Notes: generated by a model from the sequence alone, not told the origin. A stretch of 64,000 bases of DNA from an uncultured virus (IMG/VR IMGVR_UViG_3300030102_002720) (IMGVR_UViG_3300030102_002720:1-64000), one strand, 5' to 3'. Counted from the first letter of the stretch, positions 1-64,000 are shown. Program-made: numbers and translations.

Positions 1-1
1 T

Positions 2-997
2 CAAAACCAAGATTTTATAATCAACAACAATACAGGTCATGCTTTAGGAACGTTATGGAGAGGTAGTGATTCTGGAGGACATTGGAGCGGACACATGGCA
101 CAAGCTATATTCTGTGATGGTCAATCTTTAGCTCCAACATCTTTTGCATCAACTAATTCAGATGGAGTTTGGATACCAAATGCTGGTCCATCAGTTACAT
201 ACGGTACTAATGGATTTAAAATTGATTTTAAAGGTACTGGAGCAAGTGCTGACACCAGTGGTTTTGGAGCTGACAGTAGTGGTAACAATAATCATTTTGC
301 AACTACAAACATAGGAACAAATCCATCATCAAAAGATTCTCCAGAAAATAATTTTGCTACTTGGAATGCTCTTGGAAGTAATGCCTCTTCTATAACAGAA
401 GGAGGTCTTAAAATGGTAGGAGACACAGGAACTAGCTATAGTTTAGGAGCTTGTTCTTCAATAGCTTTTCAAAAAGGTAAGTGGTATGCAGAGTTTAAAA
501 TACTTGATGACTCAAGTCATAATATTGGATTATGTAAAGAAGGTAATATGCAATCAAAAAGTGGAGATTATCAATATCAAAAAGGTCAATTATTTTACAG
601 AAATAATGGAAACAGAGCATCAGGAACTGGATCAGGATATGGCACTAACGGTTCTTATGGTAATACTTACACTACAGGTGACATTATAGGAGTAGCTGCA
701 GATATGGATAATAGAAATTTATATTTTTACAAAAACGGAACAATACAAAATTCAGGCACAGCTGCTTTTACCAGCTCTGAAATTAGTGGACAGGCAGATA
801 GTGATATAAAAGCAGATACATTTTATAGTTTTTTCTCTGCAGGATACAATGATGGAATAGTACAAGCTAATTTTGGTAATCCAACATTTACTATTGCTTC
901 GGGTAACGCAGATGCAAATGGCTACGGTAATTTCGAATATGCTGTACCTTCAGGGTATTATGCATTATGCACAAAGAACTTAGCACAATACGGATAA
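2..997 (+). CDS. LamG/ConA-like + SPRY-domain tail/receptor-binding protein (5'-partial)
   Basis: Frame is open from nt 2 (QNQDFIINNNTGH...) and matches 60026..61420. SPRY-like motifs GKWYAEF, GDIIGVAADMD and ANFG; C-terminal GNFEYAVPSGYYALCTKNL. Confidence 0.75.
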   Translation, partial: QNQDFIINNNTGHALGTLWRGSDSGGHWSGHMAQAIFCDGQSLAPTSFASTNSDGVWIPNAGPSVTYGTNGFKIDFKGTGASADTSGFGADSSGNNNHFATTNIGTNPSSKDSPENNFATWNALGSNASSITEGGLKMVGDTGTSYSLGACSSIAFQKGKWYAEFKILDDSSHNIGLCKEGNMQSKSGDYQYQKGQLFYRNNGNRASGTGSGYGTNGSYGNTYTTGDIIGVAADMDNRNLYFYKNGTIQNSGTAAFTSSEISGQADSDIKADTFYSFFSAGYNDGIVQANFGNPTFTIASGNADANGYGNFEYAVPSGYYALCTKNLAQYG

Positions 998-1000
998 GAT

Positions 1001-2089
1001 ATGGCATATACAACAATTAACGATCCTTCAGTACATTTTCAAAATACGCTTTACACTGGTAATGGTAGTAATGCTCTAGACGTAACAAACACGGGTAATG
1101 CTAATTTACAACCAGATTTAATTTGGATTAAAGACAGAAGTTCAAATTCAAATACAATTTGGCAAGATACAAGTAGAGGAATAAATATACAATTCTTTAC
1201 TGACACCACTAACACTGAATATACTAACGGTAACTGGGGACACGTTAACAGTGTTGCTTCAGATGGTTTTCAAGTTGATGTAGGTAATAATGCTTCAGAA
1301 GCTAACGCAAATAAAAGTGGAGATAATTACATAGCGTGGCAATGGAAAGCCAACGGTGGAACTACATCTTCAAATTCAACGGGTTCAAGAACAACAACTG
1401 TTCAAGTTAACAGCACAGCAAAATTTTCTATATTCACTTATGCTGGAGGAGGAAGTGGAGGAACATTAGGACACAGTTTAGGCACAGTTCCACACTTTAT
1501 TATTATTAAATCACGAAATGGAAGTAGAGATTGGTGTATTTATCATCATAAAAACACATCAGCACCAGAAACAGAATTTTTAAGTTTTAATCAAAATGTA
1601 GCAACTCAAGACGCTACTGTTTGGAATGATACTACTCCAACCACAACTCTTATAAGTGTAAGTGGTGATGGAAAAGTTGGAACTGATGAAAACTATGTAG
1701 GATATGCTTTTACTGAAGTACAAGGTTTTAGTAAATTTGGTTCTTATTCAGGTAATGGTGATTCAAATGGGCCATTTGTTTATACAGGTTTTAAACCTGC
1801 ATGGGTGTTAATTAAAAGAACAGACACCACTGGAAACTGGTATCTTTATGACACAGAAAGAAATGGTGCTAGTGGTCCTAACACTAACCAAGCGCATAGA
1901 ATTTTATATGCAAATGATGCTTCAAGTGAAATTAATAATGTTGACAGAGGTATTGATATGGTCGCTAATGGTTTTAAAATAAGAAATACTTTAGGTGATA
2001 CAAATAACTCTAGTGGAACTTATATTTATGCATCTTTCGCATCTAGTCCTTTTGTATCGTCAGCGGGCGTACCTACAACAGCGAGATAA
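1001..2089 (+). CDS. tail-associated protein ('MAYTTINDPS...' family), partner of the LamG/SPRY protein
   Basis: Motifs YTGNG, LQPDLIWIKxR, GHxLG and YTGFKPAW. Paralogs at 54490, 57701 and 61422. Confidence 0.7.
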   Translation: MAYTTINDPSVHFQNTLYTGNGSNALDVTNTGNANLQPDLIWIKDRSSNSNTIWQDTSRGINIQFFTDTTNTEYTNGNWGHVNSVASDGFQVDVGNNASEANANKSGDNYIAWQWKANGGTTSSNSTGSRTTTVQVNSTAKFSIFTYAGGGSGGTLGHSLGTVPHFIIIKSRNGSRDWCIYHHKNTSAPETEFLSFNQNVATQDATVWNDTTPTTTLISVSGDGKVGTDENYVGYAFTEVQGFSKFGSYSGNGDSNGPFVYTGFKPAWVLIKRTDTTGNWYLYDTERNGASGPNTNQAHRILYANDASSEINNVDRGIDMVANGFKIRNTLGDTNNSSGTYIYASFASSPFVSSAGVPTTAR

Positions 2090-2092
2090 ACC

Positions 2093-2941
2093 ATGACATT
2101 AGGGATCTTAGCATTTGGCGAAGGTCCGTTATCATCCTTAGGTAAACAGGATGCGATAGCGGTTGTAACAGGTCTCCCTTTAACTTCTACTCTAGGAGCA
2201 TCTGTAATTCAAGGTGCAGCACAAACAAATGTAACAGGGGAAGATTTAACATCAGTCGTTGGTAATGAGACAATAGTAACAACATCTGTTGCTACACCTT
2301 CTGGCGAAGAAATAAACTCGGTTGTTGGTTCACCAACAATTAATGTTATTGCAAACCCAACTGTATCTGTAAATGGCTTTTCATTAACATCTACTATAGG
2401 AACTTATGCAGTTACAGCAGGAGGATCAGTATTAATTGATGCTTCAGAAGAACCGGATTTAGATATATTTGTTGGTGATTCTACAATTTCTGGAACAGCT
2501 AACTTATCCGTAACTGGTCAACCTATAAATTCTAATGTTGGAACAGTTACAGTAGATGCGGTAACTCCGGTATCTGTAACAGGATTCCCACTAACTTCTA
2601 CTACAGGATCTGTTGCCGTAGTTGGGACAGCAGTTGCAAACGTTACTGGTTTACCTGTATCTTCTGTTTTAGGAACAGCGACTGTTAATGCTTCTGCAAC
2701 AGCAATACCTAATGGTAATATTATCTCATCAGATCTAGGCAACCCAACGGTTGAAACAAACACTATTGTTGATGTTACTGGCATTGCAATGACTGCAGCT
2801 CTTGGTGACACTGCAGTTTATGCATGGGTAACAGTGGATGATGATGCAAATACCCCATGGACAAATGTAAATGATGCAGCCACAAATACTTGGACAAATG
2901 TTGATGATTCTGCTACAAATACATGGCAGGATGCAGCATAG
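2093..2941 (+). CDS. structural protein with internal VTG...LG repeats and a Trp-repeat C-terminus
   Basis: T/V/S/G-rich ORF. Repeats of about 29 aa (xVTGxxxTSxxG); C-terminal WTNVxDxATNT repeats. Lies in the tail region. Confidence 0.6.
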   Translation: MTLGILAFGEGPLSSLGKQDAIAVVTGLPLTSTLGASVIQGAAQTNVTGEDLTSVVGNETIVTTSVATPSGEEINSVVGSPTINVIANPTVSVNGFSLTSTIGTYAVTAGGSVLIDASEEPDLDIFVGDSTISGTANLSVTGQPINSNVGTVTVDAVTPVSVTGFPLTSTTGSVAVVGTAVANVTGLPVSSVLGTATVNASATAIPNGNIISSDLGNPTVETNTIVDVTGIAMTAALGDTAVYAWVTVDDDANTPWTNVNDAATNTWTNVDDSATNTWQDAA

Positions 2942-2948
2942 GTAAATT

Positions 2949-3656
2949 ATGTCAACATATTCAAGTAGATTACAAATAGAGTTAATTGGAGTAGGCGATC
3001 AGGCAAATGCTTGGGGTACCACTACCAATAATAATTTTTCACAATCTTTAGAACAGGCCATCGCAGGTGTATATACAAAAAATATATCTTCTGGAACTAC
3101 TACAGTTTTAACAGATACTAATGGACCAGCTACACAAGCAGACAATGAAAACAGACAAGCTGCTATTATATTTACAAACCCATCATCTAATCATACCGTT
3201 CAATTTACTGCAAAAGAAAAACTTTATTTTTTAAGAAACAACGATACAACATATACAGTTACTGTAAGACTTGGAGCTTCTGGTAATACTTATGTTATTA
3301 ATCCGCAAACAAGTGTATTTTTAGCTACTGATGGTACTAATTGGTTTGAGTTACAAACTCAAGGTGGAACTTGGATTACAAAAACTACTACGTATACTGC
3401 TTTAAGTGGTGATAAAATATTTGCTAATACAAGTGGTGGCGCTTTTACAATTACATTACCAGCTTCTCCTGCAGTAGGAGATGAAGTAAGATTTGTAGAT
3501 CTAGCTAGTTCTTTTGATACACATAATTTAACTGTAGCAAGAAATAGTTTAAAAATAAATGGTCAAACATCTGATTTAGTAGTTGCTACAGAAGATGCAG
3601 CTTTCGCACTAGTATACTCTGGTGCAACTTACGGATGGAAACTACTGGAGAAATAA
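2949..3656 (+). CDS. tail structural protein
   Basis: N-terminal STYSSRLQIELIGVGDQANAWGTTTN; C-terminal ANTSGGAFTITLPASPAVGD...GW, a domain seen in tail-fibre proteins. Confidence 0.6.
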   Translation: MSTYSSRLQIELIGVGDQANAWGTTTNNNFSQSLEQAIAGVYTKNISSGTTTVLTDTNGPATQADNENRQAAIIFTNPSSNHTVQFTAKEKLYFLRNNDTTYTVTVRLGASGNTYVINPQTSVFLATDGTNWFELQTQGGTWITKTTTYTALSGDKIFANTSGGAFTITLPASPAVGDEVRFVDLASSFDTHNLTVARNSLKINGQTSDLVVATEDAAFALVYSGATYGWKLLEK

Positions 3657-3657
3657 T

Positions 3658-3927
3658 ATGCCAACTTATGAATCTATTAAATATAAAATATCAGGAACTG
3701 CTATTACAGGTGTAATGCAAGAATCAGAAAATTTAGACGACGTAGCTAATAAAGCAACATCAAGAACTAATTTAGGTGTTCAGATTGGAGGAACTCCAGC
3801 AGCAGGCGCTGATGTGCAGGCTTTTATATCTACAACAGCAGGAACAAATGCTAACGGATCTAGAACTGTAGCTACAGGTAATCCGACAGGTGGTTCTGAT
3901 GGAGATATTTGGTACAAATATACATAA
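3658..3927 (+). CDS. small tail protein
   Basis: ATG at 3658 just after the upstream stop. NLDDVANKATSRTNLG and PTGGSDGDIWY are fibre-like motifs. Confidence 0.55.
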   Translation: MPTYESIKYKISGTAITGVMQESENLDDVANKATSRTNLGVQIGGTPAAGADVQAFISTTAGTNANGSRTVATGNPTGGSDGDIWYKYT

Positions 3928-3933
3928 TGCCTT

Positions 3934-4851
3934 ATGCCAATTTATGTTAAATCAGGTGGTACTTGGCGAGAGATAAGCTCAGATGCTGGCTCACAATTAT
4001 ATGTGAGAGATGGCACATCCTTTACAAATAAAACAATTACTAATGCTTATATAAAAGACGGCGGTTCATGGCGAACTGTGTTTACTTTATTTGATACACC
4101 TGCAAGCTTTACAGATGCAGGAGCAGGAACAACAAACTTTAACGTGCCTGCTAATGCCAATGCTATTCATATAAGACAAGCTGTTGGAGCTGGATCTGGA
4201 GGAGTGGGTGGTGCCGAATATGATAAAGCTGGCGGTGAGTCTGCTGGAGCAGGCGGTGCGTCTGGTGCATATATTTCTGATAGAGTATATACAGTTGTTG
4301 GAGGAGAACAATTAACAGCCGTTGTTGGAGCAGCAGGAAATGGAACAAGCGGTGGATATAACACAACCGCTGGCAGTGGTGGATTAACAAGTTTAACTGG
4401 TGCAAGCACTGGAGCTATTTTTTCTTTAGGTGGTGGTGTGGGTGGATCAGGAACAGGTGGTGGCGTCCAAGGACCTTTACGTTCTAATAATGCTTCTGTT
4501 GGAGGAACAGCTACTCAAGGAACATCTTTATCAACAGGAACAACTGTTGATGGACAAAATATTACAGGTTTTACAAGCGGACCAAGAGGAACTTTTAATT
4601 CTTTTGGAAACGGTGTTGCAGGCGGTAATCCAGGAAACTGCGGTGGAGATAACTGTCAAATTGCTGGTGGTGTAGGTGGATCTTCTTACAATGGTGTCAA
4701 TAATGGTGGAACTGCTGGTCAAGCAAGTGGAGCGGCTGGTGGCGTAGGAAATACCGGTGCTGGTGGCGGTGGTGGCGGAGCACAAGGACAAACTGCTGGC
4801 GGTAATGGTGGTCCTGGTGAACTAGTTTATAGATTTGTGAGGATTGCATAA
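3934..4851 (+). CDS. glycine-rich tail fibre/spike protein
   Basis: Very Gly-rich (GAGSGG, GGGGGG, GGNGGPG.V) and within the tail gene cluster. Confidence 0.65.
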   Translation: MPIYVKSGGTWREISSDAGSQLYVRDGTSFTNKTITNAYIKDGGSWRTVFTLFDTPASFTDAGAGTTNFNVPANANAIHIRQAVGAGSGGVGGAEYDKAGGESAGAGGASGAYISDRVYTVVGGEQLTAVVGAAGNGTSGGYNTTAGSGGLTSLTGASTGAIFSLGGGVGGSGTGGGVQGPLRSNNASVGGTATQGTSLSTGTTVDGQNITGFTSGPRGTFNSFGNGVAGGNPGNCGGDNCQIAGGVGGSSYNGVNNGGTAGQASGAAGGVGNTGAGGGGGGAQGQTAGGNGGPGELVYRFVRIA

Positions 4852-6686
4852 TGCCTCTAACAAAAATAGCATTTGCCCCTGGTATAGATAAACAAGACAC
4901 AGAATATGGTGCAGCAGGTCGTTGGGTTGATTCTGACTTTGTACGTTTTCGTTATGGCTTACCAGAAAAAATTGGTGGTTGGATTAAATTAATAACTAAT
5001 ACATTAGTAGGTGTTACACGAGACATGCATGCTTGGACTGATCTTAACGGTGTACGGTACACGGCTATCGGCACGGATAGAAAATTATATATTTATACAG
5101 AGGGTGTTGCATATGATATTACACCTGTAAGAGCAACAGGCTCAATTACAGGTTTTACAACAACAAACAATTCACCTACCGTTACAGTGACTGATCCAAG
5201 TCATGGTGCAGGTGTTGGTGATTTTGTAACAATATCTTCTACGTCTGGTGCGGTTAACGGCATACCTGCAGCAACAATGAATGCGGAATATCAAATATTA
5301 ACTGTACCAACTAGTAATACTTTTACAATTACTGCAGCAGCAAATGCAACAAGCACTGGAGCATCTGCAGCTACGGCAACTGCAACATATCAAATATCTG
5401 TAGGTACGGCTGTATCACAATATGGTTATGGTTGGGGTACGTGGCAATGGGGTAAAGAAGCATGGGGCACACCTCGTTCTACATCAAACGTTACAATAGA
5501 GGGACGTAATTGGTCTTTTGATAATTTTGGTGAAGACTTATTAGCAACTGTAAACAATGGATCTACTTTTAGATGGGATACTTCTGTTGGAACAGGCACA
5601 CCTGCAGCAGTTGTAGCATCAGCACCTTCAGTTTCTCGTTTTAATTTAGTATCAATGCCTGATAGACACGTATTTTTATTTGGCACAGAAACAACAATTG
5701 GTAGTTCAAACACGCAAGATGATTTATTTTTACGTTTTTCTTCTCAAGAAGATTACACAACATGGGCACCAACAGCTACAAATACAGCTGGATCATTTAG
5801 AATACAAGACGGATCAAAAATTGTAACAGCTGTTAGATCACGTAATGCTGTTCTTGTTTGGACAGATACATCTTTAAATGCATTACAATTTGTTGGCGCA
5901 CCTTTTACATTTAACTTAACACAAATTGGTGCAAACTGTGGCGCAGTATCTTTGCATTCAGCTGTAGATGTAAACGGCACAGCCTTTTGGATGTCACAGA
6001 ATTCTTTTTATAAATTTGATGGTGCTGTTTCTAAGATGCCTTGTAGTGTACAAGATTATGTTTTTGAAGATTTTAGTATTACGAATCAACCAGAAACATA
6101 TGCAGCAGTTAATTCAGAGTTTAACGAGGTTACTTGGTTTTATACTTCAAATAACGCAACACAAATAGATAGATATGTAACGTATAATTATTTAGAAAAT
6201 TGTTGGTCTACTGGTAGTTTAGCTAGAACAACATGGCTAGATTATGGTGTATATCAAAAACCATACGCAACAGAATACTCTACAACAACTGTTGCAAATA
6301 ACAATGTTATAAATGGTTTAACAGCAGGAGCTACAACTCTTTATCAACACGAAACAGGTAATGATAATGTGACTACTGCTATAGATGCATTTATAGAATC
6401 AGGAGATTTTGATATTGCAGATGGTCAACCGTTCTTACATATAGGAAGAGGCATACCAAACTTTAAAGATTTATCAGGATCTGTTGATTTAACTCTTAAA
6501 TTTAAAACATATCCTAGTGCCACAACAAGCACGACTGTAGTTAGAACTGTAGTTCCAACGACAGAAAAGTTTGATTTACGAGGCAGGGGTAGACAAGCAA
6601 ACATACGTATTGACAGTGATGCCGTTGGTGATAAATGGCGTTATGGCACGTTAAGATTAGATGTACAACCAGATGGAGGTAGATAA
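4851..6686 (+). CDS. tail hub / packaged-DNA stabilisation protein (P22 gp10-like)
   Basis: 611 aa; VRFRYGLPEKIGGW N-terminus; beta-rich repeats (LRFSSQED, FWMSQNSFY, EVTWFY); C-terminal RGRGRQ...DVQPDGGR. Positioned before the ejection proteins. Confidence 0.65.
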   Translation: MPLTKIAFAPGIDKQDTEYGAAGRWVDSDFVRFRYGLPEKIGGWIKLITNTLVGVTRDMHAWTDLNGVRYTAIGTDRKLYIYTEGVAYDITPVRATGSITGFTTTNNSPTVTVTDPSHGAGVGDFVTISSTSGAVNGIPAATMNAEYQILTVPTSNTFTITAAANATSTGASAATATATYQISVGTAVSQYGYGWGTWQWGKEAWGTPRSTSNVTIEGRNWSFDNFGEDLLATVNNGSTFRWDTSVGTGTPAAVVASAPSVSRFNLVSMPDRHVFLFGTETTIGSSNTQDDLFLRFSSQEDYTTWAPTATNTAGSFRIQDGSKIVTAVRSRNAVLVWTDTSLNALQFVGAPFTFNLTQIGANCGAVSLHSAVDVNGTAFWMSQNSFYKFDGAVSKMPCSVQDYVFEDFSITNQPETYAAVNSEFNEVTWFYTSNNATQIDRYVTYNYLENCWSTGSLARTTWLDYGVYQKPYATEYSTTTVANNNVINGLTAGATTLYQHETGNDNVTTAIDAFIESGDFDIADGQPFLHIGRGIPNFKDLSGSVDLTLKFKTYPSATTSTTVVRTVVPTTEKFDLRGRGRQANIRIDSDAVGDKWRYGTLRLDVQPDGGR

Positions 6687-6853
6687 TGGCTAAAATTACA
6701 ACGACAAGATTTCCTCAAGCAACCCCAGATTATCAACCAAGTATTATTGATATACTTACGAGATTGTTAGAGCAAATAGTACAGCAATTAAACTTTGGTT
6801 ATCAACAAGATTTAAAAGATGAATCTACAGCAAGGACGTGGTTCCTTGGCTGA
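6686..6853 (+). CDS. small hypothetical protein (55 aa, MAKITTTRFPQATPDY...)
   Basis: Translated manually; overlaps the upstream stop as TAATG and fills the gap in the operon. Confidence 0.6.
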   Translation: MAKITTTRFPQATPDYQPSIIDILTRLLEQIVQQLNFGYQQDLKDESTARTWFLG

Positions 6854-7181
6854 TTTATTTAAAAGCTTTAGTTTACAAGGTACAGGAACAGCTTACACTG
6901 TCCCTACAGCGGATCAGAATTCACAACCGCCTGTTCCGCCTACCACTGCTATTATTAAAAATATTTATATGTCTAATCAATCTGGAGGCGCTGTAACTAC
7001 TACCATTACTGTGTTAGATTCTAGTAATGGTAATTTAGAAATAGAATTATATAAAGACAGTTTTGCTGATGGTGCAGAAAACACTATACAAGGTCCTATT
7101 GTATTAGAACAAGCTGATCAAATAAAATTAATTGGAGCGGGTGTAAAAATTTTAATTAACTTAATGGAGATTACAGTATGA
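6846..7181 (+). CDS. hypothetical structural protein
   Basis: ORF 6819..7181 with a probable TTG start at 6846. YTVP...IIKNIYMSN...IVLEQADQIK beta-sandwich-like pattern. Confidence 0.55.
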   Translation: MADLFKSFSLQGTGTAYTVPTADQNSQPPVPPTTAIIKNIYMSNQSGGAVTTTITVLDSSNGNLEIELYKDSFADGAENTIQGPIVLEQADQIKLIGAGVKILINLMEITV

Positions 7182-7438
7182 CATTTAAAAAAGTACAAAA
7201 CTCAGAACAAATTGGTGTTCAAGTTGTTGATGGACAGAAGCTTCCTATTATTCAACCTGAAGTTCATGTTGAGGTAAAAAATAAAAAGACAGGAGCTGAC
7301 TATGAATCAGAAGAAGAAGCAAAATTAGATGTTGCTAATCCAAATACAGACACTACGTCTGATGACATAGAAACAAATGTTCAAATTAAAGTAACAAAAT
7401 TACCTGACGTTTTTGGAAAAACTAAGAATCCTGATTAG
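7178..7438 (+). CDS. hypothetical protein
   Basis: ATGA overlap with the upstream gene; 86 aa. Confidence 0.6.
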   Translation: MTFKKVQNSEQIGVQVVDGQKLPIIQPEVHVEVKNKKTGADYESEEEAKLDVANPNTDTTSDDIETNVQIKVTKLPDVFGKTKNPD

Positions 7439-7622
7439 CACCCATGGCTTGACGTGCCATGTTCTGTTGCACAAAAAGTCTCTCTTCATCAGTTAACGGT
7501 CTGCCCATTGAAGGCGATGATTGACACTGACAATTAGAGTTGTGTTTATTTAAGTTATCTTCTAAGCTGTTCACCTTATCAGCGAGGGCAGCTATGGCTT
7601 TTAATAAGTCTTGTTTTTCCAT
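7422..7622 (-). CDS. hypothetical protein
   Basis: CAGGAG RBS upstream of the ATG; coiled-coil N-terminus and CQC. Confidence 0.6.
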   Translation of the reverse strand: MEKQDLLKAIAALADKVNSLEDNLNKHNSNCQCQSSPSMGRPLTDEERLFVQQNMARQAMGANQDS

Positions 7623-7717
7623 AATATCTCCTGTTGATTGTAAATTTGGGTGAGATCTAATTTAAACACGTCTGTTAAAATTATCAAGTAATCTTTTTAT
7701 AATTGTTTTCTTGACAA

Positions 7718-8410
7718 CTAATTTGAAATAGTATCCCAGCCGTTTGGGTGTGGTATGCAGTGTTCTGTTTTAACACCTGGTTTCATAGTTAGTAATACAT
7801 CACCACTAATACTAATCCTAGGTTTGTCTTTTGTATTAATTTCAGTGTAGTGTAGTAGACCACTAGGAAATATTAAAAAGTCACTAGTTTTTACAGGGAA
7901 GATATAACTAGAAAAATTAAATTGATTCCAATCCACTATGTATTGATCAGTAGGAGGAATGAACAATCCTGTTTGTGCAGCTAATTCTTTTTCAAATCTT
8001 ATGTTACCCATGTCCTCATTCTGAACATAATAAACAAAGCTAAAATGACTAGCTGTGTGTTTATGACTAGCAATGTGTTGATCTTTTACAGTGTATGTTG
8101 CCCATGCTTTTATTATATGTGCATCAAACTTCTCTTTATTATACCCTTTAGCTTGAAGAAAAGTGTTTATGTGTGTTGCTATTTTTTTAAATAACTTTTT
8201 ATATTTTTTATCTTTATGCAGATCATCTTTTGCTTCTTCTAAATCAGTAAACATTGTGTTACCTACAACATCAGTAGTAGCTGCAGTTCTTCCTGGTTTT
8301 TCTTTTACAAATTTTTCTATATGTTTTGTTGTTTCATTATTATTATTTTCAATTGTAGCTTGATAAATAACTTCACCAAATAAACTATTGATTCTTGCTT
8401 CTTTCTCCAT
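7718..8410 (-). CDS. putative 2OG-Fe(II) oxygenase (TIGR02466-like)
   Basis: AWA...HxH...FVYYV, FPSxLxH and RISISG motifs: HxH..H iron ligands plus the Arg that binds 2OG. Confidence 0.8.
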   Translation of the reverse strand: MEKEARINSLFGEVIYQATIENNNNETTKHIEKFVKEKPGRTAATTDVVGNTMFTDLEEAKDDLHKDKKYKKLFKKIATHINTFLQAKGYNKEKFDAHIIKAWATYTVKDQHIASHKHTASHFSFVYYVQNEDMGNIRFEKELAAQTGLFIPPTDQYIVDWNQFNFSSYIFPVKTSDFLIFPSGLLHYTEINTKDKPRISISGDVLLTMKPGVKTEHCIPHPNGWDTISN

Positions 8411-8675
8411 AACTTACCTCTAAATATTCTATTTTAGTTACCCAACCTTTGGGTATTGCTATTGCTCCACCACCGTGGTTGTCATCTTTATCCGTGCACC
8501 ATGAACGCATAATTACAATTTTTTCTTTATTATTCACCATTAACCAGCCAACTTCTTGGCATGTAGCTAATGGGGCATCAATAATGTCTTTTGCAGGTAT
8601 CCATCCAGTCTCTGTATCCCGGGCATCGAGCCACGTTACACGGACCATAGGAACTTTCTGTATATCTATGTTCAT
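8385..8675 (-). CDS. conserved phage hypothetical protein
   Basis: VRVTWLDA...GW...GWL...IPKGWV pattern; overlaps the oxygenase start. Confidence 0.65.
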   Translation of the reverse strand: MNIDIQKVPMVRVTWLDARDTETGWIPAKDIIDAPLATCQEVGWLMVNNKEKIVIMRSWCTDKDDNHGGGAIAIPKGWVTKIEYLEVSYGERSKNQ

Positions 8676-8783
8676 TTCTCATTGCACAATACTACAAAAA
8701 TAACTATAATTATAGGATTAAATTGGCTTGTGTTTCAAGTTTAGCCTCCTTGCTACATTGATATAATGCGATATAAGGAGACT

Positions 8784-10076
8784 ATGAATACATACAAAAT
8801 GGCATCTGGCGGAATAGCTGACTTTCAGCAGGCAGTAAATGCTCTTAAAGGTTTTGGACGATATGAAGATGATACCTTAGCACACGTTGCTACGGGGGAA
8901 ACTATTATTCCAATGGAGGTGTTTGAAAAAAACCCTCAACTTAGAGATCAAGTATTCCAATCTATGGCAGATCTTGGCATTGATCCTTCGCAATACATTG
9001 TAGGTAGTAATCTTAATTCAATCAATCCTGTTACAGGACAGCCAGAATTTTTTTTAAAGAAACTAATTAAAAAATTAAAAAAAGCAGCGCCAGTTATTTT
9101 ACCTATTGCTGCAAGTTTTATACCTGGAGTAGGACCATTAGCATTAGGAGCGGCTGGTTTTGCCGGTGGTAAGTTAGCAGGTCAAGATACTAAACAAGCT
9201 TTAATGTCTGGCATTATGGCAGGGCTTGGTGGTAAATTGGCTGGTGGAACAGCAGCAGCGCAAGCAGGTCAAGCAGCTGGTGGTAAATCATTAGGTAGTC
9301 AAATACTTAAAGGCATTTCAAAAGAAGGATTAGGAAGTTTATTTAAAGCAGCTCAAGATACTGCTGTTCAAGAAGCATTAGCAAATCAAGGTAGCTCTGA
9401 ACTAGCAGATAAAATAGTTAGCGGTGCAGGTGAAGGCAGTGCAGGTAAAATGTCTTTTTTAGATAAGGGATTAAACTTATTTAGAAAAGGTGGAAAGCCA
9501 GGAGCAGATTTTAGTACAGGTAGAATAGGAGCAGCCATGTTAGCTGCTGGTATGTTACCTAGTTTGTTTGGAAAAGATGAAGAAGAAGAAGAGTATATAG
9601 ATACAAACGTATATCCAGGTGACTATGGTCAATTAGCTAATTTAGGTATACCGGCTGTATATAGTCCGGGCTCAAACATTGTACCATTTCAATTAGCTAG
9701 AGGAGGTTATATGGGTGGATATAATGGTATCAAAGCAGATACAGAATCTTTGACAGCTAGCGATAATATTGATAGTCGTATTATGAAAAACTTAGAGTTT
9801 GAAAGAATGGCACCGGGCATGATGGGTTATGCTGCGGGTGGTATTGCTCACTTACGTAAAGGCGGGTTTCCTTATGAAACAGCCAAGCATGCAAAAGGAG
9901 GGGTCACGGGTCCCGGAACAGGAACCAGTGATAGTATTCCAGCTTACTTAAGTAATGGTGAGTTTGTTGTTACAGCGAAAGCTGTTAAAAATGCAGGAGG
10001 TTCAAGGCCTATGTATGAAATGATGGATCATTTAGAAAAAGGTGGTAAACTATCACCAGCATCGAGAGGTAAGTAA
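8784..10076 (+). CDS. internal virion / ejection protein
   Basis: TAAGGAG RBS before the ATG at 8784. Motifs GRYEDDTLAHV, INPVTGQPEFF and GPGTGTSDSIPAYLSNGEFV; Gly/Ala-rich hydrophobic segments. Confidence 0.65.
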   Translation: MNTYKMASGGIADFQQAVNALKGFGRYEDDTLAHVATGETIIPMEVFEKNPQLRDQVFQSMADLGIDPSQYIVGSNLNSINPVTGQPEFFLKKLIKKLKKAAPVILPIAASFIPGVGPLALGAAGFAGGKLAGQDTKQALMSGIMAGLGGKLAGGTAAAQAGQAAGGKSLGSQILKGISKEGLGSLFKAAQDTAVQEALANQGSSELADKIVSGAGEGSAGKMSFLDKGLNLFRKGGKPGADFSTGRIGAAMLAAGMLPSLFGKDEEEEEYIDTNVYPGDYGQLANLGIPAVYSPGSNIVPFQLARGGYMGGYNGIKADTESLTASDNIDSRIMKNLEFERMAPGMMGYAAGGIAHLRKGGFPYETAKHAKGGVTGPGTGTSDSIPAYLSNGEFVVTAKAVKNAGGSRPMYEMMDHLEKGGKLSPASRGK

Positions 10077-11038
10077 TGGTAGAAACAACAGAACAAACGG
10101 TCAGACAAGCCCCTTATATTGAAGCACGATCAGAACAATTACTTGCTTCTATTTTTGGTGATCCAAATGCAGTTCAAGAGCAAGGTGAAAGCGATGCAGA
10201 TTTTGCTTTAAGAAAATTTGGTAGAGCTGGTGTAGGAAGAAAAATACCGGCATTTGAAGTAGCAGGATTTAGCCCTGATCAAGAAGCAGCTTTTCAATTA
10301 GCAAGATCTGGCATAGGTGGCTTTGCTCCATTTATGAATTTAGGAGCATCTACTTTAGGTCAAGGCGTTGCAACTGCATTATCTGGAGCACCATTAATAC
10401 AACAAGGTAGTCAAGCTTTAACGCAAGCAGACATTAGTCAATACTTTAATCCTTATCAAGACTATGTGACTGATGCTATTCGAAAACAAGGAGAGATTGC
10501 TAAAAATAAATTAGCTGGCGCTGCAACAAAAGGTGGTGTGTTTGGTGGTGGAAGATATGGTTTAGCAGAGGGGCAACTAGATTCAGATGTCGCTGCAAGA
10601 ATTGGCCAAGCACAAGCGCAAGGATATACTCAAGCTTTACAAGCTGCAGAAAATGCAAAGAAGAGAGCGTTATATGGTGGTCAAGGTCTTGGATCTTTAG
10701 CATCTCAAATAGGCTCATTAGGTGGAGCACAAGCTGGTATGGGACTAGACTTCCAAAGAGCAGGGCTCACTGATATTAATTCACTTCTTGGCATTGGTGC
10801 ATTAAATCAACAGCTAGCACAAAAAGGATTAGATGCTGCTAGAATGACAGAAGAGGCTAGACAACTAGAACCGTTTACTAGACTAGGATATGCGAGTGAT
10901 ATATTACAAGGACAGCCGTCAAGCTACAGCACTTACACAAGCACATATGGCCCTAGTCAAAACGTAAGTCCATTCTCGCAGATAGCAGGGCTAGGACTAG
11001 CAGGATTAGGAGCATACAACAAAGGTCTATTTGGTTGA
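10076..11038 (+). CDS. internal virion / DNA pilot-like protein
   Basis: Q/A/G-rich helical protein with YFNPY and GVFGGGR; C-terminal GLGLAGLG hydrophobic tail. Confidence 0.6.
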   Translation: MVETTEQTVRQAPYIEARSEQLLASIFGDPNAVQEQGESDADFALRKFGRAGVGRKIPAFEVAGFSPDQEAAFQLARSGIGGFAPFMNLGASTLGQGVATALSGAPLIQQGSQALTQADISQYFNPYQDYVTDAIRKQGEIAKNKLAGAATKGGVFGGGRYGLAEGQLDSDVAARIGQAQAQGYTQALQAAENAKKRALYGGQGLGSLASQIGSLGGAQAGMGLDFQRAGLTDINSLLGIGALNQQLAQKGLDAARMTEEARQLEPFTRLGYASDILQGQPSSYSTYTSTYGPSQNVSPFSQIAGLGLAGLGAYNKGLFG

Positions 11039-13434
11039 TGAATAATCTTTCTAATAGAAGAATGTTTATGCGTCCTGTGATGGCAGCAGAGGGCGTGTAT
11101 ATGCCAACCATAGAACAAATTTTAAACTTTTATATGGGTGAGTTTACCGACGATGGTAGACCTAAAGATATGAAAGCATTTGAAGAAGCCATAGAAACTG
11201 CAAGAAAAGCAGAAGCTGCTGGTTTGTTTCCTGGAGAAGGAAAACCAATAGATAACTATTTATATTTTGGTCAAGATCAAAAAGATTTTGTTAAAGAAAC
11301 AGGAAAAGATTTACAACAACCTACTTTTGGTTATTTTGAACAAGGCAAACCTACCGATGAAATGAGAGACTATCTTGCTGATTTATATACTATACCAGCA
11401 AGAAAAGAAGCAGCTGAAACTAGAATACAATCAGATAAAACTAAAGCAGAAGCTGACGCAATGAAAGATAGCTTTCTTGATGCAATGGAAGCGACAAAAG
11501 ATTTTGATGCTAGTAAAGTAAAAGATCCAACTCCAGATGCTCTCAAGCGAGGAGATTTAGAATTTCAAATAAAAGAATCAGAACAGATTACTCCAGGCTT
11601 ACCAAATGTAGAAGGCAATCCATATCTTAAAGAGCTAGAAAAATTACAAAGAACTTCTGGTGCTAATGTAGATATGCCAATGGTTGATCAATACAAAGCA
11701 TATCAATCTGGTAAAGCTGGTATACCGGCTGTTGAATTAGGTGAAAAAGAAGTAGCAGCAATCAATGCAAGAAATTATATGAGAGAGCTTTCAGATAAAT
11801 TTGGTGACATGGATCCAGCAGAAGTAGAAAAAATATTAATTGGAGCAGATGCGAGTGACAAAGGATTAAAGACTATTAACACTCCATTCAAAGATGATGG
11901 CTCATTAATAAATATTATGAGAAAAGATGAAGTAGAGGGAGCAGGTGTAACATCTACTCCAGGCTATGAAAACTTTGCAACAGACTTGCTAAATAGATAT
12001 TATCAACAAAATCCAAATGTAGTTCCTAACATTACAGGTGATCAATCAACTGGAGATTTCTTTTTTAATTTAGATAAATCAAAAAGATTAGATAGTGTTG
12101 AACGTGATGGAGAACCAGGCGAATTTAAGATAACTGATGATGGAGCTATAGTAAGAACTGGAATAGAACAAGTAAGTGACGATGTTGTAGACACAACTCC
12201 AGGTGATATTAAACGAGGTGACTTAGAGTTTGAAATAAAAGACTCAGAAAAGATCACTGATGATGATAAAGTTAAAGAACAAGTAGAAGAACTTGACGAG
12301 TTAGGATTCTTTGAAAAGCCAGAAAATATAAAAAAGTTTGACGTTGATGGTGATGGTAAATTAAGTTTCTTAGAAAAAGCAAATGCTTTGGCCGGTGAAA
12401 TAACAGGAGACAAAGTTGATATTCCACTAAAAAAATCAACAGAAAATATTCAAAAAATATTAGAGGAAGGTGGAGCTAAAGAAGATGTTCAAGTAGGAAT
12501 GAGTCAAGAAGATTTAGAAGAAGACAAAAAAAGATTAGAAGATGCAGATCTTAAAGATGGAGCAGATACAAAAGATAATGATGATAAAGGACTATCAACA
12601 GCAGGAGAAAGTTCAACGACATCTACTGGTGAAGGTAATGAAATGAATGCTTTTGAAAATGAGATTTCTAAAGTTGCAAAAGAAGCAGGGTTTAATTGGA
12701 GTGATATGGTGGGTGATGGATCATCTAAAGACAATGATGCATTGGAGATGATGATGTATGGATTAAAACTAGCTACTACACCAGGAAGTTTTAATGATGC
12801 GGTAATGCAAAATGCAAAAGAATATTTAAATAATAAAATAAAAAGAAATTACAAAACAGCTGCAGCGAAAGCTGATCTTAAAAAACAAATCTTCCTTAAA
12901 TATTTACAAGGTAATATCGATCTAAAGAAATGGAATGCAAAGCAAGACTATGAAGCAAAGAACAAAATGTATAATGAATCTAAATTTTACAGCAATAATG
13001 AGATGGATGGAATGATTGCTGACTGGGCTATGGGTAATTTTAAATTAAATTTAGAAGGAGCAGAACCAGGTACTGCTGAATATGGTTTAGTATTGGCAAT
13101 GAAGGATGAGATAACTAAGATTGCAAGTGAGTATAAAAAGCAAGGACAACCTCCTCCAAGAAATATTACTCAAATGGCTTACGATAGAATAGATGATGAC
13201 TTTAATATAACAAAAGGTAAAGATGGTACATGGTTTGCTATTCCTTTCTTTGGAAATTTCTTTGATAAACCAGGAACAGTGGAAAGAACACAATCATCAA
13301 GTGGTAATTTAGTCGTAACTGTTTCAGACTTTGAACAAATAAAAGAAAAATATAAAGATAACCCTAATCTAACAGAAGAAGTTTTAATAGCGGCATTAAA
13401 AGATCAAGGCTACGATACCAGTCTGATAGAGTAA
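11035..13434 (+). CDS. large acidic internal virion protein
   Basis: 799 aa, D/E-rich. Internal repeat KRGDLEFxIKxSExIT occurs twice; EF-hand-like DVDGDGKLSFLE. Confidence 0.55.
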   Translation: MMNNLSNRRMFMRPVMAAEGVYMPTIEQILNFYMGEFTDDGRPKDMKAFEEAIETARKAEAAGLFPGEGKPIDNYLYFGQDQKDFVKETGKDLQQPTFGYFEQGKPTDEMRDYLADLYTIPARKEAAETRIQSDKTKAEADAMKDSFLDAMEATKDFDASKVKDPTPDALKRGDLEFQIKESEQITPGLPNVEGNPYLKELEKLQRTSGANVDMPMVDQYKAYQSGKAGIPAVELGEKEVAAINARNYMRELSDKFGDMDPAEVEKILIGADASDKGLKTINTPFKDDGSLINIMRKDEVEGAGVTSTPGYENFATDLLNRYYQQNPNVVPNITGDQSTGDFFFNLDKSKRLDSVERDGEPGEFKITDDGAIVRTGIEQVSDDVVDTTPGDIKRGDLEFEIKDSEKITDDDKVKEQVEELDELGFFEKPENIKKFDVDGDGKLSFLEKANALAGEITGDKVDIPLKKSTENIQKILEEGGAKEDVQVGMSQEDLEEDKKRLEDADLKDGADTKDNDDKGLSTAGESSTTSTGEGNEMNAFENEISKVAKEAGFNWSDMVGDGSSKDNDALEMMMYGLKLATTPGSFNDAVMQNAKEYLNNKIKRNYKTAAAKADLKKQIFLKYLQGNIDLKKWNAKQDYEAKNKMYNESKFYSNNEMDGMIADWAMGNFKLNLEGAEPGTAEYGLVLAMKDEITKIASEYKKQGQPPPRNITQMAYDRIDDDFNITKGKDGTWFAIPFFGNFFDKPGTVERTQSSSGNLVVTVSDFEQIKEKYKDNPNLTEEVLIAALKDQGYDTSLIE

Positions 13435-13437
13435 ATC

Positions 13438-16400
13438 ATGGTAGATCAATTAGATTTTTCTGACATCTTAGGCACGAAAGAAACAGAAGAGGCAATAGGT
13501 CAGACTATTGATGTGTCTGATATTATTGGAGACGCTTCGCCTGGCTTTGTTCCTGAATTTGATACTCAAGGTAATGAATTTACTAGAGCAATTGAAAGAG
13601 GATGGAATAACATTCAAGCATTAAGTGGGGATGCTATTGAAGCATACGGAGAGTTTTTTGATTTACCAGATGCTATTGCTTACGGTAAAGGAGTAGCAGC
13701 AAAAAATAGATTAGAAGCAGCGCAAGTAGGTGCGCCGTCGGTTCCAAGTTTTAAAGCACTACAAGAAGATTTTACTTATAAAAATTTAGGAGACTTTACA
13801 GCTAAAACAATTGGTGAATCACTTCCTTCTTTTGTTCCTTCCATAGGTGGTGCAACAGCTTTTAATTTTTTATCAAACTTTGTTCCTTATTTACGAGCAC
13901 TTAAGTATGGAAAAATAGCAGCGACAGCATTAGGTGCATACATACCTTCACAAATTTTAGGAACAGGTGAAGCAGCAGCAGAACAAAAAAGGTTAGCTGG
14001 CACTGACGATATACCTGATGCAAGTCAAGCAATCATGACAGGTATTAAAACAGGTGCGTTTGATGTAGTAACTTTGATTCCTATTCTTCGTGCTTTTAAA
14101 GCAAAAGGTGGCACGATTAAAAGTCCGAAAGAAATAGAAGAAGTCTTTGATGTTAAATCAAGTGTAGCAATACGTGCAGCTAAAGCAGTGCCAGGTATAT
14201 TAGTAACAACAGGAGCAACAGGAGTTATTGAAGGTGTAACAGAAGCAGCGCAAGAAGCAGAGTTTATGAAAGACGCAGAAAAAGTAACTGGTGTTGACAT
14301 ACCTGATGAAGAGTTTCAAGAACGTTTAATAGAGTCTTTGGTTCAAGGATCTATAGGTGGTGGAACAATTGGTTTTACAGCGGGCACGGTTGGATCTGTG
14401 TTACCAAATCGCACAGGAGATACAGGATTAAAATTAAACGATGTACAAGAAGGAACAGTTATTAAATACTCTAGTTTTAGAGAATTTCAAAATGAACAAA
14501 AAAGAAATCCTGATCTGTACAGAGAAGAACAAGAAAAAATAAAAAAGAATTACGGTCTTATCTATCCAAATGGTATAAATAATCAAAAAGATTTTTTGCG
14601 TTTACGTAATGCAGAAGTTAATCAAATAGTAGATAAGCCAGCCCGTGCACCTTTACAAGAAATTTATGACAAAGGTGGCAGACCCACAGCTGTAAACTAT
14701 TATGGTAGAGGCGAAGAGTTTATCAAGTACAATGTTCTTAATAAAAAGACAGGGGAACTCGAATCACGGTACGAACCTTTAGATGTAGGAAGATTTACTC
14801 GATACAAAAAGAATATAAAAAATGTTGGCAGCGCTTTACGTGATGTAACTATAGGTAAGTCAGTTAGTTTGTTAGACGATTTAGCAAAAAGATCTCCAAC
14901 AGCAAAACGTTTACGTGGATACTTCTCTTACTTTGATGATGGTACAGGGAAAGATAGAGTACAAGGTGCTGATATATCTGAAAGTATCTTACTTAACATG
15001 GGTAAGTATAGTAACAATTTTCAAAAAGGATTAGACATAATATCAAGAGGTTTTCGTGTGCCTGGTCTTATGGCTAAAATTAGTCCGAAAACAAATAGAT
15101 TATTGTATCAAGCATTGAATGATCCTAAAGCAAATGTCCCACCACGAATAAGAAGAGGTGCAGAACTAATGAGAAAAGATTTTGATGGCTTGTATAAATA
15201 CACAACCGAAGCAGAATTCATAGATGGTATGTCTTATAAAGGTTCAAAGAACGTTGGCTTTACTCCAGGATTTATTGAAAACTATTTTCCTATTATTCTT
15301 CAACATAAAAGACTACAGAATGATAGTCGTTATAGAAAACAATTTAGAGAACTTCTAGCATCAAAAGGATTTAAAGATCCAGATAAAACAATACAACAAG
15401 TAATAGATGACAAAGGTATTATTAATCTCTCTACTGCTGATATGCCTACAAGAAAAGCAGGGGCAATTGAAGAACCACGTACATTAAAAAATTTAACAGC
15501 AGAAGAATTAGCTCCTTTTACAAACACAAATGTTATTGATGTCTTTCAAAAATATCGTGATGGTGTAATCAGAAGGGTAGAGTATGGAAAAAGATTTGGT
15601 AAAGAAAATGAATTAAGAGATGTAATGTTTGCAAAGATAGAAGAAGAAGCTAATGCAAAGGGATTACCTCTAACAAAAAAAGAAAAAGAACGAATGGTTA
15701 ATATTGGCCAAGCTTTACAAAAGCAATACAAACCAATTGAAAATAATTTTTTACGTAAACTTAACGCAGGTTTAATTACTTATGGTTATGTTTTAACACT
15801 TCCATTTGCTACTATCTCTTCTTTGAGTGAACCTTTCTTAGTTCTTTCAAGAGGCGGAACTGGTCCTAAAATTATAGCAAAGAGTGTAGTGAGTGGTATG
15901 AAAGGTATTGTACGTAGTGTGTTCCCACGTTTTCCACGAGATGAGTTTGACAGAGCCGTTGCTGATATAGGTTTAGGATTAGAAGCAGCTGTTATCGAAA
16001 GACAATCAGATGCTTTTGGAGGAGGACAAGATACAAATAAATTTACAGAAAAGTTTTTTAGATTTAACTTTCTTTCTCAGTTTACTAGATGGAATAGAAT
16101 GTTAGCAAATGCATCAGGACGTAACATGGTATTTAGTAATGCAGGATTTTTATCCGATAACATGGAGAGAAGAAGACTAACAAGTGTAGATCAATTACCT
16201 AACACTGGTCGTTTTAAATTATATCAAGAACAATTACGAGAGCTTGGCGTTAATCCACAAGACGCTGTAGATTTTGTCAGATCTGATATGTATAGAAAAA
16301 AAAGAATTAATCCTGAAACAAATGATTATGCTTACAAAGATACAGACTTCTATCAAAATCAAGTAAGACTAGCAGGTGTTAGATATGTTAACGAAGTTGT

Positions 16401-17022
16401 TATGAACCCACGTGCAACGACAAGACCTATGTGGATGTCAGATCCAAAGCTTGCTATCTTTGCACAGTTAAAAGGTTTCCAAGTAGCATTTTCAAACACT
16501 GTTCTTAAACGTTGGTACAAAGAAATATTTCAAACAGGTTTTTATAATGGTGTAGCAAACGGTGCTAAATATGCAGCTGTTGGATCGGTAATGGTAGTAG
16601 CAGCATCACTCGGTAATGAGTTAAGAGAGGCAGCTAAGTTTGGACCAAACGGCAATCCACGATATAAAGATGAAACAGATATTGAAAGACTTAAAAGAGC
16701 ACTTGAAAGAACAGGTTTGCTTGGACCATTACAGTTCTTAATAGACGCCGCACGAGCAGAGCAGTATGGATCAGGACCGGTCGAAGCGTTGATGGGTCCT
16801 ATTGTTACAAGACTTGTTAGTTATTTGGAGGGAATAGCTGACGCATTAACGAAAGACGATAAGAAAAAGATTATAAGAGAATTAATAAAGTCTGTTCCTA
16901 TTATATCAGCTAACGTAGGTGGAGCACGGGACAAGGTTTACGAAGCATTAGGCGTAGAATCTACATTTGGTCAAGGAGAAGGCCTAGACTTTAGTGTTGA
17001 TTCTTTTAGTTTAGAAGATTAA
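13438..17022 (+). CDS. large internal virion / ejection protein
   Basis: 1194 aa; EGVTEAAQE motif and helical C-terminus. Position matches podovirus core proteins. Confidence 0.6.
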   Translation: MVDQLDFSDILGTKETEEAIGQTIDVSDIIGDASPGFVPEFDTQGNEFTRAIERGWNNIQALSGDAIEAYGEFFDLPDAIAYGKGVAAKNRLEAAQVGAPSVPSFKALQEDFTYKNLGDFTAKTIGESLPSFVPSIGGATAFNFLSNFVPYLRALKYGKIAATALGAYIPSQILGTGEAAAEQKRLAGTDDIPDASQAIMTGIKTGAFDVVTLIPILRAFKAKGGTIKSPKEIEEVFDVKSSVAIRAAKAVPGILVTTGATGVIEGVTEAAQEAEFMKDAEKVTGVDIPDEEFQERLIESLVQGSIGGGTIGFTAGTVGSVLPNRTGDTGLKLNDVQEGTVIKYSSFREFQNEQKRNPDLYREEQEKIKKNYGLIYPNGINNQKDFLRLRNAEVNQIVDKPARAPLQEIYDKGGRPTAVNYYGRGEEFIKYNVLNKKTGELESRYEPLDVGRFTRYKKNIKNVGSALRDVTIGKSVSLLDDLAKRSPTAKRLRGYFSYFDDGTGKDRVQGADISESILLNMGKYSNNFQKGLDIISRGFRVPGLMAKISPKTNRLLYQALNDPKANVPPRIRRGAELMRKDFDGLYKYTTEAEFIDGMSYKGSKNVGFTPGFIENYFPIILQHKRLQNDSRYRKQFRELLASKGFKDPDKTIQQVIDDKGIINLSTADMPTRKAGAIEEPRTLKNLTAEELAPFTNTNVIDVFQKYRDGVIRRVEYGKRFGKENELRDVMFAKIEEEANAKGLPLTKKEKERMVNIGQALQKQYKPIENNFLRKLNAGLITYGYVLTLPFATISSLSEPFLVLSRGGTGPKIIAKSVVSGMKGIVRSVFPRFPRDEFDRAVADIGLGLEAAVIERQSDAFGGGQDTNKFTEKFFRFNFLSQFTRWNRMLANASGRNMVFSNAGFLSDNMERRRLTSVDQLPNTGRFKLYQEQLRELGVNPQDAVDFVRSDMYRKKRINPETNDYAYKDTDFYQNQVRLAGVRYVNEVVMNPRATTRPMWMSDPKLAIFAQLKGFQVAFSNTVLKRWYKEIFQTGFYNGVANGAKYAAVGSVMVVAASLGNELREAAKFGPNGNPRYKDETDIERLKRALERTGLLGPLQFLIDAARAEQYGSGPVEALMGPIVTRLVSYLEGIADALTKDDKKKIIRELIKSVPIISANVGGARDKVYEALGVESTFGQGEGLDFSVDSFSLED

Positions 17023-17033
17023 AAGGATAGTAT

Positions 17034-17963
17034 ATGGGATTTTGGTCAGATTTATTTGGTGGAAAAAAAGAAGAGAAAAAAGAACCTGAAGGTTCAGTAG
17101 GCACAGTGTATCAAGGAGCTGGTGGACCTGGTGGAATGACAGGCGGCGAAGCTTTTCAATCTGGTATTATTGATGCAGAGGAAAGAAGAGAGCAGTTACT
17201 AGCAGATTCAGCTGCAGCTAATCAAGCAGGTCAAAGCTTCAGCATAAACCCTGAAGAATTTACAGGTAATAATAAAGGTTTATTAAATGATGAAACAAAA
17301 GGTAAACTTCGTGAAGGTTTAACAGGCAAGCAGTACGCAGACTTTATGAGTAAATTGTATGGTAATGCTCCAGGGGCTATGCAACAAGCTTTTCCTTTTT
17401 CTAGTGGCGCTGCAGTAGGTAATCTAATGAAGCCACTTCTAGGTATGGCATCAGGTGGAGGAGGTATTATAAGTTTAATTCCAAATCTTTTAAGTAGTGT
17501 AAATCAAGGGCTAGGTAAGCTTTTTAATAAAGAAAAAGCTCCAACAGATATGGGGACTTCAATGAGTAGTATGGATCAAGCAGATGCAGATGCTTTATCA
17601 GGTCCAGGTATGAGAGATATTTCTGGCGAAAGCACAAGTGATGGAACATTTAAAACTGCTGAAGAAGCAATTGCTGCTAGTGGTTTACCGGCCTCAGAAT
17701 TTGCACCGTTAGGAATAACAAACCCACAACTAATGAATGCAAACTCTTTAATAAACTTTAGTGATTTATTAAATTTAGATTTTGATAATAGCCTTGACGC
17801 ACAAAGTATTGCGAATGCTTATAAATCTTTACAAGATAATCAAGGCTTTGATGTTCAAGATAATCAATTACAATATAATCAACCTTTATTTGGAGGCAAC
17901 TTACAGTTTGGTGTTGGCCCAAATAATGCAGGTATTATGTTTACTAAATCATTAGGTGCATAA
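17034..17963 (+). CDS. hypothetical (probably virion) protein
   Basis: AAGGA RBS; 309 aa, G/S/A-rich. Confidence 0.55.
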   Translation: MGFWSDLFGGKKEEKKEPEGSVGTVYQGAGGPGGMTGGEAFQSGIIDAEERREQLLADSAAANQAGQSFSINPEEFTGNNKGLLNDETKGKLREGLTGKQYADFMSKLYGNAPGAMQQAFPFSSGAAVGNLMKPLLGMASGGGGIISLIPNLLSSVNQGLGKLFNKEKAPTDMGTSMSSMDQADADALSGPGMRDISGESTSDGTFKTAEEAIAASGLPASEFAPLGITNPQLMNANSLINFSDLLNLDFDNSLDAQSIANAYKSLQDNQGFDVQDNQLQYNQPLFGGNLQFGVGPNNAGIMFTKSLGA

Positions 17964-18151
17964 TGTTAAGCGTGCGTGATTGGATATGGGTCGGTTGCAT
18001 TATCGGTGGTATTGCTTTCACTAACGGGATGATGTCATCACGGGTCACGGCTCTTGAATCAAAGATAAAAGATTTAGATATGTTGCGTATCGATGCACGG
18101 CTCGCTGTTATAGAAGAGCAGGTAATACAAATAAATAAAAAGTTAGATTAA
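17963..18151 (+). CDS. small membrane protein with coiled coil
   Basis: Hydrophobic N-terminus followed by a heptad-like C-terminus; TAATG coupling. Confidence 0.55.
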   Translation: MLSVRDWIWVGCIIGGIAFTNGMMSSRVTALESKIKDLDMLRIDARLAVIEEQVIQINKKLD

Positions 18152-18354
18152 ATATCTTTTCTGATATCTTCAATACACTGCACTTTAAAAGTATAATATT
18201 TATTCATATCAAACTTCATGAACTTTCTACCCATGTCTTCACATACTTTAAGATCCTCAAACTTTTCTTGATACACCATTTGATTACCAGTATAAACCCA
18301 AGTCGATCCATTGAATCCCCATAAGCTTACTACCAATAAATAAATTTTAATCAT
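18148..18354 (-). CDS. small hypothetical protein
   Basis: Probable start MIKIYLLVVSLW overlapping the upstream stop; two Cys. Confidence 0.5.
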   Translation of the reverse strand: MIKIYLLVVSLWGFNGSTWVYTGNQMVYQEKFEDLKVCEDMGRKFMKFDMNKYYTFKVQCIEDIRKDI

Positions 18355-18868
18355 CTTGAGATGATAAAATATAATTGCACCATTTAGCAAGTTCTTTTTC
18401 TGTCATGTCTCCCTTCATAAGATTGTATCTATAACAAACAAGTTGGATATTATTTTTTGTATAGAACTTTAAATCATTATCAATCCTATCTATCGACACG
18501 TTTGTATTAACTTTTCTCTGTCCTTTTAAATGAGTAAGTTTAACTCCAGTTTTTGCACATCTATAATTTTGTTTTTCAAATAACTCTAATAAATCATCAA
18601 CTGTTAAATCAGGATCAACAGGATGCCTGTTTTTACTTTTAGGATTTTGTACATCTTTTAACCAGTGATTAAAAAACTTACGAGGATCTGCACTTATTAT
18701 TGCTTTGTCTCTATCACCTTTTCCGTTTGCCCACACATGTTTATTATGATTACTAGAACAAACTTTACACCAAGATTTATGTCCATCTTTTTTGTTTTCT
18801 TTTTTTCTATCAAACTCTTTTAAAGATTTTGTTTTGTTACACCTGGTGCAAACTTTATCAACAATCAC
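18347..18868 (-). CDS. HNH-like (His-Me finger) endonuclease
   Basis: N-terminal CxxC...CxxC; SIDRIDN...YTKNNIQLVC...N.MKG. Confidence 0.75.
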   Translation of the reverse strand: MIVDKVCTRCNKTKSLKEFDRKKENKKDGHKSWCKVCSSNHNKHVWANGKGDRDKAIISADPRKFFNHWLKDVQNPKSKNRHPVDPDLTVDDLLELFEKQNYRCAKTGVKLTHLKGQRKVNTNVSIDRIDNDLKFYTKNNIQLVCYRYNLMKGDMTEKELAKWCNYILSSQDD

Positions 18869-20730
18869 TTAGCTTCACCCCACGATGGACCTTCTTCTAG
18901 ATCTATAACACTTGGAACTTTTAACTCTATGCAATGTTCCATTATCTCTCTGATTTTACTAGCTTCTTCCGGTGATTCAAAAGATAAATCTAATTCATCA
19001 TGCACTTGGATTAAAGGTAAAAAACCTTCTTGATGTAATGTAACCATAGCTTGTTTAGTTTGATCAGCGGCTGAGCCTTGTATTAATCTGTTCAATGCTT
19101 TGTATGTCCATCCTCTTTTAATTCTAGTAAAGCCACCATACTTACGCTCGGCTTCTTCTTTGGGTAAGGGAAATCCTGCACCAAATTCTAATGGCTCCCA
19201 CAAATCAAACCGACATTTTCTTCCTTTAATAGTTCTAATAAACCCTATATCACCTGCTCTTTTCTGTGCGTTCTTTGTTAGTTGTCTAACAAAAGGAACA
19301 TTGGTGTGATATTTAGAAAACAATTCTTCTGCTTCATACTCTGTAAGATTTAATTCATTAGCAAGTTTTGCTCTGCCCATACCATACATCATTCCTAAAT
19401 TAATTGTTTTAGCTTGCTTACGTTCAATGCCTGCCATGTCTGCAACTGTTTGATGAAAGTCTATGTTGCCTGAATTATATCCTTCTACTAATTGATCTGC
19501 CCCTTCTAAGTTTGTAATGGATGCATAGTGTACTAATAGTCTAGGCTCTTGTTGTGAATAGTCAAAGCATCCCCACTTCTGTCCCTCTTCAGGAATAAAC
19601 AACCTTCTAATCATAGGACCTATCTCTTTATTACGAGCAGGTATTTGTTGTAGGTTTGGATTTTGCATGCTTAATCTACCAGAGATTGTACCTCCCTGTT
19701 CGTTTTTCATTTGGTTGATTTCAGCGAAAATCCTCCCTCCGTTCTCGTGCTTGAGGATACTATCAATAAAGGTGGTTCTCGCTTTATTAATTTCACGAGC
19801 TTCAACAACCATTCTTGCGATAGGACTAGCATGATTTGAAAGAAAGTCTTTGTCAAATTTAGGCTGCCCAGACTTCGGAGTTCTTTCATAAGATATTCCT
19901 GCTGCATCAAACGCTTTAGCGACAGATGTTGGAGTCCAAATATCAACGTGGACATTTGTAGCCTCATGGATTTTTTTAAGTATCTTTTTTTCTGTAGTAA
20001 ATAAAGTTTTCTTTGTTCTCTCTGCGTGATCGACATCTACTTTAACTCCCTTCTTTTTCATTTCAAATAAAACAGGAAATAAATCTGTTTCTAATTTGAA
20101 CACATCTAATAAATCTTGTCTAATTATTTCTCTTTTTAAAATGTCCCACAACTTTAAAGTTAAAGCTGCGTCTTGTTCTGCATAAGGACCAACATACATA
20201 GGTGGTAACTTCCACATCTCTGTCTTTGCATTGACTCCCCAACTCTTCGCTGCATCATATAAAGCTGTTTGAGATTTCTTTTCACCTACATATTTTTTTC
20301 CTAACTCATCTAAAGAAAAACGCATAGGACTGTTTTCATTTACAATTGGTCCTGCTATCATTGTGTCAATGATACGACCATGAACTTTTAATCCCATTTG
20401 ATGTAACCAACCTACATCATAAATAGCATTGTGAAATATTTTATCGCATGGAAGTTCTAATATTTTTTTAAGTTGTCTAACAAAAACTTTTTCATCTAAG
20501 TTGCCACCACCTTCGTGACGAATAGGAAAGTAACCACACCATCCTTCAACAGCTATGGCTACACCAATAACATATCCTTTGTTGACTGCCCATCCTGGAC
20601 CTATGCCAGTATTTAATCCTATGTCTCTTGTTTCTAAATCAATAGCAATTTGTTTTGCGTCTGATAAATCTGGTAATCTTTCCGGAGGAACCCACTCACT
20701 CGGTGGTTGGAATAGAGGTATCTGTGTCAT
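18865..20730 (-). CDS. polA: DNA polymerase, family A (3'-5' exonuclease + polymerase)
   Basis: ExoI IDLET, ExoII HNAIYD, ExoIII YAEQD; GRLS..NPNLQQIP; motif A DYSQQEPR, motif B RKQAKTINLGMMYG, motif C VHDEL. Confidence 0.95.
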   Translation of the reverse strand: MTQIPLFQPPSEWVPPERLPDLSDAKQIAIDLETRDIGLNTGIGPGWAVNKGYVIGVAIAVEGWCGYFPIRHEGGGNLDEKVFVRQLKKILELPCDKIFHNAIYDVGWLHQMGLKVHGRIIDTMIAGPIVNENSPMRFSLDELGKKYVGEKKSQTALYDAAKSWGVNAKTEMWKLPPMYVGPYAEQDAALTLKLWDILKREIIRQDLLDVFKLETDLFPVLFEMKKKGVKVDVDHAERTKKTLFTTEKKILKKIHEATNVHVDIWTPTSVAKAFDAAGISYERTPKSGQPKFDKDFLSNHASPIARMVVEAREINKARTTFIDSILKHENGGRIFAEINQMKNEQGGTISGRLSMQNPNLQQIPARNKEIGPMIRRLFIPEEGQKWGCFDYSQQEPRLLVHYASITNLEGADQLVEGYNSGNIDFHQTVADMAGIERKQAKTINLGMMYGMGRAKLANELNLTEYEAEELFSKYHTNVPFVRQLTKNAQKRAGDIGFIRTIKGRKCRFDLWEPLEFGAGFPLPKEEAERKYGGFTRIKRGWTYKALNRLIQGSAADQTKQAMVTLHQEGFLPLIQVHDELDLSFESPEEASKIREIMEHCIELKVPSVIDLEEGPSWGEAK

Positions 20731-20983
20731 CGTTTATTTCTCCCGCAATTGCTGCATATCCCGCCATGTCTACATAACAATCTTTTGTGCGTTTATGTTT
20801 TATTCGTGCTACCTTTACAAGCAACATGCATATAGCTACATCGTGCGCTGAAACTTCATGATCTAAATAAGAGGACCAAAGCTCTGCAATGTTTTTATGA
20901 TTCTGAGATTTATCTCCATAGTCTTCTTGTCGTTGACCAGTAACTATTGTAGTTGCTGTTGATAGATATTCTTTACTCTGCAT
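20696..20983 (-). CDS. DUF6378-like all-alpha protein
   Basis: RQEDYG...IAELWSSYL...DVAICMLLVKVAR...D.YVDMAGYAA pattern. Confidence 0.7.
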   Translation of the reverse strand: MQSKEYLSTATTIVTGQRQEDYGDKSQNHKNIAELWSSYLDHEVSAHDVAICMLLVKVARIKHKRTKDCYVDMAGYAAIAGEINDDTDTSIPTTE

Positions 20984-21176
20984 TTACTTTCTCCTTATTA
21001 TTAATAGATCTTAAATCATTTCTCATAAGTTGTAAATCAAGCAATAACAACTTCAGTTCTTTATCTACTTTTTCTCTATTTAATTTAGGTAATTCTGCTC
21101 TTATTTTTTTTACTTGTTTCTCTGTAACATCCAATTGTTTCAGTGCTGTATCTATTGTAAACATTATGATCTCCAA
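20973..21176 (-). CDS. hypothetical coiled-coil protein
   Basis: Overlaps both neighbours in the replication operon. Confidence 0.55.
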   Translation of the reverse strand: MEIIMFTIDTALKQLDVTEKQVKKIRAELPKLNREKVDKELKLLLLDLQLMRNDLRSINNKEKVNAE

Positions 21177-22693
21177 AACATTTCCGTGAATTCTTTATCG
21201 GTTTGAGAGCGAACCAAATTCAATTCGTTTTTTGCTCGTGTCATTCCCACATAGAATACACGTCTCTCTACATCTCTGTTTCTTCTATACTCTTCATCTA
21301 CTTTAAAAGATAAATCAGAAAACAATAATACATTGGTTGCCTCTCCTCCTTTTGATCCATGTATAGTAGAAAGTTTTACTCTTGCCTCATGATTAAAGTT
21401 TTGATTACGCCTTAAAGCTGCCAACAAATAAGCTAACTTAGTTGGTGGTATTCTATCAAGTGCTGCATCCCATCTTAATTCCTGAGATAAAAGTAAACCA
21501 TGATCTTTTTTTAACTCTTCATAAGTATATTCTTTTTCTTGATTAGCTCGTGGCATTGTCTTTGATCCATACTTCACACCTACATCCACGTTCATGTAAT
21601 GATACATTGCTTTAACACCTTCAAATGCAACTGTTTTATTTCTAGTTAAACGTGTCCAGGTATTGATAGCTAGTAGTAAACGATCACTTACTGATTTAGA
21701 ATTGTGTCGTTGATAAAATATACCTCTTGTTTTTAATTCTTCTTCTACCTTATCTAATAAATAATTTGTGCGTGCTAGTATTAGCCAATCATCTTTTAAA
21801 AAATCTACATGACCGTATGGATTAACTCGTAACTTCAATGAACCATCACGGTCCGTGGCCTTCCAATCTTTATGTACCCTATCATCTACACGACTGATCA
21901 CGGCATTTGCTCTTTGTTGCACGGCTAACGGTACACGGAACGATTGATCAAGAATAATCCTATTACCTTTTTGACTTTTAAATCTCCATGGATCTGCACC
22001 TGCCCACTCAAAGATAGCTTGATCATCATCGCCAGCGATGTAAGTATGTGTAGAATTTTTTGCTAATATATCTACCATGTTCCATTGAATGCTGCTAAGA
22101 TCTTGTGCTTCATCAATGATAAGTAATTTAAATTTTGGTGATTGTTTTCTTTTATTAAACTCTATGATCATGTCAGTAAAATCCATAAAACCATTTTGTT
22201 GTTTATACTTTTCTAAACCTGTAGCAATCTTACGTAGTTTTAAAAAACCACCAGGAAGATGGCCTGTTGTTTTCTGACAAAACTGATGCTCTAAACTTAC
22301 ATCTTTTATTCTTGCAAGATCTATAATGTTTACAAACTTATCATCTTGCCAACCCATCCCATAATTATCATACTTGTTTGTTGGATTAGATAATTTTACA
22401 TTTAATAAATCAGATACTTCTTTGTAGTCAGTATCATCCATTAAAGATGAATCACTTAAACCTAATTCAAGATAAGCTAAACTATGTAATGTTCTAAAGT
22501 ATTTAAAATCTTTTTTATCATACTGAGGAAAACGTTCTACTGCACGAGTGACTGCTTCATTAGCTGCTTTACGAGTGTAAGCAAAGTAACCTATCTGATC
22601 AGGATCAATACCTTTAGCCAATCCTTCTTCTACAATAGTTAAAAGTTTATGTGTTTTACCTGTGCCAGGAGGGCCAAAGATAATGTTAATCAT
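21164..22693 (-). CDS. superfamily 1 (UvrD/Rep-like) DNA helicase
   Basis: GPPGTGKT, TLHSL, IIDEAQD, GDDDQAIF, L.QSFR, STIHGSKGGE and YVGMTRAK. Confidence 0.93.
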   Translation of the reverse strand: MINIIFGPPGTGKTHKLLTIVEEGLAKGIDPDQIGYFAYTRKAANEAVTRAVERFPQYDKKDFKYFRTLHSLAYLELGLSDSSLMDDTDYKEVSDLLNVKLSNPTNKYDNYGMGWQDDKFVNIIDLARIKDVSLEHQFCQKTTGHLPGGFLKLRKIATGLEKYKQQNGFMDFTDMIIEFNKRKQSPKFKLLIIDEAQDLSSIQWNMVDILAKNSTHTYIAGDDDQAIFEWAGADPWRFKSQKGNRIILDQSFRVPLAVQQRANAVISRVDDRVHKDWKATDRDGSLKLRVNPYGHVDFLKDDWLILARTNYLLDKVEEELKTRGIFYQRHNSKSVSDRLLLAINTWTRLTRNKTVAFEGVKAMYHYMNVDVGVKYGSKTMPRANQEKEYTYEELKKDHGLLLSQELRWDAALDRIPPTKLAYLLAALRRNQNFNHEARVKLSTIHGSKGGEATNVLLFSDLSFKVDEEYRRNRDVERRVFYVGMTRAKNELNLVRSQTDKEFTEMFWRS

Positions 22694-24204
22694 TAAAAGG
22701 CTTCTTTCTTTTTCATGTCCGGTATGTATAAATCTTTTTGTTCTATCTGTTTAGAAGGTACATACCATAAATAATATGTAATTCCTTTAACTTTTTTTCT
22801 GTGTGATCCTCCTCCTAAATCTTGCATAACTCTTGCGTGCATTTCTGTAGGAGTAAGAGAAGAAAATCTTTTCTTGTTTAAATATTCTTTTAAAGTTTTA
22901 GGTTGAAAATATATTTTACCTTCATGTTCCCAAGGCATTTCAATTGCTATCTCTTCTTCTCTATCTGATACACCTTGATCGTAAATAAAAGAATACAAGT
23001 AAGAATCAAACTGCCCCCATTTCGTTATCTCTGGTGGAGTTTCTATTATCTCTACGTTCTCGAGTAAGCTTTGAATCTTTGCGGTCCACGCAGCAGGGCT
23101 GAGTGCATTAGGTAATTGTGTTAATGCATCCATACATTTCTTTCTAAATTTACGTTGATCAAATAGTTCTTCTGTATTTAAAACTAATCGTTGCTCTTCA
23201 AAATTTAAAAACCAAACAGGTTCATCTGAATCATACTTCTGTAAATCAGAAAACTTACTTTCATACTCTCCACCTATACCATGTTTTCTTAAACGACATT
23301 GTGGTGCATCACATCTTGAACACATTGGTTGGTCTTTACATTTATATTGATAATCTTTTTTATCATGTTGGTTGATTGTCTTTGTTACTTGTGCATGACC
23401 AAGGGGCGGCTTCATGTATTTAAAATTAAATTCAGAAATTTTATCTTGCCATTTTTCTGGCCATTTCTTTTTCGCATATACTGCATACTGATATAAAACA
23501 TTATCTCTTCCACCTTCATCAATGCCTACACTAATTAAAGTTTGTAAACAAGGGGGTCCATCTTCTAGCTCTTCCACCTTTTTAACTTGTTTTGTTTTAA
23601 AGTTTCTTAATTTATCTTCTGTTATTTTTCTTTCATCAACGAAAGAAAGAAACTCATTTAGTGATAGTGACTCTCCTTTTTTATCAAAGGCATAACGCAT
23701 TGAGTCATCACCCCCATGATAAGGAAGATTTAAAAAGTTTCCTGTGTCTCCTCTGTCTGCTTGCAATTCAATTTGTTTAGGAAAGATTTCACAATCAGCA
23801 TGCCCCAACAAAGATGCAAAGCTTGTTAATTTATTTCTTATTAATTTTGCAGACACAACACCATCAATAAATAAAAATAAATGTGCGCCTCCACTTTTTG
23901 ATCGACATGCAATCAAAGGTAATTTTAACTTCTCTATGTTACTAATTAATTTTTTATGATCTAACGGATATGTATCAACATCTATACAACCCCACCTACA
24001 AGTTGAATCATCCATGATAGGAACAATACCAAGACTAGGATCTTTACCTTCTATGTGATCTATCCAATGTTGTGATGTAACTGGTTCTTTTTTTATGTAT
24101 GATTTACCACCACGCTTACCGCTGTCTTTAACTTCGCCCGGAACATATACTCCGTGTGCTCTTTCTAAACCTTTAAAAACGTCTTTAAATTTTTCTACAC
24201 TCAT
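22693..24204 (-). CDS. archaeo-eukaryotic-type primase with C-terminal PriCT/Cys domain
   Basis: WGCIDVD, RSKSGGAHLFLF, EIFPKQ, GNFLNLPY, PPCL, GGRDN and a Cys cluster. Confidence 0.8.
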   Translation of the reverse strand: MSVEKFKDVFKGLERAHGVYVPGEVKDSGKRGGKSYIKKEPVTSQHWIDHIEGKDPSLGIVPIMDDSTCRWGCIDVDTYPLDHKKLISNIEKLKLPLIACRSKSGGAHLFLFIDGVVSAKLIRNKLTSFASLLGHADCEIFPKQIELQADRGDTGNFLNLPYHGGDDSMRYAFDKKGESLSLNEFLSFVDERKITEDKLRNFKTKQVKKVEELEDGPPCLQTLISVGIDEGGRDNVLYQYAVYAKKKWPEKWQDKISEFNFKYMKPPLGHAQVTKTINQHDKKDYQYKCKDQPMCSRCDAPQCRLRKHGIGGEYESKFSDLQKYDSDEPVWFLNFEEQRLVLNTEELFDQRKFRKKCMDALTQLPNALSPAAWTAKIQSLLENVEIIETPPEITKWGQFDSYLYSFIYDQGVSDREEEIAIEMPWEHEGKIYFQPKTLKEYLNKKRFSSLTPTEMHARVMQDLGGGSHRKKVKGITYYLWYVPSKQIEQKDLYIPDMKKKEAF

Positions 24205-24228
24205 TGTATCTTTCGTTGTTAATTAAAA

Positions 24229-24262
24229 TGAGGGCGAACTATCGGAAGATTATTCGCCCTCA
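24229..24262 (-). terminator. hairpin / probable intrinsic terminator after the SSB-like gene
   Basis: 10-bp stem tgagggcgaa/ttcgccctca followed by TTTT on the minus strand. Confidence 0.55.
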
Positions 24263-24271
24263 CCAGCTGCC

Positions 24272-25069
24272 CTAATACGGAGTAGCTTGCTCCGTTTCGG
24301 TCGCATTGCCTTCTCCTCGTTCAGGAGATACTTTCGCTTCTCCTTTACTAACCGTTTCAGCAAAACGTCTAGCCTCTGTGAAGAGTGCAATGTCCTTTTC
24401 TTTTGATTGATCGAGTAATCTTTCAAACCCGAAATCAAATGTATGCCAGGTACCTTTATCATTCTTTTGTTTGGTCGTTGTTACTCTGAATAAACCAGAA
24501 AACATTGGCCACTCATTAGGGATCACGGAACGAATAAGAGAGTTGAACTTCTTACTACGTTTATACCCTGTTGATTTAAGAGTGATAACACAAGGACTTC
24601 CAAGCATACCATTATCGGACGGTCCTCCTTCATTAACAACAAAGACAAAGTGATTGGCACATGTTTCAATGTAGTTGCCATTCTCTAATCTATCTTTGTT
24701 TTGTGCGTCACGAGTTGTCTTCGTCAAGATATCTGATGTAGCAGGATAAACATTAACAGGAGCATTACTTCCAGTACCTATATTATTCCACTCTACATAT
24801 TCTCTTGCAAAGCCACATGGCATAACGAGGATACCTTTGTCCCCACTATACAATTCCTCCGTGACGTTGTTGTAGATCATTCCAGGTTTTGCACCTGCAA
24901 CAGTCTCATCTGCTACCTCTGGAGATAAAGCCATTAAGACTTTTAATCTAGGAGTAGCGTAGTCTTGGGCATCGATGTTATCGAATCCCATCCCTCGAAA
25001 AGATTCGAAGGGAACAACCTCTGCCACCGCAGTGGTGGTTGCCTTGGTTACAGCAGTTTTATTTGCCAT
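24272..25069 (-). CDS. putative single-stranded DNA-binding protein
   Basis: PRLKVLMALSP...KPG...EYVEW...KNDKGTW; acidic C-terminus ending in an aromatic residue (ATPY); located in the replication module. Confidence 0.55.
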   Translation of the reverse strand: MANKTAVTKATTTAVAEVVPFESFRGMGFDNIDAQDYATPRLKVLMALSPEVADETVAGAKPGMIYNNVTEELYSGDKGILVMPCGFAREYVEWNNIGTGSNAPVNVYPATSDILTKTTRDAQNKDRLENGNYIETCANHFVFVVNEGGPSDNGMLGSPCVITLKSTGYKRSKKFNSLIRSVIPNEWPMFSGLFRVTTTKQKNDKGTWHTFDFGFERLLDQSKEKDIALFTEARRFAETVSKGEAKVSPERGEGNATETEQATPY

Positions 25070-25096
25070 TTTATTTCTCCTTATATTTTCGTTTCA

Positions 25097-25648
25097 CTAT
25101 GTGATTTTCACTTTGTTGGTTACATAGACACCAAATTTGTCTTGAGGAATATCTGATCCTTTTTGAATCTGTTCCTTGACAAATGCTTTTAGGGTAGAGG
25201 CATGAACACCACTCTTCTGAATAGGAGCTTGTCCTTCATCACGTAAACGTGAATACAATTCAGTAGCGTTATCTTCTTCACCTCTTCCAAAACTACAGAC
25301 AATATCATTTTTAATAATATCATCAAACCCATTATCTCTTAGCCAAGCAAATGCTTCTGCTTTGTTAGCTTCACTTATGTGTGCTTTATAAACTTCTTGT
25401 ATCTCTACTTTAGATCCGGAACTAAGCGTGACTGCTTTCATTCCTATCTCATCTAATAATGTTGGGATGGATTCGTTCTCTAGTTTGAACTCTTCCTCTT
25501 CTAATCTTTTTAGTTCTGCTTTTCTGTCAGATATTTTTTTACGAACAGTTTCTAACTGATCACAAAAAGTACCAACAGCTTTAAGTCTATCATCACCAGA
25601 ACCTTCTAGTTCTTGGATAGCTTTCTTTGAGTCTTCGAATAATGACAT
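25097..25648 (-). CDS. conserved phage replication-region protein
   Basis: Coiled coil plus AFAWLRDNGFDDIIKN and VHASTLKAFVKEQ motifs. Confidence 0.65.
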   Translation of the reverse strand: MSLFEDSKKAIQELEGSGDDRLKAVGTFCDQLETVRKKISDRKAELKRLEEEEFKLENESIPTLLDEIGMKAVTLSSGSKVEIQEVYKAHISEANKAEAFAWLRDNGFDDIIKNDIVCSFGRGEEDNATELYSRLRDEGQAPIQKSGVHASTLKAFVKEQIQKGSDIPQDKFGVYVTNKVKIT

Positions 25649-25661
25649 ATTACTTTCTCCA

Positions 25662-25985
25662 TTAGTTTGTGTTTACCTCAACAGGATAATATTTTTTTAA
25701 ATGTCTATCCCACTTCAGCATTTTAAATCTATTACGATTCATGCTTGCTGCAACAACTGCAACAGTTGCAATAATAGAAGGATCACCAAGACACAATATG
25801 TAATCGTCATCAGAAAAGTCTTTTAATTTTTTCTTTAGTGCATGCACTACAGGTTGTGAACTAATCATCAATTGATCTTTACGAGGTAAAAGATTTTCAA
25901 ACTTACCAAATCGTAAAGCGTCTGTGATATCCACTCCAGATTTTTCTTGTACTACATATACTGTCATAGCTTTCTTATCTAACAT
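25662..25985 (-). CDS. hypothetical protein
   Basis: VYVVQE...A.RFG...DYILCLGDP...LKWDR pattern. Confidence 0.65.
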   Translation of the reverse strand: MLDKKAMTVYVVQEKSGVDITDALRFGKFENLLPRKDQLMISSQPVVHALKKKLKDFSDDDYILCLGDPSIIATVAVVAASMNRNRFKMLKWDRHLKKYYPVEVNTN

Positions 25986-26048
25986 ATACTTATTGATTTT
26001 TAAAATGCAAGTGTTATATGTTTAATCTAGAAAGATTAAGGAGAAATT

Positions 26049-27494
26049 ATGGACTACCCGTTTAAAACTGTGCCTTATGCACATCAAATTACTGCCTTGA
26101 AAAAGTCATGGGACAAAGAAAACTATGCCTATTTCATGGAGATGGGAACCGGTAAATCAAAGGTTCTTATCGATAACATGTCTATGCTGTATGACAACGG
26201 CAAGATAAATGGTGCGTTGATACTTGCACCAAAGGGAGTGTATCGTAACTGGCAACGCCAGGAAATACCTACGCACTTACCGAATCACATTGAAGACTTT
26301 ACTGTAGCCTGGACACCTACACCTAATAAGTTAGAGAAAGAATTACTTGATAGTATTCTTAAAGATCCAAAGGACTTGACGCTTGATATCTTCTTGATGA
26401 ATATAGAAGCGTTACATACGACAAAGGGAGCACGGTTCGCTGAACGATTTCTCAATGGACATAGAGCTCTAGTTGTTATTGATGAGAGCACCACAATAAA
26501 AAATCCTAAAGCAATCAGAACAAAGAATGCATTGAAGTTAAGTACACTTGCAAAGTACAGACGAATACTTACAGGTTCACCTGTCACAAGAGATCCAATT
26601 GATTTGTTTTCTCAGTGTGAGTTTCTTGATCCTGCCATATTAGGTCATGCTTCTTACTACAGTTTTAAAAATAGATACACTGTTCAAGTAAGAACTAATG
26701 TTGGAACACATACATTTAACAAAGTAGTAGGATATAAAAATTTAGGTGAGCTGTCTGGTTTACTTGATCCATATTCTTACAGAGTATTGAAGGAGGATTG
26801 TTTGGACTTACCAGAAAAAATTTATACCAAGCGACAAGTAGATTTAACTGACGAACAGAAAAAAGCATACAGAGAAATGAAAGAGTATGCTCTTACTTTG
26901 TTTGAAGATGGTAGTGTGTTATCAGCTAGCACAGTAATGACACAGTTGTTAAGACTTCATCAAATTAGTTGTGGTCATCTGATTACAGAGAGTGGCGAAA
27001 CAAAGATATTTAAAAACAATCGTATCACAGAGTTAATGGATATCTTGGAAGAAGTGGACGGGAAGGTTATCATCTGGGCCAACTATCGTCAAGACATTCG
27101 CACTATCTACGATACTATTTCTAAAAAGTATGGAAAAGAAACAGTCGCTACGTATTACGGTGATACACCTGATGAAGAGAGACAGGGTATTGTTCAGAGG
27201 TTTCAGGACAAGGAGTCATCGCTTCGATACTTTGTTGGTAATCAACAGACTGCAGGGTATGGATTGACACTGACTGCTGCCAAGACTGTAGTTTATTATT
27301 CGAATAACTATGACTTGGAGAAAAGAATACAGTCTGAGGATCGTGCACACCGGATCGGACAAAAAAGTAATGTTACTTATATAGATCTGATCGCTGAAAA
27401 AACTGTGGACGAGCGAATAGTAAAGGCTCTTCGTAATAAAATCAACATCGCAAGTAAAGTTTTAGGTGAAGAGTTCAAAGAATGGTTGACTTAA
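26049..27494 (+). CDS. SNF2-family (SF2) helicase
   Basis: EMGTGKS, IDESTTIKN, LTGSP, GYGLTLT and QSEDRAHRIGQ. Confidence 0.92.
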   Translation: MDYPFKTVPYAHQITALKKSWDKENYAYFMEMGTGKSKVLIDNMSMLYDNGKINGALILAPKGVYRNWQRQEIPTHLPNHIEDFTVAWTPTPNKLEKELLDSILKDPKDLTLDIFLMNIEALHTTKGARFAERFLNGHRALVVIDESTTIKNPKAIRTKNALKLSTLAKYRRILTGSPVTRDPIDLFSQCEFLDPAILGHASYYSFKNRYTVQVRTNVGTHTFNKVVGYKNLGELSGLLDPYSYRVLKEDCLDLPEKIYTKRQVDLTDEQKKAYREMKEYALTLFEDGSVLSASTVMTQLLRLHQISCGHLITESGETKIFKNNRITELMDILEEVDGKVIIWANYRQDIRTIYDTISKKYGKETVATYYGDTPDEERQGIVQRFQDKESSLRYFVGNQQTAGYGLTLTAAKTVVYYSNNYDLEKRIQSEDRAHRIGQKSNVTYIDLIAEKTVDERIVKALRNKINIASKVLGEEFKEWLT

Positions 27495-27513
27495 TCTGTT
27501 ATATGCTTATATT
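27486..27513 (+). promoter_or_regulatory. sigma70-like promoter
   Basis: TTGACT-N16-TATATT upstream of the AAGGAG RBS of 27538. Confidence 0.5.
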
Positions 27514-27537
27514 ATAACTTAATACAAAGGAGAAAGT

Positions 27538-27750
27538 ATGTATATAAATAAATACAAAGTAAATAACATTGGTACAAAGTGGACCAATGGTAAAGATAAA
27601 AAGAATCAGTTACTTGATAGTCTTGATGGTAGTGATGGCATTGATTTAAGAAAGTTAGTGCCTCTGTTAGAGCAGTGGTTTGAAACTGTTACTGGTGGAT
27701 GGTCTGATAAAACTGTTGAGTTAACAATTGATGTCAAAGAGGAGAGGTAA
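27538..27750 (+). CDS. hypothetical protein
   Basis: AAGGAG RBS; 70 aa. Confidence 0.6.
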   Translation: MYINKYKVNNIGTKWTNGKDKKNQLLDSLDGSDGIDLRKLVPLLEQWFETVTGGWSDKTVELTIDVKEER

Positions 27751-27902
27751 TGGACACAAGTAAATTTAAATCAGTGACTATCTCGATTGAAACTTGGAAG
27801 ATGCTACATGATTTAGCAGAAGCTGAGATGAGATCAGTTAGTAGAACGATAGAGTATTTGGTTAACAGATACAAAAACGAACAGGAGAAGAACGATGGGT
27901 AG
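27750..27902 (+). CDS. putative ribbon-helix-helix DNA-binding protein (50 aa)
   Basis: Manual translation MDTSKFKSVTISIETWKMLHDLAEAEMRSVSRTIEYLV; beta-helix-helix pattern; GGAG RBS. Confidence 0.55.
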   Translation: MDTSKFKSVTISIETWKMLHDLAEAEMRSVSRTIEYLVNRYKNEQEKNDG

Positions 27903-28080
27903 AATGAAAAACATGCTCATGGAAATGGAAGAGGATGCTGAGAATATGTCTGCTGAAGAGTGGATGAAGAAATGGGGATCAAATGAGTTACACATCTGGT
28001 CTAGGATTCAGTGGGAACTTGGCAACGATAATCTTGATGAGCAGTATCTAGCCATTACTAAACCAGAGGGATCCGCATGA
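27895..28080 (+). CDS. hypothetical protein
   Basis: AGGAG RBS; overlaps both neighbours. Confidence 0.55.
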   Translation: MGRMKNMLMEMEEDAENMSAEEWMKKWGSNELHIWSRIQWELGNDNLDEQYLAITKPEGSA

Positions 28081-28214
28081 AATATCAATGCACTAACTGT
28101 GGCATAGAACATGTTAAAGAAATGATGCTCTGTGTTCAGAAGGGTAAGTCGAAGGGGACGCCTATGTACTGGTGGTATTGTATAAAATGTTACAACTTGC
28201 TAGAACTGGGTTGA
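28077..28214 (+). CDS. small zinc-finger protein (45 aa)
   Basis: Manual translation MKYQCTNCG...WYCIKCYNLLELG with two CxxC; ATGA overlap. Confidence 0.55.
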   Translation: MKYQCTNCGIEHVKEMMLCVQKGKSKGTPMYWWYCIKCYNLLELG

Positions 28215-28396
28215 TTTGTTTGACTATAATTATTTGTGTCTGGATCTTTGTTTTACACTCACCCTTCAGGATGTATGTGAAAGAGTGCGAGAGAGAGCAT
28301 GAATATTATAGTAAAGAAATGTGTATGTGGATGTACATGGAAATGAGAAAGGAGGAGTCATGGCTGAGAAGAATACTCTTAGAGCTAGGCTCGTAA
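28172..28396 (+). CDS. small membrane protein (start uncertain)
   Basis: Hydrophobic segment LICLTIIICVWIFVL. Confidence 0.4.
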   Translation: MVLYKMLQLARTGLICLTIIICVWIFVLHSPFRMYVKECEREHEYYSKEMCMWMYMEMRKEESWLRRILLELGS

Positions 28397-28533
28397 AAGA
28401 ATACGAAAAGGCATCAAAGTCTGCTCTCAGAGATCCCAGAACTGTTGAGCAAATGGCGATGAGATTGCGTTGGGAACGATTACATAGTATACTTAGGAGG
28501 CGTTATGATTATTTGCCAGGAATGCAAAGGTAA
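28360..28533 (+). CDS. hypothetical protein
   Basis: GGAGGAG RBS before the ATG at 28360. Confidence 0.55.
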   Translation: MAEKNTLRARLVKEYEKASKSALRDPRTVEQMAMRLRWERLHSILRRRYDYLPGMQR

Positions 28534-28726
28534 TGGGTTCATTCGGCTTCGGTGGGAGGCAAGTGAATCAGTTGAACAGTGCAAAGTTTGTGACTCGCAA
28601 GGCGAGATTAAGGAGGATGAATATGTTAGTCAATCGTGGGACGATGACAACGGAAACCCAGTTGCGTATCACGGACCACCGTTGGATCCAGAAGGATTCA
28701 AAAACTACAAGATTTATCCCAAGTAA
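28505..28726 (+). CDS. DnaJ-type zinc-finger protein
   Basis: CQECKGNG...CKVCDSQG (CxxCxGxG repeats); AGGAGG RBS. Confidence 0.65.
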   Translation: MIICQECKGNGFIRLRWEASESVEQCKVCDSQGEIKEDEYVSQSWDDDNGNPVAYHGPPLDPEGFKNYKIYPK

Positions 28727-28797
28727 TCCAGTCGTAAAGTTTGAGGGTGAACCACCTTTTTAACATAAAATACTCCGCTTGGTTTGCTCTCGAAGAT

Positions 28798-28825
28798 AGG
28801 GGCCAGATTCCTCCGGCCCCTTTTC
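28798..28825 (+). terminator. probable intrinsic terminator
   Basis: aggggcc...ggcccct stem followed by T residues. Confidence 0.45.
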
Positions 28826-28882
28826 TATTTACTTTTCTCGTAAAATAACTTAAAATCACGCACGAACAAACAAAGGAGATCT

Positions 28883-29086
28883 ATGAGCATTAGATTGCCC
28901 AATAGTCCGGTTCGGAAAATACAAGAGTGCTTAAAATGTGGCACAATTTCAGTAAAATTTTGGAAGCAACAGTACGATCGTAGCTATACGAAGGAAGAGT
29001 GGGCCAGTATTTTGGCTGAAGGACACGCTGTTTTACGCAAAATTATGAAACCTGTACAAGAAGATCCGAAGTTTTTTATAGATTAG
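28883..29086 (+). CDS. hypothetical protein
   Basis: AAGGAG RBS; CxxC. Confidence 0.6.
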   Translation: MSIRLPNSPVRKIQECLKCGTISVKFWKQQYDRSYTKEEWASILAEGHAVLRKIMKPVQEDPKFFID

Positions 29087-29140
29087 TAAGATGTATTTAA
29101 AGTTTTAAGCTAAACTTTTATACACAAAACTTTAATTTTG

Positions 29141-29242
29141 AAGTAACCAAGTAACTTTAACACACAACTTACTGAAATATAACAATAATATGGGTTACTT
29201 ATACAGTAACTTACAGTTACCTGCCTTGTCAAATAAGTAACC
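29141..29242. repeat. cluster of six direct/inverted GTAAC-core repeats (iteron/pac-like)
   Basis: aagtaacc 29141, aagtaact 29149, ggttactt 29193, cagtaact 29204, agttacctg 29215, aagtaacc 29235. Confidence 0.65.
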
Positions 29243-29301
29243 GACAAAATAATTTGTGTTTTACTTTTAAAACAACTATATATTTACGCTAAACTAAACG
29301 T

Positions 29302-29790
29302 ATGAATAAAAGATTAACTGTTAAACAAATAAAATTTGTTAATGAATTAGTCCGTGAAGATGGAGCCATAACCCCTACTGAAGCTGCCAGAAGGGCAGGG
29401 TATTCTACTGATAGAGCTAGAACTACTGCTTCTGAATTACTAAATGTCCAAAGAAATCCAGAGGTTGTTAGATATTTAGATGAACTCAAAAAAGAAATGC
29501 AACACAAAACTGCAGTTACTTTCGATCGTCATGTAAAAAGACTTGATGACTTATCTCGAGCAGCACAGGAAGATAAGGCTTGGTCAGCCTCTGTTCAAGC
29601 AGAAAAGAATCGAGGTCAAGCAGCAGGATTTTATAATCACACACAAAACATACATACACTAAACTCCATAGACACAATGAATCTTGAGCAAGTTCAAGCA
29701 AGACTTAAAGATATACGCAAGTTGTATGGGGATATAATAGATGCAGACTTCACAGAGATACCCGAGATTGAACAAAAAAAAGAAAGCTAA
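29302..29790 (+). CDS. terS: terminase small subunit
   Basis: LT.KQ.KFV...TEAARRAGYS..A...ASELL...NP.V..Y N-terminal HTH signature. Confidence 0.8.
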   Translation: MNKRLTVKQIKFVNELVREDGAITPTEAARRAGYSTDRARTTASELLNVQRNPEVVRYLDELKKEMQHKTAVTFDRHVKRLDDLSRAAQEDKAWSASVQAEKNRGQAAGFYNHTQNIHTLNSIDTMNLEQVQARLKDIRKLYGDIIDADFTEIPEIEQKKES

Positions 29791-29791
29791 A

Positions 29792-29968
29792 CTACCCTCT
29801 TCTTAACAATCCTTTGTATTGAAAATTATCCTCACCTTTGACAAATGTTTTTTTATCATGAGCTAACCACCCAATGACACCACGATTTTGGGAGGTATGG
29901 ATATGCAACCACACTAAACTTTTATTCTTCTTTCTTCTTTTAAATAAATTAAATAATTTTTTAATCAT
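29792..29968 (-). CDS. small basic protein (58 aa)
   Basis: Manual translation MIKKLFNLFKRRKKNKSLVWLHIH...; AAAGGA RBS. Confidence 0.5.
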   Translation of the reverse strand: MIKKLFNLFKRRKKNKSLVWLHIHTSQNRGVIGWLAHDKKTFVKGEDNFQYKGLLRRG

Positions 29969-29969
29969 A

Positions 29970-30071
29970 CTAATCCTTTCTAATTCTAGTTATAGAATTT
30001 TTTTTAGTTCTTGGGTGTATACCATATTTTATATACAACCACACTATTCTTAATAATAATTGTTTAATCAT
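29970..30071 (-). CDS. small basic peptide (33 aa)
   Basis: Manual translation MIKQLLLRIVWLYIKYGIHPRTKK...; AAAGGA RBS. Confidence 0.45.
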   Translation of the reverse strand: MIKQLLLRIVWLYIKYGIHPRTKKNSITRIRKD

Positions 30072-30082
30072 AATTTCCTTTC

Positions 30083-30110
30083 AAAAAAATAGGGGGAATA
30101 AATCCCCCTA
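30083..30110 (-). terminator. intrinsic terminator
   Basis: taggggga/tcccccta stem followed by T7 on the minus strand. Confidence 0.65.
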
Positions 30111-30114
30111 CTCT

Positions 30115-30489
30115 TTACCAACTACACTCGTATTTTATTTCATGACCTTGCTCTAATTGGGTTCTTGCCCAATCACATGCTTCTTGGTCTTGCTTTTTAT
30201 ATTCCTTGACTTGCTCTTCTTGGAATTGTTGTCCCCAAAAAAATCCATCACTAGCAAATGAGTTCCAATATTCATTTTTGATTTCTTCTTCCCAATCATC
30301 AAGGTCAGATTTTTGTAATACAAGTGGCTCGTCCCCTGCATTAAATCCTAAATTAAAAGAACCCTCTGGTTCTTTATCAGGATATTTTTCACGCCATTTT
30401 CTAGCCATAAAGACCTGAAGTCTTGCGTGTTTTCTCCAGTCGTATTCTTTTTCTCCTGAAGAGCTTAACATATATTGGTCTAGTCCCAT
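30115..30489 (-). CDS. conserved phage hypothetical protein (MGLDQY...WRKH...GFFWG...Y.CSW)
   Basis: AAAGGAG RBS before the ATG at 30489; characteristic motif set. Confidence 0.7.
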   Translation of the reverse strand: MGLDQYMLSSSGEKEYDWRKHARLQVFMARKWREKYPDKEPEGSFNLGFNAGDEPLVLQKSDLDDWEEEIKNEYWNSFASDGFFWGQQFQEEQVKEYKKQDQEACDWARTQLEQGHEIKYECSW

Positions 30490-30628
30490 ATCTTTCTCCT
30501 TTGTTAATGGGTTAAAGTGGGTAGTTTTAAAGCTATCGCTTCGCATATTTGCATTGGCACTACCCAAGCCATTTTACCTTTGGATAACAAGTTTAACCCA
30601 TGCTGCATGGAAAACCAAAGGCAAACTC

Positions 30629-31192
30629 TTAGTCATCAGGTCTTTCTTCACTTGGTGGCACAAGAGCAGGAAGTTCTCTATCCCAACTCAATCCAGCAGG
30701 TTGTAAGATTTGCCCTAACATGTCTCTCAAATCAGAACTAACATGAGCTTCCATTACAGAGTCATCTGCTTTGGTTTGTAATGCTTTCAAGTATGCAATT
30801 CTTTTACCGATAGGTAATTTCTCTGCTTCTTTTTCAGCAAGTTTTTCAGCCCACTTTCTAATTTGTTTCTCACATTTCTCTGGTGTAATTCTATCTGAAT
30901 TACCCCAATCATATTCATTTATACTATTCTTCCACGAAACTCTTTTATTAGAAGTTCGTTTAAAAAATGTTCGAGCTTTATTTTCTGCTTTGTCAAGATT
31001 GTGTCTAGCTTTTCGTAGGTCATCAATAATAATGTCAGCGCCTATCTTCCTCGCTAAACCTTCCTCTGCACTATCTACCATATCTGCTATGGTAGATGAC
31101 ATAAGCATTTCTTCTTTCTCTATTTCAGGTCGAAGCAAATCTCTAATCTTTCTTTGAAAATGCTCTCTCTGATATACTTTCATTTCAGCCAT
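30629..31192 (-). CDS. hypothetical helical protein
   Basis: 187 aa; overlaps the upstream gene. Confidence 0.6.
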   Translation of the reverse strand: MAEMKVYQREHFQRKIRDLLRPEIEKEEMLMSSTIADMVDSAEEGLARKIGADIIIDDLRKARHNLDKAENKARTFFKRTSNKRVSWKNSINEYDWGNSDRITPEKCEKQIRKWAEKLAEKEAEKLPIGKRIAYLKALQTKADDSVMEAHVSSDLRDMLGQILQPAGLSWDRELPALVPPSEERPDD

Positions 31193-31406
31193 AGTGTGCC
31201 TCTCTTTCTTGTTCTAGTTCTTCTTCGAGCCATTCGTCTGCAATAACTTGAGCTTGTTCTATTGTCTTTGCTGAATAATCAGTAAAACAATTTACATTTT
31301 TACCACCTGTAAAAACATTATAAGTTGCTGAACCATTCCATTCAATTTCAATTTCATGTTCAGGATATTCAAACAACATTCTACTTCTACTTTCTATTTT
31401 AGCCAT
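31185..31406 (-). CDS. hypothetical protein
   Basis: AAAGGAG RBS; 73 aa. Confidence 0.6.
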   Translation of the reverse strand: MAKIESRSRMLFEYPEHEIEIEWNGSATYNVFTGGKNVNCFTDYSAKTIEQAQVIADEWLEEELEQEREAHYG

Positions 31407-31519
31407 AAAATACTCCTTTGTTTTAAATGGTTAGTTTGTCTTATAATTATTTACAAGATTATACAAGACATAAATGTATAAATTTTTATCTTTTTTTATG
31501 CTACTATTTACAAGGTAAA

Positions 31520-31906
31520 ATGCTACGCAAACCAGAAAGAAAATTATGGTATCTGATAAAAGAGAATACACCAGAAATATTGTGGAATAGAGTAGAAACT
31601 ACAACGATTATGGGCTTTCCTGACCTGCTTGGTTGCCACCAAAATTGTGGCTTTTTTACAGTAGAATTGAAAGTAGCAAATCGTAGCAAAATTAAGCTGT
31701 CCCCTCATCAAATTTCTTGGAATTATAATCACGCATTAAAAGGTGGTAGATGTTTTATCATAGCCACCCCCCTCGAACAGACCACCCTAGAAATCTATGG
31801 GGGAATACAGAGCATTGATATATCAAACAATATCCGTGAACCATTGGCCGTGTTTCACAAACCATTTGACTGGGGGAAGGTCGTTGAATTTCTGACACTA
31901 AACTGA
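31520..31906 (+). CDS. PD-(D/E)XK nuclease (Holliday junction resolvase / VRR-NUC-like)
   Basis: E..LW...R.E...GFPDLLG...VELKV...LSPHQISW. Confidence 0.8.
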   Translation: MLRKPERKLWYLIKENTPEILWNRVETTTIMGFPDLLGCHQNCGFFTVELKVANRSKIKLSPHQISWNYNHALKGGRCFIIATPLEQTTLEIYGGIQSIDISNNIREPLAVFHKPFDWGKVVEFLTLN

Positions 31907-31991
31907 CGCAAAAGGGGACACTAAACTGACGCAAGATCCACGAAGCAGGGACACTAAACTGACGCAAACTTTTCAAGCTTCGACACTAAAC
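31894..31991 (+). repeat. direct repeats GACACTAAACTGACGCAA (3 exact copies + 1 partial)
   Basis: Exact 18-mers at 31894, 31917 and 31950; GACACTAAAC at 31982; degenerate copy at 33096. Confidence 0.9.
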
Positions 31992-32122
31992 ATTTGCAGA
32001 CTAGTAACGGGTAGTAACGGTTGACAAATCAGTCTTCACGGGACTTGTCGATCATCCAAAGTATGGGTTTAATAATGAAGTAATATATAACCAGGTACAA
32101 TATAAAATATTCAATATAGATC

Positions 32123-32767
32123 TTAATGTTTTTCATATGATATATTCTTGATTGATGGATTCCAGCACGCCCGGCAGTCCAGGCAGCGGCCGCTCTGCTT
32201 GCTTGCGTGGCAAGCGGTCCCGATAGGCTCAACGCCTGGCGTGTGTACGGTGCTTGAATGCTCATGAATATTTGAAGGCGCCCCGTTAATCATTGTAGCG
32301 CTCAATCTTATAACAAGATTATCTGGAATGACCCCGCCCTGCTCCTTGTATTCTTTTACAATTTTATTTTCCCTTGTTGGTAACCAGTGTTTTATGTGAG
32401 GGGTTCCTGCAGCTACAGCGCAAATTTTGGCCAGGTGCTCCAGGCTTTGGATATCTCCGGAATCATGCCAGCGGAAATATTCTTTTTCATAATGTGTTAT
32501 TAACTGGATCATTGCAGCGGTCCAGTTTTTATTGTTTATAGATCTTAATCGCCTGGCGTGACCCGTCACTACGGATGGATAAAAGTAATTAGCTTTCATC
32601 GCATAACAATTAAAACACACTGACCCCGGGACCTGCTGCAGCTTGCCGCCAGTCTTGCAGCGCTTAGCGCTTAGGCCGTACGTATAACCAGGCATTTTTT
32701 TATTAACGTTAGAGATTCCCCCGCCCGTCAATTGCTTAGCTTTCTTTAATGTGTACATTCTTTTCAT
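32123..32767 (-). CDS. Gp88-like Cys-rich protein (possible Fe-S / radical-SAM-related)
   Basis: C...C..CYA, FRWHDSGD, HWLPTRE, NLVIRLS and C...C.DCRACW motifs; ATAGGAG RBS. Confidence 0.7.
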   Translation of the reverse strand: MKRMYTLKKAKQLTGGGISNVNKKMPGYTYGLSAKRCKTGGKLQQVPGSVCFNCYAMKANYFYPSVVTGHARRLRSINNKNWTAAMIQLITHYEKEYFRWHDSGDIQSLEHLAKICAVAAGTPHIKHWLPTRENKIVKEYKEQGGVIPDNLVIRLSATMINGAPSNIHEHSSTVHTPGVEPIGTACHASKQSGRCLDCRACWNPSIKNISYEKH

Positions 32768-32774
32768 TCTCCTA

Positions 32775-32803
32775 TTGACTTATATTTTATTTTCTTTTAT
32801 AGT
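32775..32803 (+). promoter_or_regulatory. sigma70-like promoter
   Basis: TTGACT-N17-TATAGT. Confidence 0.65.
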
Positions 32804-32833
32804 CTTTTATATAATAAAGAAAGGAAAAAAACA

Positions 32834-33055
32834 ATGTTAAAAAATCACGTTGGAATAGTTAACGAAGGGACGCTTGTAAAATTTATGTTACACACTGACG
32901 CCGCCCTTAATTGGTGGCGTGAAAATGTCGACGACTTCAATAAAGATATAAGGGCCAGGGCTGCCCGGGTTCGATACGTTGAGCATCGATATGCAAATGA
33001 TATATATCAAGGGATGTTGTCACACTTTAACAAGATTTCAAACTTTAACAAGTGA
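32834..33055 (+). CDS. hypothetical protein
   Basis: Downstream of the promoter; AAAGGA RBS. Confidence 0.6.
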   Translation: MLKNHVGIVNEGTLVKFMLHTDAALNWWRENVDDFNKDIRARAARVRYVEHRYANDIYQGMLSHFNKISNFNK

Positions 33056-33121
33056 CCGGCAATTGCTGGCCTGGATCCGCCGGGCCAGCTAAACTAACAC
33101 TAAACAAACGCAATTAAAAAT

Positions 33122-33412
33122 ATGGAAATAAAAAAATTATTAGAAATCGAAAGCATAATAAGCGGACGCAAAACCCCCTCAGATATGTTTGATGATTCAC
33201 TAAACGTACGCTATTCAAAAAGCAGGGACGAAGAAATTAATATAATGGACATGCATTTACCTCATTTGGTGAGGGTTTATAGAAATTTGTTGGAAGATAA
33301 TAAACACTTTCATGAAAAGACAAGTGTTGATTGTTATAAGGAAGGCTGGAACGACGCTTTGAACCAGCTAAAAAGGGAAGGGATTTGGAATTTAGAAGCG
33401 CTATTAAAATAA
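33122..33412 (+). CDS. hypothetical protein
   Basis: 96-aa ORF ending at a terminator hairpin. Confidence 0.55.
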   Translation: MEIKKLLEIESIISGRKTPSDMFDDSLNVRYSKSRDEEINIMDMHLPHLVRVYRNLLEDNKHFHEKTSVDCYKEGWNDALNQLKREGIWNLEALLK

Positions 33413-33433
33413 AAGTAGGGGCTAAGCCCCTAC
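33411..33433 (-). terminator. intrinsic terminator between convergent genes
   Basis: gtaggggc-taa-gcccctac followed by a T-run on the minus strand. Confidence 0.6.
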
Positions 33434-33537
33434 CCTTCTTGATTAAAACGATATAATTAAATCATCATATCAGCTTGAGGGAAGGCATACTATGCTTGTA
33501 TATAAACTCAAGCCGTGTCTATTAATCAAAACTTTTT

Positions 33538-33750
33538 TTACTTTTCTACTATTTCTCCATGTTGATTAACAACATAGTCCTCTGATTGTAAGGCGTTCTG
33601 TAATGCTATATATCTGTGCATGAATCGCCCTACCTCAAAGCGTGGGTTGTCTTTTTCAAATGCACACGCTAAATCCATGAGTAATTCTTCACTGACTTTG
33701 TGCTGTGCTAAAATTTTGACAATCTCTTCATAATGTTTTCTTGTCATCAT
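33538..33750 (-). CDS. hypothetical protein (MTRKHY...DNPRF)
   Basis: TAGGAG RBS; recurrent phage early-gene motif. Confidence 0.65.
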   Translation of the reverse strand: MMTRKHYEEIVKILAQHKVSEELLMDLACAFEKDNPRFEVGRFMHRYIALQNALQSEDYVVNQHGEIVEK

Positions 33751-33817
33751 ACTTTCTCCTATTGGTTGAATTATTAGGGGGCGTAATCGCCCCCCTCCTT
33801 TCAACCCAACATTGAAA

Positions 33818-34012
33818 CTATTTAATTTGTTTTCTTGTTGGGTATTTTATTTCGTCTAGTTCTCTTTGTAAATTGTCAATCAAACTATGAGCCGCATTAA
33901 TTTGACTTTGTTGCTCATTCATCTTCTTGGCAATGATATCAAGTGTTTGTGATAATGCTTCCGCAAATCCAACCACTGTAGTTTTCTTTGTTACTTTCTC
34001 CATGTAATTCAC
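33818..34012 (-). CDS. hypothetical coiled-coil protein
   Basis: AAAGGAGG RBS. Confidence 0.6.
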   Translation of the reverse strand: MNYMEKVTKKTTVVGFAEALSQTLDIIAKKMNEQQSQINAAHSLIDNLQRELDEIKYPTRKQIK

Positions 34013-34055
34013 CTCCTTTCTTTTAGAAGCAAGGGGCGATAACGCCCCTTGATAA

Positions 34056-34316
34056 CTATTTCTTAAAGTTTGCTTGCAGCGGCTTTTCTGCTAGCTTGTT
34101 ACCTTTAAGCTGGTAAGCCAAGCAGTTCCACTGTAGCGCCGCCCCCAGATGAACAAGGAACAATTCATTCCCAGAAAATTTCTGGAAATAGTTCTCAAGG
34201 TCTTCTTGAGTTTGGTAAACATGGAAGAGCCCTATCGGCTTGATGATATGATACTCATCAAGGTCTTCAGGCATCAGAGACAATTTCTCTGTTCTTCCTT
34301 TTTGTTTTTTCTTCAA
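34056..34316 (-). CDS. hypothetical protein
   Basis: CAGGAG RBS before a TTG start. Confidence 0.55.
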   Translation of the reverse strand: MKKKQKGRTEKLSLMPEDLDEYHIIKPIGLFHVYQTQEDLENYFQKFSGNELFLVHLGAALQWNCLAYQLKGNKLAEKPLQANFKK

Positions 34317-34504
34317 GGATAACTCCTGTCAGTTGGGTTAAATATCAGTTGGTAGACTTTCTTTCTTCCTATCACGGGCAGCTGGCTTTTTCATCCAGAG
34401 GTTGTCAGTCATTTGCTCAACCAAGCTTGATATAATTCTAATATAAACATTATAAAAGATAATACAAGATAATAATTTATTTATTTTAACTTTTTTTTAA
34501 TAAC

Positions 34505-34513
34505 TTATCCACA
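34505..34513 (+). promoter_or_regulatory. consensus DnaA-box sequence in an AT-rich divergent intergenic region
   Basis: Exact TTATCCACA; function not shown. Confidence 0.35.
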
Positions 34514-34764
34514 GCCTTGTTTGCAGTATTTTATTTATTTTTCATATTAATATAGTGAGAGTAGTTTTTGTTTAGTCTTCATTTCGGCTGCTCTCACCTT
34601 CCCTTTCACGTGAAATCTAAACACAATCCAAAAAGGTAACCCCTACTCTATCTAAATGTCCAAAACTTTTTTTAACTACCCCACCCCCTATTTGCTGCGG
34701 GCGGGTTTTTGACAGCGACCTATGATTAATGATATACACAAACATATAGGATAAAAAAGATACC

Positions 34765-36216
34765 ATGAATAAACCAACAGCTGAAGAACTCAAGCTGCTG
34801 CTTCGTGAAAACGAACTAAAACTAAAGGCTGCAGCTCAAGATAATTTTTTAAATTTTGTTAGAATAATGTGGCCAGATTTTGTCAAAGGGCCCCACCACC
34901 TTAAGACTGCATCCAAGCTTCAAGATTTAGCAGAGGGGAAGATAAAACGTTTGATCGTGAACATGCCACCAAGGCACACCAAATCAGAATTTGCATCATA
35001 TTTATTTCCTGCTTACATGATGGGTATAAATCCTAAATTAAAAATAATTCAAACTACACACACAGCGGAACTCGCATACCGGTTCGGTCGTAAGGTTAGA
35101 AACTTGATGGGAACTGGAGAATATAAAAATGTTTTTGAAAATGTAAATTTAAGTGCAGATAGTAAAGCTGCAGGAAGGTGGGAAACAAATCATGGTGGAG
35201 AATATTTTGCGGCTGGTGTTGGTGGTGCTATTACTGGTCGTGGTGCTGATTTACTTATCATTGATGATCCTCATTCAGAGCAAGACGCTCTCAGTGAGAC
35301 TGCTATGGATAATGCTTATGAGTGGTATACTTCTGGTCCTCGTCAACGTTTACAACCTGGCGGGCGCATTTTAATTGTTATGACCCGTTGGTCAACAAAA
35401 GATTTGACTGGACAGTTAATGAAATCACAATCAGAACCAAAAGCAGATCAATGGGAGGTTGTAGAATTTCCTGCAATACTTCCAAGTAATGAACCTATCT
35501 GGCCACAGTATTGGAAACTAGAAGAACTGGAATCAGTGAAAGCTTCTTTGACAGAACAGAAGTGGCAAGCACAATGGCAACAACAACCAACCTCTGAAGA
35601 AGGTTCCATCATCAAACGTGAATGGTGGAAGCTATGGGAGGGAGAGCGTATACCAGATTTGATACATGTCATACAAAGTTATGATACAGCATTTAGTAAA
35701 AAAGAAACTGCAGACTTTAGTGCAATCAGTACCTGGGGAATATTTTACCCTGAAGAAAACGGTAAGCCTCATGCAATTTTAATTGATTGTAAAAAAGGTA
35801 GATGGGATTTTCCTGAATTAAAAAAAGTTGCAATGGAAGAATATAGATACTGGGAACCTGAAACAATAATCGTGGAGGCAAAAGCATCAGGTATGCCGCT
35901 GACTCACGAACTACGGACCATGGGTATTCCCGTTGTTAACTTTACACCGAGCAAAGGAAATGATAAACATGTACGTGTCAATTCTGTTGCACCTTTGTTT
36001 GAAGCTGGCATGGTCTGGCGTCCAGACGAAAGATGGGCAGAAGAGATGGTGGAAGAGTGTGCGGCTTTTCCATATGGTGAACATGATGATTTAGTAGACA
36101 GTATGACCCAAGCTATGTTAAGGTTCCGTCAAGGTAATTTTGTTGTTCATCCAGAAGATTACGAAGATCCTCCACTCCAACTTGGTGTGCAGCGATCTTA
36201 TTATAATGATGTGTAG
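34765..36216 (+). CDS. terL: terminase large subunit
   Basis: NMPPRHTKS Walker A, LLIIDDP Walker B, VMTRW, SYDTA...ADFSA and HDDLVDS nuclease motifs. Confidence 0.95.
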   Translation: MNKPTAEELKLLLRENELKLKAAAQDNFLNFVRIMWPDFVKGPHHLKTASKLQDLAEGKIKRLIVNMPPRHTKSEFASYLFPAYMMGINPKLKIIQTTHTAELAYRFGRKVRNLMGTGEYKNVFENVNLSADSKAAGRWETNHGGEYFAAGVGGAITGRGADLLIIDDPHSEQDALSETAMDNAYEWYTSGPRQRLQPGGRILIVMTRWSTKDLTGQLMKSQSEPKADQWEVVEFPAILPSNEPIWPQYWKLEELESVKASLTEQKWQAQWQQQPTSEEGSIIKREWWKLWEGERIPDLIHVIQSYDTAFSKKETADFSAISTWGIFYPEENGKPHAILIDCKKGRWDFPELKKVAMEEYRYWEPETIIVEAKASGMPLTHELRTMGIPVVNFTPSKGNDKHVRVNSVAPLFEAGMVWRPDERWAEEMVEECAAFPYGEHDDLVDSMTQAMLRFRQGNFVVHPEDYEDPPLQLGVQRSYYNDV

Positions 36217-36224
36217 GAGGACCT

Positions 36225-36443
36225 ATGGTCGAGAGTAGAGTAAAACAATTAAGAGATCTTCTTGAAGATGCTATTGCAAATGGTGATGATGATCAAATAG
36301 AAATTATTAAACAAGAATTATTTACAATCAATCCAAACTATGTAAAAGATTTTGGTCATGGAGGTTTTGTGGCTGAAATGAAACCAATGAGAATGCGTTC
36401 TGGTGGAGCAGCGAAACGTGGTTATGGAAAAGCGAGAAGATAA
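36225..36443 (+). CDS. hypothetical protein with FxxGG/MxxGG motifs
   Basis: AGGAGG RBS; lies between terL and the portal. Confidence 0.6.
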   Translation: MVESRVKQLRDLLEDAIANGDDDQIEIIKQELFTINPNYVKDFGHGGFVAEMKPMRMRSGGAAKRGYGKARR

Positions 36444-38869
36444 TGGCTGTTGATAAAAGAATTACAGGAGTTGCAAATCCTGATTTAGAAGTTGAAGATA
36501 CTATTGATGTTGAAGCAAGTGACATTGTTAAAGGCATTAATGATAATCAAGAAATAGAAGTTGAAGAAACAGAAGAAGGTGGAGCGGTTATAGACTTTGA
36601 TCCGTCATCCAGGCCTGTAGCTGCGGGATTCGCAGACAACTTAGCAGAGTTCTTAGACGATAATAAATTAGGTAAGATCGCTAGTGATATAGTTGGAGAA
36701 GTAAAAGCGGACCGTGAATCACGGCACGAGTGGGAGTCTTCATACACCAAAGGATTAGATTTATTAGGATTTAAACATCAAGAACGTACCGAGCCATTTC
36801 AAGGAGCGAGCAGTGTTACACATCCACTATTAGCAGAATCAGTTACACAGTTTCAAGCACAAGCATTTAAAGAATTATTACCACCAAGTGGTCCAGTTAA
36901 AACAACAGTCGTTGGTGCAGAGAGTCCAGAAACTTCAGCACAAGCAGATAGAGTTCAAGATTTCATGAACTATCAAATTACAGATAAGATGCAAGAGTAC
37001 ACACCAGACATGGATCAGTTACTTTTTCATTTACCACTTGCAGGTTCAGCATTTAAAAAAGTTTATTACGATTCAACAAAACAATCAGCAGTTTCAAAAT
37101 TTATTCCAAGTGAAGATTTAGTTGTCAACTATTTAGCAACAGATTTACAATCAGCGGAACGTGTTACGCATATCGTAAAGATGTCACAAAATGATTTACT
37201 CAAACAACAGGTGGCAGGATTTTATAGAGACGTAGATGTTCAAACAAGTAATGATGAAACAAACATACAGAAAAAATACAATCAACTCGAAGGAGTAGAA
37301 AAAAATTCGTACGATGATGAAGTGTATACTTTGTACGAAGTGCATTGCGATTTAGACATAGAAGGTTTCGAAGATATCGACGTTACAACAGGACAACCTA
37401 CTGGTATTAAAGTGCCATACATTGTAACAATTGATGAGGGCTCAAATAAAATATTATCTATCTACAGAAACTATCAAGAGACAGATCCCCTTAGAAAAAA
37501 AATCGAATACTTCGTTCACTACAAATTCCTTCCTGGTCTTGGTTTTTACGGTTTTGGTCTTATCCATATGCTCGGGGGTTTATCAAGAACGGCTACCTTT
37601 ACGCTCCGTCAACTTATTGATGCGGGAACACTTTCCAATTTACCAGCCGGATTCAAAGCCAAAGGTATACGAATCTCTGATGATGACAGTCCATTACAAC
37701 CAGGAGAGTTCAGAGACATAGATGCACCAAGCGGGGACTTACGTTCCGGTTTGATGCCACTACCATACAAGGGACCTGATCCAACTTTATTTAATCTTTT
37801 AGGTTTTTGTGTTGATGCTGGACAAAAATTTGCAGCAGTAGCTGACATGAAAATTTCTGAAACAAATACCAACGCACCTGTTGGTACAACTTTAGCAATG
37901 ATGGAACAAGGCGCAAAAGTTATGAGCGCTATTCACAAACGTTTACATTACGCACAGAAACATGAATTCAAATTATTAGCAAAAGTATTTGGAACTTTCT
38001 TACCACCTGAATATCCATACGCCGTAGTTGGTGGTAATCAAATGATTAAACAAACAGACTTTGATGATCGTGTTGACATCATTCCTGTTTCAGATCCAAA
38101 TATGTTTTCAATGTCACAGAGAGTGGCAATGGCTCAATTACAATTACAACTGGCACAAGCTTCACCAGAAATACATAATTTACAGGAAGCTTATCGTCGT
38201 ATGTATCAAGCATTAAACGTACAAAATATTGAAGCATTACTACCTCCTCCTCCTGAACCAAAACCAATTGATCCAGGCGTTGAAAACGCTTTAGCATTGG
38301 GATTAAAACCGCTTCGTGCTTTTGAAATACAAAATCATCAAGCACACATTGATGCACATAGAGCATTTATGTCTAGTGGACTTGTAAAATCTAACTTACA
38401 AGTGTTAGCATTATTGCAAGGTCATATTTCTGAGCACACTGCATTACTTGCAAGACAAGAAATTATGCAACAGATGGGACCACAACTACAACAATTCCAA
38501 ATGCAGATGCAAAATCCTATGATGGCGCAAAATCCACAGATGCAACAACAGATGCAGCAGGTACAACAACAGATAGAATCGCAAATTGCGGTTAGAATTG
38601 CTGAATTAACTAACGATATGGTAGCAGAAGAGCAAGATTTCCTTGAAGCACAGGGCGCAGATCAGCTAGTTGCACTACGTGAGAAGGAATTAAGTATACA
38701 AGAACAAGATGTTCAACGTAAAGTTAACGAAGGACAGGAAAAAATTGCTCTTGATAAGGCAAAATTCCAACAAAAAGAGGATTTACAGTCACAAAAAATA
38801 GATTCTATTGAAGATATTGCTGAATTACGTGCAAGAGTAGCCCTTGAAAAGATGAATAAGGACAAATAA
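36443..38869 (+). CDS. portal protein (P22-like, podovirus type)
   Basis: 808 aa downstream of terL. PFQGAS.V.HPLLAE, GSAFKKVYYD, GFYGFGL and GTLSNLPAGFK; Q-rich coiled-coil C-terminus. Confidence 0.85.
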   Translation: MAVDKRITGVANPDLEVEDTIDVEASDIVKGINDNQEIEVEETEEGGAVIDFDPSSRPVAAGFADNLAEFLDDNKLGKIASDIVGEVKADRESRHEWESSYTKGLDLLGFKHQERTEPFQGASSVTHPLLAESVTQFQAQAFKELLPPSGPVKTTVVGAESPETSAQADRVQDFMNYQITDKMQEYTPDMDQLLFHLPLAGSAFKKVYYDSTKQSAVSKFIPSEDLVVNYLATDLQSAERVTHIVKMSQNDLLKQQVAGFYRDVDVQTSNDETNIQKKYNQLEGVEKNSYDDEVYTLYEVHCDLDIEGFEDIDVTTGQPTGIKVPYIVTIDEGSNKILSIYRNYQETDPLRKKIEYFVHYKFLPGLGFYGFGLIHMLGGLSRTATFTLRQLIDAGTLSNLPAGFKAKGIRISDDDSPLQPGEFRDIDAPSGDLRSGLMPLPYKGPDPTLFNLLGFCVDAGQKFAAVADMKISETNTNAPVGTTLAMMEQGAKVMSAIHKRLHYAQKHEFKLLAKVFGTFLPPEYPYAVVGGNQMIKQTDFDDRVDIIPVSDPNMFSMSQRVAMAQLQLQLAQASPEIHNLQEAYRRMYQALNVQNIEALLPPPPEPKPIDPGVENALALGLKPLRAFEIQNHQAHIDAHRAFMSSGLVKSNLQVLALLQGHISEHTALLARQEIMQQMGPQLQQFQMQMQNPMMAQNPQMQQQMQQVQQQIESQIAVRIAELTNDMVAEEQDFLEAQGADQLVALREKELSIQEQDVQRKVNEGQEKIALDKAKFQQKEDLQSQKIDSIEDIAELRARVALEKMNKDK

Positions 38870-38870
38870 C

Positions 38871-39086
38871 GTGAAAGATCCAGACAAATGGTACCGAGAA
38901 ATCTATAATACAGCTAAAGTAGCCATCGATGCCAACAAAGTTAACCCTATAGAGTTTGCAACAGCTCTCATAAACGTTTCAAAACTTCTTTTGATAGAAG
39001 AGGTAGGGCCTACAGAGGCACAAATCTTGTTTGATTTTGCCAATAAAAGTTTTATAGTAGAGTCAGACAATATAACTTATCATTAA
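38871..39086 (+). CDS. hypothetical protein
   Basis: GTG start directly after the portal. Confidence 0.55.
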   Translation: MKDPDKWYREIYNTAKVAIDANKVNPIEFATALINVSKLLLIEEVGPTEAQILFDFANKSFIVESDNITYH

Positions 39087-39096
39087 AGGAGATATT

Positions 39097-39336
39097 ATGG
39101 CATTAAATAACCCTAAACCAAAGTTCATCAATGGTTCATTATACCCTAATGCAAAAATGACTGTTTCTAATGACATGAATCCCTATGCAGGACCTAATGT
39201 TAACAAAACACAAATTGCAGATGTGTATAGTGCAACAGTAGAAGGACCTAAAGTTAAACAAAATAAAGGTGCGGGACCAAAAGGTCAAACTAGTAACGTA
39301 CAAATTAAAAAAGTTAAGTTTAAAGGCTTGTATTAG
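39097..39336 (+). CDS. hypothetical basic protein
   Basis: AAGGAG RBS. Confidence 0.6.
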   Translation: MALNNPKPKFINGSLYPNAKMTVSNDMNPYAGPNVNKTQIADVYSATVEGPKVKQNKGAGPKGQTSNVQIKKVKFKGLY

Positions 39337-39473
39337 TGGAGTGTAAGCATTGTAGTCATGCTTGCCACTGTGGTAACGGAGGTTCTTGTCAATCATGTGA
39401 TTGCAAAAACTGCGAACATGAGCTAGAAAATACCGTTGAATTTGAAGCAGACTTCAATTTAACAATTCATTAA
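39336..39473 (+). CDS. Cys/His-rich metallothionein-like peptide (45 aa)
   Basis: Manual translation MECKHCSHACHCGNGGSCQSCDCKNCEHELENTVEFEADFNLTIH; TAGTG stop/start overlap. Confidence 0.6.
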   Translation: MECKHCSHACHCGNGGSCQSCDCKNCEHELENTVEFEADFNLTIH

Positions 39474-39485
39474 CTAGGAGGTTGT

Positions 39486-39605
39486 ATGAATTTATTAAAA
39501 GATTTGTGGGAGCATTTGAAAGAATGGTCTGACTGGAAAATGAAAGATTGGATTAAGGCAGCTATTGTTGCAATAATCGTAATCATAGTAATTGGAGCAA
39601 TCTAA
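39486..39605 (+). CDS. small membrane protein (39 aa)
   Basis: MNLLKDLWEHLKEWSDWKMKDWIKAAIVAIIVIIVIGAI; AGGAGG RBS. Confidence 0.65.
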   Translation: MNLLKDLWEHLKEWSDWKMKDWIKAAIVAIIVIIVIGAI

Positions 39606-39608
39606 CTT

Positions 39609-40007
39609 ATGGTTTGGCAACTTTTAGCTAAACCCTTACTAGGCGTAGCCACGGATGCAGTTCGTGGCTTCGTTGAAACGAAGAAACTAAAAGGCGAAGT
39701 TAAGATTGCACAAATTAAAGCAGAAAAGAAAAAACAAGAAGACATCGCTGCCGGAAAAATTAAGTGGGAGGCAGCAGCTGTAGATCAAATGAAAGGATCG
39801 TGGAAAGACGAACTAATTTTAATTTGCCTACTGGCGCCGGCGATTGCTGTTTTCGTGCCTGGATGGACACCACACATAAAAGCTGGGTTTGAGGCACTGC
39901 ACTCACTTCCGGACTATTATAAACATTTATTATATCTGGCCTGCTCAGTTTCTTTTGGCGTGAAGGCGGGACCAGCAGCAATGAATTTATTTAAAAGGGG
40001 GAAATAA
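39609..40007 (+). CDS. putative holin
   Basis: SWKDE motif plus two hydrophobic segments; close to the lysozyme. Confidence 0.5.
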   Translation: MVWQLLAKPLLGVATDAVRGFVETKKLKGEVKIAQIKAEKKKQEDIAAGKIKWEAAAVDQMKGSWKDELILICLLAPAIAVFVPGWTPHIKAGFEALHSLPDYYKHLLYLACSVSFGVKAGPAAMNLFKRGK

Positions 40008-40297
40008 TGGCTAAGAAAAAATTAACTGATTTAAGTGGTGATGGTAAAATAACTCGTAAAGATGTTTTGATTGGACGAGGAGTTATCAAAGCTAAAAAAG
40101 GTGGATCTGTAAAAAAGAAAAAAAGTAAATCTACTGTAAACAAAGCTGGAAATTATACTAAACCAGGACTACGTAAAAGAATATTTAACCGTATAAAATC
40201 ACAAGCATCACATGGGACCGCCGCAGGACAATGGTCAGCTAGGAAGGCCCAGGCAATGGCGAAGGCTTATAAAAAAGCTGGTGGTGGTTATAAATAA
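40007..40297 (+). CDS. small Lys/Arg-rich protein
   Basis: DLSGDGKITRKD; NYTKPGLR...GQWSARKAQ...YKKAGGGY. Confidence 0.65.
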   Translation: MAKKKLTDLSGDGKITRKDVLIGRGVIKAKKGGSVKKKKSKSTVNKAGNYTKPGLRKRIFNRIKSQASHGTAAGQWSARKAQAMAKAYKKAGGGYK

Positions 40298-40299
40298 AA

Positions 40300-40539
40300 A
40301 TGGGTCTGGCTAAATCACAGAAAAGTTTAAAGGATTGGGGCAAACAAAAATGGAGAACAAAATCTGGAAAAAAATCAAGTGTTACTGGCGAGCGTTATTT
40401 GCCAAGTGCAGCGATAAAAAACTTATCTCCACAGGAGTATGCTGCCACTACAAGGGCTAAACGAAAAGCTAAAAAGAAAGGCAAACAATTTTCTAAGCAA
40501 CCAAAAAGAATTGCTAAGAAAACAAAACGTTTTAGATAA
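40300..40539 (+). CDS. small Lys/Arg-rich protein
   Basis: SLKDW.KQKWRTKSGK.S..TGERYLP. Confidence 0.65.
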   Translation: MGLAKSQKSLKDWGKQKWRTKSGKKSSVTGERYLPSAAIKNLSPQEYAATTRAKRKAKKKGKQFSKQPKRIAKKTKRFR

Positions 40540-40553
40540 CGAAAGGTATATAT

Positions 40554-40991
40554 ATGAATATGGAAAGACTACTACAATCCGTTAAGGATCACGAAGGATA
40601 TCGCAATAAAGTATATCTAGATACCCTAGGAAAGAGAACAGTGGGAGTGGGTCACCTCTGTGTTGAAGACTTTTGGGAAGACGATAAAGAGTATGAAGAA
40701 AAGTTTTTAATGACTATACTAGAGCATGATTTACAAACTGCTATCAAAGGATCTGAAGAACTTATGCAAGAACATGGTTGTTCAGATATAGATGATTTAG
40801 CTAAAGAAATTATAGTAGAAATGGTGTTTCAGCTTGGCAAGACAGGCGTATCTAAATTCCGTAACATGTGGAAAGCTTTGTCGGAACTCAATTATGTGGG
40901 TGCAAGTTTTGAAATGCTTGACTCAAAATGGGCTAAACAAACACCCAACAGGGCCAATGGCATGGCAAATCTTATGAAAGGAATAGGCTAG
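40554..40991 (+). CDS. endolysin, T4-type lysozyme (GH24)
   Basis: HEG.R..VY.DTLG..TVGVGH (E-D-T triad); MVFQLG; EMLDSKWAKQTPNRA. Confidence 0.9.
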   Translation: MNMERLLQSVKDHEGYRNKVYLDTLGKRTVGVGHLCVEDFWEDDKEYEEKFLMTILEHDLQTAIKGSEELMQEHGCSDIDDLAKEIIVEMVFQLGKTGVSKFRNMWKALSELNYVGASFEMLDSKWAKQTPNRANGMANLMKGIG

Positions 40992-41203
40992 TGGATATTA
41001 TAAAAATTGTTGATTATACAAAAAACATAATAAAAACTAGACAAGAACAAGTTAATACAGTTATAAGCAAGGGTGTAAAAGATTTTGAAGAGTATAAATA
41101 TCTTCTTGGGAAATTACACGCTTATAACGAAATTATACAGGAACTCACGGACCTGCTAAAAAAACAGGAGCATTATGACGAAGACGACTTTACTAAAACC
41201 TAA
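40991..41203 (+). CDS. hypothetical protein
   Basis: GVKDFEEYKYLLG; precedes GroES. Confidence 0.6.
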   Translation: MDIIKIVDYTKNIIKTRQEQVNTVISKGVKDFEEYKYLLGKLHAYNEIIQELTDLLKKQEHYDEDDFTKT

Positions 41204-41597
41204 ACCAGTTAGTATCATAGATATTAACGAAAAACCCTATAAGACAAAAAAAGAAGTAGAAAAGGTTCCAGAACCTACTGGATTTAGAATTGTTTTATTT
41301 CCTTTACTTCTACAGAAGAAAACTAAAGCTGGATTACATTTAACTGATGAGACTGTTGCAGAAGCACAAGTATCTACAAATGTTTGTAAAGTTTTAAAAA
41401 TAGGACCAGACGCTTACAAAGACAAGGACAGATTTCCTAATGGTGCGTGGTGCAAAGAAGAGGATTGGGTTCTTATTACTAAATATGCAGGATCAAGAAT
41501 TCGCATTGATGGTGGAGAACTTAGAATAGTGAATGATGATGAAATACTGGCAGTCATTGATCACCCAAAAGATATATTGCCAGCGAGTTTATTTTAG
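41175..41597 (+). CDS. groES: phage co-chaperonin GroES
   Basis: P.G.RIV...KTKAGLHL...VLKIGP...KYAGSRI.IDG.ELRIVNDDEILAV. Confidence 0.88.
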   Translation: MTKTTLLKPKPVSIIDINEKPYKTKKEVEKVPEPTGFRIVLFPLLLQKKTKAGLHLTDETVAEAQVSTNVCKVLKIGPDAYKDKDRFPNGAWCKEEDWVLITKYAGSRIRIDGGELRIVNDDEILAVIDHPKDILPASLF

Positions 41598-41606
41598 GAG
41601 AAAATT

Positions 41607-42551
41607 ATGGCTGAAGAAAAATTAATACCATTAGATACTTCTGGAAACGACGTTGAAGTTACATTGAAAGAAGAGGACAACAAAGAAGAAGTAGCTGTTC
41701 AGGAAAGTAATATTAGGGAAGTTCCAAAAGAAGAAACACAAGTAGAGGTTCAAGAAGAAAAACCTGAAGAAGCAACCAAAGAAAATAAAGATGAATTAGA
41801 AGAGTATAGTGCTACTGTTAAAAAACGTATTGATAAACTTACACGCAAAATGCGTGAAGCAGAACGTAAAGAACAAGCAGCAATAGAGTATGCTAAAAAA
41901 GTTCAAGAAGAAAATAAAAAGTTAAACACTAGATTTGAAAGTAGTAATGCAGCGTATGTAGATGACATAACTACCAGAGTTAATTCTCAATTAGAATCAG
42001 CAAAAGCTAATTTAAAAAATGCTATTACTAACGGAGACGTTGATGCTCAAGTTACTTATCAAAGACAAATAGCTGGTTTAACTCAAGAAGAAGATAGAAT
42101 TAAAAGAGAAAAAATGAAACTTGAGAGTAGGAAGGAAGAGTCTGTTAAACAAGAGTCTGCTCCACCTGCTCTTAAAGCTCCACCAAAGCCAGATCCTAAA
42201 GCTGTTAAATGGGCAGAGGATAATCCTTGGTTTGGAGAAGATCAAATAATGACGTATGCAGCTTATGGATTGCATCAACAATTAACTGATCAAGAAGGTT
42301 TCGATCCTACGTCTGATGAATATTATGAAGAAATCGACAAACGGATAAAAAAAGAGTTTCCTAATCGCTTTAAAGATAGTAAAGTAGAGGAAAATAGTAG
42401 TAATGGTAAACCCGTCCAAGCCGTTGCTTCTGCAAATCGATCGACTAAACCTGGACGCAAAGTTGTGAGACTCACACCCTCACAAGTTGCAATAGCAAAG
42501 AAACTTGGTGTGCCGCTTGAAGAGTACGCAAAACACGTGAAGGAGGCGTAA
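41607..42551 (+). CDS. putative capsid scaffolding protein
   Basis: Acidic N-terminus, coiled coils (KKRIDKLT), W...NPWF; upstream of the capsid genes. Confidence 0.6.
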   Translation: MAEEKLIPLDTSGNDVEVTLKEEDNKEEVAVQESNIREVPKEETQVEVQEEKPEEATKENKDELEEYSATVKKRIDKLTRKMREAERKEQAAIEYAKKVQEENKKLNTRFESSNAAYVDDITTRVNSQLESAKANLKNAITNGDVDAQVTYQRQIAGLTQEEDRIKREKMKLESRKEESVKQESAPPALKAPPKPDPKAVKWAEDNPWFGEDQIMTYAAYGLHQQLTDQEGFDPTSDEYYEEIDKRIKKEFPNRFKDSKVEENSSNGKPVQAVASANRSTKPGRKVVRLTPSQVAIAKKLGVPLEEYAKHVKEA

Positions 42552-43016
42552 ATGACTGATTCAAATAAAAAAACTTCACGCAAAAACGAGACCCGTGAAG
42601 TAAAAGCTCGTAAAAGAGGTTGGGTTCCACCTTCAAATTTAGAGGCCCCTGAACCGCCAGAAGGTTATCACCATAGGTGGGTAAGGTTTGAGTTTAGAGG
42701 AACGGCAGACGATAAGAATGTCACCGCTAGAATCAGATCAGGCTATGAACCTGTGAGAGCAGATGAGTATCCTGATAGACTAGACTTACCTGTATTAACT
42801 GACGGCAAGTTTAAAGGCGTTATAGCTGTAGGTGGATTAATGTTAATGCGTTGCCCGATTGAAGTTAAAGAAGATAGAGATGAATATTTCGCTAATTTAA
42901 CTAATGACCAGCAACAATCCGTTGACAACGATCTTATGAAGGAAGAGCACCCTTCCATGCCAATCTCGAAAGAGAGGCAATCTCGGGTAACATTTGGTGG
43001 TAATAAAAAATCTTGA
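42552..43016 (+). CDS. conserved head-region hypothetical protein
   Basis: W.PP..L.AP.PP.G..HRWVR...GYEPVR...GGL.L; AAGGAGG RBS. Confidence 0.65.
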   Translation: MTDSNKKTSRKNETREVKARKRGWVPPSNLEAPEPPEGYHHRWVRFEFRGTADDKNVTARIRSGYEPVRADEYPDRLDLPVLTDGKFKGVIAVGGLMLMRCPIEVKEDRDEYFANLTNDQQQSVDNDLMKEEHPSMPISKERQSRVTFGGNKKS

Positions 43017-43062
43017 TGGGCAAGGTCTATGTTACCACTCAATAGTCTAAAGGAGACATATT

Positions 43063-43689
43063 ATGGCTAATATAGATGCAGCATTTGGTTTACGTCCTTA
43101 CGAAAAATCAGGTGCAGACTATAATAATCAAGGCGTTAATGCGTATCCTATTAACTTCGACGGCTTAACCACTGGAACTACTAGTAAAATTTACACTGGT
43201 ACTCCGGTAATTCCTCTAGCTAGTGGGTTAATAGATGTGCCTGGCGCTGCGGCTGGTGGTACAGTTCCTTTGTTAGGTGTATTCATGGGTTGTAAGTATA
43301 TTGCAACTGATGGCACTCCAACTTGGGCATCATACTTTCCAGGTTATGCGGCTATCAAGCCGTCAACTGAAGCAATTGGTTATGTTTGTGATAATCCTGA
43401 ATCATTATTTGTTATTAATGCAGATGGTGCGTTACCAGATAACGCTCTTTTTGCTAACGCAAATTTTGCAACAGCAACCACAGGCAATGACACAAGTGGT
43501 TACTCACTTGGTGAATTAGCTACTGGAACTATCGCTGTAGGTGGTGGTTCAACAGCATTGAATATGAAAATAGTAGGATTCGATGATGAAGCTTCAGTAG
43601 CAGAAGGTGCAGTTGATAAAGCTGCAGCAGGTCGATTAGCGATCGTAAAACTTAACGTTCATTTCATGAACTCAACCTCAGGGATATAG
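43063..43689 (+). CDS. putative capsid decoration/minor head protein
   Basis: MAN.DA.FGLRP...LLGVFMGC.Y; immediately before the major capsid gene. Confidence 0.55.
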   Translation: MANIDAAFGLRPYEKSGADYNNQGVNAYPINFDGLTTGTTSKIYTGTPVIPLASGLIDVPGAAAGGTVPLLGVFMGCKYIATDGTPTWASYFPGYAAIKPSTEAIGYVCDNPESLFVINADGALPDNALFANANFATATTGNDTSGYSLGELATGTIAVGGGSTALNMKIVGFDDEASVAEGAVDKAAAGRLAIVKLNVHFMNSTSGI

Positions 43690-43699
43690 GAGATAGGAT

Positions 43700-44602
43700 A
43701 TGGCTATTAATAGAGCACAGCTTGCCAAAGAACTAGAACCTGGTTTAAACGCCCTGTTCGGTTTGGAGTACGCACGCTACGAAGACGAAGCAGCTCAAAT
43801 TTTTGAGCAAGAAACAAGTGACAGAGCTTTTGAAGAAGAAGTTATGTTGGTTGGTTTTGGACAAGCTAACGTAAAGCAAGAAGGATCAGCAGTAGGTTTT
43901 GATACCGCTTCTGAATCTTTCACTGCTAGATACACTCACGATACTATTGCACTTGCATTTAGTTTGACTGAAGAAGCTGTTGAAGACAACTTATATGACA
44001 GTCTATCAGCTCGTTACACAAAAGCCCTAGCAAGATCTATGGCTTATACTAAACAAGTTAGAGGCGCTAACGTATTAAACAATGCGTTCACAGTTGCTGG
44101 TGGAGATGGAGTTAGCTTAGCTAACACTGCTCACCCAACAGCTTTAGGTGGTAACTTCTCAAACAGAAGTGCTACTGATGCAGACCTCAACGAAACCTCA
44201 TTAGAACAAGCGATGATTGATATTGCTGGTTTTATCGACGAAAGAGGGCTTAAAATTGCAATGAAAGCACAGCAGATGATTATCCCTGTAAACTTGCAGT
44301 TTGTGGCTGACAGGATCTTAGAATCCACACTCAGAGTTGGTACTGCTGACAATGACATTAACGCTCTGAAAAATATGGGGATGCTACCAGGTGGTTACAC
44401 AGTTAACCATTATCTAACGGATACGGATGCATACTTCATTAAAACAGATTGTCCTAATGGATTTAAACACTTCACAAGAGCTGCCCTTGCTACTGGCATG
44501 GAAGGCGATTTTGATACAGGAAACATGAGATACAAAGCACGTGAGAGATACAGCTTTGGTTACTCAGATCCTAGATGTGTTTACGCATCACAAGGTTCAT
44601 AA
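43700..44602 (+). CDS. major capsid protein
   Basis: MAINRAQLAKELEPGLNALFG...EEAVEDNLY...GDFDTGNMRYKARERYSFG; followed by a strong terminator. Confidence 0.85.
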   Translation: MAINRAQLAKELEPGLNALFGLEYARYEDEAAQIFEQETSDRAFEEEVMLVGFGQANVKQEGSAVGFDTASESFTARYTHDTIALAFSLTEEAVEDNLYDSLSARYTKALARSMAYTKQVRGANVLNNAFTVAGGDGVSLANTAHPTALGGNFSNRSATDADLNETSLEQAMIDIAGFIDERGLKIAMKAQQMIIPVNLQFVADRILESTLRVGTADNDINALKNMGMLPGGYTVNHYLTDTDAYFIKTDCPNGFKHFTRAALATGMEGDFDTGNMRYKARERYSFGYSDPRCVYASQGS

Positions 44603-44630
44603 TCTAACACTGGATCCTCCCAGATCTAAG

Positions 44631-44656
44631 AAGGCGGTTGCAAGACCGCCTTTTTT
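44631..44656 (+). terminator. intrinsic terminator after the major capsid gene
   Basis: aaggcggt-tgcaag-accgcctt followed by a T-run. Confidence 0.8.
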
Positions 44657-44710
44657 GTTTTACAAGAGAATATACTCAAGACTTAACAAGACAACTAAAA
44701 GGAGGTTGAC

Positions 44711-45142
44711 ATGGGTACAACTACATTTTCTGGTCCGGTAAAAGCTGGAACAGTAAGAGAAGGAACAGGTATCAATACAGGATCTGTATTGATGGCTCAA
44801 TCAGCAGTAATAGATATTATTGGTGCTACTAACACGACAGCTGTAGGTATTATTCCTGCTAACTCACAGATAGTAGATGTAATTTTAAACGTTACAACTG
44901 CATCTGATGATGGTGGTGCTGCAACTGTAAAAATTGGTCACGTAGGTGACGATGACGAGTATCTTCCAGCTACTAACGCAAAAGCTACAGGTACAACTAG
45001 AGGCACAATTGGTGCTGATGGTACTGATATTGGTACGTCTGATCAAACTGTTAACGCTATTTATACAGCAGCTAATGGTAATGGTGCTAATGGTGCAGCT
45101 ACAGTAACTGTTCTTTATATTCAAAATAATAACTTAAGCTAG
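44711..45142 (+). CDS. structural protein (MGTTTFSGPV...)
   Basis: AAGGAGG RBS; IPANSQIVD beta-rich sequence. Confidence 0.6.
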   Translation: MGTTTFSGPVKAGTVREGTGINTGSVLMAQSAVIDIIGATNTTAVGIIPANSQIVDVILNVTTASDDGGAATVKIGHVGDDDEYLPATNAKATGTTRGTIGADGTDIGTSDQTVNAIYTAANGNGANGAATVTVLYIQNNNLS

Positions 45143-45150
45143 GAGTTAAT

Positions 45151-45465
45151 ATGTTTGGTATTAAAACAACTCAATTAACTGCAAGTGGACAAGTTACAAC
45201 TAAAGTATCATCAGGCGGTAACACTCTTAGTGCGCCAGCACGTGTGTTAGGGCTAACTGTTCAATGCGGTGCAACTGAAGGCAGAGTTGATTTGATAGAT
45301 AATGGTTCTGGTGGAACTGTTAAATTCTCTCAAGTTACTCCTGCTATTGGTTCTGGAGAAGATGAGATTCTTCAAATTGATTTTCCAGATATGGGATTAA
45401 AATTTGATACCGATCTTTATGTTTTCTTCAATCAAGCCACTAAAGTAAATGTAATTTATGGCTAA
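45151..45465 (+). CDS. small structural protein
   Basis: AGGAG RBS; beta-rich; ends in YG. Confidence 0.55.
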   Translation: MFGIKTTQLTASGQVTTKVSSGGNTLSAPARVLGLTVQCGATEGRVDLIDNGSGGTVKFSQVTPAIGSGEDEILQIDFPDMGLKFDTDLYVFFNQATKVNVIYG

Positions 45466-45736
45466 AGATCCTAGATTAAAAAGAGCGGGGGTAAGCGGTT
45501 ATAACAAACCAAAGCGTACCCCCAATCATCCAAAAAAATCACACGTAGTTGTTGCTAAAGAAGGCAGCAAAGTAAAGACCATTAGATATGGTCAACAAGG
45601 AGTTTCAGGCGCAGGAAAAAATCCTAAGTCTAAAAAAGATAAAGCGAGACGAAAATCATTTAAAGCAAGACATGCAAAAAATATTTCTAAAGGAAAAATG
45701 TCAGCAGCATATTGGGCAAATAGGAGTAAATGGTAG
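45458..45736 (+). CDS. small Lys/Arg-rich protein
   Basis: GYNKPKRTP.HP.KSH...IR.GQQG...RRKSF.ARH...SAAYWA..KW. Confidence 0.65.
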   Translation: MAKDPRLKRAGVSGYNKPKRTPNHPKKSHVVVAKEGSKVKTIRYGQQGVSGAGKNPKSKKDKARRKSFKARHAKNISKGKMSAAYWANRSKW

Positions 45737-46299
45737 TGAGATTACTTTTTATTATTTTAACTTTTATATTAGTTGTTGCTACAGTAACTAGTGCGAAAGC
45801 AGAAACAAACACTGTAAGTTCTACTGTTGTTACAAATAATACACCACCTACCGCAAACTCACCAAGTGTTGTTGTAAACAATTCTGATGTTTGTAAGACA
45901 GCGGTAGCGGGCGCAGTGCAGACTCAGATCCTCGGAATTTCGTCGGGAATTACAGTCACGGATGAGAACTGTGAAAGAATAAAATTAGCAAGGTCTTTAT
46001 ATGCATCAGGCATGAAAGTGGCATCTGTGTCAATATTGTGTCAAGACCCACGTGTTTGGGACAGCATGACTATGGCAGGCACCCCATGTCCGTATATGGG
46101 TTCTATTGGCGAAGAAGCATCAAAAGCTTGGGAAGAAAATCCTGATATGATTCCAGAAGGAAGTCTTATTCTTGCAAAAATGGAAAAAGAAGAAAAAGAA
46201 ATTAAAAAATCAGAAGGATTGAGCGATGGGCAAAAGTTGGCTAAATTTATTTTATTTGGTATGGCTATGCATTCTGGTATCGTGGCCTTCTTCCCTTAG
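45730..46299 (+). CDS. exported protein with signal peptide, 4 Cys and a C-terminal hydrophobic segment
   Basis: Hydrophobic N-terminus with an AKA cleavage motif; D.NCER.KL, LCQD and AGTPCP. Confidence 0.65.
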   Translation: MVVRLLFIILTFILVVATVTSAKAETNTVSSTVVTNNTPPTANSPSVVVNNSDVCKTAVAGAVQTQILGISSGITVTDENCERIKLARSLYASGMKVASVSILCQDPRVWDSMTMAGTPCPYMGSIGEEASKAWEENPDMIPEGSLILAKMEKEEKEIKKSEGLSDGQKLAKFILFGMAMHSGIVAFFP

Positions 46300-47872
46300 A
46301 GCTGAGTGTCCTGTCACAGCGACAGGAGTTTGTACACCTGGCGTAGAAGAAACAATCGTAATCACAGAAACAGAATCAATAGAATACGAGGCAGACGGTC
46401 ATACCGTCACAACAGAAACAACCACTACTACCACGACAACAACAGTTACCAATGAAGATTCTGGTAACATATTGGATGGCAGTGAGGGCTACGTCATACC
46501 TAGATATGAAGGCGATATGGATACAGACTGGGGAGGACAAGGTCCTGCAAACATGCCATCAGGCAATGGTTGTTACGAACTAGGTTCAGATAAATGTGCA
46601 CAAATTACTGGATCAGGTAATTCAACATCTACAATGGGTGTATCAGGTATGGGTACAACGTTTATTAACACTGTAGATATATCAGAGTTAGATATAGAGA
46701 ATGGCGGCCGTACTAATTACACAATTAAAGTAGACAAGAGAGATTCACAAGATCGTATCTACATGCACATTACAGGGAAAAATGGTAACACGAGTGTATT
46801 CAGTGGCACTGATATATTATCAGAATCTGGTGTAACAAGTGGCTATCAAGAATATGAAGGCGGTTTTGATTTTAGTGGTACAATTACAACCTTAATTATA
46901 GAAGTAGGCGGTAGAGATATTAATCTTGCTATAGGGCCCTTGTTCGATGACGTCACAGTTAATGTTTTGTATAATGTTGTTAGTACAATAGTTACTCAAC
47001 AAATTACGTCAGTTGAAATGTGGATAGCTTATGGAGGTAGTACAGAGACTGAAGTTATAGATATTATAGAAAATATTTTTGATCATAATGATATTGTCGT
47101 GCCAGAATCACCTGGTGATGATATGTTCTTTGAACCAGAGTTTGATGAGCCAGATATGGATGTATCTTACGAGACTGTAGAAATGGAAATGGAGATTCCA
47201 AGTTTTGAGATGGAGCTTCCAGAAACAGACATAGAGATGCCTGAAGTAGAGATAGCTAATATTGAAGTTGAGATGGAAATGGAGATGGAATTAGAGATTG
47301 AAGTTGCCCCAGAACCAGATACAATGGAGTCAGAACCTGAAATGGAGGAGCCAGTTAATGAGCCAGAACCAGAACCAGAATCTCAACCCGAAGCTAAAGC
47401 TGAGCCAGAATCCGTGGATGAGCCTACTGAAGAAGATTCTTCAGAAGCTGAAACTAATACGGAAGAGGAGTCTGAACCGGAAGAGAGCGTTTCGGAGACT
47501 GAGGCAAATGAAAGTGAATCAGAAGATTTGGGAGAAGCGGAAGATAAAGGTGAAGACGAAGCGCCTGTAAAAAAACCTGAGTCTAAAAAAGAAAAAGCAG
47601 CTAAAAAAATTGTAAAAAAGATGGGTGATAAAGGTAGATATGATTCAACAAATCAGTTAAAAACATTAATTGTGATGCAGGTATTAGGTGATACAAAAAC
47701 CTTTTTTGACTCACAACAACAATTAAATGATAGGCAAGGATTTTTTACAGATTACATGATACCTGACACAATGATTGAAAATAATAATGTGGCGCAATGG
47801 TATCTTTTTGCCGGTAGCGATGGTATGATGGATGAAATGATTATGCAACAATGGCAGACGGATTCGGAATAG
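46226..47872 (+). CDS. exported protein: globular beta domain + long Glu/Pro-rich linker
   Basis: Signal-like N-terminus; EVGGRD...GPLFDDV; EPEPEPE and EMEMEME tracts. Confidence 0.6.
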   Translation: MGKSWLNLFYLVWLCILVSWPSSLRAECPVTATGVCTPGVEETIVITETESIEYEADGHTVTTETTTTTTTTTVTNEDSGNILDGSEGYVIPRYEGDMDTDWGGQGPANMPSGNGCYELGSDKCAQITGSGNSTSTMGVSGMGTTFINTVDISELDIENGGRTNYTIKVDKRDSQDRIYMHITGKNGNTSVFSGTDILSESGVTSGYQEYEGGFDFSGTITTLIIEVGGRDINLAIGPLFDDVTVNVLYNVVSTIVTQQITSVEMWIAYGGSTETEVIDIIENIFDHNDIVVPESPGDDMFFEPEFDEPDMDVSYETVEMEMEIPSFEMELPETDIEMPEVEIANIEVEMEMEMELEIEVAPEPDTMESEPEMEEPVNEPEPEPESQPEAKAEPESVDEPTEEDSSEAETNTEEESEPEESVSETEANESESEDLGEAEDKGEDEAPVKKPESKKEKAAKKIVKKMGDKGRYDSTNQLKTLIVMQVLGDTKTFFDSQQQLNDRQGFFTDYMIPDTMIENNNVAQWYLFAGSDGMMDEMIMQQWQTDSE

Positions 47873-47874
47873 CA

Positions 47875-48426
47875 ATGGCTGAAGTTGAGTTTGCGGGACT
47901 TAAGTTTAAGGGCGGACGTATATTCGTTATCCTTACAGCCTTGACCACACTAGGTGGTGGACTGTGGGGTGGCTTTGAATTTTACAAAGATTATCTAACA
48001 ATGAAACAACAAATCCAAGAGTATGTAGCACCAGATCTCAGTGGCTTTGACAAAAGAATAGATCTAACAAAAGAAGAATTAAACAGCAAAACAGATATTA
48101 TACAAACAGAAGTAAATATGATAATGCAAGAAATGGAAATGATTATGTCTGAAATAAGATTAGTGTCAGATGTTGCAAATGAATTAAAAAATGATTTACG
48201 TCAAGATGTAAGACGAATTGAAAAAATAGTTAATGATGTAGAACAACAAACAAAAGAAGACTCAAGAGAAAATGCATCAGAATTAAAAGTTACTATTAAA
48301 GATATAGAAAATGATATGAAAGATTTAGAAATTAAATTAGATGAAAAAATGAAAGAACTACAAGAGAGTATAGACAAACAAATTAAGAAAGCTCTTAATA
48401 ATCCTTTGTCTCAAATGACAAACTAA
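47875..48426 (+). CDS. membrane-anchored coiled-coil protein
   Basis: N-terminal TM segment (IFVILTALTTLGGGLWGG), long heptads and C-terminal ALNNPL. Confidence 0.65.
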   Translation: MAEVEFAGLKFKGGRIFVILTALTTLGGGLWGGFEFYKDYLTMKQQIQEYVAPDLSGFDKRIDLTKEELNSKTDIIQTEVNMIMQEMEMIMSEIRLVSDVANELKNDLRQDVRRIEKIVNDVEQQTKEDSRENASELKVTIKDIENDMKDLEIKLDEKMKELQESIDKQIKKALNNPLSQMTN

Positions 48427-48497
48427 TGGATCCCATAACAATAGCATATACATGTTTTGCTGCTTTGTGGATTGTAGGTGCAATAACTTATTTGTAA
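48426..48497 (+). CDS. 23-aa hydrophobic peptide
   Basis: MDPITIAYTCFAALWIVGAITYL; TAATG coupling. Confidence 0.4.
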   Translation: MDPITIAYTCFAALWIVGAITYL

Positions 48498-48500
48498 GTT

Positions 48501-48641
48501 ATGGCTAAGTTGTTAGTAAGAAATGAATATTTTACTCCAATTAAAAAACGAACAAGTATAGGAAATTCTAGTAGATCAAAACCTAAAAATAAACATAGTT
48601 TAAAATCATGGAAAAAATACAACCGACAAGGCAAGAGATAA
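48501..48641 (+). CDS. 46-aa basic peptide ending KKYNRQGKR
   Basis: Manual translation; fills the gap in the operon. Confidence 0.55.
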   Translation: MAKLLVRNEYFTPIKKRTSIGNSSRSKPKNKHSLKSWKKYNRQGKR

Positions 48642-49207
48642 TTGACGACGTTAGACTTTGGTCTAAAAATTTTTTAGAAGTATCTAATGTACATTTAGGT
48701 GGCGTGCCTGCTTGTCCTTATGCAAAAAAAGCTTGGCACGATAATAAAGTTTGGGTGGCTGTTAAAACTAAACACAGCACTTATAAAAAAGAATTAAATG
48801 ATTGTCTGAAAAATTTAGATTTTACCAAAAAAGATATACTAATATTTTGTGACCCGTATTATAGTTACACTCCCGACGAGCTTCATCTTGCTACTGAGGC
48901 GTACAACGAATGGTATAATTCAAAAGATATATACTTCATGAGCTTTCATCCTTCTAATCCTGCCACTGTAGAAGAACAAGAGTTCCTTGTTTTTCCTACA
49001 GAAGAGGCACAGGAAATGGCAGAGGATTATCCTGAGTATAAATATTCTATGATGTTAGTACAAAAGTTCTCGCAATTACAGGAAGCTTCTGATAAATTAC
49101 ACAGAATGGGTTACTATAAAGAGTGGCCCAACGAGTACTATCAAGACGTTGTGGTATCTCGAGCTAAAAAATATAAAAAGATCTTAGGAGGTCAACATGA
49201 TGGGTAA
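48608..49207 (+). CDS. hypothetical protein (CPYA...FHP motif)
   Basis: PACPYAK, MSFHP and L..AS..L...GYY..W. Confidence 0.6.
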   Translation: MEKIQPTRQEIIDDVRLWSKNFLEVSNVHLGGVPACPYAKKAWHDNKVWVAVKTKHSTYKKELNDCLKNLDFTKKDILIFCDPYYSYTPDELHLATEAYNEWYNSKDIYFMSFHPSNPATVEEQEFLVFPTEEAQEMAEDYPEYKYSMMLVQKFSQLQEASDKLHRMGYYKEWPNEYYQDVVVSRAKKYKKILGGQHDG

Positions 49208-49439
49208 AAAGAAAATGGCTGGCGGTGGAAAAGTTATGGCTGGCAAAAAGAAAATGGCAAAAGGTGGAGCCGTTAAAAAACGTGGCGGTGGTATGATGAA
49301 AAAAAATCCTATGGCTATGATGGCTATGGGGGGCAAAGTTTCACCAAGAAAAGAAATGGCTATGGGCATGAAAAAAGGTGGCAAAGCTATGAAAGGTAAA
49401 AAGAAAACAGCTAAGAAAAAAGCTAAGAAAAGAGGCTAA
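49197..49439 (+). CDS. Lys/Met/Gly-rich protein built of MxxGG repeats
   Basis: KMAGGG, KMAKGG, MAMGG and MKKGG; AGGAGG RBS. Confidence 0.6.
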   Translation: MMGKKKMAGGGKVMAGKKKMAKGGAVKKRGGGMMKKNPMAMMAMGGKVSPRKEMAMGMKKGGKAMKGKKKTAKKKAKKRG

Positions 49440-50143
49440 TGCCTACTTACGCATCAACAGCTAACTTTGATCTTTCCATCGATGAGATAGTTGAAGAGGC
49501 TTTTGAACGATGTGGTTTACAGGATAGAACTGGTTATCAGTTAAAGACTGCACGTCGTTCATTAAACCTCTTGCTAGCTGAATGGTCTAACAGAGGACTT
49601 AATCTTTGGACGATACAAAAACAAACGGCTGCTCTTGCAGCTAATACAACTAGTTTATCTGGTACTGCTTTGTATGGCGCAGGTGCAAACGCTGCATCTG
49701 AAATTGTAGAGATAACTGATTTGGTTATTCGTGATTCAGACAATAATGAATATTCTTGTTCTCCAATAGGTAGATCAACTTATTTAAACTATACAGTTAA
49801 AACATCGAGCGGTAGACCAACTCAATACTATTTTGAGAAAACTATAAATCCTACTTTGTATTTATATCCGGCAGCTGATGTTGCGTATACAGTTGTTTAT
49901 TATGCAATGTTAAGAATGCAGGATTCAGGTGATTATACTAATAACGCTGAAATCCCTTTTTCTTTTTTACCATGTTTAACTGCAGGTTTGGCTTATTATA
50001 TTTCTTTAAAGTATGCACCAGACAGAACACAAATGTTAAAAGTTTTATATGAAGAAGAATTTAAAAGAGCAGCAGATACTAATAGAGAAAATGTCAGCTC
50101 TCATTTTGTTCCTAAAATTGGAATAGTAGGAGGAGGATATTAA
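49439..50143 (+). CDS. head-tail adaptor-like protein
   Basis: EEAFERCG...ARRSLNLL..EW.NRGLNLW; GRPTQY; FLPCL.AGLAYY. Confidence 0.6.
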   Translation: MPTYASTANFDLSIDEIVEEAFERCGLQDRTGYQLKTARRSLNLLLAEWSNRGLNLWTIQKQTAALAANTTSLSGTALYGAGANAASEIVEITDLVIRDSDNNEYSCSPIGRSTYLNYTVKTSSGRPTQYYFEKTINPTLYLYPAADVAYTVVYYAMLRMQDSGDYTNNAEIPFSFLPCLTAGLAYYISLKYAPDRTQMLKVLYEEEFKRAADTNRENVSSHFVPKIGIVGGGY

Positions 50144-50619
50144 TGGGAAGATATGCTTCAGGAAAATTTGCAAAACGAATTTCAGACAGAGATGGACGAG
50201 CTTATCCCTATAATGAAATGGTACAAGAGTGGACAGGTGCTTGGGTTCATCAATCAGAATATGAACCTAAATCTCCTTTATTAGATCCAACTAATCATCC
50301 TACAGATGCTCAATCTTTATCTTACGCAAAACCACAAGTAGTAAGTGTAACCATACCACTTGGTGGAATTTATATTAATGATGATCCAACATCTAAAGCT
50401 ATGGTAAATGGTGGTGCTAATGGAGTTTCTCCTGCAATTGGTGCGAATAGTTTTCAAACTGTTTTACAAACAATACAGCAATTTAATCCTATACCTGCAC
50501 CAGGAGCTATGGAAACTGTACAAGTTAGAACCATGCAGCCATTAAACGGTAGCTCTCAAGCTAATCAAGAAACTGTAATGAATACTCAATTAGGTCTAGC
50601 AACGGTGGTAATATCATGA
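50143..50619 (+). CDS. hypothetical virion protein
   Basis: YASGK.A..ISDR.G; translationally coupled. Confidence 0.55.
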   Translation: MGRYASGKFAKRISDRDGRAYPYNEMVQEWTGAWVHQSEYEPKSPLLDPTNHPTDAQSLSYAKPQVVSVTIPLGGIYINDDPTSKAMVNGGANGVSPAIGANSFQTVLQTIQQFNPIPAPGAMETVQVRTMQPLNGSSQANQETVMNTQLGLATVVIS

Positions 50620-51296
50620 CAACATATGCAGAATTAGTAGATCAAATAAGAAGCTATACAGAAACAGACAGTAATGTTTTAACTACAACAATAGTAAATG
50701 ATATTATAGAGCAAGCTGAATTAAGAATTTTTAGAGAGATAGATTTAGATTGTTTTAGAGCATATCAATTTACTACTCTTACACAAGGTAATGAATTTGT
50801 TACTTTGCCTGGAGCAACACCTAGCACAGCGGCTTTTGTTAGAACGGCAGCTATTTACCCAACTGCTGGAACTGATGCAAACGTAAGAACTTATTTATTA
50901 CAAAAAGATATTAGTTATATGACTGAGTATTGGCCTAATAGGACTTCGCAAGAAAAACCTAAATACTATGCTATGTGGGATCAAAATACAATATACCTTG
51001 CCCCAACACCTAATTCAGCATATAAGATAGAGTTAGCTTTGAATCGTAATGAAACCGGGCTTTCTACAACTAACACTACAACATGGGTTAGTCAGAATGC
51101 GCCACAAGTTTTATTATATGGCTGTCTTGTAGAAGCATTTAAGTTTCTCAAAGGTCCATATGATTTGCTTGCCCAATACGATAAAAGTTATCAACAAGCT
51201 TTAGAACGCTTGCAAATTGAACAACAAGGTAGACGAAGAAGGGATGAATTTCAAGATGGTGTTATTCGTGTTCCTTTGCAGTCGCAACAACCATAG
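50616..51296 (+). CDS. tail adaptor/tubular-like protein
   Basis: TYAEL...I..Y.E, AE.RI.R, PKYYA, APTP and LLYG.L.EA..F.K. Confidence 0.6.
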   Translation: MTTYAELVDQIRSYTETDSNVLTTTIVNDIIEQAELRIFREIDLDCFRAYQFTTLTQGNEFVTLPGATPSTAAFVRTAAIYPTAGTDANVRTYLLQKDISYMTEYWPNRTSQEKPKYYAMWDQNTIYLAPTPNSAYKIELALNRNETGLSTTNTTTWVSQNAPQVLLYGCLVEAFKFLKGPYDLLAQYDKSYQQALERLQIEQQGRRRRDEFQDGVIRVPLQSQQP

Positions 51297-51306
51297 GAGA
51301 TAAAAG

Positions 51307-51765
51307 ATGGCAATAGCACAGGCAGTATGTAATTCTTTCAAAAAAGAACTTTTGGAAGGGAAACATGATTTTGCTAATGGTGGTCATACTTTCAAAATTG
51401 CATTGTTTACTTCAAGTGCAAGTTTAGGAGCGACAACCACAGCATACTCAACAAGTAACGAAATAACAAATACATCAGGTTCTGCTTATTCAGCAGGTGG
51501 AGAAACTTTACAGAATCAATCTGTAACAGGAGGCTCATCAGCATCCACAGCTTATGTTGATTTTGGAACAGATCCTCAATGGACTTCTGCTAGCTTTACA
51601 GCTAGAGGAGCTATGATCTATAACACTACAACAGATGGTGGAAGTGGCACAACCAATGCAGTATGTATTTTAAACTTTGGTTCTGATTTTACAGCAACCA
51701 ATGGCACGTTTACTATTCAGTTTCCAGCACCCGGTACAAGTACAGCTATATTAAGATTATCGTAG
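51307..51765 (+). CDS. structural protein
   Basis: A.CNSFK.ELL...H.F, FKIALFT, TARGA.IYN and GTFTIQFP. Confidence 0.6.
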   Translation: MAIAQAVCNSFKKELLEGKHDFANGGHTFKIALFTSSASLGATTTAYSTSNEITNTSGSAYSAGGETLQNQSVTGGSSASTAYVDFGTDPQWTSASFTARGAMIYNTTTDGGSGTTNAVCILNFGSDFTATNGTFTIQFPAPGTSTAILRLS

Positions 51766-51774
51766 GAGTTTAAC

Positions 51775-52233
51775 ATGGCATTGATTATCAATGATCGTGT
51801 TAAGGAAACCACGACATCAACAGGAACGGGAACTATAAATCTTGCAGGCGCAAGCACTGGTTTTCAAACTTTTGTTGGTGCCATTGGGACTACTAATACT
51901 ACATATTACTGTATTACAATGCAGTCAGGTAGCACGGAATTTGAAGTAGGAATAGGCACTGTTACTGATGCATCTCCTGATACATTATCGAGGGACACAG
52001 TTTTAGAGAGCTCAAATAGTGATAATAAAGTAGATTTTTCTGCAGGCACTAAAGATGTTTTTTGTACGTATCCAGCAAAGAGGGCGCCATCTCCCAGCAT
52101 GGATCCTACATCTTATGTAACTACACACAATGCTACTATTAGTGATACTCAAACTATGGACTCTGGTGTTTTAGCTGGTCCTGTTACAGTTACAGGATCA
52201 TTAACAATTACAGGTAACTTGTTTATATTATGA
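51775..52233 (+). CDS. tail fibre base/attachment protein
   Basis: DRVKET..TGTG...EVGIGT...LSRDTVL.SSN...F.AGTKDVF.TYPA. Confidence 0.6.
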   Translation: MALIINDRVKETTTSTGTGTINLAGASTGFQTFVGAIGTTNTTYYCITMQSGSTEFEVGIGTVTDASPDTLSRDTVLESSNSDNKVDFSAGTKDVFCTYPAKRAPSPSMDPTSYVTTHNATISDTQTMDSGVLAGPVTVTGSLTITGNLFIL

Positions 52234-53102
52234 GTCAGATTGAAGTAGATAAGGTCATACCACAGTCAGGTACAGCTCTTCAAGTTGGAGAAAATGGGGA
52301 CACGATCACATTGCCTGCAGGAACCACGTTAAATGTAGCAAACGCTACTTTAACTTTACCTACAACACTACCTGCAACATCAGGTGCAAACATTACAAAT
52401 CTTAATGGTTCACAAGTAACTACAGGCACTGTTGCTAATGCAAGATTAACTGGTTCAGGAGCAATTACGATAAATGGTTCAGCAGTTGCTTTAGGAGGAT
52501 CTATTACTTTAGTTACAGAAGTAAGACCTACTTTTTCTTCAGTAACTCCAAGTGTAATAACTAATGCACAAACGACAGTTACAATAGCTGGCACAAATTT
52601 TGTATCTGTTCCTTTAGTAACAGCAATTCATTCTTCGACAGGAGCACAAATAGTTGCGGATGAAGTATCTTTTACTTCAGCAACTAGCATTACAGCTAAA
52701 TTTACAATTAGTGTTGATGGTACTTATAAATTATATATTGAAAATCCAGATGGTAATGCAGTTCAAACAGGAGCTGTATTAACAGTTTCTGATGTTCCTT
52801 CATGGGTAACTTCAGCAGGATCTTTAGGATCTTTTAGTGCAGGAGCTAATGTAGGAACTATTACAGTTACAGCCACTGATGCTACTTCTTTTGCAATTAC
52901 ATCAGGTGCTTTACCTGGCGGATTGTCTTTAAATTCTGGTTCAGGTTCTGCTACAATAACAGGAACAGAATCAGGTGCAACTTCAACTACTACTTATAAC
53001 TTTACTATTACAGCTACTGATGCTCAAGGTCAGACAGCAGCAAGAGCTTTTAGTATGGAAATATCTGTGGGATTTGCTAATAGTTTAAGGTTTTCAGGAT
53101 AA
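52230..53102 (+). CDS. Ig-like (IPT + He_PIG-type) tail stalk protein, cassette A
   Basis: PT.SSVTP...TIAGTNF, ENPDG, SGALPGGLSL and YNFTITATD. Confidence 0.7.
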   Translation: MSQIEVDKVIPQSGTALQVGENGDTITLPAGTTLNVANATLTLPTTLPATSGANITNLNGSQVTTGTVANARLTGSGAITINGSAVALGGSITLVTEVRPTFSSVTPSVITNAQTTVTIAGTNFVSVPLVTAIHSSTGAQIVADEVSFTSATSITAKFTISVDGTYKLYIENPDGNAVQTGAVLTVSDVPSWVTSAGSLGSFSAGANVGTITVTATDATSFAITSGALPGGLSLNSGSGSATITGTESGATSTTTYNFTITATDAQGQTAARAFSMEISVGFANSLRFSG

Positions 53103-53111
53103 GGATTAATT

Positions 53112-54488
53112 ATGTCAACATATTTAGATAAAACATTTTCAGGTAACGGTAACGGTAAAAAATGGACGTTTAGTGCATGGTTAAAATCTGTTGATATTTA
53201 TGATGAAGATCATATTTTTTCTGCGTACATTAACGCTGGTGATAGTGATTTTATTCGTTTCGATAGTAATAGAAGAATGTCAATAAAAATTGGTGGTAAT
53301 ATTGTATTAACTACGTCAAGAAAATATCAAGATAAAAACTCTTGGTATCACATAGTTGTAGCATTTGATTCAACGCAAGCAACTGGAACTAACAGATTAA
53401 AAATATACACAAATGGAGTAGAAGAAACTGCATTTGCTGCTGATACTAGATCAAGTCAAATAGCACAAAACACAAGTTATTATTTTGGTTGGGGTGTAAA
53501 GCACACTGTGGGAACACGTGCTCACTCTGTAACTGATAGTCCTTTTAGAGGTAACATGACTCATGTAAATTTTACTGACGGTTATGTTTATACACCAACA
53601 AACTTTGGGCAAACAAATACACAAACGGGAGAATGGTCTACAAAAGGAACTACAGGTGTTACTTATGGCACTAATGGCTTTTATTTTAAATTTGAAAATT
53701 CTGGTAATTTAGGCTTAGACTCTAGTGGAGCTGGTAATAATTTTACTACTAACAATTTAGGCGATATACCTCAAAGCACAGATGTGCCTTCTAATAATTT
53801 TCCAATTTTAATTACAGCTCAAGATCCTCAAAGTGCTAGAGTTGTATTAGGTAATGCTGCTTTAGATGCTCAATTCAACGGCAATGGTAGTACAAGTGCA
53901 AGATTAATGGGTAACATGCCAATATGTTCAATCCCTGTATCAAAGGGAAAGTGGTACTGTGAAGCAAGACTAACAAGAAGCGCAAATGAAGCTTTTGTTG
54001 GTATAACAAATGTATCTTACAATAGAGATACGTCTGAACAAGATACATATTGTGCTGTTTATACACACTCTGGTCAAATTTATTACGATGATGGTAGTAG
54101 TGAATCTCAAATTACATATGGAAGTGGTTTTAGTTCAAATGATTATATTGGCATTGCTTTAGATGCTGACAATAAAAGAGTTTATTGGAGCAAAAATGGT
54201 CAATGGGCAGATGGCTCTGGAAACTTTGATGAATCAAGTCCAAATGCTTATCAACAATACACTGATAATTTTATTAATTACGAATCAGCAGATAGAGAAA
54301 GTGTGGTTTTTGCTTTTTTTGGAGCAGGTAGTAGCACTACTCCACGATTTTCAGTCAACTTTGGATGTCCAATGGATGGAAGTCCTTCAGGTTCAAATGA
54401 TGATGCAAACGGTCATGGAAATTTTCAATATGCAGTGCCATCAGGGTACTATGCATTATGTACTAAAAATTTAAATACATACGGATAA
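53112..54488 (+). CDS. LamG/ConA-like + SPRY protein, cassette A
   Basis: WTFSAW, WYHIVV, YGTNGF, GKWYCE and YYALCTKNL. Confidence 0.75.
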   Translation: MSTYLDKTFSGNGNGKKWTFSAWLKSVDIYDEDHIFSAYINAGDSDFIRFDSNRRMSIKIGGNIVLTTSRKYQDKNSWYHIVVAFDSTQATGTNRLKIYTNGVEETAFAADTRSSQIAQNTSYYFGWGVKHTVGTRAHSVTDSPFRGNMTHVNFTDGYVYTPTNFGQTNTQTGEWSTKGTTGVTYGTNGFYFKFENSGNLGLDSSGAGNNFTTNNLGDIPQSTDVPSNNFPILITAQDPQSARVVLGNAALDAQFNGNGSTSARLMGNMPICSIPVSKGKWYCEARLTRSANEAFVGITNVSYNRDTSEQDTYCAVYTHSGQIYYDDGSSESQITYGSGFSSNDYIGIALDADNKRVYWSKNGQWADGSGNFDESSPNAYQQYTDNFINYESADRESVVFAFFGAGSSTTPRFSVNFGCPMDGSPSGSNDDANGHGNFQYAVPSGYYALCTKNLNTYG

Positions 54489-54489
54489 T

Positions 54490-55554
54490 ATGGCATACAC
54501 AACAATAAACGATCCATCTGCATATTTTCAAACATTACTTTATGCGGGTAATGCATCTCAAACTGCTTTGACAAATACAGGTAACTCTAATTTACAACCA
54601 GATTTTATTTGGATACAAAACAGAACTTCGAGCAGTCATTACAATGCTTTGCAAGATGTCAATAGAGGTATAGACAAAATTTTAAGTACTCAAGTTGCAA
54701 GTGCAGAAGTTGACACTTCTGAACAAGTAAAGTCTGTTCAATCTGATGGGTTTACTGTTGGTGATAACAGTGACAGTCAAAATTATGTAAACTTAAATTC
54801 AAACAATTATTGTGCATGGCAATGGAAAATGAATGGTAGTGCATCAACAAACAATGATGGAAGTATTGCTTCATCTGTAAATGCAAGTACAACTGCTGGT
54901 CAAAGTATAATAACTTGGACTGGTACAGGAAGTAATGGAACAATAGGACACGGTTTGGGTGTTGCTCCTATGATGTTTTGGATTAAACGTAGAGATACTG
55001 GTTCTACAAACTGGCGTGTTTACAATAGAATGTTAGGAGGTGCTACAAAATTTCTTGAAATGAATGGTAGTGGCGGTGAACAAACAAGTTCTACAATTTT
55101 CAATAGTGCACATCCCACATCTTCTGTTATTAATCTTGGTACCAGCGGGGACACAAACGGAAATGGTGGCACATATGTTTGTCATGCTTTTGCACCTGTA
55201 AAAGGATATAGTAAAATGGGTATGTACATGGGTAATGATTCTAGTGATGGAAGTAGAGTTTTTACTGGATTTAAACCTGCGTTTCTTCTAATTAAATGTT
55301 CATCTCATACTGAACCATGGTTTATAGTTGACTCAGTTAGATCACCTAGAAACCAAACAGAAGCAGCTTTACGACCTGATGCAACTGCAGCTGAAAATGG
55401 CTCTTCAGGATATTCAATAAATTTATTAAGTGATGGTTTTAAATGTGTTGATGGAGCAGGAAATGCAAATGGCGCTGGAAAAGCTTATATTTATTTAGCT
55501 TTTGCCGAGCACCCTTATGTTGCAGGAAATGACATCATTGCATTAGCGAGGTAG
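54490..55554 (+). CDS. 'MAYTTINDPS' family tail protein, cassette A
   Basis: Paralog of 1001..2089. Confidence 0.7.
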   Translation: MAYTTINDPSAYFQTLLYAGNASQTALTNTGNSNLQPDFIWIQNRTSSSHYNALQDVNRGIDKILSTQVASAEVDTSEQVKSVQSDGFTVGDNSDSQNYVNLNSNNYCAWQWKMNGSASTNNDGSIASSVNASTTAGQSIITWTGTGSNGTIGHGLGVAPMMFWIKRRDTGSTNWRVYNRMLGGATKFLEMNGSGGEQTSSTIFNSAHPTSSVINLGTSGDTNGNGGTYVCHAFAPVKGYSKMGMYMGNDSSDGSRVFTGFKPAFLLIKCSSHTEPWFIVDSVRSPRNQTEAALRPDATAAENGSSGYSINLLSDGFKCVDGAGNANGAGKAYIYLAFAEHPYVAGNDIIALAR

Positions 55555-55555
55555 A

Positions 55556-56362
55556 ATGACATCAGAGATTAAAGTAAACACGATCAAGAAAAATGATGGA
55601 TCGACAATCACGATTGGTGAAAGTGGTGATACAGTAACTATCACACCAGGTATTACAGCAGCCTCATTAACATCAGGCACTGTGCCAACAGCTCGTTTAT
55701 CTGCCGTTCCTAATTCGTCATTAGCAAACTCTGCAATTACAATAAATGGTTCGGCTGTTTCACTTGGTGGATCGGTAACAGTTGGAGAAACAAAACCAAC
55801 AATATCATCTATCAGCCCGACAGTAATTACAAACGATGCAACTAACGTAACTATTAATGGATCAAATTTTGTTTCTGTTCCTATTGTTGAAGCAATAAAT
55901 TCAACAGGTGTTATAACATCAGCAAACTCAATAACTTTTACAAGTGCATCTCAATTAGTTGCAAATTTTACATTAGGTACTGATGGTACGTATTTTATAA
56001 GAATAGAGAACAATGATGGTAATGCTGTTCGTAGTGGCAGTGCTATACTAACTGTGTCTGATGTTCCTGCTTGGACCACGGCTGCAGGAAGTTTAGGAAC
56101 TGTAGATGCCGCAGGCAGTATAAGTTTTACAGTTGCAGCAACTGACGCCACTTCTTACGCTGTTACTTCTGGTTCTATGCCAGGAGGAGCTAGTTTAAAT
56201 GCAAGCACAGGTGCTATTACTGGAACAGAATCTGGTTCTACTGCAACAACTACATATAACTTCACTATCACTGCAACTGATGCACAAGGACAAACTGCTG
56301 CGAGAGCCTTTTCAATTACGGTAAATCACGGTATAAGTAACTCAGTAAGGATGGATCCATAA
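55556..56362 (+). CDS. Ig-like tail stalk protein, cassette B
   Basis: Paralog of 52230 (ITINGSAVSLGGS, SNFVSVP, YNFTITATDAQGQTAARAFS). Confidence 0.7.
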   Translation: MTSEIKVNTIKKNDGSTITIGESGDTVTITPGITAASLTSGTVPTARLSAVPNSSLANSAITINGSAVSLGGSVTVGETKPTISSISPTVITNDATNVTINGSNFVSVPIVEAINSTGVITSANSITFTSASQLVANFTLGTDGTYFIRIENNDGNAVRSGSAILTVSDVPAWTTAAGSLGTVDAAGSISFTVAATDATSYAVTSGSMPGGASLNASTGAITGTESGSTATTTYNFTITATDAQGQTAARAFSITVNHGISNSVRMDP

Positions 56363-57699
56363 TGGGATATATGCACAGATCAGTTTCAGGTACAGTTACC
56401 ACTTTCACAATATCTATGTGGACAAAGTTATGTGGTCTTAATTATATCGATTCTTTATGGGGATCTGGTAGTGGTTATGGTTTATTTATTAACTCCACTC
56501 GTCCTATAAAAATGCAGGGTGGAAGTCCTGTTACAAGTACAAGATTGTTTAGAGATACAAATGGTTGGTATCACGTTGTATATAAATGCAGTGGTGGTAG
56601 TGCTACAACATATATAAACGGAGAGTCAGTCATAACACACTCAGGTGTTTCTATAAGCTCAGACATTGCAATAGGCGCTTTGAATAGTTCTGGTGGTGAT
56701 TCAACTAAGTCTTCAATATATTTTGCAGATGTAATTTTTGTTGATGGCACTGCTCATAACCCAACTTCTTTTGCAGAAACTGATTCATCTACTGGCGAAT
56801 GGAAACCTAAATCATATTCAGGATCATACGGAACAAATGGTTTTAAACTTGAATTTAAAAATTCAGGTGCATTAGGCACAGATACTAGCGGTAATGGAAA
56901 TAATTTAACAGTTTCTGGTAGCAATACTCAAATGGTTTCTTCTCCAACAAATACATTTGCAACTATAGATAGATTAAATGGTAATCCTACTTTAAATGAT
57001 AGTAGTGCTGGTGGCGTTGTTGATGGTTTAAGATATGGTAACTTAGAAGTAAATGCTAACGCAGGAGCAGTTGGTAATGATAACTATATGTGGAGTCCTT
57101 CAAATATGATGGTTACAAAAGGTAAATGGTATGCTGAATTTAGACTTACAGGTGCTTTTTCAACCACAGGTGATGCAGCTCATTTAGTTGGAGTTGGCAG
57201 TGGTGACTACCCATATAAAGCAGATAATAGAAGCACTGCTATTGGAGGATTTACAACATATTGGATAGATCATCCTGATGATCGTATCTTAGTTGATGGT
57301 AATGTTTCAAACACAGCTGTAACAGGAGGTAGTAAGTTTGTGCAAAATGATATTCTAGGTGTTTACTTAAATTGTGATACAACAATTCCACAAGTTACAT
57401 TTACAAAAAATGGAGCAGCTTTATCTGGTGCATCTAACTCACCTTACAATGTAAGACGGACTGGTGCTTATGGTGATAGAGATAATGCTCCCATAGCTTT
57501 TTTCACAGTTATCAAATATGGAACTACTTCTGGAACTGGCTGGGGAAAAATACAAGCTAATTTTGGTGAACCATTATACACTGTTAGCTCATCAAATGCA
57601 GACGCAAATGGCCATGGAAGTTTTGAATATAGCCCACAATTAGGTGGAGTTAATTATTATGCACTTTGCACAAAAAATTTAAACGAGTTTGGAGGATAG
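56362..57699 (+). CDS. LamG/ConA-like + SPRY protein, cassette B
   Basis: WYHVV, YGTNGF, GKWYAEF and YYALCTKNL. Confidence 0.75.
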   Translation: MGYMHRSVSGTVTTFTISMWTKLCGLNYIDSLWGSGSGYGLFINSTRPIKMQGGSPVTSTRLFRDTNGWYHVVYKCSGGSATTYINGESVITHSGVSISSDIAIGALNSSGGDSTKSSIYFADVIFVDGTAHNPTSFAETDSSTGEWKPKSYSGSYGTNGFKLEFKNSGALGTDTSGNGNNLTVSGSNTQMVSSPTNTFATIDRLNGNPTLNDSSAGGVVDGLRYGNLEVNANAGAVGNDNYMWSPSNMMVTKGKWYAEFRLTGAFSTTGDAAHLVGVGSGDYPYKADNRSTAIGGFTTYWIDHPDDRILVDGNVSNTAVTGGSKFVQNDILGVYLNCDTTIPQVTFTKNGAALSGASNSPYNVRRTGAYGDRDNAPIAFFTVIKYGTTSGTGWGKIQANFGEPLYTVSSSNADANGHGSFEYSPQLGGVNYYALCTKNLNEFGG

Positions 57700-57700
57700 T

Positions 57701-59191
57701 ATGGCTTTTAGTACCACAAATGACCCATCGGCATATTTTCAACAATTAACTTACACTGGTAATGGAAGTGCTTCTTCTCGATCTTTAGTAAATACTGGTA
57801 ATTCAAATTTGCGACCAGATTGGTTATGGATAAAAGTTAGGTCTACCACTGATAACCACATGGCTTTAGATTCAGTAAGAGGCAATGATAAACAATTAAA
57901 AATTAATGAAAATCACGCTGAGGATACAACTTCTCATTTAGCAAGTTTTAATACAGATGGTTTTAATTTAACAAGCACTGATCAAGCATATAATGCAAAC
58001 TCTGCTTCTTATGTAGCATGGCAATGGGCTGCGGGCGGTGCATCACCTACTAAAACGTATAAAGTAGTTGTTGTTTCTGATAGCGGTAATAAATATAGAT
58101 TTAGAAATTCTAGTGACACAACAACATTTGCACAAAGTGCAGTAACTTTAGATTTACAAGAAGGGGGTACTTATACCTTTGATGTATCTGATAACACTGT
58201 TGATAGTCATCCTTTTGTAATTGGAACTTCCGCAAACAGTAATGAATATAGCACTGGAGTAGTTTATAAATTAGATGGTGTTACAAAAACTTATTCTCAA
58301 TATACTTCAGGGTTTTCTGCGGCAACTACAAGGCAATTAATTATTACTGTAGCTGCTTCAGCACCTACTTTGTATTATTGGTGTAGTGTACACTCAGGTA
58401 TGGGTGGACAAATAAATACAAATTCTACTTTTGGCTCTACTAATTTTGATGGTAGTAGGTTAACAAACGTAAGTGTAAACACAGCTTCTGGATTTTCAAT
58501 CTTTACATATACTTCTGGTAATGGTGATTATTCTTATGGTCATGGATTAGGTCAAAAACCAAGAGCATTTATCGTTAAAGATAGAGCTTCAACTGGTAAC
58601 TGGAGAGTATTTATTCAAGGATCACAACGAGGTAGTTCTTATGGAAATCTTCAAGCAGGTGGTAAATTAAATCACGATGGCGTATTTGATCAAGGTGCAA
58701 ACTCTTTATGGAATGGAGGATCATTTACAGATACAACTGATTCAGTTCTTTATATGGGAACAAGCACCGACACAGGCGGTGGAACTAATGCTAAAGTTTG
58801 TTATGCTTTTGCAGAAAAACAAGGATTTAGTAAGTTTGGAAACTATCAAGGCACAGGTGCTGCGGATGGTAATTTTATTTACTGTGGTTTTAAACCTCAA
58901 TGGGTAATGGTAAAAAAGACATATGGCGGAAGTCACTCTTGGCAAATACAATTTTCATCAGGAAATCCTACATCTGATGGCACAACAGGTGGCAACCCTG
59001 TAGCTAAAACATTATTAGCTAACACAAATGGTGCGGAAGCATCAGAAAATGCAATGGATTTTTGTGCAACTGGTTTCAAAATTAGAACAACTGGTAATGG
59101 TCATAATACAAATGGTGATTATTATTCTTACATGGCTTTTGCAAAGCAGCCACTTGTAGCAACTAACGATGTAATAGCAACGGCGAGATAA
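57701..59191 (+). CDS. 'MAYTTINDPS' family tail protein, cassette B, with an inserted H...CxxHxxM domain
   Basis: GGAGG RBS; paralog carrying a ~125-aa insertion with SHPF and YYWCSVHSGMGG. Confidence 0.7.
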   Translation: MAFSTTNDPSAYFQQLTYTGNGSASSRSLVNTGNSNLRPDWLWIKVRSTTDNHMALDSVRGNDKQLKINENHAEDTTSHLASFNTDGFNLTSTDQAYNANSASYVAWQWAAGGASPTKTYKVVVVSDSGNKYRFRNSSDTTTFAQSAVTLDLQEGGTYTFDVSDNTVDSHPFVIGTSANSNEYSTGVVYKLDGVTKTYSQYTSGFSAATTRQLIITVAASAPTLYYWCSVHSGMGGQINTNSTFGSTNFDGSRLTNVSVNTASGFSIFTYTSGNGDYSYGHGLGQKPRAFIVKDRASTGNWRVFIQGSQRGSSYGNLQAGGKLNHDGVFDQGANSLWNGGSFTDTTDSVLYMGTSTDTGGGTNAKVCYAFAEKQGFSKFGNYQGTGAADGNFIYCGFKPQWVMVKKTYGGSHSWQIQFSSGNPTSDGTTGGNPVAKTLLANTNGAEASENAMDFCATGFKIRTTGNGHNTNGDYYSYMAFAKQPLVATNDVIATAR

Positions 59192-60033
59192 TGTCAGAAA
59201 TCAAAGTTAATGCCATAAAAAAACGTAACGGTAGTTCGATCACTATTGGTGAATCGGGTGATACTATTACGATAACAGGTGGCGCAGCTTTATCTGGTTC
59301 TGGTGCATCTCTTACAGCTTTAAATGGTAGTAATGTTGCATCTGGAACTGTAGCAAATGCTCGTCTAGTAGGTAGTGGTTCAATAACAATAAATGGATCA
59401 GCAGTAGCTCTTGGTGGTTCTGTTACTATTGGAGAAACAAAACCGACAATTACTGGTGTAACACCAAGCACAATAGATAATACAGCAACTAACGTTGTCA
59501 TAGCTGGTACAAACTTTGTATCGGTCCCGCAAGTAGAAGCTATTTCTTCTACGGGAGCTATTACAGCAGCCAATACTGTAACATTTACAAGCGCTACATC
59601 TATTACGGCTAATTTTACACTGGCAACAGATGGTGTTTATTTTATTCGTGTAGAAAATAATGATGGTAATGCGGTAAGATCTGGTGCAATATTAACAGTA
59701 TCTGATGCACCGACATGGACTACAGGAGCTGGTTCTCTTGGAACTATCGCAGGTAATTTTTCGGGTACGGTTGCAACAGTGGCAGCTACTGGAGACAGCA
59801 CTTTAGCTTTTTCAGAAACAACAAATGTTTTAACAAATGCAGGACAAGCAAATTGCTCGCTAAATTCAAGCACAGGTGTTATAACTACTACTGATTTTGG
59901 TGGATCGTCAACATCTGCTACAACGTATAACTTTACGCTTCGTGTCACTGATGCAGAAGGTCAGACAGCAGATCGTGCCTTTTCACTAACATCTAGTTTT
60001 GCACTAGAAGATTCAGGAAGGTTTGATGGCTGA
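59191..60033 (+). CDS. Ig-like tail stalk protein, cassette C
   Basis: Paralog of 52230 and 55556. Confidence 0.7.
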   Translation: MSEIKVNAIKKRNGSSITIGESGDTITITGGAALSGSGASLTALNGSNVASGTVANARLVGSGSITINGSAVALGGSVTIGETKPTITGVTPSTIDNTATNVVIAGTNFVSVPQVEAISSTGAITAANTVTFTSATSITANFTLATDGVYFIRVENNDGNAVRSGAILTVSDAPTWTTGAGSLGTIAGNFSGTVATVAATGDSTLAFSETTNVLTNAGQANCSLNSSTGVITTTDFGGSSTSATTYNFTLRVTDAEGQTADRAFSLTSSFALEDSGRFDG

Positions 60034-61420
60034 TACATATTTAACAAAAACATTTGCAAGTGCAGGCAACAGAAAAACGTTTACTTTTTCTGTTTGGTTA
60101 AAACAAGCATTTGGACTTACGTCAGGCAATAGTGTCATATTTAGTGCTGGCTCTGCTAGTAATACTTATTGTCAAATTAGAATGAAAAATGCAAATAACT
60201 ATATCCAATTTGAAGATGAGCAAGGAGGTTCTGTAACAGCAACTCCTTATACAGATGCTTGGTTTAGAGATCCAACTGCTTGGAATCATCTTGTCGTAAG
60301 AGTAGATTCAACACAAAGCACTGCTGCTGACCGAGTAAGAATGTATATGAACGGCACTCAATTAACTATGAGTGGAGGAACTCAACCAGGTCAAAACCAA
60401 GATTTTATAATCAACAACAATACTGGTCATGCTTTAGGAACGTTATGGAGAGGTAGTGATTCTGGAGGACATTGGAGCGGACACATGGCACAAGCTATAT
60501 TCTGTGATGGTCAATCTTTAGCTCCAACATCTTTCGGGTCAACTAATTCAGATGGTGTTTGGATTCCTAATTCTGGTCCATCAGTTACTTACGGAACTAA
60601 TGGTTTTAAAATTGATTTTAAGGGAACTGGGGCAAGTGCTGACACTAGTGGTTTTGGTGCTGACAGCAGTGGTAACAGTAATCATTTTGCAACTACAAAC
60701 ATAGGAACAAATCCATCGTCAAAAGATTCTCCAGAAAATAATTTTGCTACTTGGAATGCTCTTGGAAGTAATGCTTCTTCTATAACAGAAGGTGGTCTTA
60801 GAATGGTAGGCGATACAGGAACTAGTTATAGTTTAGGAGCTTGTTCTTCGATAGCTTTTCAAAAAGGTAAATGGTATGCAGAATTTAAAGTAGGTACATT
60901 TGACAATAACTATATAGGATTGTGTAAACAAGGTAATATGCAGTCAAAAGACGCAGATTATCAGTATCAACTAGGTCAATTATTTTACAAAAGTAATGGA
61001 AATAAAGCATCGGGAGATGGAGCAGGAAATTTTGGTGCTGACACTTCTTATGGTGCTAGTTACACTTCAGGAGACATCATAGGAGTAGCTGCAGACATGG
61101 ATAATCTCAAATTATATTTTTCTAAAAACGGAACTTTTCAAGACTCAGGCAATCCTTCTTCTGGTTCTACAGGAACGGGAGCTGCTTTTACTAGTTCTAC
61201 AATAAGTGGAGCGGCAGGCAGTGATATAAAAGCAGATACATTTTACAGTTTTTTCTCTGCAGGATACAACGATGGAATATGTCAAGCTAATTTTGGTAAT
61301 CCATCTTTTACAATTAGCTCTAGTAATGCTGACGCAAATGGATATGGTAGTTTTGAGTATGCAGTGCCGTCAGGGTACTATGCTCTTTGTACAAAAAATT
61401 TAGCACAATACGGAGGGTAA
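60026..61420 (+). CDS. LamG/ConA-like + SPRY protein, cassette C
   Basis: Its 3' two-thirds are nearly identical to 2..997. Confidence 0.75.
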   Translation: MADTYLTKTFASAGNRKTFTFSVWLKQAFGLTSGNSVIFSAGSASNTYCQIRMKNANNYIQFEDEQGGSVTATPYTDAWFRDPTAWNHLVVRVDSTQSTAADRVRMYMNGTQLTMSGGTQPGQNQDFIINNNTGHALGTLWRGSDSGGHWSGHMAQAIFCDGQSLAPTSFGSTNSDGVWIPNSGPSVTYGTNGFKIDFKGTGASADTSGFGADSSGNSNHFATTNIGTNPSSKDSPENNFATWNALGSNASSITEGGLRMVGDTGTSYSLGACSSIAFQKGKWYAEFKVGTFDNNYIGLCKQGNMQSKDADYQYQLGQLFYKSNGNKASGDGAGNFGADTSYGASYTSGDIIGVAADMDNLKLYFSKNGTFQDSGNPSSGSTGTGAAFTSSTISGAAGSDIKADTFYSFFSAGYNDGICQANFGNPSFTISSSNADANGYGSFEYAVPSGYYALCTKNLAQYGG

Positions 61421-62522
61421 CGTGGCAGTATATACATCAATAAATGATCCATCAGTACATTTTCAAAACACACTTTATGTCGGTAATGGTAGTAATGCTC
61501 AAGACATAACAAACACAGGTAATGTTAATTTACAGCCAGATTTACTTTGGATTAAAAACAGAAGTTCAAATTCAAATACAATTTGGCAAGATTCAAGTAG
61601 AGGAATAAACAAACAGTTTTTTACTGACACCAACAATAGTGAATATACTGATGGTAACTGGGGACACGTTAACAGTGTTGCAACAGATGGTTTTCAAGTT
61701 GATGTAGGTAATAATACTTCTGAAGCAAATGCAAATAAAAATAGTGATAATTACATAGCATGGCAATGGAAAGGTAATGGTGGAACAAGTGCTAGCAATA
61801 GTAATGGCTCCATAACTTCTAGTGTTCAAGTTAATACAGCAGCAGGATTTAGCACTATTCTCTATACAGCTACTGGCTCTAATGCAACAATAGGACATGG
61901 ATTATCACAAACGCCTGAACTTATAATAACTAAAGGTCGATCTGATAATCACTCTTGGATTGTTGGATGTACTCACGACAGTTCAGATTTGAGTAAAGTT
62001 TTTGTTATGAATGCTAATGATGCTAGTGTTACAGCTACAGGTAATTATCGAGGTATAGCACCAACAAGCACTGTATATTCAATTGGAACTTCTGGAGGAA
62101 ACAACAGCACAGGTGGTGGTGGTTTATATGTTGCTTATGCTTTTCACTCAGTGCAGGGTTATAGTAATTTTGGTACCTATAAAGGTAATGGCGATGCAGA
62201 TGGTCCATTTGTCTATACAGGTTTTAAACCTGCTTTTGTTTTAGTCAAAAGAACAGACAGCACTGGAAACTGGTACGTTTATGACACAGAAAGAAATGGT
62301 GCTAGTGGTCCTAACACTAACCAAGCACATAGAATTTTATATGCAAATGATGCTTCAAGTGAAATTAATAATGTTGACAGAGGTATTGATATGGTTGCTA
62401 ATGGTTTTAAAATAAGAAATACTTTAGGTGACACAAATAACTCTAGTGGAACTTACATGTATTGGTCTTTTGCATCTAGTCCTTTTGTATCATCAGCAGG
62501 CATACCAACAACAGCGAGATAA
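60391..62522 (+). repeat. long imperfect direct repeat, copy 2
   Basis: Aligns with 1..2089 up to the shared ...acaacagcgagataa stop, then diverges abruptly. Confidence 0.95.
61422..62522 (+). CDS. 'MAYTTINDPS' family tail protein, cassette C
   Basis: N- and C-terminal thirds are nearly identical to 1001..2089; the middle third differs. Confidence 0.7.
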   Translation: MAVYTSINDPSVHFQNTLYVGNGSNAQDITNTGNVNLQPDLLWIKNRSSNSNTIWQDSSRGINKQFFTDTNNSEYTDGNWGHVNSVATDGFQVDVGNNTSEANANKNSDNYIAWQWKGNGGTSASNSNGSITSSVQVNTAAGFSTILYTATGSNATIGHGLSQTPELIITKGRSDNHSWIVGCTHDSSDLSKVFVMNANDASVTATGNYRGIAPTSTVYSIGTSGGNNSTGGGGLYVAYAFHSVQGYSNFGTYKGNGDADGPFVYTGFKPAFVLVKRTDSTGNWYVYDTERNGASGPNTNQAHRILYANDASSEINNVDRGIDMVANGFKIRNTLGDTNNSSGTYMYWSFASSPFVSSAGIPTTAR

Positions 62523-62524
62523 AA

Positions 62525-64000
62525 ATGGGAATATTTGATAATATAAAAAACGTCTTCTCTACTAAAAAAGTAGTTAAAGAAATTAAGCAAAGTCCAATAA
62601 CTATGTTTAGTAATATAAACTATGCACAAGGACAAAAGTATAACTATGATGAGTTAGTAAAAGAAGGGTATGAAAATAATGCTATTGCTTTTAGATGTAT
62701 AAATGAAATATCACAAGGTGCTGCTGGAGTAAAATTAAAATTATTTAGAGGTAAGTTAACTGTTGATGACCATCCTATATTAGACTTACTTGAAAGACCA
62801 TCTCCGACCAAAGGTTATGTTGAGCTTTTTGAATCTTTATATTCTTTCTTATTACTTTCTGGTAATAGTTATTTGATTGGCTCTGGTGGTGAAGGACCAC
62901 CAAAAGAATTATATTGTTTAAGACCTGACAGAGTTAAAATAGTTCCAGGACAAATGAGCTTACCATTAAGTTATGATTATACAATAAATGGTAAAGTAGT
63001 TTCTCAATATGAGGTAGACCAAACAACAGGTGAATCTGCAGTAAAACATTTTAAATTATTTCATCCTAAACATGACCATTTAGGATTATCACCATTAGTT
63101 TCAGCTGCAACTAATATTGATAGTCATAATTTAACTAATATTCATAATGTATCATTATTACAAAATGGAGCTAGACCTAGTGGTGCTGTTATATTTAAAC
63201 CTAAAGATGAAACTGGATCTAGTGTTCAGCTATCAGATTCACAAAGAGCACAAATTATAAAAGATATGGAAAGTCGTTTTGCTGGTACAGGTAATGCTGG
63301 AAGACCTATGTTGTTAGAGGGTGATTTTAGTTTTCAACAAATGGGTATGTCACCTAAAGATATGGATTTTTCAGTATTGAAAAAGATGTCAGCAATAGAT
63401 ATAGCATTATGTTTTGGTGTTCCTGCACAGTTAGTAGGTATTCCTGATGCACAAACTTATAACAATATGCCAGAAGCAAGACTTGCACTTTATGAAGAAA
63501 CAATTATACCTATATTAAGAAGAATACAATCTGATTTGAATGAGTGGCTAACTCCTAAATTTGGTGATGGCTTACGATTAGAGTATGATATTGATAGCAT
63601 ACCAGCTATGGCTGAGAGTCGTAAAAGAGTATTTGAATCAGTAGTAAGTGGAGTAAATGCAGGTATTTTAACTAGAAATGAAGCTAGAGAGAAACTTGGT
63701 TTTGATCCAATAAAAGGAGGAGATGCTTTATTTATACCAGCAACTATGATGCCAATAGGACTTATGGGTGAGAGTGTAGATGAAGATGAAGACGAGAAAA
63801 ATTTAGAACTAACTGATGATTATCCAGTACAGGATGATATAGAGGAGAATGATATGCCAAAATTAAATAAAGCTATTGATTTAAAACCAACTGATTCAAT
63901 GGCAAATGAAGCAAGAAAAGGATTAGAGTGGAGAAGAGAGTTTGGTCGTGGTGGCACTATGGTTGGAGTAGCAAGAGCAAGACAACTAGCAAACAGACAA
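62525..64000 (+). CDS. HK97-family portal protein with C-terminal extension (3'-partial)
   Basis: Manual translation, open to the window end: EGYENNAIAFRCI, HPILDLLERP, LLLSGNSY, LRPDRV, GLSPL, NGARPSG, NAGRPMLLEG, SPKDMDF, FGVPAQLVG, TYNN and LTRNEARE. Confidence 0.9.
   Translation, partial: MGIFDNIKNVFSTKKVVKEIKQSPITMFSNINYAQGQKYNYDELVKEGYENNAIAFRCINEISQGAAGVKLKLFRGKLTVDDHPILDLLERPSPTKGYVELFESLYSFLLLSGNSYLIGSGGEGPPKELYCLRPDRVKIVPGQMSLPLSYDYTINGKVVSQYEVDQTTGESAVKHFKLFHPKHDHLGLSPLVSAATNIDSHNLTNIHNVSLLQNGARPSGAVIFKPKDETGSSVQLSDSQRAQIIKDMESRFAGTGNAGRPMLLEGDFSFQQMGMSPKDMDFSVLKKMSAIDIALCFGVPAQLVGIPDAQTYNNMPEARLALYEETIIPILRRIQSDLNEWLTPKFGDGLRLEYDIDSIPAMAESRKRVFESVVSGVNAGILTRNEAREKLGFDPIKGGDALFIPATMMPIGLMGESVDEDEDEKNLELTDDYPVQDDIEENDMPKLNKAIDLKPTDSMANEARKGLEWRREFGRGGTMVGVARARQLANRQ

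Follow-up and report, generated by a model that had tools for sequence, protein, structure and literature searches.

A 68-kb uncultured virus scaffold most probably joins a complete podovirus genome to part of a siphovirus at a shared tail-fibre cassette

The linear scaffold under study, a record of 68,438 nt whose bases 1-64000 constitute the window, i.e. the whole stretch of DNA that was analysed, is probably (at a rough probability of 0.8) the complete genome of one phage wrongly extended into about 8 kb of another, a wrap-around assembly chimera and not a hybrid genome. The first phage, a marine podovirus referred to as X, comprises positions 2093-60390 plus 1-2089, a unit of 60,390 nt as given by the spacing of a repeat; the second, referred to as Y, is another phage, an uncultured siphovirus whose portal belongs to the HK97 family, and occupies 62525-68438 of the record. 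The first-pass annotation had left the choice between a chimera and a real recombinant open, and the evidence favours the chimera. Both phages carry related fibre cassettes which are evidently exchanged in nature, and this sharing between podovirus and siphovirus is real and recent.

The repeat consists of 60391-62522 and 1-2089, the latter copy beginning exactly on base 1 of the record. The homology is real, but the copies are not near-identical, as the first-pass annotation had held, since 1701 of 2138 aligned columns (79.6%) agree. Blastn returns blocks of 88.6%, 85.4% and 89.7% identity (E = 0 to 1e-143), while in 100-nt windows identity amounts to 39-70% over roughly 1350-1750 and to 39-53% over about 1400-1700, the core of the C gene being unrelated between the two copies, C' and C3. 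Only bases 1-144 match 60391-60534 almost exactly, with 33 and 110 exact bases flanking one mismatch. The similarity ends, as had been recorded, at the stop codon of gene C, which is TAA in both copies. Copy 1 reads ...GCGAGATAA ACC ATG and continues from 2093 onward into tail and virion genes; copy 2 reads ...GCGAGATAA AA ATG, its 2-nt spacer being followed by a 660-aa HK97-family portal gene (62525-64507 of the record, + strand). This protein matches Pfam Phage_portal (PF04860) with E 9e-76 and 255.5 bits at a cut-off of 39.1, residues 55-392 covering profile positions 3-321 of 321. In agreement with the earlier description, a second portal, unrelated to the HK97-family one, is encoded at 36443-38869 (+ strand; 808 aa, phrog_1216 E 1.9e-49).

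The first-pass annotation had missed that 60391-62522 is the final unit of a wider array of three tandem A-B-C cassettes (52230-62522), all on the + strand. Cassette 1 comprises A1 (52230-53102), B1 (53112-54488) and C1 (54490-55554), cassette 2 A2 (55556-56362), B2 (56362-57699) and C2 (57689-59191); both were delimited by repeat families D5-D12 and by matches to phrog_27411, phrog_19943 and phrog_24898. The third cassette begins with A3 (59191..60033), which is of podovirus type, sharing 94% of its amino acids with A3 of the complete podovirus-type relative G003 and 56-61% with A3-like genes of siphovirus relatives. It is followed by B3 (60023..61420; phrog_27411 E 1.4e-82), the B gene linked to the HK97 portal, and by C3 (61422..62522), a DUF7483 tail fibre directly upstream of that portal, which matches PF24299 over profile positions 1-330 of 330 (E 2.7e-96, 323 bits, cut-off 27). 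At the other end of the record lie B' (1..997, + strand), which is cut at its 5' side by the first base and harbours an SPRY-like domain (phrog_27411 E 1.3e-56), and C' (1001..2089, + strand), a DUF7483-type tail-fibre protein (phrog_24898 E 1.1e-78) adjoined by the gene g282. C', C1, C2 and C3 all match phrog_24898, 'tail fiber protein'. B' and B3 are 84.8% and C' and C3 69.9% identical in amino acid sequence. We read B' as the podovirus's own third B gene with its 5' end at 60023-60390, and splicing 60023-60390 to 1-997 indeed yields an open frame of 454 codons; a protein search with B' retrieved relatives at 50% identity or less only. The AlphaFold model of C3 is all-beta (pLDDT 85.9). It found no match in the PDB at E <= 0.001 by Foldseek; VIA-align placed the phage AP22 gp53 fibre on top (Z 6.6) and gave Z 5.5 for the R2 pyocin fibre, all values lying below Z 8, the level treated as meaningful.

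That the 60.4-kb unit is one genome, as had been proposed, is borne out by its portal and by its gene order. Over 92-94% of its length, the 808-aa portal shares 52% amino acid identity with those of the Pelagibacter phages HTVC027P and HTVC023P, and portal, large terminase (34765-36216, + strand; phrog_38 E 1.2e-113) and replication genes are ordered as in the HTVC023P annotation. The "P22-like" label previously given to this portal is supported neither by Pfam, where no family was matched at E <= 0.01, nor by PDB sequences, of which none was significant (top portal row E 0.78); its identity as a portal rests on phrog_1216. Relatives show the same succession of tail genes, cassettes and the gene at 2093. 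This gene, g282 (2093..2941, + strand), is the first podovirus gene past the array and marks the right-hand array edge in HTVC023P-type relatives, its own relatives being encoded at 33 IMG/VR loci. In L076/L077, L086 and L098/L099 homologues of the 50.7-52.3 kb region precede it by about 8.5-8.8 kb, in L104 it comes directly after an A3-B-C cassette, and G003 ends with a C2-like gene and A3 and starts with A3-B-C-g282. Hence, X most likely represents a podovirus of the HTVC023P pelagiphage type, complete and circularly permuted, with three tandem A-B-C cassettes. Its backbone (2093-60390) resembles that of the described HTVC023P-type pelagiphages (Zhang et al., bioRxiv 10.1101/2019.12.14.876532; Wittmers et al. 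2022, PMC9599517) in the order of replication, terminase, portal, capsid and tail genes, and HTVC023P carries several consecutive 440-490-aa genes (gp59-62) at the position matching the X cassettes. Unlike the record, HTVC023P and HTVC027P possess neither an HK97 portal nor a tail-tube/tape-measure module. Judged from the hosts of the isolates, X may infect SAR11 (Pelagibacter); single cells from further phyla likewise contain homologues, as stated in the text of bioRxiv 10.1101/2019.12.14.876532, which ranks these podoviruses first in abundance among the known marine virus groups.

Genome size separates the unit from the record. The records of HTVC023P and HTVC027P measure 57.6-61.5 kb, and the HTVC023P-type mean given in the text of PMC9599517 is 58,776 +/- 2,523 (n = 82); the 60,390-nt unit fits this distribution and the whole record does not. 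This bears on the rival reading that the scaffold is correct and represents a natural recombinant HTVC023P-type phage which gained a siphovirus portal-to-tail module after its third cassette, implying a genome of over 68 kb that combines two portals with four cassettes. With at least 68.4 kb such a phage would exceed the mean by about 3.8 SD. In its favour, the scaffold is continuous, without any N across 1-65605 (a 10-N gap follows at 65606-65615), both lineages demonstrably recombine at the edges of cassettes, and fractions of 0.90 and 0.85 of the 58001-68000 words are present in runs X1 and X2, respectively. The Y part, however, lacks terminase and capsid genes of its own and breaks off inside the tape-measure gene where the record ends. 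We consider this recombinant improbable.

Y is an autonomous phage. Behind the portal, up to the record end, it encodes adaptor, head-closure, neck, tail-terminator, tail-tube, chaperone and tape-measure proteins. From the portal ATG on, 62525-68438 is 98.9% identical at the nucleotide level to G001/L013. G001 (22,097 nt, CheckV 48%) continues to the tape measure, distal tail, a J-like fibre, lysis genes and its own helicase and primase. The second terminase/capsid set which the first-pass annotation had suggested seeking beyond the window is absent from the Y part of the record, which ends inside the tape-measure gene; the relatives L023 and G004 encode terminase, protease and capsid upstream. 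Its expectation of a second lineage with a related cassette just upstream of an HK97 portal was confirmed in siphovirus relatives, but the placement is not odd: it is the conserved fibre locus of this siphovirus lineage. Of the 19 loci whose portal shows 77% identity or more, ten (L013-17, 19, 20, 22, 23, 31) show the C-to-portal junction; three more, with about 1-6.5 kb of upstream sequence each, gave no A, B or C match there. As a C-type gene precedes the portal in ten related contigs, the junction is native to Y and not made by the assembler.

Relatedness of the cassettes is out of step with that of the backbones. Whereas G001 and the Y part agree to 98.9% from the portal ATG on, their C genes upstream of it are only about 43% identical. 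In the tree of C genes C3, in its Y context, is sister to C' in its X context (support 82/78) and nested in a podovirus clade (93/96), and the tree mixes podovirus and siphovirus contexts, with 9 label changes against a minimum of 2. The conserved 3' end of the C gene (62478..62522, also 2045-2089, + strand) constitutes the right-hand exchange boundary: podovirus and siphovirus contexts alike line up in the block ...CCTTTTGT.TC.TCAGC.GG..TACC.ACAACAGCGAGATAA, and identity to L013, L072 and L110 begins or ends 0-45 nt from the C stop codon. One might object that the copies are paralogous cassettes of a single lineage which includes the HK97-portal segment, with no transfer between lineages. The replication block of G001 (helicase, primase, phrog_2402, phrog_2378) is indeed ordered as in X and its lysozyme is 73% identical to that of X, so that the X and Y lineages have more than fibres in common. 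The replication proteins, however, are only 28-40% identical, as against the 85-90% DNA identity of B3/C3 and B'/C', and the head and tail modules are unrelated, X having the phrog_1216 portal without tail tube or tape measure and Y, in contrast, a PF04860 portal, a tail tube and a tape measure. Since, in addition, A3 is as close to its podovirus relative as described and reaches 61% or less with other siphovirus relatives, and the C genes of nearly identical siphovirus backbones differ so widely, paralogy within one lineage appears highly improbable.

For the case of a chimera, the first-pass annotation took the whole 2.1-kb repeat for the bridge between the two phages; the likelier one is a stretch of about 0.9 kb apparently common to X and Y (59602..60534, + strand), reaching from the 3' portion of A3 into the 5' end of B, within which the exact switch point probably lies. 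An independent contig from another metagenome, L022 (4068 nt), corresponds to 59602-63669 at 99.73% identity, retaining A3(3')-B3-C3-portal with a B3 that is 100% identical in amino acid sequence and a C3-to-portal junction at 99-100%; 4 of its 11 mismatches fall in 59602-60534. L022 is the sole record across the junction and contains no X-specific sequence, and no independent record links X-specific with Y-specific sequence, which argues against the recombinant. Both phages exist separately, Y alone in G001 and L014-L031, X alone in L072-L104 and G003. X carries its three tandem cassettes between tail genes and g282, and Y a native cassette between capsid and portal genes. We propose the following course of events. 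The Y strain of this community would have an X-type cassette which matches that of X at about 99.6% identity from the 3' portion of A3 into the 5' end of B, and at 85-90% in the remainder of B and C. The assembler, circling X, would have reached the common stretch, taken the Y branch and left the circle open, the Y segment of the scaffold extending roughly from 60535 to 68438. An exit by this branch would let the scaffold begin at the re-entry point, and the record start does re-enter at 60391 (1 = 60391), which likewise speaks against a recombinant. An X-type phage may have been the source of the cassette of Y, by homologous recombination at the conserved cassette edges during co-infection.

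Several observations count against the chimera: the L022 match extends 35 nt upstream of 59637, where loose contig ends are found in runs X1 and X3, and the distance from scaffold start to divergence point fits none of what we take to be the standard assembler k values. Likewise, an IMG/VR search with C' found no contig closing the X circle (60390 to 1), a B'-specific 35-mer had 0 matches among metagenome contigs, and Y's own sequence upstream of 59602 was in no independent contig found.

Depth was taken from k=31 Logan contigs of public runs at 0-2 differences, all look-alike strains being summed; runs X1 and X3 stem from one study, and one of them may be the source sample. K-mer depth is about two-fold apart between both parts: in run X1 the X cassettes reach 13.2-16.3 (cassettes 1 and 2, 52230-59191, being covered with 0 differences) and Y 5.8-7.5, in run X3 X reaches 8.7-11.5 and Y 4.9-5.3. 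Summed depth in 59602-60534 rises to 46-64, compared to 13-14 and 6-7.5 in the flanks. A B'-lettered contig of depth 25.8-32 was assigned to B3, and depth inside the cassette is therefore uninterpretable. While the depth difference in two runs disfavours a single recombinant genome, the two-fold lower Y depth is also compatible with a minority X strain truly carrying Y. The two parts vary independently of one another in runs X5 and X20, which also disfavours the recombinant: most X pieces are about 1-5% off (6 to 77 differences), and the listed Y pieces are mostly nearer, X5 having three of 110-627 nt with 0-2 differences and one of 387 nt with 8, and X20 showing 1-3 differences over 439-904 nt.

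Wrap-around or concatemeric viral contigs longer than the unit are a known artefact of metagenome assembly, of the kind CheckV warns about. The present record resembles them in that an internal stretch recurs at its first bases one genome length apart and in that it is oversized. Imperfect wrap-around recurs in HTVC023P-type records, since two more of X's type share an imperfect end overlap: the end of G003 overlaps its own start by 428 nt at 92%, and a 75.6-kb record contains two g282 homologues about 61.2-61.5 kb apart, as judged from g282 position or from realignment of the first base, its overlapping ends being 71-96% alike in blocks (long blocks 83-90%). Unlike in an ordinary wrap-around, the second pass in our scaffold exits strain variants into another morphotype via the common fibre cassette, by which the record gains a second, unrelated portal. 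The assembler would have been misled because the cassettes of a podovirus and a siphovirus from the same water are about 99.6% identical over 0.9 kb, compared to 85-90% elsewhere. Thus, although IMG/VR rates the record as 100% complete, it most likely contains 8 kb of a second phage in addition to a complete genome, and as two more X-type records wrap imperfectly, counts of 'two-portal' or oversized genomes in this very abundant group need checking against reads.

Tail-fibre mosaicism is known among coliphages. The exchange described here shares with it conserved edges, variable cores and break points at gene boundaries, but what is swapped is a cassette of three genes, A-B-C, which forms a tandem triplicate in the podovirus and lies in the siphovirus between capsid and portal genes, not after tail genes. 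Modular evolution of phages goes back to Botstein 1980, as cited in PMC9599517, whose main text contains 'tail fiber' 0 times and does not discuss fibre cassettes or their exchange; both 'tail fiber' mentions in the article text of bioRxiv 10.1101/2019.12.14.876532 concern other matters than cassette exchange. Exchange between morphotypes would tie together the host ranges of phages that are unrelated and infect dominant marine bacteria, and would supply concrete, testable recombination boundaries. A single host for X and Y, as the first-pass annotation had it, is a conjecture. On balance we lean slightly towards regarding Y as an abundant lineage of about 43-46 kb which combines an X-type replication block order, a relocated portal and trade of whole cassettes with HTVC023P-type podoviruses; if so, a cassette pool across morphotypes sets the host range of the most abundant ocean phages. 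In such a lineage the portal sits downstream of a hypervariable fibre locus between capsid and portal genes. The trade would occur at conserved cassette edges, and it would be recent, as backbones 98.9% identical carry unrelated cassettes.

The head-tail modules of Y resemble those of HK97-type siphoviruses such as Roseobacter phage CRP-701 and the more distant IMG/VR locus L036, with PF04860 portal, gp6-like adaptor, HK97 gp10-like neck, terminator, tube, chaperone and tape measure in canonical order. Unlike in these, the portal gene of Y is not beside the terminase. In the Y-type L023 the order is terminase, gp7-like, protease, capsid, fibres, A-B-C and portal, and in the likewise Y-type G004 the portal follows the capsid gene at a distance of about 10.7 kb, both on one strand and with A-B-C immediately in front of the portal; L036, whose portal is 55% identical, shows terminase, portal, a 122-aa ORF, gp7-like, protease and capsid. 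The Y portal moreover carries a fused domain of about 205 aa, which L036 encodes as an ORF of its own and which in CRP-701 constitutes the N-terminus of an 875-aa 'major capsid protein'.

The repeat noted in the first-pass annotation between positions 60391-62522 and 1-2089 exists, as blastn aligns both stretches in three homologous blocks (88.6%, 85.4% and 89.7% identity) and the similarity stops, in either copy, at the TAA of gene C, the third gene of a fibre cassette. The copies are, however, related rather than near-identical as had been claimed, since their end-to-end alignment comprises 1701 identical columns out of 2138 (79.6%), the proteins of cassette 3 (B3, C3) share 84.8% and 69.9% identity, respectively, with those of the pair at 1-2089 (B', C'), and the nucleotide identity of the C genes, calculated in 100-nt windows, drops to 39-70% over about 1350-1750 versus 61780-62180 while amounting to 86-99% in the flanks. 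An almost exact match is confined to the first 144 nt, bases 1-144 of the record being equal to 60391-60534 but for one mismatch, which separates exact runs of 33 and 110 bases. The diverged stretch constitutes the central third of gene C. This low-identity core could have been swapped or could be diversifying rapidly, and it is possibly the receptor-contact region.

The stretch 52230-62522 harbours a tandem array of three cassettes, each made up of the genes A, B and C, and a fourth B-C pair, cut at its 5' side by the first base of the record, occupies 1-2089. The A genes (about 270-290 aa) show weak matches to tail-fibre PHROGs in A2 only. The B genes (about 445-465 aa) match phrog_27411 and, below threshold, SPRY, while the C genes (354-500 aa) match Pfam DUF7483 (323 bits) and phrog_24898, a 'tail fiber protein'. 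B-type proteins occur in at least 582 marine metagenome contigs, the best 80 of which (loci L117-L195) are all at most 50% identical to B'; this family has a very wide distribution and great diversity. C3 was modelled by AlphaFold with 19 homologues as input, the confident model (pLDDT 85.9) being all-beta. Foldseek found no PDB match to this model at E <= 0.001, and the top match in VIA-align, to the fibre tip of AP22 gp53, is weak (Z 6.6); no PDB match is convincing. Since these matches are weak, the putative receptor-binding role of the cassette proteins is based on family names and position and not on fold.

The gene content of 2093-60390 is that of an HTVC023P-type pelagiphage podovirus. 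This segment harbours the small and large terminase, an 808-aa portal, the capsid gene, tail genes, virion and ejection protein genes as well as, on the minus strand, DNA polymerase, helicase and primase. Its portal shares 52% identity with those of Pelagibacter phages HTVC027P and HTVC023P, the best-matching phage records (four) having lengths of 57.6-61.5 kb; the portal's former label “P22-like” is not supported. As in the annotation of HTVC023P, a 2OG-Fe(II) oxygenase (7718-8410, minus strand, phrog_81) and a GroES-like co-chaperonin (41175-41597, plus strand, phrog_3188) are present. At 31869-31968, two direct repeats of 44 nt, 73% alike and 56 nt apart, with the common motif ACACTAAACTGACGCAAA, span the 3' end of the ORF 31427-31906 and the stretch just beyond. 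No ORF of at least 80 aa is found between 31907 and 32122, and a regulatory or origin-like role of the repeats is conceivable. In podovirus relatives (L076/77, L086, L098) the cassettes take up about 8.5-8.8 kb between homologues of 50.7-52.3 kb upstream and that of 2093 onward downstream. A complete podovirus relative of 61,865 nt (G003) ends with ...A2-B-C2-like-A3 and starts with A3-B-C-g282, g282 being the podovirus gene at 2093..2941 (plus strand). Hence, the podovirus genome consists of 2093-60390 plus 1-2089, which makes a three-cassette unit of 60,390 nt. The earlier proposal that a 60.4-kb unit represents one genome is thus borne out by the gene order of the relatives, the layout of G003 and the size of 58,776 +/- 2,523 reported for the HTVC023P type (PMC9599517), with which the unit agrees while the whole record of 68,438 nt does not.

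From 62525 on the gene content is that of a siphovirus. The HK97-family portal of 660 aa (62525 to record position 64507; PF04860, E 9e-76) is followed by a gp6-like adaptor, a head closure protein, an HK97 gp10-like neck protein, a tail terminator, the tail tube, a chaperone and a tape measure which is cut by the record end. This second set lacks terminase and capsid genes throughout the 68,438-nt record, the part beyond the window included. The siphovirus is autonomous, as follows from the gene content of the siphovirus record G001, which continues into lysis genes and an own helicase and primase, and from the CheckV ratings of such records (48-57% complete at 22-24 kb). The C-terminal domain of the 660-aa portal (about 205 aa) shares 64% identity with the N-terminus of a 'major capsid protein' (875 aa) encoded by Roseobacter phage CRP-701, matches DUF5824 below threshold and forms a separate 122-aa ORF in a more distant relative (L036). 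The sole match of the siphovirus part in a cellular genome is the 22,097-nt phage contig of G001 itself (L196), binned in a MAG titled Maricaulis sp. Maricaulis genomes are high in GC. With the 33% GC of the siphovirus part (the window's copy) this binning looks like an error, and we do not take it as evidence for Maricaulis being the host.

IMG/VR lists the linear record as 100% complete. With a probability of about 0.8 we consider it a chimeric scaffold in which the complete podovirus genome has run on into the siphovirus; of the two options raised originally, chimera or real recombinant, the former is therefore favoured. The join is probably an artefact because the first base of the record is its own re-entry point (1 = 60391), because a 10-N gap marks the record as a scaffold and because kin records wrap around imperfectly. 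Thus, the end of G003 overlaps its own start over 428 nt at 92%. A 75,632-nt HTVC023P-type IMG/VR record (L090, L098), which contains two g282 homologues of unlike lengths about 61.2-61.5 kb apart and whose overlapping ends are 71-96% alike in blocks (83-90% in the long ones), probably wraps around into a related strain. The 10-N gap (65606-65615, L009 7606-7615, outside the window) stands for 6 nt present in G001. Due to this gap the head-closure gene appears frameshifted (84 vs 117 aa), a truncation which is only apparent.

The artefact is further indicated by the autonomy of the siphovirus and by the Logan contigs of public sequencing runs, which may include the source sample and whose depths add up all look-alike strains. 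In exact-matching contigs, the k-mer depth in run X1 is 13.2-16.3 on cassettes 1-2 vs 5.8-7.5 on the siphovirus part, and in run X3 it is 8.7-11.5 on the podovirus vs 4.9-5.3 on the siphovirus part. At 59226-60455 it reaches 46-64, as expected for sequence common to several genomes. Most podovirus pieces of runs X5 and X20 deviate by about 1-5%, the siphovirus pieces being mostly nearer: in X5, three of those listed (110-627 nt) have 0-2 differences and a fourth (387 nt) has 8, and in X20 the listed ones (439-904 nt) have 1-3. For 15 further runs the word shares lie at 0.42-0.46, which, judging from X5 and X20, is probably due to the siphovirus part only. Loose ends at 59637 in runs X1 and X3 mark a branch inside A3, and the region 59602-60534, over which a 4068-nt contig from another metagenome (L022) differs from the scaffold at only 4 positions, is most likely where the switch took place. 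A true hybrid, i.e. a podovirus genome which really carries the siphovirus module, is in our view improbable; as a minority podovirus strain it would yield an equal depth ratio. Against the chimera stands that neither a read pair, long read or independent contig closing the podovirus circle (C' search of IMG/VR, B' searches of metagenome contigs) nor one with the siphovirus's own sequence upstream of 59602 was found. The C' protein search of IMG/VR retrieved only L022, a 237-nt end fragment (L110) and relatives at up to 53%, and a B'-specific 35-mer gave 0 matches in metagenome contigs. A 41-mer from the shared stretch matched only the contig of L022 in IMG/VR, and for the consensus of the loose end (25 nt, upstream of 59637) none of the loci compared gave a match at up to 5 mismatches, bar one chance-level match in HTVC023P. 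Depth arithmetic within B3-C3 was dropped, as a contig with all six B' letters aligned on B3. Apparent joints in contig alignments (e.g. 55280 to 62398), with sides of 18-31 nt, reflect the conserved C 3' motif and not structure. Composition was rejected as a discriminator of both parts (GC 33.0% at 62525-68438 vs 35-38% elsewhere; tetranucleotide correlations 0.88-0.93).

Regardless of whether the record is a chimera, a second phage lineage does carry a related cassette just upstream of its HK97 portal, as had been proposed. Among 58 IMG/VR loci with relatives of the 660-aa portal, 19 (L013-L031) contain a portal at least 77% identical, and in 10 of these (L013-17, 19, 20, 22, 23, 31) a C-type gene ends a few bases before the portal ATG. 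Three others (L021, L027, L028) reveal no A, B or C match in about 1-6.5 kb of upstream sequence, L021 having other fibre-like genes there; in the rest the upstream sequence is too short for judging the presence of C. L022 matches 59602-63669, i.e. A3(3')-B3-C3-portal, at 99.73%. Locus L023 shows the order terminase, gp7-like protein, protease, capsid, several small genes, A, B, C, portal and adaptor, continuing through tape measure, distal tail and J-like fibre, and the layout of G004 is the same, with about 10.7 kb between its portal and the capsid gene upstream (83% identical). In contrast, L036 (portal 55% identical) is canonical: terminase, portal, gp7-like, protease, capsid. The cassette is hence not “placed oddly” but native to this position, C before the portal being a conserved, derived feature of the siphovirus lineage. 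From the portal ATG on, G001 shares 98.9% identity with the siphovirus part, its upstream C gene being only about 43% identical. As the upstream sequences of G001 and the window differ right to this start codon, a k-mer assembler alone cannot have created the C3-to-portal junction.

The relatedness of the cassettes is out of step with that of the backbones. In the C tree (27 rows, 4 identical duplicates removed), C3 from the siphovirus context is sister to C' from the podovirus context (support 82/78), both falling inside a clade of otherwise podovirus-linked C genes (93/96), and the context labels need 9 changes vs a minimum of 2. A3 is 94% identical to podovirus G003 and at most 61% to A3-like genes of siphovirus relatives. 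The break points accumulate at the stop codon of C, with that of L110 falling on the stop itself, that of L072 43 nt ahead of it and that of G001 on the portal ATG, and a 45-nt block at the C 3' end is conserved in both lineages. Exchange may have proceeded by homologous recombination at the conserved cassette edges during co-infection, tentatively from podovirus to siphovirus for the C3-bearing cassette. Cross-family transfer of metabolic gene clusters has been reported for HTVC023P-type phages (PMC9599517), in a text which contains neither 'tail fiber' nor 'portal'. The consulted passages of the preprint describing the type (10.1101/2019.12.14.876532) do not treat fibre cassettes, and none of the 12 titles listed by a literature search concerns tail-fibre cassette exchange between pelagiphages and siphoviruses. 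Both the sharing of the three-gene fibre cassette across morphotypes and the relocation of the portal in the siphovirus lineage are real and represent modestly novel variants of known phage mosaicism. The two morphotypes have more than fibres in common. The segment 12001-22097 of G001 (L113) comprises helicase, primase, phrog_2402, phrog_2378 and a small ORF in the order and strand of the podovirus block 21164-25985, with 28-40% amino acid identity between the replication-block proteins, and the lysozyme of G001 is 73% identical to that encoded at 40554-40991.
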